This document shows positions 1 through 64,000 of a stretch of DNA of 64,000 nt, one piece after another (the first letter of the stretch is position 1; the number at the start of each line of letters is the position of its first letter). The DNA lies in contig CAVVEU010000005.1 in NCBI GenBank assembly GCA_963747235.1, forward strand, positions 32,001 through 96,000, read 5' to 3'. This stretch comes from an uncultured Candidatus Rokubacteria bacterium. Its GTDB lineage: Bacteria > Methylomirabilota > Methylomirabilia > Rokubacteriales > CSP1-6. The notes below the pieces were generated by a model. That model was not told the origin of the DNA and made no database searches. It was given only the letters and a program-made list of their open reading frames with translations. The position numbers and the translations under genes were made by a program.

Positions 1-1364
1 GCCGAGCACTGGCTGCCCGAGATCGAGTGCGCGGATCCGGCCGCGCGCGACGCGCTGATCTTCGCCAAGCTCACGCACCAGGTGCGCTACGCGTGGGAGC
101 GGAGCCCGTTCTACCGGCGACGGTGGCAGGAGGCGGGCGTGTCGCCGGAGACGCTCAAGAGCCTCGACGACCTCGCGCGCTTCCCGGTGGTGCAGAAGGC
201 GGAGCTGCGGGCCGCGCAGGCGGCCGCGCCGCCCTTCGGCGACTATCTCTGCATCGAGCCCGCGGCGGTGGCGCGCATCCACGGCACCAGCGGCACCACC
301 GGCCGGCCCACCGTCTTCGGCATCGGGGCGGACGACTGGGGGCGGATCGGCGAGGCCCACGCGCGCATCCTCTGGGGCGCGGGCATCCGGCCGGGCGACC
401 GCATCCTGATCTGCTCGTTCTTCAGCCTCTACCTGGGCTCGTGGGGCGCCCTCGCGGGCGGCGAGCGGCTCGGCGCCACCGTGTTCCCCTTCGGCGCGGG
501 CGCGCAGGGCCAGACGCTCCAGGCCGTGCAGTGGGCGCGCGATCTCCGGCCGTCCGCGTTCTACGGCACGCCGTCCTACGCGCTGCACTTCGCGGAGACC
601 GCGCGCCGCGAGGGCATCGACCCGGCGAGCCTGGGCTTCCGCGTCCTCTTCTTCTCCGGCGAGCCCGGCGCGGGCATCCCGGCGACCCGCGCGCTGATCG
701 AGCAGACCTTCGGCGGCATCTGCGTGGACATGGGCAGCATGGCCGAGATGTCGCCCTGGATGACCAACGGCGAGTGCCGGCATCGCACCGGCATGCACCT
801 CTGGCAGGATCTCGTCTACACCCAGGTCTGCGATCCGGAGACGTTCCGGCCCTTGCCCTACGGCGCGCGAGGGCACGCCCGTGTACACTCACCTCGAGCG
901 GACGTCGCAGCCCATGATCCGGCTGGTCTCGGGCGATCGCGCGCGGTGGGTGGACGACCCGTGCCCCTGCGGGCGGACCTACCCGCGCCTGCCGGACGGG
1001 CTCTACGGCCGCTTCGACGACATGATCATCGTGCGCGGCGAGAACATCTACCCGAGCGCCATCGAGGACACCCTGCGCGCCATCGACGGCTTCGGCGGCG
1101 AGTTCCGCGTGATCGTCTCCCGCCGCGAGGCCATGGACGAGCTGCTGGTCCGCGCCGAGTACACCGCGACCCACGCGGGCCGCGCTCGACGCCCTGCGCG
1201 CCCTGATGCGCGAGCGCCTGCGGGCCCGCCTCGGCGTCCACCCGATCGTGGACCTCGTCCCCGAGGGCACGCTCCCGCGCACCGAGTTCAAGGCCCGCCG
1301 CGTGATCGACGATCGAGATCTCTATCGCCAAGCACTACCGACCGGAGACAACCGCCATGTTTGA
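1..1364 (+). CDS. Phenylacetate-CoA ligase family enzyme, 2-hydroxyisobutyrate-CoA ligase (HCL)-like; 5' end outside window; frameshifts near 870 and 1180
   Basis: Motifs HGTSGTTGRPT, YGTPSYALH, FFSGEPG, GSMAEMSP, then (next frame) YTHLERTSQPMIRL, GRFDDMIIVRGENIYP and RTEFKARRVIDDR. From memory these closely resemble HCL. Stop overlaps the mutase start. Confidence 0.85.
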
Positions 1365-3038
1365 CCCGAAGCGCTCGAGCGCCTCGCCGCCGAGAAAGCC
1401 GCCTGGGAGGCCAAGGAGCTCGCCGAGTTCCTCGCCCGCCAGCCGGAGGCGCGCACCGACTACCGCACCGGCTCGGGCATGCCGGTGCAGCGCCTGTACA
1501 CGCCGGAGGACATCGCGGACGCGCCCGCCGACAACATCGGCCTGCCCGGCCGCTTCCCCTACACGCGCGGGCCCTATCCCACGATGTACCGCGGCCGCAA
1601 CTGGACGATGCGCCAGATCGCGGGCTTCGGCACCGGGGCCGACACCAACGGCCGCTTCCGCTACCTGATCGAGCAGGGGCAGACCGGGCTCAGCGTGGAC
1701 TTCGACATGCCCACGCTGATGGGCTACGACTCCGACGACCCGCGCTCGCTCGGCGAGGTCGGCCGCGAGGGCGTGGCCATCGACACCCTCGACGACATGG
1801 AGGCGCTCTTCGCCGACATCGACCTCGAGCGCATCTCGGTCTCGATGACGATCAATCCGAGCGCGTGGATCCTGCTCGCCATGTACGTGGCGCTCGCGGA
1901 GTCGCGCGGCTTCGACCTGAACAAGCTCTCCGGCACCGTGCAGGCCGACATCCTGAAGGAGTACATCGCCCAGAAGGAGTGGATCTTCCCGATCCGCCCC
2001 TCGATGCGCGTGATGCGCGACATGATCGTGTGGAGCGCGCGGAATCTCGCCCGCTACAACCCGATCAACATCAGCGGGTATCACATCTCGGAGGCGGGGG
2101 CGACCTCGGTGCAGGAGCTGGCCTTCACCATGGCGAACGCGATCGCCTACGTGGAGGAGGTGACGCGCGCGGGGGTGCCGGTGGACGAGTTCGCGCCGCG
2201 CCTGGCCTTCTACTTCGTGGCCCAGGCCGACTTCTTCGAGGAGGTGGCCAAGTTCCGCGCGGCCCGGCGCATCTACGCCCGGCTCATGAAGGAGCGCTTC
2301 GGGGCCACGAAGGCCGAGTCCATGCGCCTGCGCTTCCACTGCCAGACCGCGGCGGCCACGCTCACCAAGGCGCAGCCGCTCAACAACATCATCCGCACCG
2401 CGCTGCAGGCGCTCTCCGCGGTGCTGGGCGGCGCCCAGTCGCTCCACACCAACGGCATGGACGAGGCCTACGCGATCCCGTCCGAGGAGGCGATGAAGAT
2501 CGCGCTGCGCACCCAGCAGATCATCGCGATGGAGACGCGCGTGCCCCAGGTGGTCGATCCGCTCGGCGGGTCCTACTACGTGGAGGCCCTGACCAATCGC
2601 GTCGAGGCCGAGGTCCTCCGCATCCTGGCCAAGGTGGACGCGATGGGCGGCACCATCAAGGCCATCGAGGAAGGCTTCTTCCAGCACGAGATCGCCGACT
2701 CCGCCTACGACTTCGCCCGGCGCAAGGCGGCGGGCGAGCAGGCCGTGATCGGCGTCAATACGCTGGTCGAGCCGTCCGAGCCGCCGCCGCTCCCCATCCA
2801 CAAGGTGGACCCCGCCGTCGAGGCGCGACAGATCGGCCGGTTGAAGGAGACCCGCCGGCGGCGCGACCAGGCGCTCGTGGACCGCCTGATGGACCGGCTC
2901 GAGCGCGAGGCGCGCGAGCCCGCGACCAACATCATGCCGGTGACGATCGAGCTCGTGAAGGCGCGCGCCTCGCTGGGCGAGATCGTGGCGCGGCTCCGCC
3001 ACGTCTGGGGCGCCTACATCGAGCGGCCGGTGTTCTGA
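1357..3038 (+). CDS. hcmA: B12-dependent acyl-CoA mutase large (substrate-binding) subunit, 2-hydroxyisobutyryl-CoA mutase HcmA type; frameshift near 1375
   Basis: Motifs PYTRGPYPTMYRGRNWTMRQIAGF (Ile where MCM has Tyr and ICM has Phe), GLSVDFDMPT (Asp), ISGYHISEAGA and DPLGGSYYVE. No C-terminal cobalamin-binding domain. Confidence 0.8.
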
Positions 3039-4185
3039 TGCCGCCCCGGCCCTTCCGCATCGAGGTCCCCGAGAGCACGCTGGCCGACCTGCGCGAGCGC
3101 CTCGGGCCGCGCGCGCTGGCCCGACCAGGCGCCCGGCGCCGAGTGGGCGTTCGGCACGAGCCTGGCCTACATGAAGGAGCTCACCGCGTACTGGAAGGAC
3201 CGCTACGACTGGCGCGCGCACGAGACGCGGCTCAACGGCTTCCGCCAGTTCACCGCCGCCGGTGGCGGGCATCGATCTCCATTTCATCCACGAGGAGGGC
3301 CGCGGGCCGAACCCGCTCCCGCTGCTGCTCTCCCACGGCTGGCCCGGCTCGGTGTGGGAGTTCCACAAGATCCTGCCCATGCTCACCGACCCGGCGCGCT
3401 TCGGCGGCGATCCGGCGGACGCGTTCACGGTGATCGCGCCCTCGCTGCCCGGCTACGGCTTCTCGTTCGCGCCCGGCCAGCCGCGCTTCGGCGTGGCGGA
3501 GATCGCCGACGTCTTCGCGTCGCTCATGACCGACACGCTCGGCTACCGGCGCTTCGCCGCGCAGGGCGGCGACTGGGGCGGCTTCATCACGTCACGCCTC
3601 GGCGCGGCGTATCCGGACCGCCTCGCCGCCATCCACGTGAACCTGCTCTCGCTCCGCCGCGACATCAAGCCGCCGGCCCAGCCCTCGCCGGAGGAGAAGC
3701 CGTACCTCGACGACCTCGCCCGGTGGCAGCGCGAGGAGACCGGCTACCAGTGGATCCAGGGCACCCGGCCCCAGACGCTGGCCTTCGGCCTGAGCGATTC
3801 GCCGGTGGGCCTCGCGGCCTGGATCGTGGAGAAGTTCCGGACCTGGAGCGACTGCGGCGGCGACGTGGAGCGCCGCTTCACCAAGGACGAGCTGCTCACC
3901 AACGTGATGATCTACTGGGTGACCGGCAGCATCAACGCCTCCTTCTGGCCGTACTACGCGCGCTTCCACTCGCCGTGGCCCATCGCGGACGGCCAGCGCA
4001 TCGAGGTCCCGACCGGCTACGCCGCGTTCCCGAAGGAGATCGTGCGGCCGCCGCGGTCGTGGGCCGAGCGCATGTACAACATCCGCCGCTGGACGGTGAT
4101 GCCGGCGGGCGGCCACTTCGCGGCGATGGAAGAGCCGGCGGCGCTGGCGACCGAGCTGCGCGCCTTCTTCCGGGAGTACCGCTGA
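3038..4185 (+). CDS. Epoxide hydrolase (microsomal/EHN-type alpha/beta hydrolase); frameshifts near 3108 and 3262
   Basis: N-terminal PFRIEVP..LADLRERL, YWKDRYDWR, HGWPGS, QGGDWG nucleophile motif, GGHFAAME. ATG overlaps the hcmA stop (TGATG). Confidence 0.9.
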
Positions 4186-5030
4186 CGCGCCCCCGGCGGC
4201 GGGCCACCACCGTCGTCCTGGCGGCCCTGCTGGCGGCAACCATCGGGTTCGTCGTGTGGGCGGTGGGCATCGAGCCCGGCTGGGTGGTCACGCGGGAGAC
4301 GCGCGTGCCGATCGCGCGCTGGCCCGCCGACCTCGGGCCCCTCCGGATCGCCGCGCTCGCCGATCTGCACACCGGGGCGCCCCACATCACGGTGGACAAG
4401 GTCCGCGAGATCGTCGCGTCCGTGAACGCGGCGCGGCCGGACCTGATCGTGCTGCTCGGGGACTACGTCATCCACGGGGTGGCGGGCGGCCGCTTCGTGG
4501 ACATCGAGCTGACCGCCGCGGCCCTGCGCGATCTGCACGCGCCGCTCGGCGTCTTCGCGGTGCTCGGCAATCACGACTGGTGGTACGACGGCCGCCGCTG
4601 CGCCCGCGCCCTCGAGGCGGTGGGCATCCGCGTCCTGGAAGACGCGGCGACGGAGGTGACCGTGCGGGGCCACCCGCTCTGGATCGCGGGGGTGAGCGAC
4701 GCGAGGACGCGCCCGGCCGCGATCGGCCGCGCGCTCGCGCCGGTGCCGGAGGGCGCGCCGCTGATCGTGCTCACCCACAACCCCGATGTCTTCGTCCGGA
4801 TGCCCGCGCGCGTGCTCCTCACCCTGGCCGGGCACACCCACGGCGGCCAGGTGAACCTCCCCGTGCTCGGCCGCCTCATCGTGCCGTCGCACTTCGGGGA
4901 TCGCTACGCGATCGGCCACGTCCACGAGGACGGCCGCGATCTCTTCGTCTCGCCCGGCATCGGCACCAGCATCATCCCGGTGCGATTCCGGGTGCCGCCC
5001 GAGATCTCGCTGGTCACGGTGGGGCCGTGA
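4182..5030 (+). CDS. Metallophosphoesterase (calcineurin-like, YkuE/YaeI type) with N-terminal membrane anchor; exact start uncertain
   Basis: Motifs ADLH, LGDY, GNHD, HNPD and GHTHGGQ in the C-terminal part of ORF 3171..5030. Confidence 0.85.
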   Translation: MTRPRRRATTVVLAALLAATIGFVVWAVGIEPGWVVTRETRVPIARWPADLGPLRIAALADLHTGAPHITVDKVREIVASVNAARPDLIVLLGDYVIHGVAGGRFVDIELTAAALRDLHAPLGVFAVLGNHDWWYDGRRCARALEAVGIRVLEDAATEVTVRGHPLWIAGVSDARTRPAAIGRALAPVPEGAPLIVLTHNPDVFVRMPARVLLTLAGHTHGGQVNLPVLGRLIVPSHFGDRYAIGHVHEDGRDLFVSPGIGTSIIPVRFRVPPEISLVTVGP

Positions 5031-7107
5031 GGGCGCTCACGCGGACGCAGCGCACGCGCCTGCTCGCGAGCGGCGCGCCCGCGCTCGGCGTCGCGCTCGT
5101 CCTCGCGGCGGCCTGCTTGTGGGGACTCCTCGCCGCGCACCCGCGCGCGCGTGGGCGACCTGCTCTTCACCGCGCGCCCCGCCCAGGCCGCCCGGTCCAC
5201 CGTCATCGTGGGCATCGACGAGAAGAGCTACCGGGCGCTGCTCGCGCGCCACGGCCCGCTCTCGGCCTGGCCCCGCACGCTCTACGCCGACGCGCTCGAC
5301 GCGCTCCGGCCCGCCGCGCCGCGGGTCGTGGCCTTCGCGATCTTCTTCGACGCCCAGCGGCCCGAGGACGGCGCGCTCGCCGAGGCGATGCGCCGGGCCG
5401 GCAACGTGGTGGTGCCGGTGGTGGCCCAGGGCGCGAAGGCCTTCGACCCGCGCCCGGGGGTCGCTCAGGAGTTCGAGGCCTTCGTCCGGCCCCCCTCGAC
5501 CGTGCGGAGCGCGGCGGTGGCCGAGGGGCTGGCCAACGTCACCACCGGGCGGGACAGCGTCGTGCGAAGCCTCCCGCTCCTGCTGCGCGCCCGGGACGAG
5601 GAGCTGCCGAGCCTGGCGCTCACGATCGTGGCCCGCTTCGCCCGGAGGCCGGTCGTGCTGGACGCGCCCGCGGAAGACCGGCCTCGTCCACGCGGCCGGC
5701 CGGGCGATCCCGGTCGGGGAGCACGACACGATGCTGATCGACTTCCTCGGGCCGCCGTCCGACCCGGCCGGCGCCGGCCCCTTCCGCATCCTCTCGTTCG
5801 TGGACGTGCTCGAGGGCCGCTTCGATCCCGCCCTGGTCCGCGACCGCATCGTGCTGCTGGGCCCGACCATCCGGGGCGTGGACGAGCACGCCACCCCGAC
5901 CACCGGCGACACGCGGATGTGGGGCGTCGAGATCCTGGGCAACGCGGTGGAGACCGTGCTGTACCAGCGCTTCCTCTCGCCGGCCGGGCCGGGCGTCACC
6001 ACGCTCCTGATCGGGCTCATGGCCTTGCTCGCGGCGCTGGTGGTGGCGGCGTGGCGGCCCCTGCCCGCCGGGCTGGCGGTGGCGGCCGGGCTCGCCCTCT
6101 ACGGCACCGCGGCGGCCCTGCTCTTCGAGCGCGGCGTCGTGCTCGACCTGATCTACCCGCCCACCGCGCTGCTGATCAGCTTCGCGGCCGCGCTCTCCTC
6201 GCGCCTCGTTCTGGAGCAGGCGGAGCAGAGAATAGTCCGGGAAGCCATGGGGCGCTATCTCTCGCCCGCGGTGAGCCAGTGGGTGCTCGCCGATCCGGAT
6301 CGGCTGCGCCTCGGCGGCGAGACGCGGGAGATGACGGTGCTCTTCAGCGACCTCCGTCAGTTCACCACGCTCGCCCACGCGCTCCCCCCCGCGACGCTCG
6401 TGGCCCTGCTGAATACCTACCGGACCGAGATGGCGGACGTGGTCTTCCGCCACGACGGCGTGCTCGCCCAGTACGCGGGCGACGCCATCGAGGCCTTCTG
6501 GAACGCGCCGATGGACCAGGCCGACCACGCGCGCCGCGCGTGCCTGACCGCGCTCGACATGGTCGCGGCGCTCGCGACGCTGCGCCCGCAGTTCGAGGCG
6601 CGGGGCTGGGCCCAGCTCGACCTGGGCGTGGGGATCAATACCGGGCAGATGGTGGTGGGCAACATGGGCTCGAAGGACCGCCTGATCTACACCGCGGTCG
6701 GCGATCCGGTGAACGTGGCCGCGCGGCTCGAGGGGCTCTCCAAGGAATACGGCGTGCGCATCGTGGTGGGCGAGGCCACCGTCGCGGCCGAGCCGCAGAC
6801 CTTCGCCTATCGCTTCCTCGACCGGGTCGCGGTCAAGGGCCGCGCCGAGCCCCTCACCTGCTACGAGGTGGTGGCGCGCGCGGGCGCGCTCGATCCCGCG
6901 GCCGAGCGCCGCCTCGCCCGCTATCACGAGGCGATCGCGCTCTATCGCGCGCGGCGCTGGGAGGAGGCGCTCCGCCTCCTCGACGAGCTCGGGGCCGAGG
7001 CGCCCGCCGACGGGCCCATCGCGCTCTACCGGCGCCGGGCGCGGGCGCTCCTCGCGGATCCGCCGCCCGCCGACTGGGACGGCGTCTTCGTCGCGGAGTC
7101 GAAGTAG
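5027..7107 (+). CDS. CHASE2 sensor + transmembrane helices + class III nucleotidyl cyclase; frameshifts near 5150 and 5670
   Basis: CHASE2 signatures IVGIDEKS, WPRTLYA and GVEI..NAVET; three TM segments; cyclase motifs TVLFSDLRQFT, GDAI, GINTG..VVGNMGS and YTAVGDPVNVAARLE. Confidence 0.9.
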
Positions 7108-7128
7108 CCTCGTGTATCATCTCGCTCC

Positions 7129-8046
7129 ATGAAGCTCGGATTCGCGCTCCCCACCGCCGGCGATTGGGCCACCCCCGAGAACCAGATCCGCGTCGCGCGC
7201 CAGGCGGAAGCGCTCGGCTACCACTCGCTCTGGGTCTTCCAGCGCCTGCTCTACGCGCTCGAGCCGAAGAACGAGTACCCGCCGGTGCCGGGCAAGGTGT
7301 GGCCCAAGCCCTTCGAGCGCGTGCTCGATCCCATCGTCACGCTCGCCTACGTGGCCGCGGCCACCCAGCGCATCCGCCTCGGCACCAGCGTGCTGATCAT
7401 GCCGTTCTACCAGCCGGTCGTCCTCGCCAAGCAGCTCGCCACGCTGGACGTGCTCTCGGGCGGCCGGCTCGACGTGGGGCTCGGCCTCGGCTGGTCGCAG
7501 GACGAGTACGAGGCGGTGGGCGTGCCCTTCAAGCACCGGGGCCGGCGCGCCGACGAGTTCCTGCGCTGCCTCGACGCGATCTGGACCCAGGACGTCACCG
7601 AGTTCCACGGCGAGTTCTACAACGTGCCGCGCTCCCGCGTGGAGCCGAAGCCGGTGCAGAAGCCGCGCCCGCCCATCACCATCGGCGGCTACGGTAGGAC
7701 GGTGGTGAAGCGCGCGGTGGAGCTGGGCGATGGCTTCAACGGCGGCAACGTGCCGATGGCGAGCGTGGCGCCGCTGGTGGCCGAAGTGAAGGATGCGGCG
7801 GCCGCGCTGGGCAAGGACCCGGCCAAGCTCCACATCGTCTGCCGCGGCACCTACCGCGTCCACGACGCCCCGCAGGGGAAGGACCGCCGGCCGCTCTGGG
7901 GCACGCTCGACGAGATCCGCGAGGACATCGGCCGCTACGCCGAGGCCGGCCTCACCGAGCTCTTCCTCGAGGGCAACTTCACGCCCGGCGGGCCCTCGCT
8001 CGAGCCGGCGCTCGAGGTGATGGCACGCCTGGCCCCGGGTCGTTAG
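7129..8046 (+). CDS. LLM-class (luciferase-like, probably F420-dependent) oxidoreductase
   Basis: MKLGFALP, LDPIVTLAYVAAATQRIRLGTSVL, ATLDVLSGGRLDVGLGLGW, PKPVQKPRPPI. Confidence 0.9.
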   Translation: MKLGFALPTAGDWATPENQIRVARQAEALGYHSLWVFQRLLYALEPKNEYPPVPGKVWPKPFERVLDPIVTLAYVAAATQRIRLGTSVLIMPFYQPVVLAKQLATLDVLSGGRLDVGLGLGWSQDEYEAVGVPFKHRGRRADEFLRCLDAIWTQDVTEFHGEFYNVPRSRVEPKPVQKPRPPITIGGYGRTVVKRAVELGDGFNGGNVPMASVAPLVAEVKDAAAALGKDPAKLHIVCRGTYRVHDAPQGKDRRPLWGTLDEIREDIGRYAEAGLTELFLEGNFTPGGPSLEPALEVMARLAPGR

Positions 8047-8239
8047 CCAGCGCCAGAGCTGGATCCTACTTGCGGCGCTCCGGCCGGCCGGCCCTGGTGA
8101 CCCATAGTGTCAGGGCGATGTCAGGATATGTGAACCAGCCGGTGACCAACCGACGAAACGCCACGGCTAGTTACGGGCAAAGTGCAGCTATTTCATGGAG
8201 TTGCATTCGGACCCTCCGCGCCGGAACTGGCTCAGGGCG

Positions 8240-8255
8240 CGGCACTCTTCTTGCT
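8240..8255 (+). promoter_or_regulatory. Putative sigma54 -24/-12 promoter
   Basis: CGGCAC-TCTTC-TTGCT with GG (8241) and GC (8253) 12 nt apart, just upstream of ATG 8269. Confidence 0.55.
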
Positions 8256-8268
8256 CGATCAGCTTGAC

Positions 8269-9081
8269 ATGGACGACAGCCTCCCGAGCATCCTCTGTGT
8301 CGATGACGACGTCGACGTCCTCGAGCTGCTCAAGGAGTATTTTACCGAGCAGGGGTTCGTCGTCCTGACCGCCACGAACGGGGTCGAAGCCTTCCTCCAG
8401 GTCAAGCGGTGGCAGCCCAAGGCGGTCATCCTCGACCTCTTCATGCCCCGCCTGGGCGGGATCGGCGCGCTGGGCCGGATCAAGGCGCTCAACCCCGACG
8501 TGGTCGTGATCCTGGTCAGCGGCATGGGCAATGCCCTCGAGCTGGTCACCGAGGCCGGGCTGAGCGTGGCCGGCGCCTTCACCAAGCCGCTCAACCTGAC
8601 GCAGCTCTCCGAGACGCTGGCCCGGTCGGGTGTGGTGGCCCCGGCGGCCCTCGTGGCCGCGGCGGCGGGCGACACCGCGCAGGCCAGGCGGCCGGTGCGC
8701 GCGCGCGTGCTCGTGGTGGACGACGAGCTCGAGTTCCGCAAGGTGCTGGCCGAGTACCTCGAGGACCGCGGCTTCGACGTGATGGAAGCGCAGGACGGCG
8801 AGGAAGCGCTCCTCCGCGTGCCGGACTTCCACCCGCACATCGTGCTGATGGACGTGATGATGGCGGGCATGGGCGGCGTCGAGGCCTTGCGCCGCATCAA
8901 GACCGCCGCGCCCGACACCTGCGTGATCATGGTCACCGCGGTGGAGGACATCGACTCCGCGCGCGGGGCCCTCGCGCTCGGCGCCTCCGACTACGTGACC
9001 AAGCCGTTCAGCTTCCAGTATCTCGACTCGGTGCTCGAGGTCCACATGCTGATGGACCACATCGACCCGAAGTCCCCCTAG
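8269..9081 (+). CDS. Response regulator made of two tandem receiver domains, no output domain
   Basis: REC1: ILCVDDD, ILDLFMP, TKP. REC2: VLVVDDE, LMDVMM, TA, TKPF. Confidence 0.88.
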   Translation: MDDSLPSILCVDDDVDVLELLKEYFTEQGFVVLTATNGVEAFLQVKRWQPKAVILDLFMPRLGGIGALGRIKALNPDVVVILVSGMGNALELVTEAGLSVAGAFTKPLNLTQLSETLARSGVVAPAALVAAAAGDTAQARRPVRARVLVVDDELEFRKVLAEYLEDRGFDVMEAQDGEEALLRVPDFHPHIVLMDVMMAGMGGVEALRRIKTAAPDTCVIMVTAVEDIDSARGALALGASDYVTKPFSFQYLDSVLEVHMLMDHIDPKSP

Positions 9082-10475
9082 CTCACCACCCCCTCCGCCG
9101 CCTCCTCGCCCGACCGCACGCAGTCCGCGATCCCGACACCCCGGTAGGCTCCGCCCGCCAGGCGCAGGCCCGCGTGCCGCGCCACCGCCAGCTCGATGGC
9201 CTCCGCCCGGGCCGCGTGGCCCACGTGGTACTGCGGCATCGCGTGCGGGTAGCGGGCCACCCGGGTGAAGAGCGGCGCGCCCGTCACGCCCAGCAGCTCG
9301 CCGAGCTGCGCGCGCGCGGTCTCCACCAGCGCCGCGTCGTCGGCCTCGAGCGCCGACTCGTTCAGCGCGCCCCCGATGAACACGCGCAGCAGCGCGTGGC
9401 CCTCCGGCGCGCGCCCCGGATACTTCACGCTCGAGAAGGTGGCCGCGATGACGGGCCGGCGCTCCACCTGCGGGACCACGAAGCCGAAGCCGTCGAGGGG
9501 ATGGCGGATGTCGGCGCGGCGGTAGGCCAGCGTCACGGTGGCGGAGGAGGCGTAGGGAATCCCCTCGAGCAGGTGCGCGAGCCCGGGATCCACGTAGCGC
9601 AGGAGCCGCGCGACCTGGTGCGCCTCCGGCGACAGGATGAGCGCGTCGCCGGTGAAGGCCGCGCCGCCCGCGGTGGTGACGCGCCAGCCCGCGCCGTCGC
9701 GCTCGACCGAGGCCGCCCGCTCCTTGAGGCGCACCGCGCCGGGCGGCAGCCGGGTGGCCAGCAGGCGAATCAGCTCCTCCATCCCCTCGGCGAAGGTCAC
9801 GAAGAGCGACCAGCGCGCGCCGCTCGTCCCCGCGTGAAGCGCCGGGGCCCGGCGGGCGGCCCGCCAGAGGGCCAGGATCACGCTCCGCTCGCGCCGCTCC
9901 ATCTCGAGGAAGCGCGGCATGGTGGCGCCGAGCGAGAGCTCGTCGGGATCGGCGGTGTAGATGCCGCCGACCAGCGGCTGGGCGACGCGCTCGAGCGCCT
10001 CGCGGCCGAGCCGCCGCCGCACGAAGGCGCCCAGGCTCTCGTCGGGCGACCCGCCGCGCGGCAGCACCAGGTCGCAGGCCATCCGGAGCTTGCCCGGCCA
10101 CGAGAAGAGCGAGGAGGCCAGGAAGGGCCGGAGCCGCGTGGGCGCCAGGAGCTGGAAGCCGTCCGGCAGCGGATGGAGCCGCCCGCGAAAGGCCACGAAG
10201 ACGCGCCGGAAGCGGTCGTCGGTTCCGATCAGCCGGCTCTCCACGCCGAGCCGCCGGCAGAGCGCGAGCGCCCACGGCTTCTCGGAGAGGAACGAGTCGG
10301 GGCCGCACTCGACGAGAAACCCGTCGCGGCGCTCCGTCTGGATGGTGCCGCCCAGGCGATCCGCGCCCTCGAGCAGCGTCAGCTCGAGCGGCCGGCCGCG
10401 CTCGCGCGCCAGCTCCACCGCGCGGTGGGCGGCCGCGAGCCCGGAGAGCCCGCCGCCGACGACGATCAGCCTCAC
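9078..10475 (-). CDS. hemY: HemY-family coproporphyrinogen/protoporphyrinogen oxidase
   Basis: VVGGGLSGLAAA FAD-binding motif, ECGPDSF, GFGFVVP, AMPQYHVGH, GVGIADCV. Confidence 0.92.
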   Translation of the reverse strand: MRLIVVGGGLSGLAAAHRAVELARERGRPLELTLLEGADRLGGTIQTERRDGFLVECGPDSFLSEKPWALALCRRLGVESRLIGTDDRFRRVFVAFRGRLHPLPDGFQLLAPTRLRPFLASSLFSWPGKLRMACDLVLPRGGSPDESLGAFVRRRLGREALERVAQPLVGGIYTADPDELSLGATMPRFLEMERRERSVILALWRAARRAPALHAGTSGARWSLFVTFAEGMEELIRLLATRLPPGAVRLKERAASVERDGAGWRVTTAGGAAFTGDALILSPEAHQVARLLRYVDPGLAHLLEGIPYASSATVTLAYRRADIRHPLDGFGFVVPQVERRPVIAATFSSVKYPGRAPEGHALLRVFIGGALNESALEADDAALVETARAQLGELLGVTGAPLFTRVARYPHAMPQYHVGHAARAEAIELAVARHAGLRLAGGAYRGVGIADCVRSGEEAAEGVVS

Positions 10476-11439
10476 GACGCCGGCCCGCGCCGCACCAGGT
10501 CGGCCAGCATCGCGATGAACGCGGGGTGATCGTTGGCGGCGGCGGCCCGATGGAAGCCGATCCCGCTGGCCCCGGCCACCGCCTTCGCCTCCACGTCGAG
10601 ATCGTAGAGCACCTCGACGTGATCGCAGACGAAGCCGACCGGGACCACCACCACGTCGCGCGCGCCGTCCCGCGCCAGCGCGCGGATGACGTCGGCGACG
10701 TCGGGCTCGAGCCACGGATCGCGCGGCGAGCCGCTGCGGCTCTGATAGGCCACGGACCACGCGGCCCGGCCGACCGCGGCGGCGATGGCGCGCGCCGCGG
10801 TCTCGAGCTGGGCCGCGTAGGGCGAGCCCGCGGCCATGGACACCGGGACGCTGTGGGCGGTGAACACGAGCCGCGCGTCGGCCCGGCGCGCGGGCTCGAT
10901 GCCGGCGAGCGCGGCCCGCGCCCGGTCCACCATCGCCTCGATGAACCGCGGGTGCTCGCTCCAGGGCGGCGCGTAGACCACCTCGGGCGCATCGGGGCCG
11001 ACCTTCTCGCGCGCGGCGGCCACGTCCTCCACGTAGCGTGACCACGAGGCCTCGGTCTGCAACGACGACAGGATGATGCCGAGCGCCCGACGGCAGCCCC
11101 GGTCCTTCATCTCGGCCAGGGTCTCGTGCAGGAACGGCTGCCAGTTCCGCATGCCGACCCAGACCGGCAGCGCGCGCCCGCCGGCGGCGAGCGCCGCGCG
11201 CAGGCCCTCGGCCTGGCGCGCGCGTCAGTTCGTTGAGCGGCGAGCGCCCGCCCATCAGGTCGTAGTGATGCGCGACCTCCTCGAGGCGCTCGGGCGGGAT
11301 ACGGCGGCCCGCGGTGACGAGCTGGAGAAACGGGCGCACGTCCTCCGGGCGCTCCGGCCCGCCGAAGGCGATGAGCAGGACCGAATCGATGCCCTCTCCC
11401 TCGGGAGAGGTCGGGGGAGGGTGCCGATCGACGACTCAT
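10472..11439 (-). CDS. hemH: Ferrochelatase (coproporphyrin/protoporphyrin); frameshifts near 11400 and 11220
   Basis: VLLIAFGGPE..EDVRPFL, HYDLMGGRSPLN, MRNWQPF, FTAHSVP, YQSRSG..WLEPD, GFVCDHVEVLYDLD. Confidence 0.9.
11392..11421. repeat. BoxC-like pyrimidine/purine palindromic repeat inside the hemH 5' end
   Basis: CCCTCTCCC-TC-GGGAGAGG-TCGGGGGAGGG, matching copies near 18590, 26070 and 29710. Confidence 0.65.
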
Positions 11440-12475
11440 CGCGCGGACAGCTCGTGGACGATGTCCACGAGGGCCTTCACGTGCTCGACCGGCGTGTCCT
11501 TGTGGATGCCGTGGCCCGAGGTTGAAGACGTGGCCCGGCCGGCCGGCCGCGGCGTCGAGGATCTCGCGGGCCGCGCGGCGGATCGCGGGCACGCCGGCCA
11601 GCAGCACCGCGGGATCCAGGTTGCCCTGCACCGCCACGTCGTGGCCGAGCCGGGCCCACGTGGGCCCGAGCTCCACGCGCCAGTCGAGCCCGATCACGTC
11701 CCCGCCCGCCGCCTTCATGAGCGGCAGCAGCCCGCCGGTGCCCACGCCGAAGTGGATGACCGGCACGCCCGGCCGCAGCGCGGCGATCACACGGCGCGAG
11801 TGCGGGAGCACGAAGTCGCGGTAGTCGGCGGGCGAGAGCGCGCCCACCCACGAGTCGAAGAGCTGCACCGCCTGGACGCCGGCCGCGATCTGCCCGTTCA
11901 GATAGTCGGCGGTGATGTCCGCGAGCCGCGTCATCATCGCGGCCCACGCCGCGGGCTCCTCCCGCATGAGCGTCTTGGTGAGGAGGAACTCGCGCGAAGG
12001 GCCCGCCCTCGATCAGGTACGAGGCGAGCGTGAACGGCGCCCCCGCGAAGCCGATGAGGGGCACGCGGTCGGCGAGCGCCTTGCGCACCCGCCGCACCGT
12101 CTCGAACACGAAGCCGACCGCGTCCTCCACGTCCACCGCGGGCAGCGCCCGCGCGGCCGCCGCGGTGCGCACCGGCCGCGCGATGCGCGGGCCGTCGCCC
12201 GGGGTGAACTCGAGCCCGACCCCGAGCGGCTCGAGCACGAGCAGGATGTCCGCGAAGAGGATCGCCGCGTCCACGCCCAGGCGCTCCACCGGCTGCAGCG
12301 TGACCTCCGCGGCCGCGTCCGGGCTCTTGCACAGCTCGAGAAAGCCGAGCCGCGCGCGCACCGCGCGATACTCCGGCATGTAGCGGCCGGCCTGCCGCAT
12401 GAGCCAGATCGGCGTGAACGGCGTGGGCCGGCGGAGACACGCGTCGAGGAAAGCGGCGGGAACGGCCGGCGACAT
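11436..12475 (-). CDS. hemE: Uroporphyrinogen decarboxylase; frameshifts near 12000 and 11515
   Basis: PIWLMRQAGRYMPEYR, DAAILFADIL, LIGFAGAPFTLASY, VQLFDSW, QGNLDP, FNLG/HGI. Confidence 0.93.
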
Positions 12476-12485
12476 GCTGCCCCGA

Positions 12486-12514
12486 AGCCTACAGGCGGGG
12501 TCTGGCGCAGTCAA
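12486..12514 (-). promoter_or_regulatory. Putative sigma70 promoter of hemE, likely leaderless or near-leaderless
   Basis: Minus strand TTGACT-N17-TAGGCT, ending about 10 nt before ATG 12475. Confidence 0.5.
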
Positions 12515-12553
12515 GGAAGCGGGGCTATGATCCGCCGCGAGGAGGCTCCCCCC

Positions 12554-14227
12554 ATGTCCTTTCTTTCCGGCAAGCAGGCCTTCCTTCAGATCCTGAAGGA
12601 CGAAGGTGTGGACACCATGTTCGGCAATCCCGGCACCACCGAGCTGCCCCTGATGGACGGGCTCGTGCGGGAGCCGAGCATCCGCTACATCCTGGCCCTG
12701 CAGGAAGCGGTCGCCATCAGCATGGCCGACGGGTACGCGCAGGCGAGCGGCAAGCTGGGCGTGGTCAACGTCCACACCTCGCCGGGCCTCGGCAACGCGA
12801 TGGGCATGCTCTACGACGCCTACGAGGCGGGGACGCCGCTCCTGGTGACCGCGGGCCAGCACGATCAGGCCATGAACCTGACCGAGCCCATCCTCTGGTC
12901 CGATCTGCCCCCGGTCGCGCGCCCGTACGTGAAGTGGTCGCACGAGATCACGCGGCTCGAGGACCTGCCGCGCGCGGTCCGCCGCGCGGTCAAGACCGCG
13001 ATGGCGCATCCGACCGGCCCGGTGTTCCTCTCGCTGCCGGTGGACGTGCTGAACGCGGAGCGCGAGCTGGATCTCCTGCAGTCCACCCGCGTGGCCCCGC
13101 GCATCCGCGGCGACCGCGCCGCGATCGAGGCGGCCGCCGATCTGCTGGTGAAGGCGACGCGGCCCATCCTGATCTCGGGCGACGCGGTGGCCCACGGCGA
13201 CGCGCTGGCCGAGATGGCCCAGCTCGCCGAGGTGCTCGGCGCGCCGGTCTATACCGAGTGCGTGCCGTCCACCTGCTCCTTCCCGTTCACGCACCCGCTC
13301 TACCACGGCCCGTTCCCGCGCCTGGGCCAGCCCATCCGCCAGCTCCTGATGCAGCACGACCTGCTGTTCTCGGTGGGCGGCGACCTCTTCACGCTCTCGC
13401 TGCCGTCGGACGTGGAGCCGATGCCGGAAGGGCTGCCGCTCATCCATCTCGACCTCGACCCCTGGGAGCTCGGCAAGAACTACCCGGCCCAGGTGGCGAT
13501 CCAGGGCGATCCGAAGGCGACGCTGCCCGAGCTGGTGGAGGCGCTCAAGCGACGGCTGACCGCGTCGCAGGCCAAGGACGTGAGCGCGCGGGTGGAGAAG
13601 CTACGGATCGCGCAGGAGGCGCGCCGCGAGGCGCTGCGCCAGGAGGCGGCCGCCCAGGCGAGCCGCCACCCGATCAGCCCGCTCGCGCTGGTGGGCGCGG
13701 TCGCGGGCGCGGTGCCCGACGAGGCCATCATCGTGGACGAGACCATCTCCTCGAGCCACGGCGTCCGCGAATTGCTCCGCGCCCGCGACCACCGCGGCTT
13801 CTACGGCCTGCGCGGCGGCGGCATCGGCTGGGGCCTGCCCGCCTCGATCGGCGTGAAGCTGGCCCAGCCCAGCCGGCCGGTGATCGCGCTGGTCGGCGAC
13901 GGCAGCGCCATGTACACGATCCAGTCGCTCTGGACGGCCGCGCACGACTCCGTCGCGGTGGTCTTCGTGATCTTCAACAACCAGTCCTATCGCATCCTCA
14001 AGCAGCGCACCCAGGCGCTCAAGGGCTTCTCCGCCGAGGACAACGAGTACGTGGCGATGGACCTGGTGAAGCCGGGGCTCGACTACGTGGGGCTCGCGAA
14101 GGCGCAGGGCGTGCCGGGCGAGACGGTGGAGAAGACGGCCGACGTGGCCACCGCGATCAAGCGCGGGATGGCGTCGGGCGGGCCCTACCTGGTGGACGTC
14201 CGCATCGACGGCTCGCTCCGCGCCTGA
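12554..14227 (+). CDS. Thiamine-diphosphate-dependent enzyme, benzoylformate decarboxylase-like
   Basis: FGNPGTTELP, LQEAVAISMADGYAQA, GGGIGWGLP, GDGSAMY...NNQSY ThDP motif; GGAGG RBS. Confidence 0.88.
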   Translation: MSFLSGKQAFLQILKDEGVDTMFGNPGTTELPLMDGLVREPSIRYILALQEAVAISMADGYAQASGKLGVVNVHTSPGLGNAMGMLYDAYEAGTPLLVTAGQHDQAMNLTEPILWSDLPPVARPYVKWSHEITRLEDLPRAVRRAVKTAMAHPTGPVFLSLPVDVLNAERELDLLQSTRVAPRIRGDRAAIEAAADLLVKATRPILISGDAVAHGDALAEMAQLAEVLGAPVYTECVPSTCSFPFTHPLYHGPFPRLGQPIRQLLMQHDLLFSVGGDLFTLSLPSDVEPMPEGLPLIHLDLDPWELGKNYPAQVAIQGDPKATLPELVEALKRRLTASQAKDVSARVEKLRIAQEARREALRQEAAAQASRHPISPLALVGAVAGAVPDEAIIVDETISSSHGVRELLRARDHRGFYGLRGGGIGWGLPASIGVKLAQPSRPVIALVGDGSAMYTIQSLWTAAHDSVAVVFVIFNNQSYRILKQRTQALKGFSAEDNEYVAMDLVKPGLDYVGLAKAQGVPGETVEKTADVATAIKRGMASGGPYLVDVRIDGSLRA

Positions 14228-14242
14228 GCGCGGGCGGTCGGC

Positions 14243-17200
14243 TCAGGTGGCCCCGGCCTCCGCGGTGGCCAGGAGCTCGCGCACCCGGTCGGTGAAGACC
14301 TCGGGCGTGAAGGGCTTCGCCACGAACGCGGAGTGCTCGCTGGCCAGCACGGTCCGCGCGGCGGCGTCCTGCACGTAGCCCGAGATGTAGAGCACCGGCA
14401 GCGCGGTCCGCAGCGCGCGCAGCCGCTCGGCCAGGTCGCGGCCCGACATGCCGGGCATCACCATGTCGGTGACGAGCAGGTGGATCTCCCCCTCGTGGAG
14501 CCGCGCGACCTCGATCGCGGCCGCGCCGTTGGGCGCGCCGAGGACGGTGTAGCCGACGCGCTTCAGGATCTCGGTGGCCAGCTCCAGCACCTCCGGCTCG
14601 TCGTCCACCACCAGGACTGTTCGTGACGTGGTTCGCAGGCGCCGCGCCTCGTCGGCGGGCTGGCCGGAAACGGCGACCGGCTCCTCCACGCGCGGCAGAT
14701 GGATGGTGAACGTGGTGCCGCGGCCGAGCTCGCTCTGGACCTGGATGTGGCCGTGGCTCTGCTCCACGATTCCGTAGACGGTCGAGAGCCCGAGACCGGT
14801 CCCCTTGCCCTGCTCCTTGGTAGTAAAAAATGGCTCGAAGATGTGCGCGGCGGTCTCCGCGCTCATGCCGGAGCCGGTATCGCCGACCGCGAGCGCCACG
14901 TAGGGCCCAGGCGGCAGGTTGGTCTGGTGGAGCGCGGCCGCCTCGTCCACCAGGACGTCGCGGATGGAGACGTGGATGCGGCCGCCGTCCGGCATGGCGT
15001 CGCGCGCGTTGACCGCGAGATTCATCAGCACCTGCTGCATCTGGCTGGGATCGGCCTTGACCCGCCCCGTGCCCTCCACCGGCTCGACCATGAGCTCCAT
15101 GTTCTCGCCGATCATCCGCTGCAGCATCGGCAGCAGGTCGGCCACCAGCGGCCCCAGCTCGAGCACGCGCGGCTGCACGACCTGCTTGCGGCTGAAGGCC
15201 AGGAGCTGGCTCGTGAGCGCCACCGCCCGCTGCGAGGTCTTCTGGATCAGGTCCACGTCGCGGTGCATCGGGTCGCCCGGCTTGAGCCGGCTCATCAGCA
15301 TGTGGGCCCGACCGCTGATGACGGTCAGCAGGTTGTTGAAGTCGTGGGCGACCCCGCCCGCGAGGCGGCCCACCGCCTCCATCTTCTGCGCCTGCTGGAG
15401 CTGCATCTCGAGGCTGCTCCGGGCCGCGGCCGCGCGCTTCTCCTCGGTGAGGTCGCGGACGTAGGCGTTGAACGCGGGCGGCCCCTCCATCCGCACCACG
15501 GTGACGGTCAGCTCCACCGGGAACTCGGTCCCGTCGGCGCGCCGCGCGGTCACCTCGATGCGGCCCCCCAGCAGGGTGTGCTCGCCGGTCGCCAGGTAGC
15601 GCGCCAGCCCGCGCCGGTGCGCGTCCTGGAAGGACGGCGGGATGATCACCTCGGCCAGCTCCCGGCCGATGACGTCCGCGCGCGCGTACCCGAACATCCG
15701 CTCGGCCGCCGGGTTGAACTCGCTCACCCGCCCCTGGTGGTCCATGCCGACGAGGGCGTCCATCGCGGTTTCCAGGACCGCGCGATGCCGGGCCTCGCTG
15801 TCGCGCAGCACCGACTCGCCCCGCTTTCGCTCGGAGATGTCGGCCATGCTCCCGACCACGCGCACCGCGCGGCCGGCCGCGTCGCGCACGAACCGGCCGC
15901 GGTCGAGCACGTCGAGGTAGCGGCCGTCGCGGGCCCGGAAGCGGTATTCCGCCTCGAAATCGTCGCCGCCGGCCGCGGCGGCCTGGAAGCGCTCCTCGAC
16001 CCGCGGCCGGTCGTCGGGATGGATCCGCTCGCTCCACCAGTCATACGTCGGCGCGGCCTCTTCGAGGGGGTAGCCGCACATCTCGGTGAGCCCCTGCGTC
16101 CACGTCATCGTGCCGTGCTGCAGGTTCCAGTCGTAGATGGCGGAGCCCACCGCGGACGCGGCGAGCTCGAACCGCTCGTTGGCCCGGCGCAGCCGGCGCT
16201 CGGCGGTCTGCAGCTCGGCGCCGAGCCGGCGGGCCGCGGTGAGCGCGCGGGTCTGCAGGAGCGTGATCACGAAGACGAGGACGCTGATCAGGAGACCGCT
16301 GCCCAGGACCCAGTAGGGCACGAGCCGCTCGGAGAGGGAATGGAAGGCGGGCAGCGTCGCGAGGCGCAGCGTCCAGGTCTGGCCGCCGAACACGACCGGA
16401 ACCGTGCGGCTCAGCTCGCGCGGGGCCTCCGCGGAGCCGGGGTCGCGATCGTAGATGAGGCGGCCCGGCGTCGCCTCGGGCGCGTCGAAGAGCTCCAGAT
16501 CCACCGGCTCGGAGCGGGAGGCGCCGAACAGCTCGTCCATCAGGAGATCGGGCCGGAACGTCGCGGCCACGAAGCCCTCGAAGTGTTGCCGGCGCTCCTC
16601 GACCGTCGCGAGCGAGCGCCCACCCCGATACACCGGGAGGAAGATGACGAAGCCCTGTCCCTCGCTCTGGCGAAACAGGGCGAGCCGCCGGCTCATCGCC
16701 GCGACGCCGGTATCCCGGGCCCGCTCCATGGCCTCCCGATTTTCCGGGCGCGTGGCCACGTCCAGGCCGAACCAGCGCGCCTCGAAGGCCTCGGCGGGCT
16801 CGAGAAACGCCACGGGATGGAACTCCGACTGGCTCTCCACCGGGTGGATCTCGTAGCCGGCGGGCGCGCCGCCCCGGCGCATCAGCGCCTCGTGCGCGGC
16901 CCGGGACGCGGCGGGGACCCGGGGAATCCAGCTCATGCCCGCGGATGCTCGGGTAGCGGGCGTCGAGGCTCAGGCCCGCGACGAAGGACCGGAACTCGGC
17001 GCGCTCCACCGTGCTGCTGCTCGCGAAGAGGGCGCGCAGGCCCATCAGGATCTGCAGGTAGGACTCGAAGCGCCGGTCGATCGCGGCGCGGCCGACCGCC
17101 ACCACCCGGTCGAAGCGCTCCTGCTCGCTGGCGCGCACGGTGCGCTCCGCGTAGCGCCACGCGCCGAGGGTCAGCAGCAGCGTGCAGGCGAGCACGACGT

Positions 17201-17301
17201 AGGCGGGCCACGCGCGGCGGAGGGCGTCGAGGGACGACGGGGTGGGAGGGCCGGCTACGCCGACCGCGGCTCCGGAGCGGCTCGTTCCGACCTGGACTCA
17301 T
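14243..17301 (-). CDS. Hybrid sensor kinase: CHASE - PAS - PAS - HisKA - HATPase - REC; frameshifts near 17230 and 16936; start uncertain
   Basis: CHASE motif GLDVA...RARDTG, PAS motifs HPDDR and RADGTEFPVE, AGGVAHDFNNLL, FEPFFTTK..GKGTGLGL, C-terminal receiver TDMVMP. Confidence 0.9.
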
Positions 17302-17450
17302 GCTACGTCACGCCCGTTTCGATAGTACTCCGTCGCGCGCGCGCCACCAACGCTCTTGCGCTGTGCCGGGCCGCGGGTATACCGTCATTTGCGCATGCCG
17401 GCCCGCGTACGCCGTCCGCGGAATACTCGCCGCTTCGAGAGGAGTCAACG

Positions 17451-18580
17451 ATGACCGAGGGCAGCCAGCTCATCCGGGGTCTGGAGGGCGTGGTGGCCGC
17501 CGAGACGCGTCTCTGCGACCTGGACGGCCGGAACGGCCGCCTGGCCTACGGCGGCTACGATATCGACGAGCTGGCGCGTCAGGCCACCTTCGAGGACGTC
17601 GCCTACCTGCTCTGGCACGACGAGCTGCCCGCGCGGGCGCCGCGCGAGCGATTCCAGGCCGAGCTGGCCGCGGCGCGGCCCATTCCCGACGCGCTGATCC
17701 GCGCCTTCGCCCTCATGCCGCGCGACACCGATCCCATGCGGGTGCTCCAGGCCGCCGTGGCGATCCTCGGCATGCACGATCCGGACGCCACCGACAACTC
17801 GCGCGCGGCCAACCTGCGCAAGTCGGTGCGCCTCACCAGCCAGTTCACCACCGCCATCTGCGCGCATCACCGGGTGCGGAGCGGGCTGGCGCCGGTGCCG
17901 CCGTCGAAGGAGCTCTCCCACGCGGCCAACTTCCTGTACATGCTCACCGGGGAAGCGCCGAGCCCGGTCACCACCCGCGCGGTGGACGCGAGCCTCACGC
18001 TCTACGCCGAGCACGAGCTGAACGCGTCCACCTTCACGACCCGCGTCATCGCGGCCACGCTCTCGGACATGCACTCCGCGGTGGCGGGCGGGGTGGGCGC
18101 GCTGAAGGGCACGCTCCACGGCGGCGCCGGCGAGGCGGTGATGCGCACGCTGCTGGAAGTCGGCACGCTCGACAACGTGGACGCCTTCGTGGACCGCTCG
18201 ATGGGCGAGAAGCGGCGGCTCATGGGCTTCGGGCACCGCGTCTACACCGCGGGCGACCCGCGCGCGACCATCCTGAAGGGCCTCGCCGAGGCGGCCTGCC
18301 GCCAGTCCGGCCAGGCCCTCTGGTACGACCTGGCGGTCGCGCTCCACGCCAAGGTGCAGGCCACCAAGCGTCTCATCCCCAACGTGGACTTCTACTCGGC
18401 GCCGCTCTTCTACTCGATCGGCATCCCGGTGGACCTCTTCACCCCGGTGATCGCGGCGGCCCGCATCGCGGGCTGGACCGCCAACCTGCTCGAGCAGTAC
18501 GACGACAACCGCCTGATCCGCCCCCGCGCCGACTACAAGGGCCACCCCCGCCGCCCCTTCGTCCCCCTCGACAAGCGATC
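17451..18580 (+). CDS. Citrate synthase / 2-methylcitrate synthase family; in-frame stop missing at the expected end (~18580)
   Basis: GLEGVVAAET, YAEHELNAST, GTLHGGA, MGFGHRVY, PNVDF, RLIRPRADY; AGGAG RBS. Confidence 0.9.
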
Positions 18581-18587
18581 GAATCAA

Positions 18588-18670
18588 GGGGAGAGGGTCA
18601 GGGTGAGGGTCCGGTGGAGGAGCGCGAGGCGATCACGGCCCTCACCCGGCCTCTGGAAGGGAGAAGAGAG
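18588..18670. repeat. Two oppositely oriented, degenerate BoxC-like half elements between citrate synthase and aconitase
   Basis: GGGGAGAGGGTCAGGGTGAGGG (18588-18609) and CCCTCACCCGGCCTCT..GGGAGA (from ~18639). Confidence 0.6.
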
Positions 18671-18672
18671 CG

Positions 18673-20610
18673 ATGGGCCAGAGCCTCACGCGCAAGCTCC
18701 TCGACGCCCACCTGGTCTCGGGCAAGACGGTAGCCGGCGAAGAGATCGGGCTCCGCGTGGACCAGGCGCTGCTCACCGACACCAACGGGACCATGGCCTT
18801 CCTGCAGTTCGAGGCCATGGGCTTCCCGCTGGTGCGCCCGTCGCGCGTGGTCGCCTACATCGACCACAACGTGTACCAGGTGGACTCGCGCAACTCGGAC
18901 GACCACCGGTATCTCCAGACCGCCGCGGCCCGGTACGGCGCCTGGTTCTCCAAGCCCGGCAACGGCATCTGCCACCAGGTGCACTTCGAGTCCTTCAGCG
19001 TCCCGGGCCAGTTCGTGCTGGGCACCGACAGCCACACCCCGCTCTGCGGCTCGACCGGCATGCTGGCCATCGGCGCGGGCGGCCTCGACGTGGCGGTGGC
19101 CATGGGCGGCGGGCCGTATCACGTCGTCATGCCGCGCGTGACGCAAGTGTGGCTCACCGGGCGGCTTCGCCCGTGGGTCTCGGCCAAGGACGTGATCATG
19201 GAGCTGCTGCGCCGCTACACGGTGCGCGGGGGCAGCGGCCGCATCTTCGAATATGGCGGGCCCGGCGCGGCGACGCTCTCCCTGCCCCAGCGGGCCACCA
19301 TCTGCAACATGGGCGCCGAGCTGACGCTGACCACCAGCGTGTTCCCGTCGGACGAGGCGACGCGCGAGTACTTCCGGCTCCTCGGACGCGAGGCGGACTG
19401 GCGGCCGCTGGCCCCGGACGCCGACGCGGAGTACGACGACCGGATCGAGCTCGATCTCTCGAGCCTCGAGCCGCTGGTCGCCATGCCCGGATCGCCGGAC
19501 CGCGTGGTCCCGGTGTCGGAGGTCGAGGGGCTCGAGATCGAGCAGGTCATGGTGGGCTCCTGCACCAACTCCTCGTGGGAGGACATGCAGGCGGTGACCC
19601 GCGTGCTCGAGGGCCGGAAGGTCGCGCCGTCGGTCTCCTTCGTGGTCTTCCCGGGCAGCCACCGCATCCTCGAGGTGATGGCGCGCGAGGGACTGCTCGC
19701 GACCCTGCTCGCGGCGGGCGCCACGATCTCCGAGCCCACCTGCGGCGCCTGCGCGGGCATCGGCCACGTGCCCGCCTCGGGCGGACGCAGCCTGCGCGCC
19801 TTCAACCGCAACTTCCCGGGCCGGAGCGGCACGAAGGACGACGCGGTCTACCTGTGCTCGCCGCTGACCGCCGCCGTGTCGGCCCTGACAGGAAGGATCA
19901 GCGACCCTCGAAAAGCCGGCACCCCGCCCGAGCGGCACTGGCCGGCCACCCTGGTGGCCTCGGTGGCCGGGCTGATCCCGCCACTCTCGCCGTCCGAGGC
20001 GGCCGGCGTCGAGGTCCTGAAGGGCCCGAACATCAAGCCGGTGCCGCGCGGCGTGCCGACCGAGGAGCGCCTGAGCGCGCCGGTGCTCATCAAGCTCGGC
20101 GACAAGGTCTCCACCGACGACATCTCGCCCTCCGGCACCGCGGTGCTGATGTTCCGCTCCAACGTGCCGGCCATCTCGGAGTTCTGCTTCCGCAACGTGG
20201 ATCCCGACTTCGTGGCCCGCGCCCGCGCGGCGGGCGGGGGCGTCATCGTGGGCGGCGAGATCTACGGCCAGGGCTCCTCGCGCGAGGCGGCGGTGCTCTC
20301 GCCGCTCCACCTGGGCGTGCGGGCGGTGCTGGCCAAGAGCTTCGCCCGCATCCACCGCTCCAACCTGATCAACTGGGGTATCGCGCCGCTCGAGTTCGAG
20401 AACCCGGCGGACGCCGACGCCATCGAGCGCGACGACGTGCTCGACTTCGAGAGCCTGCGCGAGAGCCTCGCGGCGGGCAGCGCCGTCGCGGTGGTGAACC
20501 GGCGCACCGGGGCGCGCTTCCGCGTGCGCTCGATCCTGAGCCCGCGCGAGCGCGACATGCTGCTGGCCGGCGGCCTGCTCACCCAGACCGCCGCCTCCAG
20601 GGGGGAATAG
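18673..20610 (+). CDS. Aconitate hydratase family, short (645 aa) Aquifex/archaeal-like type
   Basis: IDHN, PGNGICHQVH, GTDSHTP, GSCTN and CGACAGIG (three Fe-S Cys), FNRNF, STDDISP, YGQGSSRE swivel domain. Confidence 0.9.
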   Translation: MGQSLTRKLLDAHLVSGKTVAGEEIGLRVDQALLTDTNGTMAFLQFEAMGFPLVRPSRVVAYIDHNVYQVDSRNSDDHRYLQTAAARYGAWFSKPGNGICHQVHFESFSVPGQFVLGTDSHTPLCGSTGMLAIGAGGLDVAVAMGGGPYHVVMPRVTQVWLTGRLRPWVSAKDVIMELLRRYTVRGGSGRIFEYGGPGAATLSLPQRATICNMGAELTLTTSVFPSDEATREYFRLLGREADWRPLAPDADAEYDDRIELDLSSLEPLVAMPGSPDRVVPVSEVEGLEIEQVMVGSCTNSSWEDMQAVTRVLEGRKVAPSVSFVVFPGSHRILEVMAREGLLATLLAAGATISEPTCGACAGIGHVPASGGRSLRAFNRNFPGRSGTKDDAVYLCSPLTAAVSALTGRISDPRKAGTPPERHWPATLVASVAGLIPPLSPSEAAGVEVLKGPNIKPVPRGVPTEERLSAPVLIKLGDKVSTDDISPSGTAVLMFRSNVPAISEFCFRNVDPDFVARARAAGGGVIVGGEIYGQGSSREAAVLSPLHLGVRAVLAKSFARIHRSNLINWGIAPLEFENPADADAIERDDVLDFESLRESLAAGSAVAVVNRRTGARFRVRSILSPRERDMLLAGGLLTQTAASRGE

Positions 20611-20613
20611 CTC

Positions 20614-21711
20614 ATGGCCCAGCACCGCATCCGGGCGGTCTACATGCGCGGCGGCACCAGCCGCTGCCTCGCCTTTCACGAGCGCGATCTGCCGCCGGCG
20701 GGGCCCGAGCGCGACCGCATCCTGCTCTCCGCGCTGGGCAGCCCCGATCCCTACGGCCGCCAGCTCAACGGGCTCGGCGGCGGCATCTCCTCGCTGTCGA
20801 AGGCCTTCATCATCGGCGCGCCCACGCACCCGGACGCCCAGGTGGACTACACCTTCGCGCAGGTCGAGGTGGGCCGGGCCGTGGTGGACTACACCGGCAA
20901 CTGCGGCAACTGCTCCTCGGCGGTGGGCCCCTTCGCCATCGACGAGCGGCTCGTGCCGTCGGCCGACGGGGAGACCCCGGTACGGATCCACAACACCAAC
21001 ACCAAGAAGATCATCGTGGCGCGCGTGCCGGTCACGGACGGCGAGGCCGCGGTGCTGGGCGACTTCGAGCTGCCGGGCGTGGCCGGCCTCGGCGCGCGCA
21101 TCGCGCTCGACTTCCTCGACCCGGGCGGCTCCCGAACCGGCCGGCTGCTGCCCTCCGGTCGGGCGCGCGAGATCATCGCGGGCGTCGAGGCTTCGATGGT
21201 GGACGCCACCAACCCGATGGTCTTCGTTCGCGCCAAGGACCTCGGGCTGACCGGCACCGAGACGCCGCAGGCGATGGACGGCGACCGAGCGCTGGTGGCG
21301 CGGCTCGAGGCCATTCGCGTGGGCGCCGCGGAGGCCATGGGCATCCCGGGCAGCGCGGCCACCCCGAAGATCGCGGTGGTGGCGCCGCCCACCGGCTTCG
21401 TCGCGCTCGACGGCGCCGCCTACGACGCCGAGCAGACCGACGTGGTGGCGCGCTGCATCTCGATGGGCAATGCCCATCGCGCGTTCGCGCTGACCGCGGC
21501 CATGTGCCTGGCGGTGGCCGCCCAGATCGACGGCACGGTGGTGAGCGAGTGCGCGGGCGGCCGCGTGGGCGACCTGCGGCTCGGGCACCCGTCGGGCGTG
21601 CTCCCGATCGCGGCGACGGTGGGCCGCAAGGACGGCGCGGCCTGGGCCGAGCGCGTGACCGTGTACCGGACGGCGCGCCGGCTGATGGAAGGCTACGTGA
21701 GGGTGCCGTGA
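20614..21711 (+). CDS. prpF: PrpF/FldA family isomerase (2-methylaconitate cis-trans isomerase-like)
   Basis: YMRGGTSR, GSPDPYGRQLNGLGGG.SSLSK, GNCGN, GHPSG, RTARRLMEG. Confidence 0.9.
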   Translation: MAQHRIRAVYMRGGTSRCLAFHERDLPPAGPERDRILLSALGSPDPYGRQLNGLGGGISSLSKAFIIGAPTHPDAQVDYTFAQVEVGRAVVDYTGNCGNCSSAVGPFAIDERLVPSADGETPVRIHNTNTKKIIVARVPVTDGEAAVLGDFELPGVAGLGARIALDFLDPGGSRTGRLLPSGRAREIIAGVEASMVDATNPMVFVRAKDLGLTGTETPQAMDGDRALVARLEAIRVGAAEAMGIPGSAATPKIAVVAPPTGFVALDGAAYDAEQTDVVARCISMGNAHRAFALTAAMCLAVAAQIDGTVVSECAGGRVGDLRLGHPSGVLPIAATVGRKDGAAWAERVTVYRTARRLMEGYVRVP

Positions 21712-21747
21712 CCGCGGGCGCCCGCCCGCGCTGACCCCGCGCTAAAC

Positions 21748-22902
21748 ATGTCGTTGCCGACACTCACCGACGAGCACGAGATGCTCCGCCGGACGGTCCG
21801 CGCCTTCGTGGAGAAGGAGGTCGCGCCCCAGGTGGACGCCTGGGAGGAAGCCGGGCGGATCCCGCGCGCGTTCTGGCGGCGGCTCGGCGAGCTGGGCCTC
21901 CTCGGGCTCGAGTTCCCCACCGAGTACGGCGGCGCGGGCGGCGATTTTCTCTCCAGCGTGGTGCTGGGCGAGGAGATGGCCCGCTGCCGGTCCGGCGGCG
22001 TGGCCTTCAGCGTGCTGGTGCACACCGACATGTCCTCGCCCTGGCTCACCCGCTACGGTACCGACGCGCAGAAGCGGCGGTATCTGCCGGGCATCGTGAG
22101 CGGCGAGACGGTGTGCGCCCTCGGGATCACCGAGCCGGGCTCCGGCTCCGACATGGCGAGCATCACGACGCGGGCGGTACGCGACGGCGACAATTACAAG
22201 CTGACCGGGAGCAAGATCTTCATCACCAACGGCGTCTACGGCGATCTCTACTTCGTCGCCGCGCGGACCAGCCCCGGCACCGCGGAGCGCCGCCACGCCG
22301 GCATCTCGATGTTCCTCGTCGAGCGGGACACGCCCGGCTTCACGGTGAGCCGTCGGCTCGACAAGATGGGCATGCGCGCCTCCGACACCGCGGAGCTGTC
22401 GCTGCAGGATTGCCCGGTGCCCGCGGAGAACCTGCTGGGCGAGGAAGGCCGCGGCTTCCACCAGCTCGCGGCGGGGTTGCAGCGGGAGCGCATCATGGCC
22501 GCGGTGCTCGCGCTCTCCGGCGCGGCGCAGGCCCTCGAGGACACGCTCGCGTACGTGCGCGAGCGGCACGCCTTCGGCGAGCCCCTCGCGGCCAAGCAGG
22601 CACTGCGGCACCGGGTGGCCGACATGGCCACCGAGATCGAGGCGGCGCGCCATCTCGTCCACCACGCGGCGGCGCTCTACACCGCCGGCCGCGACTGCGT
22701 CACCGAGGTCTCGATGGCGAAGCTCTTCGCCACCGAGGTGGCCAACCGCGTCGCCTACCAGGCGGTGCAGCTCCACGGCGGCTACGGCTACATGAGCGAG
22801 TTCCCGGTCGAGCGCTTCTTCCGCGACGTGCGCCTGTGGACCATCGCCTCCGGCACCTCCGAGATCATGCGCGAGATCGTCGCGAAGCGGCTCCTCTCGT
22901 GA
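21748..22902 (+). CDS. Acyl-CoA dehydrogenase
   Basis: [47 protein letters not shown]. Confidence 0.93.
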
Positions 22903-23656
22903 CCGACGCTCCCGCCGCCAGCCTGACCGCGGAGGGCCCGGTGGCCCGGCTCACGCTCGAGCGACCGCAGGCCCGCAACGCGCTCAGCCGCGCGATGGCG
23001 GATGCGCTCGACGCGGCGCTCGAGCGCCTGGCCACGATGGACGGAGACGCGCGCGGTGGTGGTGGCCGGCCGCGGGCGGTCCTTCTGCGCGGGCGCCGAC
23101 ATCAGCGAGATGCCGACGCTGGCGCCCGCGGAGGCGGAAGGCGCTGGCCGGGCGCTGGCAGCGCATCATGGACGGCTTCGCGGCCCTGCCCCAGGTCACG
23201 ATCGCGGCGGTGCAGGGCCACGCCCTGGGCGGCGGGCTCATGCTCGCGATCGCCCAGGACCTGCGCGTGGCCGAGGCTTCCGCGCGCTTCGGGCTGCCCG
23301 AGGTCACGCTCGGCTTCAATCCGGGCTACGGCATCGCGCGGCTGCTCGACATCGCGGGCGGCGCCCACGCGCGCGATCTCATGCTCACCGCCCGGACCGT
23401 GGACGCGGCCGAGGCGCACCGCATGGGCCTGGTCACCCGCGTGGTGGCGGACGGCGCGCTCGAGGCCGCCGCGCTCGAGCTGGCGCAGCAGGTCGCGCGC
23501 TCGCCGCGGGGCGGGCTGGCCGCGACCAAGGCCATCACCGCCGACCTCCGCGCGGGCCGGGCGGGCGCCGAGCCCCGCGCCTACGGCGCGCTCCGGGCCG
23601 CCCCCGACGCGCAGGCGCGCATCGCGGCCTTCCTGAATCGCCGCCGGATCTCCTAG
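22899..23656 (+). CDS. Enoyl-CoA hydratase/isomerase; frameshifts near 23045 and 23140
   Basis: RLTLERPQARNAL, SFCAGADI, AAVQGHALGGG, FGLPEVTLG. Confidence 0.88.
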
Positions 23657-23683
23657 AGAAGCCCCGAGCCAGAAAGGACACGT

Positions 23684-24718
23684 ATGGCCGCCACGCTTCC
23701 GCTCCTCTACACCCACGTGATGGGCAGCCACGGCTTCCCGTCGTGGTTCTGGACCGCGCTCGACAAGATCAAGGCGGGCGAGTACGGGCAGACCGACGTG
23801 CGCGAGACCTTCGACGACGCGACCCAGCTCGCGATCCGCGACCAGGAGCGCGCGGGCATCGACGTGCTCTGCGACGGCGAGATGCGCCGCTACTTCTTCG
23901 TGCAGACGTTCTACGGCCGCATGGAGGGCCTCGAGACGCTCGAGCCGCTGCGCAAGACCGGCCTCTACGCCTACGACAGCGTGCCGCGCTACCGCGCCAC
24001 CCGCAAGGTCACGGTGCCGAAGGGCCTCGGCACCGTGGACGAGTTCAAGTACCTGGTCACCCAGACCGACAAGCCGGTGAAGGCCACCTGCCCCGGGCCG
24101 GTGACGCTCTCGATCCACATCCAGACGCGGCCCGGCGACGCCTACGACGGAGACCGCCTCGCGCTCTGCTGGGATCTCGTGCCCGCGGTCAACGCCGAAC
24201 TGAAGGCGCTGGTCGCCGCCGGGGCGACGTGGATCCAGGTGGACGAGCCCTCCGCCGCCATCGTGCCCGGCCAGGCCGCCGAGTACGTGAAGATGTTCAA
24301 CGCCTGCGTCGAGGGCGTGAAGGCCCGGATCGGCTACCACGTCTGCTTCGGCAATCTCCTGTCGCGGCCGCGCGGCAAGCGGTCGTATCGGTGGATGTTC
24401 CCGATGCTGCTCGAGACCCGCTGCGACCAGTTCGTGTTCGAGTACGCCAACCGGGAGATGGCCGAGATCGAGATGTGGAAGGAGATCGGGGTGGACCGCG
24501 ACGTGGCCTGCGGGGTGGTTGACGTGAAGAGCTTCTACATGGAAACTCCCGAGGACATCGCGGAGCGGGTGGCCCTGTGCCTCCGATCCATCCCGGCGGA
24601 GCGGCTGTCGCTCCTGCCGGACTGCGGCTTCTTCCCGGTCCCGCGCTGGGTGGCGTTCGAGAAGCTCAAGCGTCTCACCGCCGGCGTGGCGCTGGCGCGC
24701 AAGCGGCTGCAGGGCTAG
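23684..24718 (+). CDS. Catalytic-domain-only MetE-like Zn enzyme (core methionine synthase / epoxyalkane:CoM transferase family), copy 1
   Basis: DQERAGIDVLCDGEMRR, IQVDEP, Zn ligands HVC, FEY and PDCG. At 344 aa it lacks the N-terminal folate-binding barrel. Confidence 0.88.
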   Translation: MAATLPLLYTHVMGSHGFPSWFWTALDKIKAGEYGQTDVRETFDDATQLAIRDQERAGIDVLCDGEMRRYFFVQTFYGRMEGLETLEPLRKTGLYAYDSVPRYRATRKVTVPKGLGTVDEFKYLVTQTDKPVKATCPGPVTLSIHIQTRPGDAYDGDRLALCWDLVPAVNAELKALVAAGATWIQVDEPSAAIVPGQAAEYVKMFNACVEGVKARIGYHVCFGNLLSRPRGKRSYRWMFPMLLETRCDQFVFEYANREMAEIEMWKEIGVDRDVACGVVDVKSFYMETPEDIAERVALCLRSIPAERLSLLPDCGFFPVPRWVAFEKLKRLTAGVALARKRLQG

Positions 24719-24733
24719 GACCAATCACTCTCA

Positions 24734-24779
24734 CAGAGGAGAGCCTCATGGCAACCGCAGAGGAGAGCCTCACGGCAAC
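24734..24779 (+). repeat. Tandem duplication (24-nt period) of the RBS plus start codon of the Liv-type SBP gene
   Basis: CAGAGGAGAGCCTCATGGCAAC (24734-24755) and CAGAGGAGAGCCTCACGGCAAC (24758-24779). Confidence 0.8.
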
Positions 24780-26052
24780 GACGAGACGCGAGTTCCTGAC
24801 CATGGTGGGCGGGGCGGCCGCGGCGGGCGCGGTGGCCGCGCCGGTGGTGGCGCGGGCGCAGGCGAAGAAGGGCGTGCCCACGGATCCGGTCAAGATCGGC
24901 GTGGTCGCCATCCGGGCCGGCATCGCGGCGCCGGTGGGGACCGCCGGGCTCCGCGGCACCGAGTGGTGGGCCGAGCGGGTGAACAAGGCGGGTGGCATCC
25001 TGGGCCGCAAGGTCGAGCTCGTGGTGGAGGAGGAATCCACCCCCAAGGACACCGTCGAGCGCTACCGCAAGCTCATCCTGCAGGACAAGGTCGAGGTCGT
25101 GCTGGGCGGCATCTCCACCGGCGTGACGCTGGCGCTGGCCCCGGTGGCCGAGGACCTGGCCACGCCGTGGCTCTCGTGGGACGGCACCACGCAGAAGGGC
25201 GTGGACGAGACCATGCCCAATCCCAAGTGGGCCTTCCGCAGCGTGGACAACGAGGTCGAGGCGATCGTGGCGGGCCAGCTCACCCCCAAGTACTTCAAGG
25301 GCATCAAGACGGTGGCGGGCATCGGCAACGACTACTCCTACGGCCACGACTGCTGGCAGACCTACCAGGCGGTGCTCAAGCGCTACATCCCGGACGTGAA
25401 GTTCGTGCTCGAGCTGTTTCCCAAGCTCGGGGTCACCGACTTCACCTCGCACATCGCGGCGATCCAGCAGTCGAAGGCGGATCTGCTGATGTGCTCGTTC
25501 TGGTCGGGCGACGCCACCATCATCATGAAGCAGGCGGCCGCGGTGGGCCTCTTCAAGACGATGAAGGGCGTGTTCACGACCGCGGGCGGCGTGCACGACT
25601 CGCTCAAGAAGGAGTTCACCCCCGAGGGGCTCCTGCTCGGCTACAACTCGATGTACTTCGACGATCCCAAGGGCAGCGCGCTGCTCAAGCAGTTCGTCCG
25701 CGAGTACAAGGCCAAGTACAACGAGTACCCGCCCTACGAGTGCGATCACGGCTACTTCTGCGCCGAGTCCTACAAGGCGGCGGTGGAGAAGGCCTACGCC
25801 TCGGCCGGCCAGTGGCCGTCCAAGGAGCAGACGGTGAAGGCGCTCGAGGGCATCGAGGTCGAGTCGCTCTCCGGCAAGCGGAGCTGGCGCGAGGATCACA
25901 TCCAGATGTGCAACTTCTACCAGGGCGTCACCACCCACAAGAACGCCTACGACTTCGTGACCGTCAACCCGCTCGAGGTCGTCTCCACCAAGCAGGGCAT
26001 GAAGCCGGCCGGCGCCAAGCTGATGGACTGGATCGCGGGCTGGAAGATCTGA
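24748..26052 (+). CDS. Branched-chain amino acid (Liv/HAAT) family ABC substrate-binding protein with Tat signal
   Basis: TRREFL Tat motif, VKIGV, NKAGGILGRKVEL, DYSYGHD; upstream of livHMGF-like genes. Confidence 0.9.
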   Translation: MATAEESLTATTRREFLTMVGGAAAAGAVAAPVVARAQAKKGVPTDPVKIGVVAIRAGIAAPVGTAGLRGTEWWAERVNKAGGILGRKVELVVEEESTPKDTVERYRKLILQDKVEVVLGGISTGVTLALAPVAEDLATPWLSWDGTTQKGVDETMPNPKWAFRSVDNEVEAIVAGQLTPKYFKGIKTVAGIGNDYSYGHDCWQTYQAVLKRYIPDVKFVLELFPKLGVTDFTSHIAAIQQSKADLLMCSFWSGDATIIMKQAAAVGLFKTMKGVFTTAGGVHDSLKKEFTPEGLLLGYNSMYFDDPKGSALLKQFVREYKAKYNEYPPYECDHGYFCAESYKAAVEKAYASAGQWPSKEQTVKALEGIEVESLSGKRSWREDHIQMCNFYQGVTTHKNAYDFVTVNPLEVVSTKQGMKPAGAKLMDWIAGWKI

Positions 26053-26053
26053 G

Positions 26054-26110
26054 CCCCCCCACCCTCCCTCCCCCTCGGGAGAGGCCGGTCCCCCCTCTCC
26101 GCGAGAGGGC
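26054..26110. repeat. Degenerate BoxC-like palindromes after the SBP gene
   Basis: CCCCCCACCCTCCCTCCCCCTCGGGAGAGG...CCCTCTCCGCGAGAGGG. Confidence 0.55.
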
Positions 26111-26114
26111 GCGT

Positions 26115-27106
26115 ATGGCCGCCGCGCCTTCCTGGCTCTGCTCACAACCGGCGTCGTCACCCTGCCGCGTCCCGCCGGCGCGCAGCCGGCGGGGCGCGTC
26201 TACCGTCTGGGCATCCTCGCGCCCACCGCCGCGCCGCCACCGTCGGAGCAGAACGTGGCCGTGATCCTGATCCCGAAGGCCCTGCGGAACATGGGCTATG
26301 CGCCGGGCCGCGATCTCGTGGTCGACGTGCGCTACGCCGAGGGGCAACTCGACCGGCTCCCCGGCGCTGGCGCGCGACCTGGTCCGGCTCCGGATGGACG
26401 TCATCGTGGCGATCAGCGCGGCCGCCGCACGGGCGGTCAAGGCGGCGACGACCACGATCCCGATCGTCCTGTACGGGAACCTCGACCCGGTCGCGGCCGG
26501 GCTCGTCAAGAGCCTCGCCAAGCCCGAGGGCAACGTCACCGGCGTCCTGATCGCGCCCGCCGGAACCCTGGCGGCCAAGAAGCTGGAGCTCCTCAAGGAA
26601 GCGGTCCCCGGGGCCGACCCGGATCGCCTTCCTCGCCCCCTCGGATCCCGGCATCAGGCTCCAGGTGCAGGAGACACGGCAGGCCGCGGCGACGCTCGGC
26701 ATCAAGCTCGCCGTCACCGAGGTCCAGGCCGGCGACTACGAGCGCGCCTTCGCCGCGCTGACGCCGAGCGGCCCGAGGCCCTCTTCGTCGGCGCGCACAC
26801 CTTCTTCGTCCGCGACCGGAAGCGGATCATCGCGCTCGCCGCCAAGCACCGTCTGCCCGCGATGTACGAATGGCCGGAGCAGGTCGAGGACGGCGGTCTG
26901 ATGTCCTACGGCAGCAGCCTCCCCGGAACCACCCGGCGGGTCGCCGAGTCTACGTGGACCGGCTCTTCAAGGGCGCCCGGCCCGGCGACCTGCCGGTCGA
27001 GCAGCCCGCCGAGTTCCAGCTCGTGATCAACCTCCGCACCGCCCGGGCCCTCGGGCTCGCCATCCCGCCGGCGCTCGTCGCGCGGGCCGATCGCGTCATC
27101 GAGTAG
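26115..27106 (+). pseudogene. ABC_sub_bind (PF04392-like) substrate-binding protein with at least 4 frameshifts; pseudogene or error-rich sequence
   Basis: Pieces in different frames: [108 protein letters not shown]. Confidence 0.8.
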
Positions 27107-27122
27107 CCGGAACGCTCTTCGC

Positions 27123-28010
27123 TTGACCGCGAACGTCGTCAACATCCTGATGAGCGGCATCTTCCACGCCGCCATCCTGTTCCTGGTCTCGGCGGGGCTG
27201 CAGCTCGTCTTCGGCGTGCAGAAGATCTTCAACCTCGCGTGCGGGTCGTTCTACGCCCTCGGCGCCTACGTGGGGGTCTCCGCGGTCGCCGCGTTCACGA
27301 CCGCGGGCGGGCCACCGTTCCTCTTCATCGTGCCGCTCGCGCTCGCGGGCATCCTGGTCGGCTCGGTGGGCCTCGTGGTGGAGCGCGGGCTGCTCCGCTT
27401 CGTCTACGACCGCGACGAGACCTTCCAGCTCCTGCTCACCTTCGCGCTCGTCCTCATGATGGAGGACGCGATCCGCCTCACCTGGGGCACCGCGCCCCAG
27501 TCGACCTCCGGGCACTACCTGCTCTACGGCCAGGCCCGGGTGCTGGGCGCCGTGATCCCCGTCTATAACTTGATCGTCATCGCGGCCAGCGTGCTGATCG
27601 CGGCGGGCCTCGGCTTCATGCTGACCCGCACCGCGTTCGGCCGCATCATCCGGGCCGCCGCCGACAACCGCGAGATGGCCGAGGCGCTCGGGGTGGACAT
27701 GCGCGGCGTCTACGCCCGGGTCTTCACCCTCGGCACCGCGCTCGGCACGCTCGGGGGCGCGCTCGTCATCCCGGCCACCGCGGCGATGAGCGAGATGGGC
27801 ATCGAGCTGATCGTCGAGGCCTTCGCGGTGGTGGTGATCGGCGGGCTCGGCAGCATGCGCGGCGCGCTGGTGGGCGCCCTCGTGGTCGGCGTGCTCCGCT
27901 CGGTGGCGATCAGCGTGTATCCCGAGATCGAGATGCTCCTGATCTACCTGATCGTGATCGCGGTGCTGCTCCTGCGCCCCCGTGGGCTCTTCGGCGGAGC
28001 GGCCGCGTGA
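27123..28010 (+). CDS. livH: Branched-chain amino acid ABC permease, LivH family
   Basis: Hydrophobic; AGLQLVFGV..IFNLA, RTAFGRIIRA..NREMA.ALGV, AFAVVVIGGLGS. Confidence 0.9.
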   Translation: MTANVVNILMSGIFHAAILFLVSAGLQLVFGVQKIFNLACGSFYALGAYVGVSAVAAFTTAGGPPFLFIVPLALAGILVGSVGLVVERGLLRFVYDRDETFQLLLTFALVLMMEDAIRLTWGTAPQSTSGHYLLYGQARVLGAVIPVYNLIVIAASVLIAAGLGFMLTRTAFGRIIRAAADNREMAEALGVDMRGVYARVFTLGTALGTLGGALVIPATAAMSEMGIELIVEAFAVVVIGGLGSMRGALVGALVVGVLRSVAISVYPEIEMLLIYLIVIAVLLLRPRGLFGGAAA

Positions 28011-28948
28011 AGGGGCGCGTGGTCCTGGGCCTGGCGCTCCTGGCGCTGCTCGTCCTGCCGCTCGTGCTGAGCCCCTACCGCCTGCTGCTCATGCTGCCGT
28101 TCATGGCCTACGGGGTGATCCTGCTCGGGCTCAACCTGCTCTTCGGCTACACCGGCCTCGTCTCCTTCGGCCACGCGCTCTTCGTGGGCATCGGGGCCTA
28201 CACCGGCGCCTTCCTCACCACCCACGCGGGCATCCGCTCGCTGGAGGTGATCGTGCTCGCCGCCGCGATCCTGGGCGCGCTCGCCGCCGCCCTGGTCGGC
28301 CTCCTCTGCGTGCGCTACGTGAAGATCTACTTCGGCATGCTCACGCTCGCCTTCGGCATGGTCTTCTACACCTTCCTGCTCAAGTTCTACCGGCTCACCG
28401 GCGGCGACGAGGGCATGCAGGTGCTGCGGCCGCTCCTGCTCGGGTTCAACCTGGACGCGATGCCGAAGACCACCTACCTGGTCGGCCCGTACTATTACTA
28501 CTGCCTGGGCGTGCTGGTGGTGGCCGCCGCGGTCATGTGGCGGATCGTGCACTCGCCCTTCGGCCTCTGCCTGCGCACGATCCGCGACAATCCGATGAAG
28601 GCGGAAGCGCTCGGAGTGAGCGTGACGCGCTATCGCTGGTACGCCTTCGTCATCTCGGCGGTGTTCGCGGCGGTGGGCGGCGCGCTCCTCGGTCCGCCCA
28701 CCGGCAACGTGGATCCGACACTGGCCTACTGGACCCACTCGGGCAATCTCGTGTTCATGGCCCTGCTGGGCGGCTTCGCGAGCTTCTTCGGCCCGGTGCT
28801 GGGCGCCTTCGTGTTCATCTTCCTGCAGGACACGGTGATGTCGGTGGTGCCCTACTGGCGGCTCGTCTTCGGCGCCATCCTGGCCATCATCGTGATCTTC
28901 GCCCCGGGCGGGCTCATGGGCTTCTTCGTGAGGCCGCGGCCGTCGTGA
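28007..28948 (+). CDS. livM: Branched-chain amino acid ABC permease, LivM family
   Basis: LNLLFGYTGLVSFGHA, YFGMLTLAF, TGGDEG, SPFGLCLRTIRDN, PGGLMG. Confidence 0.9.
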   Translation: MKGRVVLGLALLALLVLPLVLSPYRLLLMLPFMAYGVILLGLNLLFGYTGLVSFGHALFVGIGAYTGAFLTTHAGIRSLEVIVLAAAILGALAAALVGLLCVRYVKIYFGMLTLAFGMVFYTFLLKFYRLTGGDEGMQVLRPLLLGFNLDAMPKTTYLVGPYYYYCLGVLVVAAAVMWRIVHSPFGLCLRTIRDNPMKAEALGVSVTRYRWYAFVISAVFAAVGGALLGPPTGNVDPTLAYWTHSGNLVFMALLGGFASFFGPVLGAFVFIFLQDTVMSVVPYWRLVFGAILAIIVIFAPGGLMGFFVRPRPS

Positions 28949-29742
28949 CCGGCGAGGCCATTCTCGAGGCGCGCGACGTCCGCAAGCTCTACGGCGATTT
29001 CGTCGCGCTCGACGGGGTGAGCCTCGCGGTGGGCGCGGGCGAGTTCGTCTCCATCATCGGCCCCAACGGCGCGGGCAAGTCCACGCTCATCAACGTGCTC
29101 ACCGGCGTGCTGCGGCCCACCGCGGGGACGGTGCGCTTCAAGGCGCGCGACGTGGCCGGCATCGGCCCGGTGGCGCTGACCCGGCTCGGCCTCGCCCGGA
29201 GCTTCCAGCTCGTGCAGATCTTCCCCGACCTCACCGTGCTCGAGACCCTGCTGGCCCCGGTCATCTCCCGGCTCGGCCGGGGCACGTCGCTCTTCCGCTC
29301 GCTGGCCGGCGATCGCGAGGTGCAGGACGGCGCGCTCGAGGTGGCGGAGCTCTTCGGGCTGGCCGACAAGCGTCACGTGCCCGCGCGCCAGCTCCCCCAG
29401 GGCGACAAGAAGCTCCTCGACGTGGCCTCCGCCTTCGCCCTCAAGCCGGAGATCATCTTGCTGGATGAGCCCACCAGCGGGGTGAGCACCGCGGAGAAGT
29501 CGGCCATCATGGAGATCCTGGTGACCGCGTCCCGGCGCATGGGCCTCAAGGCGATCATCCAGGTCGAGCACGACATGGATATCGTCTTCGGCTACTCGGA
29601 CCGCATCGTCGCGCTCCACCAGGGGAAGATCCTGGCCGACGCGACGCCCGCCGCGATCCGCGCCGACGCGCGCGTGGTGGACATGGTCATCGGCCGCACC
29701 CACCACATACCCTCTCCCCCTTCGGGGGAGAGGGCAGGGTGA
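28945..29742 (+). CDS. livG: Branched-chain amino acid ABC ATPase, LivG family
   Basis: GPNGAGKST Walker A, GLARSFQ, LLDEPTSG, VEHDM. The stop codon lies inside a BoxC-like repeat. Confidence 0.9.
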   Translation: MTGEAILEARDVRKLYGDFVALDGVSLAVGAGEFVSIIGPNGAGKSTLINVLTGVLRPTAGTVRFKARDVAGIGPVALTRLGLARSFQLVQIFPDLTVLETLLAPVISRLGRGTSLFRSLAGDREVQDGALEVAELFGLADKRHVPARQLPQGDKKLLDVASAFALKPEIILLDEPTSGVSTAEKSAIMEILVTASRRMGLKAIIQVEHDMDIVFGYSDRIVALHQGKILADATPAAIRADARVVDMVIGRTHHIPSPPSGERAG

Positions 29743-29746
29743 GGGG
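29710..29746. repeat. Best-preserved BoxC-like element, overlapping the livG stop and livF RBS
   Basis: CCCTCTCCCCC-TTC-GGGGGAGAGGG perfect 11-bp stem, followed by CAGGGTGAGGG. Confidence 0.75.
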
Positions 29747-29747
29747 G

Positions 29748-30455
29748 ATGCTCAGCGTGGAGAGCATCGACGTCTTCATCCAGTCGAGCCATATCCTGCG
29801 GCAGGTCTCCCTCGAGGTCCGCGACCGCGAGGTGGTCTGCCTGGTGGGCCGCAACGGCGCGGGCAAGACCACCACGCTGCGCGCGATCATGGGGTACCTC
29901 CACCCGCGGGCCGGCCGCATCGTCTTCCAGGGCGAGGCGATCCACGGGCGCCGCACCCACGAGATCGCCCAGCGCGGCGTCGGCTTCGCGCCGGAGGACG
30001 GCGGGATCTTCACGGATCTCACGGTGGCGGAGAACATCGAGATCGCCACCTGGACGCGGCCGGGCGGCCGCCCCGCGGCGGAGCGCGTCGAGCGCGCCTA
30101 CGAGGTGTTCCCGGCGCTGCGGGGCTACCGCCACCGCAAGGGCCCCGAGATGAGCGGCGGCGAGCGGAAGATGCTCTCGGTGGCGCGGGCGCTCGCGCTC
30201 GATCCCCACATGCTGGTGCTCGACGAGCCCTTCGAGGGCCTCTCGCCCGCGATCATCCCGGCGGTCAGCCGCGGCCTCGCCGAGATCACCCAGCGCGGGC
30301 ACGCGATCCTGCTCGCCGAGTCCAATATCCACCACGTGCCCGAGTTCACCACGCGCCTCTACGTGATCGAGCGCGGCGAGATCATCTTCGCGGGGCGCCC
30401 CGACGCGGTCCACGACGACGCGGCGGTCATGCGGATCATCGGCGGGGCGGCGTGA
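29748..30455 (+). CDS. livF: Branched-chain amino acid ABC ATPase, LivF family
   Basis: GRNGAGKTT, MSGGERKML, LDEPFEGLSP. Confidence 0.9.
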   Translation: MLSVESIDVFIQSSHILRQVSLEVRDREVVCLVGRNGAGKTTTLRAIMGYLHPRAGRIVFQGEAIHGRRTHEIAQRGVGFAPEDGGIFTDLTVAENIEIATWTRPGGRPAAERVERAYEVFPALRGYRHRKGPEMSGGERKMLSVARALALDPHMLVLDEPFEGLSPAIIPAVSRGLAEITQRGHAILLAESNIHHVPEFTTRLYVIERGEIIFAGRPDAVHDDAAVMRIIGGAA

Positions 30456-30472
30456 GTGCCGCGACGCGATAC

Positions 30473-31333
30473 TCAGCGCGCGGCGGCGCGGATCTCGTCG
30501 AGGACGGGCAGGATGTAGCGGCGGAAGTGGGCCGGGTTCTCGGCCATCGGGAAATGGCCGATCTCGGTCATGACCGTGAAGCGCGCGCCCGGGATCTTCT
30601 CGGCGGTGAGCCGCGTGTCCTCCGGCGTGCACGAGAAATCGTACTCGCCGGTCAGCAGGTAGAGCGGGCAGCGCCCGGTGTCGATCTGGCCGACTCGATC
30701 GCGGAAGTCGCCGTCCACTCGGTAGAAGTGGAGATCGCCCTTGAACACGCCCGGCCCGCCCTGCATGTAGCCCCAGAGCGTCTCCCAGCGCGTCTCGTCC
30801 GGGCTCTGCGGGGCGATGAGCCCCGACATGAGCGCGCCGCAGAGCTCGCCGCCGTGCACGTCGGGGCGATGGAGCCACCCGGTGTCGTCGTACCAGGGTG
30901 GCTGGTAGGCGGCGGACTCGAGCCCGATCAGGGCGCGGAAGCGCTCGGGGTGCGTCCGCGCCAGCTCGAGCACGATCTTGCCCCCGATCGAGCAGCCGAG
31001 CACCACCGGCCGCTCGAGGCCGAGCGCGGCGCAGAAGGCCAGGATGAGATTCACGTAGCCGCGCGTGGTGAGGCGATACTCCTCGTCCTGCCAGCCCGCC
31101 GGCGGCAGGGACTTGCCGTGCCACGGCATGTCGAAGGCCAGCACGCGGAAGTGGCGGGTGATCGCCTCGTCGTTCAGCAGGTGGCGGAACTGGCGGCCGT
31201 CGGCGCCCGCGGTGTGCAGGCACACGAGCGGGATCCCCTGCCCCGCCTCCTCGAAGTAGAGGCGGTGCGCGCGGCCGTCGAGAGACAGGCGCAGGTACGT
31301 CCCCTTGATCGGCTCGAAGATCGGCTCGGTCAC
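30473..31333 (-). CDS. Alpha/beta hydrolase
   Basis: CLHTAGADG, FDMPWHGKS, GCSIGG nucleophile elbow, GEYD, GHFPMAENP. Confidence 0.88.
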   Translation of the reverse strand: MTEPIFEPIKGTYLRLSLDGRAHRLYFEEAGQGIPLVCLHTAGADGRQFRHLLNDEAITRHFRVLAFDMPWHGKSLPPAGWQDEEYRLTTRGYVNLILAFCAALGLERPVVLGCSIGGKIVLELARTHPERFRALIGLESAAYQPPWYDDTGWLHRPDVHGGELCGALMSGLIAPQSPDETRWETLWGYMQGGPGVFKGDLHFYRVDGDFRDRVGQIDTGRCPLYLLTGEYDFSCTPEDTRLTAEKIPGARFTVMTEIGHFPMAENPAHFRRYILPVLDEIRAAAR

Positions 31334-31723
31334 TCAGCCCCTCCGCCGGGGCGCGGCCACCACGTCCTTGACGTAGCGGAGGTGGGCCATGAGCGGCGCC
31401 AGGTCGCCCTCGATCCGGGCCACCCCGAGCTTCTTCATCGCGAAGAGGTCGTGGTATCCGGGCGCGGGCATGGGCTCCCAGAAGCGCTGCCAGGTCTCGG
31501 CGGAGGCGCGCAGCGCGAAGGTCCAGGAGCGCATCAGGAAGGGCCCGCGCTCGACCGCGGCCAGACGGCCTTCCACCACCCGCACCAGGAACTCGACGTC
31601 GCCGGCCTCGACCAGGAAGGTGGCGGTGAGATAGCGCCCCCTCCGGACCAGCCCCGCATCGTTATTGACCAGATCCGGGAGAGATAGGATGCTCGCATGG
31701 GTCTCGGCCGCGGCAACGCTCAT
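31334..31723 (-). CDS. Small SCP2 (sterol carrier)-like protein, directly adjacent to the hydrolase
   Basis: C-terminal 129 aa of ORF 31334..32416: VNNDAGLVRRGRYL..FLVRVVEGR..W.FAL.A..E.W..F..RIEGDL..LMAHLRY. Confidence 0.65.
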   Translation of the reverse strand: MSVAAAETHASILSLPDLVNNDAGLVRRGRYLTATFLVEAGDVEFLVRVVEGRLAAVERGPFLMRSWTFALRASAETWQRFWEPMPAPGYHDLFAMKKLGVARIEGDLAPLMAHLRYVKDVVAAPRRRG

Positions 31724-31732
31724 CGCCGGGAC

Positions 31733-31740
31733 AGTATAAT
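31733..31740. promoter_or_regulatory. Overlapping divergent -10 elements
   Basis: AGTATAAT gives TATAAT on + (toward metE-like copy 2) and TATACT on - (9 nt before ATG 31723). Confidence 0.55.
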
Positions 31741-31771
31741 CGCTCTCATCCCTAGTAAGGAGGACACGCTG

Positions 31772-32806
31772 ATGGCCGCTCTTCCGCTGATCCCATCCAC
31801 CGTCGTCGGCTCGCACGGCAAGGCCGGCTGGTGGTTCACCGCCGTGAAGGCCTACGAGGCCGGAGACATGGGGCCCGGCGACCTCGAGGAGATGTTCGAC
31901 GACGCCGCCGACACCGCGATCCGCGACATGGAGCGGGCCGGCCTCGACATCATCACCGACGGGGAGGTGCGCCGCCTCGACGGCTACGTGGATTCCTACT
32001 ACGCGGTCATCAAGGGCATCGAGCCGCTGCCGGTGCGCCGCAAGGCCGGGCCGTGGGGCTACGACCAGCAGACGCGCTACGAGGCCACCGGGCGCATCGA
32101 GGCGCCCGCGGGCGGCCTCGGCATCATCAAGGAGTTCGCGTACCTCAAGGCCCACACCAGCCGGGCCGTCAAGGCCACCTGCGCGGGGCCGCTCACCTTC
32201 GGCTCCCGCATCCATCCCGGCAAGCTGTACAAGGGCGTGGTGGACGTGGCCGAGCGCTTCGCCGAGGTGATCAACGCCGAGCTCCGGGGCCTGGTGGACG
32301 CGGGCGCCGACTATATTCAAATCGATGAGCCGGCGCGCGGCAATGTGAGCGGCGAGGAGATGGCGCGTCTCTTCAACCTGGCCACCGAGGGCGTGAAGGC
32401 CAAGCTCGGCTTCCACATCTGCTTCGGCAACCGCTTCGGCCGCTCACGGTTCGATCGCTCCTACCGGCCATATTTTCCGGGCGTGCTGAAGGCCCGGGCG
32501 GACCAGCTCGTGCTGGAGTTCGCGGGCCGGGAGCTCTCGGAGCTCGACCTCTGGAAGGAGTACGGCCAGGATCGCGAGCTGGGGGCCGGGGTCATCGACG
32601 TGAAGGGCTTCAATACCGACAGCCCGGAGGACGTGGCCGCGCGCATCCGGCGGGTGCTCACGGTCTGCCGCCCCGAGAAGCTCTACGTCAATCCCGACTG
32701 CGGCTTCGGCTGGTCTCCCCGCTACATGTGCAATCAGAAGGTGCGCGCGCTCGCGGCCGGCGCGGTACTGGCCCGCCAGCAGCTCACCGGCGCGCGCGGG
32801 GGGTAA
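31772..32806 (+). CDS. Catalytic-domain-only MetE-like Zn enzyme, copy 2
   Basis: STVVGSH, DMERAGLDIITDGEVRR, IQIDEP, Zn ligands HIC, LEF and PDCG; AAGGAGG RBS. Confidence 0.88.
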   Translation: MAALPLIPSTVVGSHGKAGWWFTAVKAYEAGDMGPGDLEEMFDDAADTAIRDMERAGLDIITDGEVRRLDGYVDSYYAVIKGIEPLPVRRKAGPWGYDQQTRYEATGRIEAPAGGLGIIKEFAYLKAHTSRAVKATCAGPLTFGSRIHPGKLYKGVVDVAERFAEVINAELRGLVDAGADYIQIDEPARGNVSGEEMARLFNLATEGVKAKLGFHICFGNRFGRSRFDRSYRPYFPGVLKARADQLVLEFAGRELSELDLWKEYGQDRELGAGVIDVKGFNTDSPEDVAARIRRVLTVCRPEKLYVNPDCGFGWSPRYMCNQKVRALAAGAVLARQQLTGARGG

Positions 32807-32929
32807 GCACGAAATGCATTCACGGCTCGTCCTTCCGCCTGCCGTTTCTTGCGAGTGTCAGCGATCTCACGTCGGCCTGGTGACACCCTCCGCCTAGCAG
32901 ATTCAGTCGGTTACCTCGAAGTGTCCGCG

Positions 32930-32945
32930 TGGCACTCGCTTTGCT
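32930..32945 (+). promoter_or_regulatory. Sigma54 -24/-12 promoter
   Basis: TGGCAC-TCGCT-TTGCT, near-consensus, about 65 nt upstream of the FecR-domain gene. Confidence 0.7.
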
Positions 32946-33008
32946 CCCCCAGACCGTCACTGGCTCGACGCACCTACCCCGCGCCGGTGAGAGGGAGCGA
33001 GATCGATC

Positions 33009-34290
33009 ATGCCCGGAACGAAAGTCATCGCGATGGCGGCCGCCCTGTTGTGCGCGGGCCTGCCGGCCGTCGCCACCGCCCAGACCGAGGAAAGTGCCGG
33101 CGTCGTCACCACCGTCAACGGTGACGCCACCCTGATCCGCGCGGTGGCCGCCGCGCGGCCCGTCTCGCTGCAGATGCGCGACGAGATCTTCGTGCGCGAC
33201 CGCATCCATACCCAGCCGCACTCCCTGGTGCGCGTGCTCCTGGGTGGCAAGGCCCTCATCACGGTGCGCGAGCTGTCGGTCCTCACCGTGACCGAGGACG
33301 ATGGCCGAGTCACGGTGGATCTTCAGTCCGGGAAGATCGGGGTGGCGGTGGTCAAGGGCCGCATGCGCCCAGGTGAGGTGATCGAGATCCGCTCGCCGAA
33401 CGCGACCGCCGCCGTGCGGGGCACCGTCTTCGTGGTCGAGGTGGATCCGATCAAGGCCGGCGAGGCGATCACCACGACCCGCGTCCATCTCTTCCACGGC
33501 GCGCTCGACGTGAGCGCGCACCTCGATCCCTCGAAGCCGACGGTCCGCCTCGCGGAGCTGCAGAGCGTGGTGGTGGCGGGCAATGCGCTGGGGTCGGTAC
33601 GCCCGATCTCCCGTGACGCGGTCGCCACGCTGACCGCGGATCTGAAGCCGAAGCAGATGCAGACCAAGGACGCTCCCGACGAGTTCAAGAGTCCCCTCAT
33701 GGCGCGCGAGCAGGGCCGTGCGGTCCAGCTCGCCACCGCGCTGCTCCCGCCCCTGCCCGGCGGGCCACCCCTCCCGGGCGGGCTCAAGACCGTGAAGGGC
33801 ACCGTGGCGGGCGTGACCGGTGTCGCGACGAACCTGACCGACGCCACGGCCGAGACGCTCGATCGCCTGATGGACACGCTCGGCCTCGGCGACACGCTGG
33901 TGGGCGGGCTGGTCGAGGGCGTCGGGGACACGCTGCAGGGCACCGTGGGCGCGCTCGGCAACACGCTGACGAACACGGTGGGTGGAGTCGGCAACACCCT
34001 GACGAACACGGTCGGCGGGCTCGGCGGCAGCGTCGGCGGGCTCGGCGGCACCGTCAGCGGTCTCGGCGGTACGGCCGGTGGGAGCCTTGGCGGTACAGGC
34101 GGTGGCAGCCTCGGTGGCACGGTCGGCAGCCTGGGTGGCACCACCGGCAGCCTCGGTGGGGACCGTCGGTAGCCTCGGCGGTACGGTCGGCGGAACCGTT
34201 GGTGCCGTCGGCGGGACCGTGGGCAGCGTCGGCGGGACCGTGGGCGGGGTGGTGGGCGGACTGGGCGGATTGCTCGGCGGCGGCCGCTAA
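33009..34290 (+). CDS. Secreted FecR-domain protein with Gly/Thr/Val/Leu-rich repetitive C-terminus; frameshift near 34160
   Basis: Signal peptide (AVATA-Q), AGVVTTVNGDA, DRIHT, IRSPNATAAVRGTVF FecR signature; tail of GGTVGSL-like heptads ending GGLLGGGR*. Confidence 0.8.
33890..34285 (+). repeat. Intragenic tandem repeats encoding GNTLTNTVGG / GGTVGSL units
   Basis: GGCAACACGCTGACGAACACGGTG.. repeated; many GGCAGCCTCGGTGGCACGGTC-like 21-nt units. Confidence 0.8.
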
Positions 34291-34305
34291 AAGGACCCCG
34301 AGACC

Positions 34306-36918
34306 ATGACCGACCGTCGCGACCCTGCGCGTGAACGTGGCATTGTCTGGTACCCCGCGGACTTCTCCCGCGGGGGACTGGTGGCGGGCCTGCCCGATGA
34401 TCTCGAGCCGCGATTGCTCGAGCCCGGGCAGCCCGCCACCTTCTCACCCGACGAGGCCGGCGTGCTGCTCCTCGACGGCCCGGTGGACGATCTCGACGCG
34501 AGCCTGCTCGAAGCGGCGCGGCACGCCCTCGTGCCCGCGGTCGTGCTCTCGGAATCCCCGGAAGCGGCCCCGATGGCCCGGGGCTTCGTCACGCTCACGC
34601 TCCCGGTGGGCCCCGCCACGCTGGCGAGCGTGCTGCGCGCGGCGTGCGACCAGGCCCGCGTCACGCGCGAGGCGAAGGAGAGCACACGGCAGCTCGAGGA
34701 GTTGAACGCCATCGGCGTCCGCCTCTCGGGCGAGCGCGACACCAAGCTCCTGCTCGAGCTGATCTTGACCAAGGCGCGTAGCATCACCCGGAGCGACGCG
34801 GGCTCCATCTACCTGGTCGAGACCGCGACCGACGGCACGCGCCGGCTGCGCTTCGAGCTGGCCCAGAACGACAGCGTGCCGGTCGAGTTCAACGCGGTCG
34901 CGCTGCCGCTCAGCCGGGAGAGCCTGGCCGGCCACGTGGCGCTCACCGGCGAGATCCTCGACGTGGCCGACGCCTACGCGCTGCCCGCGGACTGCCCGTA
35001 TCGCTTCAACCCGGACGTGGACGCCCTCGCCGGCTATCGCACCAAGTCCCTGCTCGTCCTGCCGATGCAGACGCCGGAGGGCGAGATCATCGGCGTGCTC
35101 GCCCTCATCAACTGCAAGCGCGAGAGCGGACGGCCCTTCGCCACGACGGCGGTCATCGAGCGCGAGGCGCTCCCCTACTCCACCGCCTTCCGCAACCTCG
35201 CCGCGTCGCTCGCTTCCCAGGCCGCGGTGGCCCTGGCCAACAGCAATCTCTTCCGCGAGCTGACCCGCCGGCAGGCGCGCCTGGAAGCCCTCGTGGACGT
35301 GAGTCAGCGCGCGACGCGCCTCTGGCCGCCCGCGACGGTGCAGCGGCGCATCGCTGATCTCTACGTCGGGCTCCTCCACGCGGACGCGATGGCCTTCCAC
35401 CTGGTGGATGAGTCCCATCTCGTTCGCGTGGAAGTGCGCGGCGAAGGCGTGGATCTGCTCCTCCCCGAGAAGGTCGCGATGGGCATGGGGCCGATCGGGC
35501 GGGTTGCCGCGACCGGCGAGCCGCTCGCCATCATGGACCTGGCCGCCCGCGGGTGGCTCGATCCCGAGGCCCGCGAGAGCGCCGCGCGTCTCGGCATGCG
35601 GGCGGGCCTCGCCGTTCCGGTGCGCGCCGGCGATCGGCTGGTGGGCGTGCTCACGGCATTGACCAGCCAGGTCGCCGCGTTCTCCGACGACGACGTGGCG
35701 GTGGCCAGCACCTTCGCGGCGCAGGCCGGCATCGCGGTCGAGAACTCGCGCCTCTACGCGGAGCTCGAGCGCGCGCTGGAGGGCGTGCAGAAGTCCCAGG
35801 ACCAGCTCGTGCAGGTGGAGCGGCTCCGGGCCCTCGGCGAGATGGCCGCGGGCGTGGCCCACGACTTCAACAATCTCCTGGCCGTCGTCATGCTGCGGAC
35901 CGAGCTACTGCTGGCCAGAGGGCAGGCCCCCGCGGTCGCGGAGAGCCTGACCATGATCCGCCAGGCCGCGCAGGACGGCGCGCAGACGGTGCGGCGCATC
36001 CAGGAGTTCACCCGCACGCGCAGCACGCGGCCCTTCGGCCAGGTGGACATGCACCAGGTGCTGCACGAGGTCGTGGAGCTGGCCCGGCCCCGGTGGCGCG
36101 ATCAGGCGCAGAGCCGCGGCGTCACCTACGACGTGCGCGTCAAGGGTGGGAAGGTCCCGCTCGTGGCGGGCACCGCGGAGGAGCTGCGCGAGGCCCTGCT
36201 CAACCTGCTGAACAATGCCCTCGAGGCGATGCCCGCCGGCGGCACGTTCACGTTCAGCGCGGCCGCCGAGGGCGACCGGGTGGTGATCCGCGCGGCCGAC
36301 GGGGGCTGCGGCATGTCCGAGGAGACCCGGCGGCGCGTTTTCGAGCCCTTCTTCACGACCAAGGGCGCCCAGGGCAATGGCCTCGGCCTGGCGGTGGTCT
36401 GGGGCATCATGGCCCGGCACGGCGGCGAGATCGCGGTGGACAGCGTCCTGGGCCAGGGCACCACGTTCACGATCCGCCTGCCCGTGCCGGCGGTGCTGCC
36501 GATGGACCAGGGGACCGAGGGCGCCCTGGGGCTGCCCGAGGGGCTACGGGTCCTCGTGGTGGAGGACAACCAGGAGATCCTCCGCTCGCTCGGGGACGTG
36601 CTCCGCGACCATGGCTGCGAGGTGGTGGAGGCCCCGAACGGTGCCACCGCCCTGGCGCGGCTCGAGACCGGGGCCGTGGACCTGGTCCTGACTGATCTCG
36701 CCATGCCCGGGGTGTCCGGCTGGGAGGTCGCCTCGGCCTGCCGGGAGCGCTATCCCGAGATGCCGGTCGGGCTGATCACCGGCTTCGGGGACCAGCTCGA
36801 GCCGGAAAAGCTCGAGCGCCACGGCATCCAGTTCGTGGTCGCCAAGCCCTTCTCGTCCGACGAGCTGCTCCAGGTGGTCGCCACCGCGCTGAAGGGGTCA
36901 CGGCGCGCCCGCGGCTAG
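34306..36918 (+). CDS. Cytoplasmic hybrid histidine kinase: GAF-GAF-HisKA-HATPase-REC
   Basis: DAGSIYLV / YRTKSLLVLPM GAF, second GAF (FAAQAGIAVENSRLY), AAGVAHDFNNLL, FEPFFTTK..GNGLGL, LTDLAMP. Confidence 0.9.
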   Translation: MTDRRDPARERGIVWYPADFSRGGLVAGLPDDLEPRLLEPGQPATFSPDEAGVLLLDGPVDDLDASLLEAARHALVPAVVLSESPEAAPMARGFVTLTLPVGPATLASVLRAACDQARVTREAKESTRQLEELNAIGVRLSGERDTKLLLELILTKARSITRSDAGSIYLVETATDGTRRLRFELAQNDSVPVEFNAVALPLSRESLAGHVALTGEILDVADAYALPADCPYRFNPDVDALAGYRTKSLLVLPMQTPEGEIIGVLALINCKRESGRPFATTAVIEREALPYSTAFRNLAASLASQAAVALANSNLFRELTRRQARLEALVDVSQRATRLWPPATVQRRIADLYVGLLHADAMAFHLVDESHLVRVEVRGEGVDLLLPEKVAMGMGPIGRVAATGEPLAIMDLAARGWLDPEARESAARLGMRAGLAVPVRAGDRLVGVLTALTSQVAAFSDDDVAVASTFAAQAGIAVENSRLYAELERALEGVQKSQDQLVQVERLRALGEMAAGVAHDFNNLLAVVMLRTELLLARGQAPAVAESLTMIRQAAQDGAQTVRRIQEFTRTRSTRPFGQVDMHQVLHEVVELARPRWRDQAQSRGVTYDVRVKGGKVPLVAGTAEELREALLNLLNNALEAMPAGGTFTFSAAAEGDRVVIRAADGGCGMSEETRRRVFEPFFTTKGAQGNGLGLAVVWGIMARHGGEIAVDSVLGQGTTFTIRLPVPAVLPMDQGTEGALGLPEGLRVLVVEDNQEILRSLGDVLRDHGCEVVEAPNGATALARLETGAVDLVLTDLAMPGVSGWEVASACRERYPEMPVGLITGFGDQLEPEKLERHGIQFVVAKPFSSDELLQVVATALKGSRRARG

Positions 36919-36922
36919 CTCC

Positions 36923-37534
36923 CTATCGCGTGGCCTTCCGGCGCTCGTAGTGGCGCCGGCCCTTGGCCCGGTTTCCGCAGCTCGCCATGTCACACCAGCG
37001 CCGGCTGCGGTTCTTGGTCCCGTCCATGAAGAGCCGCCCGCAGTCGTAACCGGCGCACTCACGGACGCCTGTCAGAGCTCTCGAGGTGAGGAGCTCGGAG
37101 GCTTCGCGCGCCACCCACCACGCCACCCGATCCACGCCGAGCGGCGCGTCGGGCCAGCTCCACTCGAATCCGCCCCCGGCGGCGGGGCTCAGGCCGGCCC
37201 TGGTCATCGCCTTGCCAATAGCCTTGTTGATGGTGCGAAGGTCGGACGCCGGAGCGGGCAGACCCGCGGCCCGTGCGGAGAAGACCCCGTAGAGCGCCTC
37301 CCGCAGCGTGAGGGCCTGCGCCAGCGCGTCCGCCGCCGAGCGGGGCTGCTGGCGTGCGGTCTCGCCCAGCGTGGCCGCCTCGCCGGGGGTCAGGATCGTC
37401 GCCTGGCGGGCCCAGGACAGCAGGTCTTCATAGCCGCCGATCAGGTCGACCTTCTCGCTGAGTGGGCGGGACCGGACCGTGTTGGTGAAATCGAGGCAGA
37501 GGCGGCCGGCGTTGAGCTCGAACGCGTATTCCAT
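36923..37534 (-). CDS. ABATE domain / CGNR zinc-finger protein (putative regulator)
   Basis: CLDFTNTV, REC..DCGRLF.D.TKNRSRRWCDMASCGNRAK. Confidence 0.92.
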   Translation of the reverse strand: MEYAFELNAGRLCLDFTNTVRSRPLSEKVDLIGGYEDLLSWARQATILTPGEAATLGETARQQPRSAADALAQALTLREALYGVFSARAAGLPAPASDLRTINKAIGKAMTRAGLSPAAGGGFEWSWPDAPLGVDRVAWWVAREASELLTSRALTGVRECAGYDCGRLFMDGTKNRSRRWCDMASCGNRAKGRRHYERRKATR

Positions 37535-37541
37535 CGCGTCC

Positions 37542-37580
37542 AACTATATAACCTTCTAACGGTTTTTTGAAAGGTCTACC
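37542..37580. promoter_or_regulatory. AT-rich -10 element plus imperfect inverted repeat (putative operator) upstream of the CGNR gene
   Basis: Minus-strand TATAGT 8 nt before ATG 37534; ACCTTCTAA..TTGAAAGGT imperfect dyad. Confidence 0.45.
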
Positions 37581-39873
37581 GACGCCGCTTCTGGTAGGCC
37601 AGGCTCACCAGGAGCAGGACCACGCCCAGGACCAGGAACGAGAGGATCCGGTAGGCGGTCCGGACTGCGCCCAGGTCCACGGCGAACACCTTGAAGACGG
37701 TCAAGCCAAACAGGGCGAGGGCTGCGTACCGGACGGCCGGGTTCGCGCGCAAGAAGCCCCAGGCCAGGGCGGCGGCCGCGTAGAGCGTCCAGAGCAGGGA
37801 GAGCCCCACCTGGGTCCGCCACCGCAGCTCGCCGACGAGATGGTTCCGGCCGGCCGTACGCGCGGCCGCCACCCCCATCTCCTGGTAGCGCGTCCAGTTC
37901 ACGCTCAGCACGAAGAGCAGGGCCAGGCCTGCCGCCCCCGAGAGCGCCCGGCCGACGGCGGCGGCCCAAGGGAGAGCCGTGGATCGGGCCAGGGCCCCGC
38001 CGGCCAGGCCGATGGCCATGCAGGCCGCCACCCGGACCAGCAGCGGGAGATTCACCAGAGTGCCGGCGGCTTGCCGGGCCATGTCGTCGTCCACCCCGAG
38101 CACCCGAACGAGGACCACGCCGGCCAGTAGGGGGGTGGCGACGACGAAGGCGGGCGACGAGGACACACGCGCCAGGAGACCGACCACGACGAGCTCGCCG
38201 ATCAGCAGTACCGCCGGCCAGTGCCCGGACGGCTCCCGCCAGAGCTGGACGGCCAGCGTCCCCACGGCGGCCACCCAGAGTGCGGCCCGCAGGCTCACGG
38301 GTGTCCACCCGGCCCGGACCAGGCCCAGGGCCCGCCCACCCAGCCCGCCCCCGACAGCCAGGGCGATCACGACCAGGAGATGAACCAGGAAGGCCCGGTT
38401 CCAGACCGGCCTGATGTCGGCCGCCCAGTAGGCGTCGAGCCCGACCGCACGGAGCGCCGCCAGCAGCAGGACCGCCAGCCCGCCCCAGGCCGCCACCGGC
38501 GCCGGGGATCGCGAGGCAAGCCACAGCAGCATCACGCCCTGGACCGCCCAGGCGAGCGTGACCCACTGGCCATCCAGCGCCAGGGGCATGGTGATGGTGA
38601 GGAAGGTCCAGGACACGCCCTCGTGCAGGTCCACGGTGACGCGGTCGTCGGGGACCCGGGAGGCGTAGTCGGCCGCCACCAGGCGGTAGAGCACGGCCAG
38701 GCCGAGCGCATAGGGCCCCTCCCACGAGGGGCGCCACGCCTCGAGCGTGACGTAGACCGCCCAGAAGTAGGCCGCCGCGTTGGCGACCACCAGGACCAGA
38801 TCGATCCGGTCGGCCCGGCGGTCTGTCCCTGCTCCTGCAGGAACCGCGTGGTCGCGGAAGAGCGGCACCACGAGGAAGATCAGGAACAGGGCCGAGAGCA
38901 GCACCAGGCGCGCGAGCGGGCGCGGGGCCTCCGGCTCGCGAAGCAGCGTCGGCAGCACGAGCAGCGCGCTGCCGACCCACGCGAGCCGGTTGAGCGATGG
39001 CCAGGTGCGGTAGCGCGCCGCGAGCAGCACGAGCGCGTCGAGCACGAGCAGGTACGCGAGGAGGTTGCGCTCGTCGGGCCGCTCCACCTGCAGCAGCACG
39101 GGCGTGAGGAGACCGCCCAGCACCGTGAGCACCGCGGTGATCAGCCGGCTGCTCGCGACCGCGACCGCGGTGCCCAGGAGCGTGACCGCGAACAGCGCGA
39201 CGAACGCGGGGGTCGCTCCCACGAGGCCGTAGAAGGCGTGGGCGGCGAAGAGCGAGAGGTACAGCACGCCCAGGCCGCCGCCGGCCAGCCCTTCGCTGAG
39301 ATACGGGACGTCGCGCCGGCGATGCAGGAGCAGGCCGCCGCCCAGCATGACGAGGCCCGCGACGAGGCCGAGAGCCACGCGCGCGGCGGGCCCGAGGAAG
39401 GCGGTGTCGAAGGCCCACTTCAGGAAGAGCGCGACCCCGACCAGGATGGCAACGATGCCGACCCAGGTGGCCCAGCGCGCGCCGATGCGCTGCTCGAGGT
39501 CGAGCCCGCGGTGCGGCGCCGGCATGGGCGGCGCCGGGCTCGGTGCCGCCAGGGGCGGCGTGTCGAGGACCGACCCCTCCGCGAGCGGAGCGAGCTCCAC
39601 CGGCGCCAGCCCGGCCGGTGACGGCACCGGCACGGGCTCGACGCCCGGCGTGACGTCCGGCGCGGCCGGGCTCTCGCGCGGCGTGCCGGCGCCCGGCCCG
39701 CCCTCGAGCTTCCACACGCGATAGACGAGCCCGCGCAGGCGCTCCTCGAGCGCGGCCACGCGCTCGTCCGCGTCGGCGGGCCGTCGCGCGCGCGCCGCGC
39801 TCAGGGCGACGAGGGCCATGACGATCGCGACCACGGACAGGATCAGACCGACGGCAATTCCCGCGGCAAGCAT
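37576..39873 (-). CDS. DUF2339-family multi-pass membrane protein
   Basis: LEQRIGARW..VGI..L.GV..F, GGLLTPVLL, C-terminal KVFAVDL....YRILSFLVLG..LL.VS..YQK. Confidence 0.85.
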   Translation of the reverse strand: MLAAGIAVGLILSVVAIVMALVALSAARARRPADADERVAALEERLRGLVYRVWKLEGGPGAGTPRESPAAPDVTPGVEPVPVPSPAGLAPVELAPLAEGSVLDTPPLAAPSPAPPMPAPHRGLDLEQRIGARWATWVGIVAILVGVALFLKWAFDTAFLGPAARVALGLVAGLVMLGGGLLLHRRRDVPYLSEGLAGGGLGVLYLSLFAAHAFYGLVGATPAFVALFAVTLLGTAVAVASSRLITAVLTVLGGLLTPVLLQVERPDERNLLAYLLVLDALVLLAARYRTWPSLNRLAWVGSALLVLPTLLREPEAPRPLARLVLLSALFLIFLVVPLFRDHAVPAGAGTDRRADRIDLVLVVANAAAYFWAVYVTLEAWRPSWEGPYALGLAVLYRLVAADYASRVPDDRVTVDLHEGVSWTFLTITMPLALDGQWVTLAWAVQGVMLLWLASRSPAPVAAWGGLAVLLLAALRAVGLDAYWAADIRPVWNRAFLVHLLVVIALAVGGGLGGRALGLVRAGWTPVSLRAALWVAAVGTLAVQLWREPSGHWPAVLLIGELVVVGLLARVSSSPAFVVATPLLAGVVLVRVLGVDDDMARQAAGTLVNLPLLVRVAACMAIGLAGGALARSTALPWAAAVGRALSGAAGLALLFVLSVNWTRYQEMGVAAARTAGRNHLVGELRWRTQVGLSLLWTLYAAAALAWGFLRANPAVRYAALALFGLTVFKVFAVDLGAVRTAYRILSFLVLGVVLLLVSLAYQKRRR

Positions 39874-39961
39874 GATCTGGCGCGAGCCTACACCACCGCG
39901 TTCCCGGTCCGGTTGGATTTGTGCCGTCCCGCGCCGCGACGGATAGGCGATACTAGGCCCC

Positions 39962-40537
39962 GTGCTGCGACCATCACGGGCGGGGCGCCGAATCTTGACC
40001 GCGCTCGTCCTGGCCGCGCTGGCCCTGCCTCCCGCCGTCGAGGCGCAGCCGCTCCGCTTCCGCATCCAGCCCGAGGCCAGCGAGATCACCTTCCGGGCGA
40101 CGTCGCGGTTGATGAACGCGGACGGTCACTTCTCCCGCTTCAGCGGCGACGTGATGGTGGATCCCGCCGTCCTCACCACCGGGCGCATCACCCTCACGAT
40201 CGACGCGGCCTCGCTCAACACCGGGATCGAGATGCGCGACAACCACCTGCGCAGCTCCGACTTCTTCGACGTGACGCGCTTCCCCACCGTCGCCTTCCAG
40301 AGCGTGCGGATCGAGGCGTCGGGGCGCCGGGCCACCGTGGTGGGCCGCCTGACCCTGCACGGCGTGACCCGGGAGGTCGCGGTGCCGATCGACGTGCAGA
40401 TCACCAATACCGCGCTCGTGGCGAGCGGCGAGTTCATCGTCAACCGCGGCGAGTACGGGATCAACTACAACTCGTTCGTGAACCCGATCGGGAACGAGGT
40501 CCGCGTGGCGTTCACCTTCCGCGCCCGCGTGCCCTGA
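39962..40537 (+). CDS. YceI-family lipid/polyisoprenoid-binding periplasmic protein
   Basis: Signal peptide; IDAASLNTG..RDNHLRSSDFFDV..FP; GRLTLHGVTREV. Confidence 0.92.
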   Translation: MLRPSRAGRRILTALVLAALALPPAVEAQPLRFRIQPEASEITFRATSRLMNADGHFSRFSGDVMVDPAVLTTGRITLTIDAASLNTGIEMRDNHLRSSDFFDVTRFPTVAFQSVRIEASGRRATVVGRLTLHGVTREVAVPIDVQITNTALVASGEFIVNRGEYGINYNSFVNPIGNEVRVAFTFRARVP

Positions 40538-40548
40538 GGAGCCCACAC

Positions 40549-41259
40549 ATGGATGCACGGACCGCGGGACGTCGCATGACCGAGCTCTTGAACCTGACCA
40601 GCCGGCCGGTGGCGGTGACGTTCACCGCGACCGCGCCCGCCGGTGTCCCGCGGGTCGCCAGGGCCGGGCCCGCCGGCTGCGCCTACTGGAAGCAGGCCGC
40701 GGAGGGCGCGGTGTTCTACACCGAGGCCGCCGATCACTACAATTGCCCGGTCGGTTCGTTCACCCACGGCATCACGCTGCCGCCCGAGCGGGCCAAGGAG
40801 CTCGAGGATGTGGTGGGCACGATGGTGGGCCTGCAGTACATCCGGATGGAGGAAGTGGGCGCGCTGCCGCGCCGGACCGCGCCGTTCCAGGTGGCGGTCT
40901 ACGGCCCGCTGGCCGAGACGCCCGCGCCGCCCGACGTGGTGCTGGTACGCGGCCGCGCGCGCCAGATCATGCTGGTGGCCGAGGCCGCGCGCGCGGCCGG
41001 GATCGTGGGCGACGGCGCCGCGATGGGCCGGCCCGCCTGCGCGATGATCCCCGCCGTCCTCGGCGGGCCCACCGGCGTCACCAGCCTCGGCTGCATCGGC
41101 AACCGCGTCTACACCGGCCTGGGTGACGACGAGCTCTACTTCACGATCCCGGGTCCGAAGATCGGCGAGGTGGTGGAGCGGCTCGAGACGGTGATGGACG
41201 CCAACCGGGCGCTCGAGACGTACCACGAGGGGCGCCGGGCTATAATCAGTCCCCCATGA
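40549..41259 (+). CDS. DUF169-family protein, copy 1
   Basis: PVAVTF, CAYWK.A, NCPVG, PDVVLV, PACA, SLGCIGNR..GLGDDELYFTIP. Confidence 0.78.
   Translation: MDARTAGRRMTELLNLTSRPVAVTFTATAPAGVPRVARAGPAGCAYWKQAAEGAVFYTEAADHYNCPVGSFTHGITLPPERAKELEDVVGTMVGLQYIRMEEVGALPRRTAPFQVAVYGPLAETPAPPDVVLVRGRARQIMLVAEAARAAGIVGDGAAMGRPACAMIPAVLGGPTGVTSLGCIGNRVYTGLGDDELYFTIPGPKIGEVVERLETVMDANRALETYHEGRRAIISPP
41241..41246 (+). promoter_or_regulatory. Perfect TATAAT -10 element 9 nt before the CoA-transferase ATG (leaderless-type)
   Basis: GGGC-TATAAT-CAGTCCCCC-ATG; rare AT hexamer in GC-rich DNA and no SD sequence. Confidence 0.5.
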
Positions 41260-42452
41260 ACGCGCCCCTCGCCGGCCTCCTCGTCGCCGATCTCACCCAG
41301 AACGTGGCGGGCCCGTACTGCACCCAGATCCTGGGCGACCTCGGCGCGGAGATCGTGAAGGTGGAGCGCCTCGGCAAGGGCGACGACGCGCGCGCCTGGG
41401 GGCCGCCCTTCTGGGGCCAGGAGAGCGCCACCTTCATGAGCGTCAACCGCAACAAGCGGAGCCTGTCGGTCGATCTCAAGGCCGACGAGGGGCGCGCGGT
41501 GGTCGAGCGGCTGCTCGGCCGCGCCGACGTCTTCGTGCAGTCGCTCCGGGCCGGCGCGGCGGAGGAGCTGGGCCTGGGCTACGCGCGGGTCGCCGGGCTC
41601 AACCCGCGCCTGGTCTACTGCTCGGTCACCGCCTTCGGCACCGAGGGCCCGCTGAAGGACCGGCCCGGCTACGATCCGCTGATGCAGGCCTACGGCGGCA
41701 TCATGTCCATCAACGGCCATCCCGATCAGCCGCCCGCGCGCGTGCCGGTCTCGGTGGTGGACATGGGCACCGGCATGTGGGCGGTGATGGGCATCCTCGC
41801 CGCCCTGCGCGAGCGCGACCGCACCGGCCATGGCGCCGAGGTCACCACCGCGCTCTTCGACACCGCGCTCGCGTGGTCGGTCTTCCAGATGAGTCACTAC
41901 TTCGCCACCGGCGAGATCCCGCGGCCTCAGGGCTCGGGCACCGCGATGATCGTGCCCTACGAGGCCTTCCCGGTCGTGGACGGGTGGGTCATGATCGCGG
42001 CCGGCTCGGACGCCCTCTTCGTGAAGGCGACCGGCGCGCTCGAGGTGCCGGCGCTGGCCCGCGATCCGCGCTTCGTGGACAACCCGCGGCGCGTGGAGCA
42101 CCGCGTGGCCCTGCAGGAGGCCCTGGCCCGGGTCACGCGGACCATGACCGCGGACGAGCTGCTGGGCCGCCTCCAGCGGGCGGGCGTGCCGTCGGCGCGC
42201 GTGTCCACCATGGACCAGGTCGCCACCGAGCCGCAGACGGAGGCGAGCGGCATGCTGGCGGCGGTGAAGCATCCGCGCCTGCCCGACTACCGCCCGGTGG
42301 CGCTGCCGATCAAGTGGGACGGCGAGCGGCCGCCCGCCACGCGCGTGCCACCGCTGCTCGGGGAGCACTCGGCCGAGGTGCTGGCCGAGCTGGGCTACGA
42401 TCACGCCGCCATCCAGGGGCTCGTGGAGCGCCATGTCATCCAGCTACTATAA
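41256..42452 (+). CDS. Family III CoA-transferase (CaiB/BaiF)
   Basis: AGPYCTQILGDLGAEIVKVE, NRNKRS, PGYDPLMQA catalytic Asp, PLLGEHS. Confidence 0.93.
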   Translation: MNAPLAGLLVADLTQNVAGPYCTQILGDLGAEIVKVERLGKGDDARAWGPPFWGQESATFMSVNRNKRSLSVDLKADEGRAVVERLLGRADVFVQSLRAGAAEELGLGYARVAGLNPRLVYCSVTAFGTEGPLKDRPGYDPLMQAYGGIMSINGHPDQPPARVPVSVVDMGTGMWAVMGILAALRERDRTGHGAEVTTALFDTALAWSVFQMSHYFATGEIPRPQGSGTAMIVPYEAFPVVDGWVMIAAGSDALFVKATGALEVPALARDPRFVDNPRRVEHRVALQEALARVTRTMTADELLGRLQRAGVPSARVSTMDQVATEPQTEASGMLAAVKHPRLPDYRPVALPIKWDGERPPATRVPPLLGEHSAEVLAELGYDHAAIQGLVERHVIQLL

Positions 42453-43230
42453 GACGCTGAACGTCGCGACCTCCGCCGAGGGCCACGTGGTCACGGTGGA
42501 GCTGAACCGGCCCGAGGCGCTCAACGCGATGAACACTGCGATGGGCGAGGACCTGCTGCGCTGCTTCGACGAGCTCCACCGCGACCGCGCGGTGCGCGCG
42601 GTGGTCTTCACCGGCGCGGGCACCAAGGCCTTCTGCGTGGGCGGCGACCTGAAGGAGCGCGAGGGCATGAGCGACGAGACCTGGCGCGCCCAGCATGTGA
42701 TCTTCGAGACCGCGGCCGCGCGCGTGCTGCACTGCCCGGTGCCGGTGATCGCGGCGGTCGAGGGCTTCGCGATGGGCGGCGGCTGCGAGCTGGCCGTGCT
42801 CTCCGACTTCGTGGTCTGCGGCGAGACCGCGGTGTTCGCGGTCCCCGAGGTCACGCGCGGCATCTTCCCGGGCATCGGCGGCACCCAGCTCCTGCCGCGC
42901 ATCCTGGGCGCGCCCATGGCCAAGGAGATGATCTTCACCGGCCGCCGCGTGGACGCGCGCGAGGCCAAGGCCATCGGGCTCGTCAACCACGTGGTGCCCG
43001 CCGGCCAGGCGCGGGCCAGGGCGCTCGAGATCGCCGGGACGATCGCGGACAACGGCCCTTTCGCGGTGCGCCAGGCCAAGAAGGCCATCGGCCGGGGCGG
43101 CGAGACCGATCTCGAGACCGGCATGATCCTGGCCATCGAGGCCTACAACAACACGGTCACCACCGACGATCGCCTCGAAGGCGTCCGCGCGTTCAACGAG
43201 AAGCGCAAGCCACGGTTCACCGGGAGATGA
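42433..43230 (+). CDS. Enoyl-CoA hydratase (methylglutaconyl-CoA hydratase-like)
   Basis: LNRPEALNA, AFCVGGDLKER, GGGCEL, PEVTRGIFPG.GGTQ, AFNEKRKP.F. Confidence 0.92.
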   Translation: MSSSYYKTLNVATSAEGHVVTVELNRPEALNAMNTAMGEDLLRCFDELHRDRAVRAVVFTGAGTKAFCVGGDLKEREGMSDETWRAQHVIFETAAARVLHCPVPVIAAVEGFAMGGGCELAVLSDFVVCGETAVFAVPEVTRGIFPGIGGTQLLPRILGAPMAKEMIFTGRRVDAREAKAIGLVNHVVPAGQARARALEIAGTIADNGPFAVRQAKKAIGRGGETDLETGMILAIEAYNNTVTTDDRLEGVRAFNEKRKPRFTGR

Positions 43231-44405
43231 GCATGGCCGACATGACGTTCACGCTGAGCGACGAGCAGAAGGCGTTGAAGGCGGCAGTCTACGACCTCTG
43301 CAAGCAGTACCCGGCCGAGTACTGGCGCGAGCTCGACGCCAAGCGCGAGTACCCGGAAGCCTTCGTCAGCGAGCTGACCAAGGCGGGCTACCTCGCGGTG
43401 CTCATCCCGGAGGAGTACGGCGGCGGCGGGCTCGGCATCATGGAGGCCGCGCTCATCCTCGAGGAGATCGGGCGGGCGGGCGGCAATCCGGCGGCCTGCC
43501 ACGCCCAGATGTACATCATGGGCACCGTGCTCCGGCACGGCACGGAGGCGCAGAAGCTCGAGTACCTGCCGAAGATCGCGGCCGGCGAGCTGCGCCTGCA
43601 GGCCTTCGGCGTGACCGAGCCCAACGCGGGCTCGGACACCACGAAGCTCCAGACCACCGCGGTCCGGAAGGGCGACCGCTACGTGGTCAACGGGCAGAAG
43701 ATGTTCATCTCGCGTGTGCTGCAGTCCGATCTCATGCTGCTGCTGGCCCGCACGACGCCGGTGGACCAGGTCAAGAAGAAGACGGACGGGCTCAGCGTGT
43801 TCCTCATCGACATCCGGGAGCTCAAGGGCAAGGGACTCGACGTGCGCCCGCTCAAGATGATGATGAACCACTCCACCAACGCGCTCTTCTTCGACAACAT
43901 GGAGATCCCCGCCACGAGCCTCATCGGCCAGGAGGGCCGGGGTTTCTCCTACATTCTGGACGGCATGAACGCGGAGCGCATCCTGGTCGCCTCCGACTCC
44001 CTCGGCGACGCGCGCTGGTTCACCGAGAAGGCGGTCGCCTACGCGGGCCAGCGCGTGATCTTCGGCCGGCCGATCGGGGCCAACCAGGGCGTGCAGTTCC
44101 CGATCGCCAAGGCGCACGTGAACATCGAGGCCGCGGATCTCATGCGCACCAAGGCCGCGCGCATGTTCGACGCAGGCATCCCGTGCGGCCCCGAGGCCAA
44201 CATGGCCAAGTACCTGGCCTCGGAGGCGGCCATCGAGGCGGGCAATGCCTGCATCGACTGCCACGGCGGCTACGGCTTCGCGGAGGAGTACGACATCGAG
44301 CGCAAGTTCCGCGAGTCGCGCCTCTATCGGGCCGCTCCGATCAACAACAACCTGGTCATCGCCTACGTCGGGGAGCACGTCCTCGGCATGCCCCGGTCGT
44401 ACTGA
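43227..44405 (+). CDS. Acyl-CoA dehydrogenase
   Basis: ACHAQMY, LRLQAFGVTEP.AGSD, GMNAERIL, HGGYGFAEEYDIERKFRE, HVLGMPRSY. Confidence 0.93.
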   Translation: MSMADMTFTLSDEQKALKAAVYDLCKQYPAEYWRELDAKREYPEAFVSELTKAGYLAVLIPEEYGGGGLGIMEAALILEEIGRAGGNPAACHAQMYIMGTVLRHGTEAQKLEYLPKIAAGELRLQAFGVTEPNAGSDTTKLQTTAVRKGDRYVVNGQKMFISRVLQSDLMLLLARTTPVDQVKKKTDGLSVFLIDIRELKGKGLDVRPLKMMMNHSTNALFFDNMEIPATSLIGQEGRGFSYILDGMNAERILVASDSLGDARWFTEKAVAYAGQRVIFGRPIGANQGVQFPIAKAHVNIEAADLMRTKAARMFDAGIPCGPEANMAKYLASEAAIEAGNACIDCHGGYGFAEEYDIERKFRESRLYRAAPINNNLVIAYVGEHVLGMPRSY

Positions 44406-44409
44406 GGGC

Positions 44410-44964
44410 ATGCTCGGGCCGATCCTCGAAGGCGAGCGCGTCCGGCTCGAGCCGCCGCGGCCCGAGTACTTCCCGGTCTACCAGCGGTGGTTCGCGGACA
44501 TGGAGGTGACGCGCTACCTGCTCTATCGCTTCCCCTTCACCACGAAGTGGGAGGAGGAGTGGCTGGAGCAGGTGGGCCGGGACCCGGCCCAGGTGATGTG
44601 GGCCATCGTGCTCAAGCAAAACGGCCGCCTGATCGGCAACGCCGCGCTCGAGCACCTCGAGTGGCGCAACCGCCGCGCCGAGAGCGGCATCGTGATCGGC
44701 GAGAAGGACGAGTGGGGCAAGGGCTACGCGGGCGAGGCCATGCGCCTGCGCACCCGCTACGCCTTCCGCGAGCTGGGGCTCGAGACCATCACCACCCGGG
44801 TGGTCCTCGCCAACGCGGCGAGCCGCCGCGGGCTCGAGCGGGCCGGCTATCGCCAGGCCGGGGTGCTGCGCCACCACTACTTCGTGGACGGCCGCTGGCA
44901 CGACGCCTGGGTGGGTGAGATCCTCAAGGACGAGTGGGAAGCATCCCAGGAGACGACACGATGA
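44410..44964 (+). CDS. GNAT acetyltransferase, RimJ/RimL-like
   Basis: LEGERVRL, AESGIVIGEK..WGKGYA.EA, NAASRR.LERAGY. Confidence 0.88.
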   Translation: MLGPILEGERVRLEPPRPEYFPVYQRWFADMEVTRYLLYRFPFTTKWEEEWLEQVGRDPAQVMWAIVLKQNGRLIGNAALEHLEWRNRRAESGIVIGEKDEWGKGYAGEAMRLRTRYAFRELGLETITTRVVLANAASRRGLERAGYRQAGVLRHHYFVDGRWHDAWVGEILKDEWEASQETTR

Positions 44965-45911
44965 AGCTGCCCAAGCATGTGACCATCTGCGAGGTGGGAA
45001 CGCGGGACGGATTCCAGATCGAGCCCGAGTTCATCCCGACCGACCAGAAGATCGACGTGGTGAACCGGCTGGCCTCGGCGGGGATGCCCCGCATCGAGGT
45101 GACCTCGTTCGTGTCGCCCAAGGCGATCCCCCAGCTCCGCGACGCGGCGGAGGTCATGGCCGCCATCACCCGGCGGCCCGGCACGGTCTATTCCGCGCTG
45201 GTGCCCAACGACAAGGGCGCGGTGCGGGCGGTGGATGCACGGGTGGACGAGATCCACACCGTGGTCTCGGCGAGCGAGAGCCACAACCTCGCCAACGTGA
45301 ACATGACCATCGCGGAGTCGCTCACCAAGCTGGGCGCGGTGGCAGAGGTGGCCCGGCGCGCGAGTGTCCCGGTGGTCTCCGGCATCTCCTGCACGTTCGG
45401 CTGCCCGTTCGAGGGCGACGTGCCGGTGGACCACCTCGAATCGGTGGTCGCGCGCCTGGTGGATCTGGGCGCCCGCGGCATCGGCCTGGCCGACACCACC
45501 GGCATGGCCAATCCCGCGCAGGTCGCCCGCGTGCTCGAGCGCCTGGTCCCGCGCTTCCCCGGCATCGAGTGGACGCTCCACACCCACGACACGCGGGCGA
45601 TGGCGATCCCGAACATCCTGGCCGCGATGGAGTACGGGGTGACCCACTTCGACGCCTCCATCGGCGGGCTCGGCGGCTGCCCCTTCGCCCCCGGCGCCTC
45701 CGGCAACGTGTGCACCGAGGACCTCATCCACTGCCTGCACGCGATGGACGTGGAGACCGGCGTGGATCTCGACGCGCTGATCGAGACCTCGAAGCGCGTG
45801 CAGCAGATCGTCGGGCGGGGGCTGCCCGGCCAGCTCGTCAAGGCGGGCAAGTGGGACCGCCGCTACCCGCTCCCCGACGGGGTGCGCGAGCGCATCCCCG
45901 CGCGCCCATGA
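44961..45911 (+). CDS. HMG-CoA lyase family (DRE-TIM metallolyase)
   Basis: EVGTRDGFQ, TSFVSPK, FGCPFEG, LADTTG, HTHDTR, GGLGGCPFAPGASGNV.TED. Confidence 0.92.
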   Translation: MKLPKHVTICEVGTRDGFQIEPEFIPTDQKIDVVNRLASAGMPRIEVTSFVSPKAIPQLRDAAEVMAAITRRPGTVYSALVPNDKGAVRAVDARVDEIHTVVSASESHNLANVNMTIAESLTKLGAVAEVARRASVPVVSGISCTFGCPFEGDVPVDHLESVVARLVDLGARGIGLADTTGMANPAQVARVLERLVPRFPGIEWTLHTHDTRAMAIPNILAAMEYGVTHFDASIGGLGGCPFAPGASGNVCTEDLIHCLHAMDVETGVDLDALIETSKRVQQIVGRGLPGQLVKAGKWDRRYPLPDGVRERIPARP

Positions 45912-46465
45912 CCAAGACCGCCACGCGCATGCTGCGGCTGATGGATCGAGCGGTCACGGAGTGGACCCTCCCGGTGATCGGCCGCGAGAAGGGGCGCGTG
46001 CTGCGCCGCCTCCTGCTCAAGCACAAGCCCAAACGGGGCATCGAAGTCGGGTCGCTCTTCGGCTACTCCGCCATTCTCGTGGCGGGCCACCTGCCCCGCG
46101 GCGGGCGGCTCACCTGCGTGGAGCAGAATCCCTACCTCGCCAAGTTCGTGGAGTACAACGTGGACGCCGCCGGCCTCGGCTCCCGCGTGAAGGTCGTGGT
46201 GGGCGACGCGCTGCGCGTGCTGCCGCTGCTGCGCGGCCCGGTGGACTTCCTCCTGCTCGACGCCAAGAAGGAGGACTACCTCGACTACCTGCGCGCGGTG
46301 GAGCCGCGCCTGCGCAAGGGGGCCCTGCTCGTGGCCGACAACACCGGCATGTTCCGGCGCGACGTGAAGCCCTATCTCGACCACGTGCGCGCGGGCGGAC
46401 GCTACGAGAGCCGCGAGCACGACTTCGGCTTCGACTGCATGGAAGTCTCCGTGTTCCGCGGGTAA
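45908..46465 (+). CDS. Class I SAM-dependent O-methyltransferase
   Basis: IEVGSLFGYSA, VGDAL, DFLLLDAKKEDY, LVADN. Confidence 0.88.
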   Translation: MTKTATRMLRLMDRAVTEWTLPVIGREKGRVLRRLLLKHKPKRGIEVGSLFGYSAILVAGHLPRGGRLTCVEQNPYLAKFVEYNVDAAGLGSRVKVVVGDALRVLPLLRGPVDFLLLDAKKEDYLDYLRAVEPRLRKGALLVADNTGMFRRDVKPYLDHVRAGGRYESREHDFGFDCMEVSVFRG

Positions 46466-46474
46466 CGGGCCTTC

Positions 46475-46978
46475 ATGTTCGGCGAGCAGCACGACCCGGA
46501 GTTCCTCAAGCACCTCTTCGAGACCACCGAGATCCTGCGCAAGCCGGTGGCCGGCATCATCGCGGGCTACCACGTGCTGCCCTACATCCTGGTGGGCCCG
46601 CAGGAGGCGAAGCCGGCCTCGTCGGTGGAGATCCGCGGCAAGATCAAGGTCTCCCCGCGTCTGGTGCTGGCTCCCGGGCGCGCGGGCCAGACCTACGGCG
46701 ATCTCTTCAAGGAGAACGAGCTGATGGACGAGGCCCTGATCGCGCGGGTCTTCTCCTTCGCCTACTCCAATCGCCACCAGGTGACGCTCGAGAGCGAGGA
46801 CCTCAAGATCCAGCGCTGGGACCGCAACCCCCAGGCCCAGGTCGAGCGGGCGCTGGACGAGCTCGCGCAGCGGGAAGTCATCAATACCGGTGTGATCCTC
46901 GCGCCCAATGTCCGGTTCTATCCCGTCTCGCTCGACCGCTTCATCACCGAGATCCTGGACCAGGAGTTCAAGTCGTAG
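46475..46978 (+). CDS. Hypothetical protein, 167 aa
   Basis: Strong host-like codon bias and globular composition; co-oriented with neighbours; no motif recognised. Confidence 0.75.
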   Translation: MFGEQHDPEFLKHLFETTEILRKPVAGIIAGYHVLPYILVGPQEAKPASSVEIRGKIKVSPRLVLAPGRAGQTYGDLFKENELMDEALIARVFSFAYSNRHQVTLESEDLKIQRWDRNPQAQVERALDELAQREVINTGVILAPNVRFYPVSLDRFITEILDQEFKS

Positions 46979-46998
46979 GCGTGAGCCCGGCGACCGCC

Positions 46999-47544
46999 AT
47001 GCCGACCATGGAGGAGTACCTCACCCGCCCCGTCGGCGATCGGGTCGCGCGCCTCCGGAGCACGCCCGACGAGGTGGCCCGCCTGCTGGACGGCAAGGCC
47101 GACCGGGCGCTGTCGCGGCGCGCCGACGCGCGGAGCTGGGCCCCGAAAGAAATCGTGTGTCATCTTCGGGATGTCGAGGAGCTCTTCCTGGTCCGGTTCC
47201 AGACCATCCTCGCGGTGGAGGATCCGCCGATCCTCACGCTCGGCGCGAGCCCGGATGGGCTGGCCTCCTGGGGCATCGGCGGCGAGATCGGCCATCCGCT
47301 CGATCCGGACCGGTGGGCGGAGGAGCGCCAGTACGCGCGCTGCGATGGGCTCGCGGCGCTCCAGGCGTTTCGACGGCCCCGGCGCGAGGTGGTGGACCTG
47401 CTCGACGCGCTCGACCCCCGGCAATGGCGACGCGGCGGCATCCATCTGGCGCGCGGACGCATGGAGCTCGGCGAGTGGGTGGCGAGTCTGGCCGGCCACG
47501 ACGACAACCATCTGGGCCAGCTCGAGCGCGCGGTCGTTCGATGA
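46999..47544 (+). CDS. DinB/YfiT-family metal-binding protein
   Basis: WAPKEIVCHLRDVE ... AGHDDNHLGQL His triad pattern. Confidence 0.85.
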   Translation: MPTMEEYLTRPVGDRVARLRSTPDEVARLLDGKADRALSRRADARSWAPKEIVCHLRDVEELFLVRFQTILAVEDPPILTLGASPDGLASWGIGGEIGHPLDPDRWAEERQYARCDGLAALQAFRRPRREVVDLLDALDPRQWRRGGIHLARGRMELGEWVASLAGHDDNHLGQLERAVVR

Positions 47545-47566
47545 GAAATCCCTGGGAGGGAACACC

Positions 47567-48361
47567 ATGACCACTGAGAAGTACGACTGGGACGCCATCG
47601 TCAACGGCCTCAACCAGTACCTGCGCCTGCGCACGATCCCCATCGGCATGAAGCTCTTCGAGACCGTCGAGGAGATGGAGGCCATCCCCAAGATCCGCCG
47701 GCCGAAGAGCAAGCACACCACCGATCAGATCGTGGCCCAGGCGCGCCAGCTCGGCTGGACGGTCGGCATCACGATGGCGGATCTCATCGGCGCGCAGTGC
47801 GGCGCGGTCATCGGGCTCCATCCCCAGGACCCCGAGTGGCTCTCCGGCAAGCGCATGGCCGGCGTGTGGTTCAAGACCCAGGAGGACGCGAGCCTTCACC
47901 AGCACGCGATGGACTGCGTGCCCCACGGGCGGTACCACGCGATGGCGGTGGCGCCGCTCACCTCCGGGCGCCTCGATCCGCCCGACATCTGCCTCATCTA
48001 CGGCACGCCGGGCCAGATGATCTTCTTCATCAACGGGCTGCAGTGGATCGGCTACAAGAAGATGTCGTTCACGTCGGTGGGGGAGTCGGCCTGCGCGGAT
48101 TCCTGGGGCAAGGCGCTCAAGACCGGCGAGCCCGCGCTGACCATCCCCTGCTACGCGGAGCGCCGCTACGGCGGCGTGGCCGACGACGAGCTCCTGATGG
48201 CGATTCCCCCGCGCTTCCTCCCGAAGGTCGTGGAGGGCCTGGCCGCGCTGAGCAAGAACGGCCTGCGCTACCCGATCCCGCCCTACGGCATCCAGAGCGA
48301 CGCGGGCGCGGGCCTCGCGGTCAGCTACCCGGGCGCCCCGGCGGGGGCGGGCGGGCGCTGA
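47567..48361 (+). CDS. DUF169-family protein, copy 2
   Basis: LRLRTIPIGMK, QCGAVIG, PDICLIYGTPGQM, ESACAD, IPCYAERRYGGVADDELLMAIP. Confidence 0.8.
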   Translation: MTTEKYDWDAIVNGLNQYLRLRTIPIGMKLFETVEEMEAIPKIRRPKSKHTTDQIVAQARQLGWTVGITMADLIGAQCGAVIGLHPQDPEWLSGKRMAGVWFKTQEDASLHQHAMDCVPHGRYHAMAVAPLTSGRLDPPDICLIYGTPGQMIFFINGLQWIGYKKMSFTSVGESACADSWGKALKTGEPALTIPCYAERRYGGVADDELLMAIPPRFLPKVVEGLAALSKNGLRYPIPPYGIQSDAGAGLAVSYPGAPAGAGGR

Positions 48362-48365
48362 TCGG

Positions 48366-49760
48366 TCAGAGCCCGAGCGCCTCGGCGACCAGCCGCGCGA
48401 GCTCGCGCCGGAGGGCGTCCCGCTCGGGCGCGCGCGCCGGCTCGTCATGGAGGTTGCGCAGCTCGTAGGGATCGGCGACGAGGTCGTAGAGCTCGTCCAC
48501 CCCGTCGCGGTTGACCCAGTGGATGAGCTTGGCCCGCTCGGTGCGCACCGCCTTGTAGGTCATCCCCACCAGCCAGGGCATCGCGTTCTCGCTCCAGTAC
48601 TCGACGAGGAACGACGTGCGCCAGTCGGCCGGGCGCCCGCCGCCGAGCAGCGGAACCAGCGAGCGCCCCTGCACCTGCGGGCCCGGCGTCCCGCCCGCCA
48701 GCTCGAGCATGGTGGGCGCGATGTCGAGCGCCAGCACCATCGCGTCAGGCCGGCTGCCCGCCGGCACCAGCGGCGGGTAGCGGACGAGGAACGGCGAGCG
48801 GATCCCTTCCTCGTAGGCGAAGCGCCGCTCCGGCCCGAGCGCGTGCTCGCCGAAGAAGTAGCCGTTGTCGCCCAGGAAGAGGATGCAGGTGCGGTCGAGC
48901 TGCCCGGTGCGCTCGAGCGCGTCGAGCAGCATGCCGATCCCCTCGTCCACCGAGGCCATCATGGCCGCGCGCAGGCGGATCTCCTCCTGCGTCCCCGCGT
49001 GGATCGCGGCGAGCACCGCCTGCGCGCGCTCCGTCGCCTTGAGCCGGAAGGCCTCCGCCCAGGCCGGCTTCGCCCGCACGACCTCGTCGGGCGGCAGCAC
49101 GTTCGGCCGCGGCGGGAACACGCAGCCCCGGTAGAGATCCTGGTGGCGCTCGGCCGGCTTGTAGCCCCCGTGGCGCGTGAGGTCGAGCGTGCCGTCCGCG
49201 GCCTGATGCGCGTCCGGATGCACCGCCTTGTGGGCGAAGAAGAGGCTCCAGGGCTTCGCGCGAGGCCGCTCGACGAAGGCCACCGCCTCCGCGTTCAGCA
49301 CGTCCGTCACGTAGCCCGGGCTCGCCTGACGCCGGCCGTCCACGTTCAGCTCCGGATCGAAGAGCTTGCCGTGGCCGTCGAAGCTCACCCAGCGGTCGTA
49401 GCCCGCGCGCGGCGAGCCGTCATTGCCCATGTGCCACTTGCCCACGTGCGCGGTCTCGTACCCCAGCCGCTGCAGCTCCAGGTGGTAGTTCGGCAGCCGG
49501 TGGCTGGCCGCGTCGCGCGCCACATTGTCGATGATGCCGTGGCGGCTCGCGTACTGGCCGGTCACGATGGACGCCCGGTTGGGCGAGCAGAGCGGCGTGG
49601 TGTGAAACGCGTTGAGGCACATCGCGCCCTCGCGGGCGAGGCGATCCACGTGCGGGGTCAGCATGTACGGGTGCCCGCCCGCCCCGAACTCGTCGAAGCG
49701 CAGGTCGTCGATCAGGATGACGAGCAGGTTGGGGCGGTCGGCCGCGCTACGCTGTGGCAC
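48366..49760 (-). CDS. Formylglycine-dependent sulfatase (N-acetylglucosamine-6-sulfatase-like)
   Basis: PNLLVILIDD, LCSPNRASIVTG (CxPxR), GKWH, GDNG, ELYDL..DPYE. Confidence 0.92.
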   Translation of the reverse strand: MPQRSAADRPNLLVILIDDLRFDEFGAGGHPYMLTPHVDRLAREGAMCLNAFHTTPLCSPNRASIVTGQYASRHGIIDNVARDAASHRLPNYHLELQRLGYETAHVGKWHMGNDGSPRAGYDRWVSFDGHGKLFDPELNVDGRRQASPGYVTDVLNAEAVAFVERPRAKPWSLFFAHKAVHPDAHQAADGTLDLTRHGGYKPAERHQDLYRGCVFPPRPNVLPPDEVVRAKPAWAEAFRLKATERAQAVLAAIHAGTQEEIRLRAAMMASVDEGIGMLLDALERTGQLDRTCILFLGDNGYFFGEHALGPERRFAYEEGIRSPFLVRYPPLVPAGSRPDAMVLALDIAPTMLELAGGTPGPQVQGRSLVPLLGGGRPADWRTSFLVEYWSENAMPWLVGMTYKAVRTERAKLIHWVNRDGVDELYDLVADPYELRNLHDEPARAPERDALRRELARLVAEALGL

Positions 49761-49822
49761 CCCGGCAGCCTAGCACGGCCGGGCCGGCCGGCCGACGGGC
49801 ACCGTCAACCTCCCGATCCGCG

Positions 49823-51230
49823 TCAGAACCCCAGCGCCTTGCGCAGCGGGAGCCGCAGATAATGCCAGAACGCGGAGTAGCGGCGATCGAGCCGGTTCGC
49901 CACGTGGAACTGGAGCCAGAACGACCCGACGAGGGTGACGACGAGGATCGCCGAGACGATGGGCATCCGCCAGAGCGTCCGCTGATCAGGAGCCAGTACG
50001 AGATCTGACCGAGCGCCAGCAGTGATCCTTGCGAGGCGAGGAGCGACGGCGCGGCGGCGTGCGCCTGCTTCACGGTCGCCTCGACCTCGCGGGCCTGGGC
50101 GGACGGCAAGGTGCTGCTGACGATCTCGAACTCCGCGGGGATCGTGCCCGGCGCGTACCCTTCCGTGTTGCGCGCGATGCGGTCGAAGACGGTGCGATGG
50201 ACTCGAGGGGGAACCGCGTTGGCCCGGCACAGGGTCGCCGCGTCCCGCGGCAGCCAGCGGTAGAACATGCCCGCGCCGGCGCGCGAGTCGTACTGCTTGT
50301 CGTTCACGGCCACGTGGCCGCGGTACAGGTCACGCTCCGCCGCGTTGAAGCGCAGGCCGGCCGCCTCCGCCCTCGACATCATCCAGTCGAGGGTGACGAG
50401 GGACATGCCCTGGCGCGGATACCCGCCGCCCACGTTGGAATGGACCCCCGCGAACCACCTGCTCGATGCGGGCGCGATCGGTCTCGCGGGCCTGGTCCCA
50501 CAGCAACGGAAAGGAAGCTGCGCCGGGCCTCGTCGAGAGCGAGGGCGTGGCATGCCTTCCTCACCTGACCGTTCAGCGTGGTATCGGGAAACTTGAAGCG
50601 ATAGAAGAGGGCGTTGATCACATCGGTGATCCGGAACGGCATGCCCACGGCGTCGACGGTGTCCCACACGCCCACCAAGTGGATCGCGATGGCGCCCCCG
50701 GGCGCGTGCGTGGGGTGGCTGACGGAGAACCGCGCGCGGAGCGTGACGGGGTCGAGCTCGCGCTTGCCCCGCACCACGCGCGAGAGCCACGTCTGGTACT
50801 TCCGCCGGTACGCGCGATAGGCTTCGTCGATCCCGCGGGCGAACACGGTGTTCGTGTCGTAGCGCTTCAGGTCGAGGATCCCGCAGGTCGCGATGAGGCC
50901 GCCCAGCGTGCGCACCGTGAACGCGCCGCGGCTGAAGCCGAAGAGAAAGATGCGGTCGCCCGGATCGTAGACGCGCGCCAGCTCGCCGTAGAGCTGCTTG
51001 ACGTTGTGGCTCAGACCCCAGCCCGTGGCTCCCGTGACGATCCGGATCCATTTCAGGCTCTCGGTCCCCACCCCGTCGTGGTAGATCGCCACCTGGGCCT
51101 CGAGGGCGGCGGGGTTGATGTGGTGCCCGTTCTCGTCCACCGCCTCGTACAGCTTGAAGACGTTGGTGCCGCGGCCCTTGATGGTCGAGTTCCCCGTCCC
51201 GTCGGCGCAGATGACGATGTTCTTCGGCAT
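49823..51230 (-). CDS. DUF2235 (Tle1-like phospholipase) domain protein with C-terminal TM helices; about 3 frameshifts
   Basis: KNIVICADGTGN, TNVFKLY, YHDGVGT, FGFSRGAFTVR, GVWDTV, HALALDE.R, WFAGVHSNVGGGY. Confidence 0.85.
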
Positions 51231-51239
51231 GACGTCCCT

Positions 51240-51519
51240 CTAGCGTCTCGAGTAGTCGATGAAGCCGCGATTGATGGCCGCGACCTTCCGGCCGTTGCAG
51301 GGATCCGACCTTGCCGTCCACGACCAGCGCCACGCCGGTCCGGTCGGGAAAAAGCGCTTGAAACAGCCGCACCACCGCGCGAGTCCTGGCGTCGAAGACG
51401 CCGCCGGCCTCGAGCGGGCCACAGCCCCGCTCGACGAGACGCCGCTGCACCGTGGCGACCACCTTCCGATCCGGATCTCCCATCATCACGATGCGGCCGG
51501 GGTAAGGCGGGGTGCTCAT
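51240..51519 (-). pseudogene. Peptidoglycan-binding-domain gene relic, apparently missing an internal catalytic (CHAP-like) domain
   Basis: YPGRIV..GD..VVATVQRRL...GVFDARTRAVVRLFQ....VDGKVG, joined out of frame to RKVAAINRGFIDYSRR*. Confidence 0.55.
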
Positions 51520-51781
51520 GGGAGGGGTCCTCCCGTCGTCGGTCGAGTGAAGACGGTGATCGCGCGAAATCCCCCGATCTGTCAAGGGAACTCTGCCCCT
51601 ACTGTGTCACGATGATCTGCATGTCGGCATCGGCGAAGCCGCCGGCCTTGAGCCGGGCCGCCATCGCGCGCGCGCCACCGTCAGACCGGAGCCAAGTCTC
51701 ATCGCGGGTGGTAGAGTACCGAACTGCGCCTTGGTCCGTCCACGGCGTTGGTCGGTGGCCCGGGATGGGAAGGAGAGCGAC

Positions 51782-52901
51782 ATGCACTGCTGCGGTCACG
51801 CGTGGGACCGTCGGGAATGGATGTGGAGCACGCTGCTCACCACCGCCTCCGCGATGTTCGCCGGCTGCGCGGGGACCACGGTCCGACGCGCCGGCCGCGG
51901 GGGCGGCGGTGCACCCGTACGCGGCCGCGAGCCAGCTGCTCCGCGACCACGTCTCGATCGACGTGCACACGCACGCGGGCCCGAACGGCGTCACCTCTCG
52001 CACCGCGCGGCCGAGCGACGACCTCGCGCGCAGCATGCGCGCGGGCGGGATCGCGGTCCTCTGCCTGGCCGACGTGCCGGACGGGCCGATCCTGGGCCGC
52101 GACGCCAGCAACGTGCTCCGCGCGCTGCGCGAGCCCGAGCCCGGCTTCCTCTACCGGTACCACCAGGAGCGCCTCGACTGGCTCGACACGCTCACCGCCA
52201 AGCACGGGATCCGCCGCGTCCTGACCGTCGCCGATCTCGAGGCGGCCCACCGGGCGGGCGCGCCCGCCATCATCCTGGACATCGAGGGCCTGGACTTCGT
52301 CGAGGGGAAGCTCGAGCGGCTCGAGGAGTCCTACCGGCGCGGCGTGCGCACCATGCAGCTCGTCCACTACACCCCGAACGACATCGGGGACTTCCAGACC
52401 GGGGCCGTCACGCACGGCGGCCTCACCCCGTTCGGCGCCGACGTCATCCGCGCGTGCAACCGGCTGGGCGTCGTCGTGGACGTGGCGCACGCGACCGCGG
52501 ACACCGTCAAGCAGGCCGCTGCGGTCGCGAGCCGGCCGCTGCTGCTCTCGCACACCGCGCTGCGCGGCTCGCGGGCCCAGGGCGAGACGCCGCTCGTGGA
52601 GCGGCAGATCACCCCGGATCACGCGCGGGCCCTCGCCGACACCGGCGGCTCCATCGGGATCTGGCACTTCTTCGCGACGCCCGAGCTCTACGTGGACGGG
52701 CTGAAGGAGATGGCGGACGTGGTCGGCGTGGATCACGTGAGCATCGGCACCGACGCCTCGTCGAGCGCCGGCCTCTTCCCGGACTACGACCGGTTCACGA
52801 TCCTGGTGGACGCGATGCTCCGCGGCGGCTTCACCCCCGCCGACACCGCCAAGATCATCGGGGGCAACTACCTCCGGATCTTCTCAGCCTCGGTTCGCTG
52901 A
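51782..52901 (+). CDS. Membrane dipeptidase (peptidase M19) with Tat/lipoprotein-like leader; frameshift near 51890
   Basis: DRREW..FAGC leader; IDVHTH, DIEG, QLVHY, GLTPFG, DVAH, SHT, GVDHVSIGTD, GGNYLR. Confidence 0.85.
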
Positions 52902-54347
52902 TGAATGCCGCCGAGTTCGACCGCTACGACGGCCTCGGGCTGGCCGATCTGGTTCGCCGGGGCGAGGTGAAGCCGGGCGAGCTGCTCGACATGGCCGTCG
53001 CGCGCGTGGAGGCCACCAACCCGGACCTCAACGCGGTGGTCTTGCGCCTGTACGACCAGGCGCGCGCGGCGGTCGCCGCCGGCCTGCCCGCAGGGACCGT
53101 TCACCGGGGTGCCGTACCTCCTGAAGGATCTCGGCGCCCACTACGCGGGCGCGGTGACCAGCTTCGGCGGCGCGCTCTTCAAGGATTTCGTCGTGGACCA
53201 TGACAGCGAGATCACCGCGCGGCTCCGTCGCGCCGGGCTCGTCATCTTCGGCAAGACCAACACGCCGGAGATGGGGCTCGCGGCCTCGACCGAGCCGCGC
53301 CTGTTCGGTCCGACGCGCAACCCGTGGAACCTCGGTCACAGCGCGGGCGGCTCGAGCGGGGGCTCGGCGGCCGCCGTCGCGGCCGGCATGGTGCCGATGG
53401 CGCACGCCACCGACGGCGGCGGCTCGATCCGGATCCCGGCGTCCTGCTGCGGGCTCTTCGGGCTCAAGCCGACGCGGGCGCGCAATCCCATGGGCCCGGA
53501 TGCGGGCGAGGGCTGGGGCGGCGCCTCGGTCGGCCACGCCGTCACGCGGACCGTGCGCGACAGCGCGGCGCTGCTCGACGCGACGTCCGGGCCCGACATC
53601 GGCGACCCCTACTGGGCGCCGCCGCCCGCGCGGCCCTTCCTCGACGAAGTCGGCCGCGACCCGGGACGCCTGCGCATCGCCATCACGACCCGCCCCTGGA
53701 ACGGCCAGCCGGTCCACCCCGAATGCGTCGAGGCGGCGCTCGCGGCCGGGCGGCTGTGCGAGCGGCTCGGCCACCACGTGGAGGAGGCCACGCCGGACAT
53801 CAACGCCAAGGTCCTGGGCGAGGCGAGCCTCATCGTCGTCGGCGCCAATGTCCGCGCGTCCCTCGAGGCCCGCGCCGCCGCCCTCGGCCGCGAGCTAACC
53901 GCCGGCGACGTCGAGCGACTCACCTGGGCGCGCGCCATGGACGGCCACACCGCACGCGCGGCCGACTATGCGCGGTCCATCGGCGTGATCCACCGCACCG
54001 GCCGGATCGTCGGGCGCTTCTTCACCCGGTACGACATCCTGCTCTCGCCGACGATGTGCCAGCCGCCCTATCCGCTCGGCGTCCTCGACATGATGACCGA
54101 CGACGTCGAGGGGTACACGCGCGCGATCCTGGGCGCCATCGGCTTCACGTCGCTCTTCAACCACGCCGGGACCCCGGCGATGTCGGTGCCGCTCGGCTGG
54201 TCCCGGACCGGTCTGCCCATCGGCATCCAGTTCGCCGCGCCCTTCGGAGACGAAGCCACGCTCTTCCGCCTGGGCGCCCAGCTCGAGGCGGCGGAGCCCT
54301 GGGCCGGACGACGTCCTCCCGTCGCGGCATCAAGGAGACAGCCATGA
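52901..54347 (+). CDS. Amidase signature family enzyme; frameshift near 53095
   Basis: [50 protein letters not shown]. Confidence 0.92.
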
Positions 54348-56128
54348 ACGAGCGGGACATCCGGAAGCTTCTCGACGACGTCAGGGCCGGGCGTCTCTCA
54401 CGGCGCGCGTTCGTCCGGACCATGGTCGGCGTCGGCCTCACCGCGCCCCTCGCGGGCCAGATGCTCGCCGGCGTCGGCGCCGCGCGGGCCCAGACCCGTC
54501 CGCCGTTCACGCCCACGAAGCGCGGGGGCGGCGGCCAGCTCAAGGTGCTCTCGTGGGACGCGCCCGTCCTGCTCAACCCCCAGATCGCGGTCGGTCTCAA
54601 GGACTGGAACGTCTGCAACATCTTCTACGAGTCGCTCGTGGCGTTCGATCCCAGCGGCACCCTGGTGCCGGTGCTGGCCCAGGAGGTCCCGAGCCTCAGG
54701 AACGGCGGCGTGGCGAAGGACGGGATGTCGGTGACGTTCAAGCTGAAGCGCGGCGTGCAGTGGCACGACGGCAAGCCGTTCACCGCCGGCGACGTGGTCT
54801 TCAACTGGGAGTTCGCGGCGGATCCCGCCACCGGCTCGCCCTGGTTCGGCGTCTACAAGAACGTCAAGCAGATGGAGGCGCTCGACTCCCACACCGTGAG
54901 ATGCGTCTTCACCCAGCCGACCCCGTACTGGCTCACCACCGGCCTCCTCATTCCCCGGCACATCTTCGAGCCGTACAAGGGAGCCAAGGCGCGGGAGGCG
55001 CCGAACAATCTCAACCCGGTGGGGACGGGCGCGTACCGGTTCGTCGACTTCAAGCCGGGCGATCTGCTGAAGGCCGAGCTCTTTCCCGGCTACCACGTCG
55101 CCAACCGGCCGTTCTTCGACACGATCGAGGTCAAGGGCGGCGGCGACGCGGTCTCGGCGGCGCGCGCCGTGCTGCAGACCGGCGAATACGACTACGCGGT
55201 GGGAATCGCGAACATCGACGATGACGTCCTCCAGCGGCTCGAGCAGGGTGGCAAGGGCAAGGTGGCCATCGCGTTCGGCGGGCGGATCACCCACGTCCAG
55301 CTCAACCAGAGCGACCCGTGGACGGAGGTGGACGGCGAGCGCGCGAGCGTCAAGTCGGTGCACCCCTTCCTGACGGACCCGGCCGTGAAGGGCGCGCTCG
55401 CCCTTCTCGTGGACCGCGCCGGGATCCAGGAGCAGATCCTCGGCCGTCTCGGGCAGGTCGCCCCCAACTGGATCAACTACCCGGAGCGCTTCCGCTCGAA
55501 GAACATCCGGTGGGAGTTCAGCATCGACAAGGCCAACCAGCTCCTCGATGCGGGCGGGTGGAAGCGCGGCGCCGACGGGGTCCGGGGGAAGGACGGCAAG
55601 CGGCTCAAGATGGTGTTCCAGACCGTCAGCAACGCGCAGGCCCAGAAGATCCAGGCCGTCATCAAGCAGGCGGCCGCCAAGGCCGGTATCGAGATGGAGC
55701 TGAAGGCGGTGGTCGCCTCGTCGTTCTACTCCTCGGACCCCGCCAATCCCGATACCTACACGCACTTCTACGCCGATCTCCAGCTCATGACGTACCTGAT
55801 GGGGCCGCCCGATCCCGAGCGGCTCATGCGGGTCTTCACCTCGGCGGACGTGGCGACCAAGGAGAACAACTGGAACCGGTTCAATGTCTGGCGGTTCCGC
55901 AACGAGGAGTACGACCGGCTCTACCGGCAGGCGGAGACCGAGGTGGACCCGGTCAAGCGCGCGGCGATCTTCATCCGCATGAACGACCTCGTGGTCCAGA
56001 GCGGCATCATCATCCCCATCGCGCTCACCGCCAAGGCGTCGGCCATGTCGAACCGGCTGCGGGGGTTCGCGCACAACCCCTACGAGGTCGACTTCTGGTC
56101 CCTGCCCTACTGGTACCGGGAGGGGTAG
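54344..56128 (+). CDS. Peptide/nickel ABC substrate-binding protein (SBP family 5), Tat-exported
   Basis: LSRRAFVR, FKLKRGVQWHDGKPFTA.DVVFNW, PVGTGAY, KDGKRL. Confidence 0.9.
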   Translation: MNERDIRKLLDDVRAGRLSRRAFVRTMVGVGLTAPLAGQMLAGVGAARAQTRPPFTPTKRGGGGQLKVLSWDAPVLLNPQIAVGLKDWNVCNIFYESLVAFDPSGTLVPVLAQEVPSLRNGGVAKDGMSVTFKLKRGVQWHDGKPFTAGDVVFNWEFAADPATGSPWFGVYKNVKQMEALDSHTVRCVFTQPTPYWLTTGLLIPRHIFEPYKGAKAREAPNNLNPVGTGAYRFVDFKPGDLLKAELFPGYHVANRPFFDTIEVKGGGDAVSAARAVLQTGEYDYAVGIANIDDDVLQRLEQGGKGKVAIAFGGRITHVQLNQSDPWTEVDGERASVKSVHPFLTDPAVKGALALLVDRAGIQEQILGRLGQVAPNWINYPERFRSKNIRWEFSIDKANQLLDAGGWKRGADGVRGKDGKRLKMVFQTVSNAQAQKIQAVIKQAAAKAGIEMELKAVVASSFYSSDPANPDTYTHFYADLQLMTYLMGPPDPERLMRVFTSADVATKENNWNRFNVWRFRNEEYDRLYRQAETEVDPVKRAAIFIRMNDLVVQSGIIIPIALTAKASAMSNRLRGFAHNPYEVDFWSLPYWYREG

Positions 56129-56165
56129 CCCGCCGCCCGGAAACGCCCCGGCCCCAGGAGCGACC

Positions 56166-56711
56166 TCAGCGGCGAAACCGCCGGTCGAAGCCGCCGTACT
56201 GCGGATTGGGAGTGCCCACCGACGGGTGTGAGACCCACTCCTGCGCGGTGCGGTCGTAGATCCAGGCGCCCTGCCGCACATGATCGGCGACGGTACCGAT
56301 TCTCACGACCCCGTAGCTCGCATTCTCGGCATTGTATTGCTCGTACTGGTGCGAGCGAGGCAGCCGCAGGCCGTCCTGGACCAGCACACCGCGGTCAGAC
56401 ACCGAGGCCTCCCGGCGAGAATCACGGCCCGAGACGGCGTACTGCCGGCTGGGAGTACCCACCGACGGGTGCGAAACCCACTCCTGCGCGGTGCGGTCGT
56501 AGATCCACGTGCCCTGCCGCACAAGATCGGCGACGCTGCCGATTCTCACGACCCCGTAGCTGGCGGTCTCGAGGTTGTACTGCTCGTACTGATGCGAGCG
56601 GGGCAGCCGCAGACCGTCCTGGACCAGCACATCGTCCCGCTGCGCCAGCGCCGGGGTGAGGCCGGAGAACAGGAAGAAAGCCGCGAATGCGGCCAGCAGA
56701 GTGGGTTTCAT
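56166..56711 (-). CDS. Secreted hypothetical protein with two tandem copies of an unrecognised ~64-aa domain (81-aa period)
   Basis: Signal peptide MKPTLLAAFAAFFLFSGLTPALA-Q; repeat VLVQDGLRLPRSHQYEQYN...WIYDRTAQEWVSHPSVGTP twice; GGAGG RBS. Confidence 0.8.
   Translation of the reverse strand: MKPTLLAAFAAFFLFSGLTPALAQRDDVLVQDGLRLPRSHQYEQYNLETASYGVVRIGSVADLVRQGTWIYDRTAQEWVSHPSVGTPSRQYAVSGRDSRREASVSDRGVLVQDGLRLPRSHQYEQYNAENASYGVVRIGTVADHVRQGAWIYDRTAQEWVSHPSVGTPNPQYGGFDRRFRR
56196..56630. repeat. Direct repeat, about 190 nt units at a 243-nt period
   Basis: GGGAGT.CCCACCGACGGGTG..ACCCACTCCTGCGCGGTGCGGTCGTAGATCCA at 56208 and 56451. Confidence 0.9.
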
Positions 56712-56728
56712 GGAGTGGTCCTCCACAG

Positions 56729-57304
56729 TCATTTTGGTTCTGATGGCCTGCGGGCCGATATTGGACCTTGGTCCACGCGGGCGACGAGCGGCGCCCGATC
56801 CGGCTGCACGTGCCCGCAGCCGGAGCACGTGCGGAGCGCGAGGCTCGCGTCGAAGTGCTCGATGGCCGCCTTCAGCTCCCGCTCGATGTCGGCCACGTGC
56901 ATCGTGACCTCATGGAGGAGCCGATCGCACCGGTCACAGTACCAGAGGAGCGACTCGGTCTGCTCGGGCCGGCGCTTGACCTCCACCACCAGGCCCCAGG
57001 TGTCGCCCGGGCGGTGGGGCGAATGCGGGACGAGCGCGGGCAGCAGGCAGAGCTCCCCCTCGCGGATGATCCGCTCGTGCCGCCGGCCGTCCTCCATGAA
57101 CTCGAGGCGCATCGCGCCCCGCAGCATATAGAAGATCTCGTCGGACGGGTCCACGTGGAAGTCGCGGCGGGCGTTCGGTCCGCGGACGATCATCGCGGTG
57201 AACTGCGAATCCTCCCAGATCACCTTGTTGCCGACCGGCGGCTCGAAGGTGGCGCGGTTGTCGTCGATCCACTGCCACAGGTTGAAGGCAACGAGGCCTC
57301 GCAT
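56729..57304 (-). CDS. nbaC: 3-hydroxyanthranilate 3,4-dioxygenase
   Basis: FNL.QWID.N...EPPVGNK, GPNARRDFH, EIFY, VPHSP.R, rubredoxin-like CDRC and CSGC. Confidence 0.9.
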   Translation of the reverse strand: MRGLVAFNLWQWIDDNRATFEPPVGNKVIWEDSQFTAMIVRGPNARRDFHVDPSDEIFYMLRGAMRLEFMEDGRRHERIIREGELCLLPALVPHSPHRPGDTWGLVVEVKRRPEQTESLLWYCDRCDRLLHEVTMHVADIERELKAAIEHFDASLALRTCSGCGHVQPDRAPLVARVDQGPISARRPSEPK

Positions 57305-57306
57305 GG

Positions 57307-57744
57307 TCACCTCCGCAGGTAGATCACCAGCGAGACGAGGCTCATCACGATCTCGCCTTGCTGGTTGATGATCCGGCTCTCGATCTTCACGGTCCCCCGG
57401 TCGGACCGGCTCCGGGACTCGATCTTCTCGCGGATCTCCGATTCCACCGAGAGCACGTCGCCCGGGCGCACCGGCCGGATCCACTTGAGATCGTCGAAGC
57501 CCATGGCCCCCGAGGTGGCGTGCACGGGCGTCATGTGCTCGACCACCATCCGGATGAACATGGCCCCGGTGTGCCAGCCGCTCGCGATGAGCCCGCCGAA
57601 CATGCTGGCCTTCGCCGCGTCTTCGTCCAGATGGAAGGGCTGCGGGTCGAACTGACGGGCGTACTCGACGATCTCCTCCCGGGTGACTTCGTAGCGCCCG
57701 AAGCGCATGACGTCGCCGACCTGCACGTCGTCGAAGTACTTCAT
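57307..57744 (-). CDS. MaoC-family (hot-dog) dehydratase
   Basis: MKYFDD, FDPQPFHLD, FGGLIASGWHT, PVRPGD. Confidence 0.9.
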   Translation of the reverse strand: MKYFDDVQVGDVMRFGRYEVTREEIVEYARQFDPQPFHLDEDAAKASMFGGLIASGWHTGAMFIRMVVEHMTPVHATSGAMGFDDLKWIRPVRPGDVLSVESEIREKIESRSRSDRGTVKIESRIINQQGEIVMSLVSLVIYLRR

Positions 57745-58190
57745 GCCGCCGCCGGACGCCGCCGGTACATGGTGATCCCCACGATCGACACGACCACGTC
57801 TCCATGCTGGTTGATCAGCTCGTTGCGGCGGCGGATGAAGCCGATCGGCTTGCTGCGCGAGGCCCAGGTCTCGAGCACCTCGGTGCGGCCGGTGAGCACG
57901 TCGCCCGGCCGCACCGGCTTGAGCCAGCGGCAGGAGTCGAGGCCGGGCGACCCGGTGGCCGCCGCCTCTTCTCGACGATTCGCGTCCACCGAGAGGCGCA
58001 TCAGGAGGGCGCAGGTGTGCCAGCCGCTCGCGATGAGGCCGCCGAAGATGCTCCGCCGCGCCGCCTCCGGGTCGGTGTGAAACGGCTGCGGATCGTACTT
58101 CCGCGCGAAGGCGAGCACGTCGGCCTCCGTGATCGAGCACGAGCCGAGCTCGATGATCTCCCCCACCGCGAAGTCCTCCCAGTACTTCAC
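57741..58190 (-). CDS. MaoC-family (hot-dog) dehydratase, second paralog
   Basis: VKYWEDF, YDPQPFHTD, FGGLIASGWHT, WLKPVRPGD. Confidence 0.9.
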   Translation of the reverse strand: MKYWEDFAVGEIIELGSCSITEADVLAFARKYDPQPFHTDPEAARRSIFGGLIASGWHTCALLMRLSVDANRREEAAATGSPGLDSCRWLKPVRPGDVLTGRTEVLETWASRSKPIGFIRRRNELINQHGDVVVSIVGITMYRRRPAAA

Positions 58191-58924
58191 TAGCGCAGCT
58201 CGAACTCGAAGGTGCTGACCACCCGGATGCGCTTCATCGGCGTGCTGGTCGGGCTGAACGGGCCCGACTCGTCGTTGCCGTCCATCCCGAAGATCTGGAT
58301 CGAGCCCTGGTTGGCGGAGCGGATGACACCCACCTGCGCCCCCGAGTCGGCCGCGAACTGCTGCGCCGTCGCCCGGGCGTTCTTGGTGGCGTCGGCCAGG
58401 AGCTGAGGGCGCAGGTCGTTGAACTTGGAGACCACGTAGCGCGGGTTGGCCGCGCCCTCGCGCTCGCCGTCCAGGATCACGCCGGCCTTGAGCAGCTCCT
58501 CGGTCGCCCCGACCGCGGTCCGCACCAGGTCCACGTTGGGGGTCTTCACGACCACCGAGGTCGTCACCACGTAGCGCAACCGGTCGGCGGCCTGCGGCTG
58601 GCCGTACTCCCGGGCGAGCTTGTCCACCGTGCGGGTGGGCTGCCGCTCGATCTCCGCCTCCGCGAAGCCCTGCTTGCGCAGGAAGGCGACCGCCGCGTCG
58701 CGGTCCGCGCTGATGCGGGTGTGCGCGTCCTGGAGGCTCTCGCTGGCCCGGCGCAGGCCGAGCATCCAGACCGCCTGATCCGCCTTGACCTCCCGCTCCA
58801 CCAGGCCCTTCACCGTGACGACACGACTGTCGGACCGGAAGCGCATGGCCCCCTTGCCGACGAAGTAGCCGCCGATCGCGAGGCCCACCACCAGGCAGAG
58901 CCCCACGATGACCGCGGGCACCAC
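58190..58924 (-). CDS. SIMPL (DUF541) domain protein
   Basis: N-terminal TM, VTVKGLVEREVKAD.A.W, ATKNAR..A.QFA.DSG, IRSANQG, KRIRVVST. Confidence 0.88.
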   Translation of the reverse strand: MVPAVIVGLCLVVGLAIGGYFVGKGAMRFRSDSRVVTVKGLVEREVKADQAVWMLGLRRASESLQDAHTRISADRDAAVAFLRKQGFAEAEIERQPTRTVDKLAREYGQPQAADRLRYVVTTSVVVKTPNVDLVRTAVGATEELLKAGVILDGEREGAANPRYVVSKFNDLRPQLLADATKNARATAQQFAADSGAQVGVIRSANQGSIQIFGMDGNDESGPFSPTSTPMKRIRVVSTFEFELR

Positions 58925-58981
58925 CGCCGACCGATTCTCGCCCAGCCGATTGCCATGCCGCCTTGCTCCTCCCGGGTCGGG

Positions 58982-60155
58982 CTAGCCGCGACGGCTGCCC
59001 GCCCGCAGTATTCCAAGGGTCACGACCCCCGCCACCAGTCCCCAGAACGCGGAGCCGACGCCCGAGAGGGTCACCCCGGACGCGGTCACCAGAAACGTGA
59101 CGAGCGCCGGCTCGCGTTGATTCTCGTCGCGGAGCGCCGCGGCCAGCCCGTTGCCGATGGTGGCGAAGAGGGCCAGCCCGGCGATGGCGGCGACCAGCTC
59201 GCGCGGGAAGGCCGCGAAGAAGCCCGACGACGGTCGCCCCGAACAGGCCGACGACCGCATAGAAGCAGCCGGCGGCCATGGCCGCCACGTAGCGGCGGCG
59301 CGGATCCTCGTGCGCCTCGCGGCCCATGCAGATGGCGGCGGTGATGGCGGCCAGGTTCAGCGCGAAGCCCCCGAAGGGGGCCAGCGCGAGATTGGCCAGC
59401 CCGGTCCAGCCGATGATCGGCGAGATCGGCACCGCGTAGCCGGAGGCGCGGATCACCGCCACGCCGGGCACGTTCTGGGACGCCATGGTCACGACGAAGA
59501 GCGGCAGGGCCACCCCGATCAGCGCGCCGACGGTGAAGCGCGGCGTCACCCAGATCGGCGCCGCCAGCGCCAGCCGCGCCTCGTCCATGCGCAGCAGGCC
59601 CTGGCCGGCGGCCAGCGCCACGCCCACCGCCAGGGCCGCGATCACTGCGTAGCGCGGGGCCAGCCGCCGCGCCACCAGGTAGACCGCGAACATGCCGAAG
59701 GCGAGCGCGAAGCGGGTCCGCATGGCCAGGAACACGTCGAGCCCGAAGCGCAGCAGCACGCCCGCCAGCATGCCGGCGGCGATCGCCACCGGGATGCGGT
59801 CCATCGCCCGCTCGAACCAGCCCGAGAAGCCGGCGATCGTGATCAGCGCCGCCGAGACCAGGAAGGCGCCCGTGGCCTCCTCGATGGTGAGGCCCGCCGC
59901 GCTGGTGACGAGCAGGGCCGCCCCGGGGGTGGACCAGGCCGTGACCACCGGCGCCCGGTAGCGGAGCGAGAGCAGCACGCACGTCAGCCCCATCCCGAGG
60001 CCGAGCGCGAGCATCCACGAGCTGACCTGGGCCGGGGTCGCGCCGACCGCGCCCGCGGCCTGGAAGACGATCACCGCCGAGCTGGCGAATCCCACCAGCA
60101 CGGTCACGAAGCCGGCGGTCACCGCCGATACGGACAGGTCCCGGGCCAGAGACAC
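58982..60155 (-). CDS. benE: Benzoate/H+ symporter BenE family; frameshift near 59225
   Basis: AGFVTVLVGFASS, PVVTAWSTPGAALL, VTMASQNVPG, NLAAITAAIC, TFLVTASG..GSAFWGL. Confidence 0.88.
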
Positions 60156-60177
60156 CCGGCCACTATATACTCCCGGC
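60156..60177. promoter_or_regulatory. 22-nt bidirectional leaderless-type promoter between benE and the peptide ABC operon
   Basis: ACTATATACT gives TATACT on + 6 nt before GTG 60178 and TATAGT on - 6 nt before GTG 60155. Confidence 0.6.
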
Positions 60178-61107
60178 GTGCGCGCCTACCTGCTGTCGCG
60201 ACTCGGGCAGACCGTGCTGGTCGTGTTCCTCTCGCTGACCGCCGTCTTCTTCCTGATGCGCCTGGGCGGGGACCCAGTCTTGTTATTCCTGCCCATGGAC
60301 ATCCAGGCCAAAGACCTCACCGAGTTCCGCCAGCGCCTGGGCTTCAACGATCCGGTGGCGGTCCAGTACGGTCGATTCATCAGTCGTGCGATCCGCGGCG
60401 ACTTCGGCGAATCCCTGCGCTACAAGCAGGACGCCCTCGGCCTCGTCCTGCAGCGCCTACCCGCCACCCTCTACCTGGCGCTCGCCGCGCTCGCCCTCAC
60501 CTTCCTGATCGCGGTGCCGGTGGGCGTGCTCTCGGCGGTCCGGCGCGGCTCGCTCTTCGACTTCTTCGGCATGGGCGCCGCGGTGCTGGGCCAGGCCGTC
60601 CCCGGCTTCTGGCTCGGCCTCATGCTGATCTACCTCTTCTCGGTCAAGCTCGGCTGGCTGCCCACCGGGGGCACCGGCGGCGCGCGCCACTTCGTGATGC
60701 CGTGCGTGGTGCTGGCCTCGTTCTACGCCGCGCGCATGGCGCGGCTCACCCGCTCCTCCGTGCTCGACACGCTCAACGAGGAGTTCGTGCTCACCGCGCG
60801 CGCCAAGGGCCTCGCCGAGTGGGTCGTCATCGCCAAGCACGCGCTCAAGAACTCGGCGATCCCGATCGTGACCCTCGCCGGCCTCGACACCGGCCAGCTC
60901 CTGGGCGGCGCGGTCATCACCGAGACCATCTTCGCCTGGCCCGGGCTCGGGCGGCTCACCGTGCAGGCTCTGCTCAATCGCGACTTCCCGGTGGTGCTCG
61001 CCGCGGTGTTCATCTTCTCGGTCACCTACACCCTGATCAATCTCGTGGTGGACCTGCTCTACGGCTGGCTCGATCCGCGCACCCGCACGCGGGCGGCCCG
61101 CGCGTGA
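60178..61107 (+). CDS. Peptide/nickel ABC permease, DppB/OppB-like
   Basis: GDFGES, RLPATL.LA, PGFWLG, TARAKGL, ITETIFAWPGLG, DLLYGWLDPR. Confidence 0.92.
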   Translation: MRAYLLSRLGQTVLVVFLSLTAVFFLMRLGGDPVLLFLPMDIQAKDLTEFRQRLGFNDPVAVQYGRFISRAIRGDFGESLRYKQDALGLVLQRLPATLYLALAALALTFLIAVPVGVLSAVRRGSLFDFFGMGAAVLGQAVPGFWLGLMLIYLFSVKLGWLPTGGTGGARHFVMPCVVLASFYAARMARLTRSSVLDTLNEEFVLTARAKGLAEWVVIAKHALKNSAIPIVTLAGLDTGQLLGGAVITETIFAWPGLGRLTVQALLNRDFPVVLAAVFIFSVTYTLINLVVDLLYGWLDPRTRTRAARA

Positions 61108-61126
61108 GCGCGCCCAGGCCGATACG

Positions 61127-61951
61127 ATGAAGACCTTCCTCCGGCGGCACGGCCGCGGCGTCCTCGGGCTCATCATCGCCGCGCTGGTGGTGGTGGCCGC
61201 GGTGGCGGCGCCGATCCTGGTCGCCCAGGATCCGTTGCAGAGCGACTTCGCGATCGGCCTCCAGCCGCCCGGCACGCCGGGCCACCCGCTCGGCACCGAC
61301 CAGCTCGGCCGCGATCTGCTCGCCCGCGTGCTCTACGGGGCGCGCGTGGCGCTCTTCATCGGGCTCTGCTGCGTCCTGCTCACCGCGGTGGTGGGCGGGC
61401 TCGCGGGCCTCCTCGCGGGCTACTACGAGGGCTGGCTCGGCGCGGTGGTCATGCGGGTGGCCGACGTGCAGCTCTCCTTTCCGTTCATCCTGCTCGCGCT
61501 GACCATCAACGCGATCGTGGGGCTCGGATTGCGCAACATCATCGTGAGTTTGTCAGTCGCGGGCTGGGTCGTGTATGCTCGCGTCGTCCGTGGGGAGGTC
61601 CTGTCGGTGAAGGAGCGCGAGTTCGTGCACGCGGCCCAGGCCCTGGGGCTCGGCCGGGCGCGGCTGCTCTTCCGGCACATCCTGCCCAATGTGGCGCCAT
61701 CCATCGTGATCGTGGGCAGTCTCCAGTTCGCCCAGTTCATCGTGGCCGAGGCCGCCATCTCGTTCCTGGGCTTCGGCGTGCAGCCGCCGACGCCGGCCTG
61801 GGGCAGCATGCTCTCGGAGAGCCGCGACTATCTCTACGTGGCCTGGTGGCTCGCCGCGTTCCCGGGCGCCGCGCTCGCGGTGACCGCGCTCGGCATCAAC
61901 CTGGTGGGCGACTGGCTGCGCGACGTGCTGGATCCGAAGTTCCGCGTCTGA
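61127..61951 (+). CDS. Peptide/nickel ABC permease, DppC/OppC-like
   Basis: HPLGTDQLGRD, YGAR, EFVHAA.ALG, RHILPN, PTPAWGSML, GDWLRDVLDP. Confidence 0.92.
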   Translation: MKTFLRRHGRGVLGLIIAALVVVAAVAAPILVAQDPLQSDFAIGLQPPGTPGHPLGTDQLGRDLLARVLYGARVALFIGLCCVLLTAVVGGLAGLLAGYYEGWLGAVVMRVADVQLSFPFILLALTINAIVGLGLRNIIVSLSVAGWVVYARVVRGEVLSVKEREFVHAAQALGLGRARLLFRHILPNVAPSIVIVGSLQFAQFIVAEAAISFLGFGVQPPTPAWGSMLSESRDYLYVAWWLAAFPGAALAVTALGINLVGDWLRDVLDPKFRV

Positions 61952-61976
61952 ACATCGAACCAACGAGGAGGCTGTC

Positions 61977-63503
61977 ATGAGGCGATTCACGACGCTACTG
62001 ACCGCGCTGGCCGTGCTGCTCGGCCTCGCGGCGTCCGCCCCCGCCCAGGATCGGGTCCAGGCCAAGGAGGTCGTGGTGGCCTTCGCGGCCGAGCCGCGCA
62101 CGCTCCTGCCCAACACGATCGTGGACTGGACCACCAACAACATGGTCGAGCACATGTACGACCGGCTGGTGGACCGCGATCCCAAGACCTACAAGCCGTC
62201 GCCGATGCTGGCCACCGGCTGGAAGGTGGTCAACGACACCACATGGGAGTTCGCCCTGCGCCGGAACGTGAAGTTCCACAACGGCGAGGTCTTCGACGCG
62301 CAGAGCGTGAAGGCCACCATGGACTACATCAAGGACCCCGCGAACAAGACCCACTACATGCCGCGCTGGGCCCTCGTGAAGGAAGTCCAGATCGTCAACG
62401 ACTACACCGTCCGCCTCGTCACCGAGAAGCCCTGGCCGGGCCTCATCGACCGCATCGCGGGCAGCGACTTCCTGCCGATGCCGCCCAAGGCCCTCAAGGA
62501 CCAGGGCGCGCAGGCCCTGGCCGCCAAGCCGATCGGCACCGGGGCCTTCCGGTTCGTGCAGTGGGCGCGCGACGAGAAGCTGGTGGTGGAGCGCAACCCG
62601 GACTACTGGCAGAGCCCGGCCGCGGCGAGCCGGGTGACCTTCCGGTTCATCCCCGAGTTCAGCGCCCGGCTCGCCGCGCTGCTGGCGGGCGAGATCGACA
62701 TCATGAAGGACGTGCCCCCCCAGAACGTGGAGATGCTCGAGAAGAGCGGCAAGGCGCGGCTGCGGGCCACCGTGTCCTCGCGCATCAACTACCTGGCGCT
62801 GGTGAACCTCAAGCCCGGGCCGATGCAGGACATCCGGGTGCGGAAGGCGATCAGCCACTCCGTGAACGTCGATGAGCTGATCCAGCAGGTGCTCAAGGGC
62901 CGGGCCACCAAGATGTGCGGCTCGCTCTCCCCGATCAACGTGGACTACTCGCCGAAGCCCCAGTGCTGGAAGTACGACCCGGCGCAGGCCCAGGCCCTCT
63001 TCAAGGAAGCGGGCGTGGACCCGACCAAGCTCCAGCTCACGCTGGACACGCCGTCGGGACGCTACCCGCTCGACAAGGACGTCTCGCTCGCCATCGCGGC
63101 CCAGCTCCAGCGCGTCGGTATCAAGACCAACGTGGTGGTGAACGAGTGGGGCACGCACCTCGACAAGATCAAGAACCGCACCACGGGCGACATGTTCTTC
63201 CTGGGCTGGGGGCCCGCCCTGGACGCGCAGAACACCATCGAGCAGCTCTTCCTGGGCAAGCAGACCTATTCGTCCTACGGCAACAACGAGGCGCTCGAAG
63301 CCAAGATCAACCAGGCGGTGACGATCGTGGATCCCAGGAAGCGGCTGGAGGCCTGGGCCGACATCCAGCAGATCGTGCGGGACGAGGCGCCGTGGGTCTT
63401 CCTCTGGCAGCAGCACGACCTCTACGGCGTGGCCAACTGGATCGAGTGGACGCCGCGCGCCGACGAGCGCATCTGGATGTACGAGGCGAAGCTCGCGCGG
63501 TAG
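61977..63503 (+). CDS. Peptide/nickel ABC substrate-binding protein (SBP family 5)
   Basis: Sec signal; LRRNVKFHNGE.F.A..VK, PIGTGAFRF, D.RVRKA. Confidence 0.92.
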   Translation: MRRFTTLLTALAVLLGLAASAPAQDRVQAKEVVVAFAAEPRTLLPNTIVDWTTNNMVEHMYDRLVDRDPKTYKPSPMLATGWKVVNDTTWEFALRRNVKFHNGEVFDAQSVKATMDYIKDPANKTHYMPRWALVKEVQIVNDYTVRLVTEKPWPGLIDRIAGSDFLPMPPKALKDQGAQALAAKPIGTGAFRFVQWARDEKLVVERNPDYWQSPAAASRVTFRFIPEFSARLAALLAGEIDIMKDVPPQNVEMLEKSGKARLRATVSSRINYLALVNLKPGPMQDIRVRKAISHSVNVDELIQQVLKGRATKMCGSLSPINVDYSPKPQCWKYDPAQAQALFKEAGVDPTKLQLTLDTPSGRYPLDKDVSLAIAAQLQRVGIKTNVVVNEWGTHLDKIKNRTTGDMFFLGWGPALDAQNTIEQLFLGKQTYSSYGNNEALEAKINQAVTIVDPRKRLEAWADIQQIVRDEAPWVFLWQQHDLYGVANWIEWTPRADERIWMYEAKLAR

Positions 63504-63522
63504 CCCCGCGCGGGTGATGGCG

Positions 63523-63551
63523 GCGAGCGCCGGGGGCGACCCGGCGCTCGC
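63523..63551. terminator. GC-rich hairpin between convergent genes (putative bidirectional terminator)
   Basis: GCGAGCGCCGGG-GGCGA-CCCGGCGCTCGC, a perfect 12-bp stem; no poly-U tail. Confidence 0.55.
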
Positions 63552-63569
63552 TGGACGCGCTCGGCCGCG

Positions 63570-63818
63570 TTACTTCTTGTCCATCTTCTCCATCTTGTCC
63601 TTGCCCATCATCTTGTCGTCCTTCATCATCTTGTCCTTCTTCATCTTCTCGTCCTTCATCATCTTGTCGTGCTTCATCTTGTCGTCCATCTTCATCTTGT
63701 CGTCCTTCATCATCTTCTCGTCCTTCATCATCTTGTCGCCGCTCGGCGTCTGCGCGTACCCAACCACGGGCACCGCCGCCACGAGCGCCACCGCCGCCAC
63801 CTGCATCCATCGCCGCAT
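63570..63818 (-). CDS. Small secreted Met/Lys/Asp-rich repeat protein (MXKDX-repeat-like)
   Basis: Signal peptide (GYA-Q), then DKMMKD-type units encoded by 15-18 nt tandem repeats; GGGAGG RBS. Confidence 0.88.
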   Translation of the reverse strand: MRRWMQVAAVALVAAVPVVGYAQTPSGDKMMKDEKMMKDDKMKMDDKMKHDKMMKDEKMKKDKMMKDDKMMGKDKMEKMDKK

Positions 63819-63907
63819 GAGAGGCCTCCCTCGCTGAGAGTGGGTGCTGCTGGCCTCGAGGGTAGGCGCCGGCGCGGACGGGATGTCACAGGCCCGTCAA
63901 ATCCTCG

Positions 63908-64000
63908 TCAACTCGGGCGGGGCGGCATCGCCGCCGGGGGCGCCGGCGTCTCTTCATCCAGGGCGTCGGGCGCCGGCTCCGGCAGCGCCTGCTCGGCCTC
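63908..64000 (-). CDS. Possible 3' end of a gene extending beyond the window
   Basis: Open frame EAEQALPEPAPDALDEETPAPPAAMPPRPS* from the window edge; no motif. Confidence 0.3.
   Translation of the reverse strand, partial: EAEQALPEPAPDALDEETPAPPAAMPPRPS

Follow-up and report, generated by a model that had tools for sequence, protein, structure and literature searches.

Organization of the locus

The window, a stretch of 64,000 nucleotides from a Candidatus Rokubacteria contig, contains 12 co-directional genes from CS to LivF (Table 1); where no hydrolase-SCP2 pair lies in between, the run including MetB comprises 13 genes. In detail, CS scores 455 on TIGR01800 (cut-off 421), and its end was set by homology because no in-frame stop codon follows the conserved C-terminus ...PLDKR; in its relatives, DKR is followed by a stop codon. 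The aconitase reaches only 138.8 on the AcnD model TIGR02333 (cut-off 1419.85), PrpF scores 312.8 for TIGR02334 prpF and 312.1 for OMA tautomerase, both under cut-offs of about 440, and the top NCBIfam match of ACAD is acryloyl-CoA reductase with 363.9, under the cut-off of 640. Compared with three relatives, ECH has one additional base near 23042-23049 and another one near 23138-23140. If the frameshifts in ECH and in the PF04392 gene are real, the operon would be decaying in this genome. The PF04392 gene is present in some relatives only, and the spacing between SBP and LivH varies between loci. The initial annotation had overlooked both broken genes as well as the position of CS at the head of the run.

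Table 1. Genes of the cluster and their positions in the window
Feature	Position	Strand	Evidence
CS, citrate/2-methylcitrate synthase, first gene of run	17451..18578 (end approximate)	+	Pfam Citrate_synt 410 bits
Aconitase-family hydratase, 645 aa, PRK07229 type	18673..20610	+	NF005558 850.7, cut-off 612
PrpF-family isomerase/tautomerase	20614..21711	+	Pfam PrpF 363.5 bits
Short-chain acyl-CoA dehydrogenase (ACAD)	21748..22902	+	three ACAD domains
Enoyl-CoA hydratase (ECH), frame broken twice	about 22899..23656	+	three-frame translation, 3 relatives
MetA, core MetE-like zinc enzyme, 344 aa	23684..24718	+	Pfam Meth_synt_2
Liv-type solute-binding protein (SBP, Peripla_BP_6), twin-arginine signal	24748..26052	+	Pfam 195.5 bits
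Second binding-protein gene, ABC_sub_bind PF04392, broken	about 26115..27106	+	at least 4 single-base indels
LivH-type permease	27123..28010	+	BPD_transp_2 119 bits
LivM-type permease	28007..28948	+	BPD_transp_2 131 bits
LivG-type ATPase	28945..29742	+	ABC_tran 95.5 bits
LivF-type ATPase	29739..30455	+	ABC_tran 101 bits
Alpha/beta hydrolase, accessory	30473..31333	-	Abhydrolase_1 75 bits
SCP2-fold protein, 129 aa, accessory	31337..31723	-	Foldseek to SCP2 2cx7
MetB, core MetE-like zinc enzyme, 344 aa	31772..32806	+	Pfam Meth_synt_2
FecR-domain protein and GAF-histidine kinase-receiver	33009..36918	+	Pfam

As initially described, MetA is part of the catabolic run right before the ABC transporter: the gene of the Peripla_BP_6 binding protein (N-terminus ...TRREFL) lies 30 bp downstream and is followed by LivHMGF, with the GTG start of LivG overlapping the stop of LivM. 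The statement that methionine, folate and corrinoid genes are not adjacent also holds, as none was found within about 10 kb of MetA and MetB. A methylmalonyl-CoA mutase is encoded in the window at 1479-3038.

MetB is divergent from the 129-aa ORF and the hydrolase, and the 48-bp spacer between MetB and the 129-aa ORF contains a perfect TATAAT at 31735-31740. From this arrangement, the bidirectional promoter proposed earlier is plausible, although a consensus scan called no promoter. The 129-aa ORF has no Pfam match at E<=10, but its AF2 model (pLDDT 92.7) matches SCP2 2cx7 in Foldseek with a TM of 0.70, and its Atlas neighbours bear the name SCP-2. It is in frame with the hydrolase, separated by one TGA, and both are fused in two relatives (L134 and L027); the nearest solved structure of the hydrolase is the esterase 5egn (E 4e-17). 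The pair occurs in 12 of the 28 loci long enough to show it and is an optional accessory, not the core part that it had been taken for.

The MetE-like zinc proteins MetA and MetB

MetA and MetB are real genes, with Pfam Meth_synt_2 scores of 108.9 and 87.2 bits (cut-off 21) and a GC3 of 0.95 and 0.91, respectively. The ORF of MetB opens at 31697, but the Shine-Dalgarno sequence AAGGAGGA precedes the ATG at 31772, which was therefore taken as start and yields exactly 344 aa, equal to MetA. An alignment bears out the description of both proteins as paralogs without a folate domain: they are 45% identical over 344 residues, share the KATC.GP and HxCFGN motifs, and their zinc ligands (His219/Cys221/Glu253/Cys314 in MetA, His215/Cys217/Glu249/Cys310 in MetB) align with those of MetE and MesD. 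Both also retain, as GS / DGE / DEP, the Ser/Glu/Asp homocysteine triad of MetE and MesD, given as S433/E484/D599 by Price, Deutschbauer and Arkin (2021, PMC7857596). The nearest solved sequence is MesD 3rpd (E 3.5e-33), and the MetB model, which is of moderate confidence (mean pLDDT 70.8), matches 3rpd and MetE C-terminal barrels with TM values of 0.73-0.80 in Foldseek.

MetA, MetB and a further paralog of the same genome (C13) are mutually 44-47% identical, whereas their identity is 28-32% to MesD, 26-30% to EtnE and 24-26% to the C-terminal half of MetE. In a quick tree with long branches, which had no MesA, MesB or MesC among its rows, a single clade (SH-aLRT 97) comprises 40 of 49 rows and is separate from MesD, EtnE and MetE, so that the placement asked for among the known clades was obtained with respect to these three. 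Every NCBIfam match of MetA and MetB stays under its cut-off (top match 212.7 versus 406), and no named equivalog covers the two proteins. Judged by these comparisons, MetA and MetB belong to an uncharacterised clade of predicted zinc enzymes that consist of a single MetE-type ("core") barrel.

The closest solved structure is MesD 3rpd (TM 0.74), which likewise consists of one MetE C-terminal barrel (about 340 aa) and has the same zinc tetrad and homocysteine triad. MesD/MesX is an oxygen-dependent core methionine synthase of aerobes that possess MetH as well (Price, Deutschbauer and Arkin, 2021, PMC7857596). Unlike the MesD that adjoins MesX in L062, to which the above identity of 28-32% refers, MetA and MetB have different conserved neighbours; MesX was found neither beside them nor in the genome, in a search whose control also gave no match. 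With MetE and the archaeal split MetE they have the catalytic barrel in common, along with the metal ligands and the pocket for homocysteine, but a Meth_synt_1 folate-binding half, fused or separate, is not encoded anywhere in the genome. Since each of them carries zinc ligands, MetA and MetB do not represent the separate halves of a split MetE.

EtnE and XecA, catabolic and non-biosynthetic members of the same Pfam family with the same zinc ligands, raise the possibility of an epoxyalkane:CoM-transferase-like enzyme, in which a non-amino-acid thiol opens an epoxide. The EtnE of Nocardioides JS614 (L060) adjoins alkene monooxygenase genes, whereas no monooxygenase occurs in the CS-to-MetB run or among the annotated ORFs of the Pfam-scanned related loci; within the window, the closest gene of a monooxygenase family is a luciferase-like one at 7129-8046, located some 9 kb upstream of CS. 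Furthermore, EtnE (pocket GN / DGK) differs at two of the three triad positions, with Asn for Ser and Lys for Glu, and its low identity and its place outside the MetA/MetB clade in the quick tree point in the same direction. We therefore give epoxide opening, which had been suggested initially, hardly any credence. Because MetA and MetB keep the triad at the positions where EtnE has Asn and Lys, the thiol is most likely homocysteine, but a plain methionine synthase would be just as compatible with the triad.

The genome encodes at least seven full-length Meth_synt_2 paralogs, plus more at lower score. Three further ones (C34, C33b and C4) adjoin Peripla_BP_6 binding proteins and Liv ABC genes, which fits enzymes acting on imported compounds. 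A MesD-like paralog (C18, 59% to MesD) is encoded separately, and the presence of MetH elsewhere in the genome suggests that MetA and MetB are not needed as housekeeping synthase.

Gene order in Rokubacteria and other phyla

The order CS-aconitase-PrpF-ACAD-ECH-MetA-SBP-LivHMGF-(hydrolase-SCP2)-MetB is conserved in many Rokubacteria loci. Among 45 genome loci with a MetA-type gene, the next gene is SBP in 26 of the 35 whose downstream DNA is long enough; 27 of 40 have ECH or ACAD upstream, and 19 of 28 have a MetB-type gene downstream. Upstream of the MetB-type gene in 68 metagenome loci, each with at least 800 bp of upstream sequence, we counted LivF directly in 45, SCP2/hydrolase in between in 4, aconitase/PrpF in 8 and other genes in 11. 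The linkage to importer, ACAD/ECH and methylcitrate-like genes thus recurs as proposed, and the objection that it might not be conserved elsewhere fails for the importer. However, most Rokubacteria loci are 76-98% identical to the window proteins, and since members of the ACAD, ECH and Liv families are numerous and unspecific in these genomes, close relatives could have inherited part of the linkage simply as gene order. The Rokubacteria hosting the long operon are soil members.

In other phyla, either CS-PrpF-aconitase or only CS immediately precedes the MetB-type gene, with CS in 12 of 13 such loci (7 Dehalococcoidia, 5 Entotheonella/Tectimicrobiota). CS-PrpF-aconitase accompanies the MetB type in 5 genome and 5 complete metagenome loci, and 3 further metagenome loci, which are cut, retain just aconitase or aconitase plus PrpF. 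Neighbouring genes are 0-25 bp apart in L159 and L163, and in L052, where the module consists of CS and a distant MmgE/PrpD protein (140 bits, cut-off 950), the MetB-type gene starts at 9995, before the end of CS at 9999. In the loci retrieved from Entotheonella and part of the Dehalococcoidia, the MetB type occurs without a MetA-type gene, and in other Dehalococcoidia the MetA type occurs without MetB. The surroundings of Dehalococcoidia MetA-type genes include CoA-transferase III, AMP ligase and an enolase-family gene. An obligate form of the heterodimer suggested earlier is therefore not supported.

As only genes for the formation or isomerisation of tricarboxylates stay with the MetB type across phyla, with overlapping or abutting start and stop codons, the zinc-activated homocysteine thiol might also add to aconitate, 2-methylaconitate or itaconate from the CS/aconitase/PrpF or MmgE/PrpD neighbours, or the reverse elimination might take place. 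This would be an addition of the EaCoMT kind without leaving group, and the invariant R67, R68, R229, R253, K134, K278 and R317 of the MetB-type alignment would suit a polycarboxylate. We regard this as improbable, because the idea comes purely from gene neighbourhood, some of the basic residues are common to MesD and MetE, and the Dehalococcoidia MetA-type contexts are quite different; we know of no such adduct or enzyme.

The module resembles the AcnD-PrpF type of 2-methylcitrate cycle, where a CS-II-type synthase, an aconitase-family dehydratase and a PrpF-family isomerase are encoded together. In contrast to this cycle, its aconitase is of the PRK07229 type, its PrpF fits oxalomesaconate tautomerase equally well, and it includes a MetE-like gene but never PrpB, the last enzyme of the methylcitrate cycle. 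In prpB-prpC-acnD-prpF operons PrpB holds the slot of the MetE-like gene, and the UROD/MetE superfamily includes decarboxylases (Foldseek tail), so the protein might replace this 2-methylisocitrate lyase non-homologously or act on a non-thiol substrate. This is very improbable, since the zinc site and amino-acid triad suit thiol alkylation rather than a tricarboxylate lyase, and PrpB-type genes lie elsewhere in all five CS-MetB genomes, in four of them above the equivalog cut-off. The genome of the window has a PrpB-type gene at 303 bits (cut-off 354). The readings as PrpB substitute, epoxide/CoM enzyme, split MetE and obligate heterodimer were all tried and are not supported.

Proposed homocysteine alkylation with a non-folate donor

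We assume, with a probability of roughly 0.4, that MetA and MetB are homocysteine S-methyl- or alkyltransferases whose donor is not a folate, and that they are coupled to a methylcitrate-type module as well as, in Rokubacteria, an importer. We infer thiol, transfer reaction, donor and direction of flux from residues and gene neighbourhood. Both enzymes would bind L-homocysteine, or a very close amino-thiol, and use zinc to activate its thiol. A donor other than methyl-folate would then methylate the thiolate or, in more general terms, alkylate it. The initially suggested sulfonium demethylation, or some other demethylation, is conceivable. The MetB type may be the old partner of the CS/PrpF/aconitase module, and in Rokubacteria a block of ACAD, ECH, MetA and the Liv-type importer was probably placed between module and MetB. 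An imported or pathway-derived compound would donate its methyl or alkyl group to homocysteine, and the remaining carbon skeleton could be burnt as acyl-CoA via propionyl-CoA by the methylcitrate-type enzymes. Candidate methyl carriers (corrinoid protein, MesX) are absent from the cluster. In BHMT and MmuM (S-methyl_trans), zinc-activated homocysteine is methylated directly by a small donor that has been imported, and the gene is found next to a transporter; the proposed mode of action would match, although the fold families are unrelated (PF02574 versus PF01717 for MetA and MetB).

Alternatively, MetB, and also MetA, could be cobalamin-independent methionine synthases co-expressed with the B12-independent methylcitrate route for propionyl-CoA, serving when MetH and methylmalonyl-CoA mutase are without cofactor. 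This is in line with the retention of seven of seven MetE functional residues, the fit of CS to the 2-methylcitrate/citrate synthase II subfamily, and the presence of MetH and of MM_CoA_mutase in three places of the genome (C14, C5 and, as two matches, C40). In M. tuberculosis, prpD and prpC (Rv1130/Rv1131) are near metE (Rv1133c) by gene number, and both are described as B12-independent alternatives (PMC4428469). We consider this explanation unlikely, as the lack of a folate-binding half leaves the methyl donor unexplained and as the number of paralogs, several beside importers, is hard to explain by biosynthesis alone. Furthermore, an Rfam scan of the window and 14 related loci at gathering score found one tRNA and no other family, thus no cobalamin or SAM riboswitch, and the Dehalococcoidia genomes G003 and G005 already hold a separate prpC-prpB-prpD-like cluster, which makes the CS-MetB cluster a second system there.

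FecR and/or histidine kinase genes follow MetB in L002, L005, L006, L007, L010, L094, L095, L096 and L101, and the FecR/GAF-histidine kinase-receiver genes are a possible sensor for the cluster.

Two barrel-only MetE-like paralogs

Codon-position G+C and Pfam matches delimit a single co-directional run from the citrate synthase (CS) gene to livF within 17.4-32.8 kb (see table), and because of this coding run and the Pfam matches we consider the genes of the MetE-like proteins MetA and MetB to be real. The initial annotation had described them as two paralogs of about 344 aa, which is confirmed: with translation of MetB beginning at the ATG that a Shine-Dalgarno sequence precedes, both have exactly 344 aa, and the identity between the two is 45%. 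The Meth_synt_2 profile (PF01717) reaches 108.9 bits for MetA and 87.2 bits for MetB against a gathering cut-off of 21 and covers the whole barrel (profile positions 2-3 to 316-317 of 324); Meth_synt_1 gives only weak cross-matches on the same barrel. Both proteins are catalytic barrels without a folate-binding domain.

Genes of the run from CS to MetB and further Meth_synt_2 paralogs of the same genome (C, contig of this genome)
Feature	Position	Strand	Remark
Citrate synthase (CS)	17451 to about 18578	+	
Aconitase-family protein	18673-20610	+	
PrpF-family protein	20614-21711	+	
Acyl-CoA dehydrogenase (ACAD)	21748-22902	+	
Enoyl-CoA hydratase (ECH)	about 22899-23656	+	two single-base indels
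MetA	23684-24718	+	344 aa
Peripla_BP_6 binding protein	24748-26052	+	TAT signal
Second binding-protein gene (PF04392)	about 26115-27106	+	at least four single-base indels
LivH, LivM, LivG, LivF	27123-30455	+	
Alpha/beta hydrolase	30473-31333	-	
129-aa ORF (SCP2 fold)	31337-31723	-	
MetB	31772-32806	+	344 aa from ATG with Shine-Dalgarno
Meth_synt_2 paralog	C34:8355-9413		
Meth_synt_2 paralog	C33:339054-340035		
Meth_synt_2 paralog	C4:86594-87748		
Meth_synt_2 paralog	C13:242407-243384		
Meth_synt_2 paralog	C18:23096-24145		
Meth_synt_2 paralog	C33:313929-314936		

The source genome (5.57 Mb, 42 contigs, rated 88% complete) has its closest public relatives among genomes labelled Rokubacteria/Methylomirabilota, and the G+C content of the window is 67-75%. 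Besides the indels listed in the table, an indel splits the N-terminus of a CHASE histidine kinase (16041-17195/14243-16936), CS has no stop codon after its C-terminus at about 18575, and MetH, CS and aconitase genes are fragmented on other contigs (C20, C13, C3 and C8). These many single-base indels across genes look like assembly error in a draft MAG and not like gene decay or pseudogenes. Of the sampled words, soil and sediment DNA runs contained a share of 0.36-0.51 and RNA runs one of at most 0.20; we counted these word shares alone as no evidence of expression.

MetA and MetB were aligned with ten other sequences, namely five paralogs of the same genome, two MetB-type proteins of other phyla, a MesX-adjacent MesD (L062), Salmonella MetE (L061) and the epoxyalkane:CoM transferase (EaCoMT) EtnE of Nocardioides JS614 (L060). 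The motifs and zinc ligands described in the initial annotation are present in both proteins, including the His-x-Cys/Glu/Cys site as aligned to Salmonella MetE and A. lwoffii MesD. In addition, the Ser/Glu/Asp triad, which holds homocysteine by its carboxyl and amino groups, is retained in both (S15/E66/D187 in MetA, S14/E65/D185 in MetB); Price et al. (2021; PMC7857596) use this triad as the criterion for homocysteine binding in core methionine synthases. In barrel-only build, zinc ligands and homocysteine triad MetA and MetB agree with these core enzymes (Price 2021). In EtnE, Asn and Lys replace two of the three triad residues (GN/DGK versus GS/DGE in MetA and MetB), and its gene adjoins alkene monooxygenase genes; MetA and MetB have neither an EtnE-like pocket nor such a neighbourhood. 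Epoxide opening in the manner of EaCoMT, one of the reactions suggested initially, is not supported, given these pocket residues, the separate clade and a run from CS to MetB that contains no monooxygenase.

MetA, MetB and the C13 paralog are 44-47% identical to one another, and MetA and MetB share 28-32% with MesD, 26-30% with EtnE and 24-26% with the C-terminal half of MetE. All MetA-type and MetB-type sequences form one clade (SH-aLRT 97) together with C13 and a further relative (L045), apart from MesD plus C18, EtnE plus C4, and MetE, in a maximum-likelihood tree of 49 rows (quick search, long outgroup branches, one row dropped, MesA, MesB and MesC left out, root not established). Among solved structures 3rpd is nearest in sequence (E 3.5e-33); Price et al. 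2021 (PMC7857596) treat it as a MesD. An AlphaFold model of MetB of moderate quality (pLDDT 70.8) superimposes on 3rpd and on the MetE C-terminal barrels with TM 0.73-0.80. None of the NCBIfam "methionine synthase" equivalogs (PRK04326, PRK09121, PRK00957 and others) reaches its cut-off with MetA or MetB, the best match being PRK04326 with 212.7 and 201.2 versus 406. A search for longer or fused forms gave two matches, a protein of 760 aa that weakly matches aminotransferases, and a PfkB kinase fusion (32% identity), neither of which is informative.

MesD is recognized by at least about 55% identity (390 bits) to the ACIAD3523 type and by adjacency to MesX (DUF1852), whereas MetA and MetB reach 119-141 bits with the MesX-adjacent MesD; Pfam detected no MesX in the cluster, and a genome search also gave none, with its control silent too. 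MesA, MesB and MesC would be recognized by grouping with their own families and by a context of a corrinoid protein or the Wood-Ljungdahl pathway; the MetA/MetB cluster has no corrinoid protein. In split MetE the Meth_synt_1 half is a separate and usually adjacent gene, whereas this genome encodes none: a PF08267 search returned three weak matches only, all on Meth_synt_2 genes. A split MetE was rejected on this ground and as both proteins carry zinc ligands.

Conservation of the gene neighbourhood

A genome scan with MetA yielded 59 loci, on which the window proteins were placed by tblastn; 45 of them are anchored on a MetA-type gene. Where at least 1.5 kb follow, the binding protein is the next gene after the MetA type in 26 of 35 loci. 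In 27 of 40 loci the MetA type is closely preceded by ECH or ACAD. Among the 28 MetA-type loci with at least 8.5 kb downstream, 19 have a MetB-type gene and 12 the hydrolase. When metagenomes were scanned with an alignment of MetB-type proteins, 80 loci were obtained, 68 of them with at least 800 bp upstream. In 45 of these 68 LivF lies directly upstream of the MetB-type gene, in eight aconitase/PrpF, in four SCP2/hydrolase intervenes, and in 11 there is another gene or nothing recognized; the last group includes a contig on which a MetB-type gene comes right after one of the MetA type, without an intervening transporter (L105:2-1990). The linkage to the importer claimed in the initial annotation is hence a recurrent one.

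For the neighbourhood the distant MetB-type genes (59-73% identity) are most telling. Five Entotheonella/Tectimicrobiota genomes have the order CS-PrpF-aconitase-MetB or CS-aconitase-PrpF-MetB, as do five complete metagenome loci, with module neighbours spaced by 0-25 bp in L159 and L163; on three further metagenome loci, which are cut, only aconitase is visible, alone or together with PrpF. The MetB-type gene comes after CS in seven Dehalococcoidia loci; in one of them (L052) the two overlap by 5 bp and a distant MmgE/PrpD-family gene is next. The genes flanking the CS-PrpF-aconitase-MetB module vary between loci, and in the tree the module-linked MetB-type sequences branch below the LivF-linked ones of Rokubacteria. 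With a root that is not established, this would fit a later insertion of the ACAD-ECH-MetA-importer block into an older CS module. A LysR regulator upstream of the module in L163 has a selenium-associated LysR as best match (170.8 bits, cut-off 250), by which a MetR-like identity was ruled out.

The nearest solved relatives of the binding protein following MetA are weak (8tg1, 1.2e-15; 4ey3, 1.3e-14). We take 4ey3 and 4evq to be benzoate-derivative binders of Rhodopseudomonas, and since the relationship is too distant, they do not allow the ligand to be named.

The 129-aa ORF upstream of MetB has no Pfam match, SCP2 included, so it does not belong to SCP2 by sequence. Its model (pLDDT 92.7) has the SCP2 fold, with TM 0.70 to 2cx7 and likeness to UbiJ-SCP2 and alkylsulfatase SCP2 domains; proteins near it in the Atlas bear the name SCP-2. 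In the window this ORF and the hydrolase share a frame with one TGA between, and in two relatives they are fused on the minus strand (L134:3261-4487, 409 aa; L027:14729-16054, 442 aa). The two therefore act jointly, their substrate probably being a hydrophobic ester or thioester. Selenocysteine read-through was rejected, as the stop is TGA in most relatives and TAG in L004 and L108; a start codon follows directly after the in-frame stop, and the arrangement reads as ordinary coupling. The pair is missing from many otherwise identical clusters, and in loci without it MetB directly follows LivF on the same strand (e.g., L005, L006, L007 and L020).

Methylcitrate-type genes and cobalamin

The CS of the run scores 455 versus 421.3 with TIGR01800, a PrpC-type model that does not separate citrate from methylcitrate synthase. 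The aconitase-family protein stays below the AcnD equivalog (138.8 versus 1419.85) and the PrpF-family protein below the PrpF equivalog (312.8 versus 440.55). PrpB is absent from the cluster and PrpB-like genes occur only elsewhere. A MetE-like protein as replacement of PrpB was rejected, as PrpB-type genes lie elsewhere in all five CS-MetB genomes tested and in the window's own genome; two of the five have a separate CS/PrpB/PrpD-like/ACAD cluster. Beside its PrpB-like gene the own genome carries CS-family genes at five loci and aconitase-family genes at three or more; CS and aconitase of the cluster are therefore additional copies that serve a special purpose.

The main rival reading is that MetA and MetB are cobalamin-independent methionine synthases, which beside a methylcitrate-type route would spare B12. 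It gains from a genome that encodes MetH and methylmalonyl-CoA mutase, and from Mycobacterium tuberculosis, where PMC4428469 lists prpD/prpC (Rv1130/Rv1131) and metE (Rv1133c) under neighbouring gene numbers. However, Rfam at gathering score detected neither a B12 nor a SAM riboswitch in the window and 14 related loci, a tRNA being the sole match, and the genome lacks the folate-binding half in the PF08267 search. The large-subunit gene of the mutase lies at 1479-3038 (+; 695 bits), and shortly before the window begins there is a match to a B12-binding domain (C5:31517-31780); the B12-dependent route of propionyl-CoA is therefore encoded some 20 kb away from the cluster. Two Dehalococcoidia genomes have a second PrpB-like gene, which stays below the equivalog cut-off, beside split MetH-like genes for homocysteine-binding, pterin-binding and B12-binding parts (G003:C2:303801-311048, G005:C21:19067-25352), another case of methylcitrate-type and methionine-synthase-type genes together. 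A full-text search of a limited literature collection found no link of core MetE to methylcitrate-type genes.

Possible reaction, paralogs and surrounding genes

From the observed fold, residues and gene order we infer, with a probability of about 0.4 for the reading as a whole, that MetA and MetB transfer a methyl or alkyl group from a non-folate co-substrate to the sulfur of homocysteine. The zinc-bound homocysteine thiolate would attack the methyl or alkyl carbon of this co-substrate, for which the conserved partner genes suggest two options. It could be imported, the remainder passing via acyl-CoA and propionyl-CoA to the methylcitrate-type enzymes, or it could be a tricarboxylate made by these enzymes. 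It appears unlikely that the clade is a fifth core MetE kind whose co-substrate either is a product of the tightly coupled CS, PrpF and aconitase or is provided by them, with paralogs forming a general system that strips methyl or alkyl groups from imported compounds. For methionine synthesis in aerobes such enzymes might use a new methyl donor that is neither a folate nor a corrinoid; alternatively, they might add homocysteine to an unsaturated tricarboxylate in a new reaction. In Rokubacteria the family would have radiated to ten or more paralogs paired with Liv-type importers. Core methionine synthases of aerobic bacteria still pose a puzzle, since not even for MesD has the methyl donor been identified. 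The MetA/MetB clade has the full homocysteine and zinc machinery, yet different and strongly conserved neighbours in at least three phyla. This gives a concrete lead, open to test, towards a non-folate donor or else a new thiol alkylation connected with propionate/tricarboxylate metabolism; it would correct the widespread automatic naming of clade proteins as "methionine synthase" or MetE and would help to explain the large paralog expansion in the abundant, uncultured soil Rokubacteria.

The own genome has at least seven full-length Meth_synt_2 genes, with weaker extras found by the PRK04326 model (C29, C40, C8 and C15). The paralogs on C34 and C4 and one on C33 (C33b) adjoin Peripla_BP_6 binding proteins and Liv ABC genes, with ACAD, a glyoxalase-family gene or alcohol dehydrogenase nearby; the C18 paralog is 59% identical to MesD. 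One Meth_synt_2 paralog shares an open frame of 1051 aa with Phosphodiest and NTP_transferase domains, perhaps through run-on of the ORF. Among 151 sampled Dehalococcoidia genomes 11 have a match at E<=1e-40, and six of these 11 carry a MetA-type gene (53-58% identity to MetA) at seven loci, in five of which it is divergently paired with a 30%-identical family member. Neighbours of the MetA type include CoA-transferase III and AMP ligase in L075; in L076 an acetyl-CoA hydrolase/transferase and an enolase-family gene are among them. According to the Dehalococcoidia loci each type can occur without the other, and as both proteins carry zinc ligands, the heterodimer considered in the initial annotation is not supported as an obligate one.

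In L075 the family III CoA-transferase follows the MetA-type gene; another lies in the window some 8.5 kb past MetB, accompanied by a second enoyl-CoA hydratase that is intact (41256-43230, +). Benzoylformate-decarboxylase-like TPP enzymes were found about 3 kb upstream of CS (11912-14227, +) and directly after a MetB-type gene (L155:10699-12549, +), two distant contexts near the module, with 436 and 461 bits versus a PRK07092 cut-off of 493. Furthermore, an ORF at 50379-51230 (-) matches the catalytic domain of Tle1-like phospholipase effectors of the T6SS with 187 bits.
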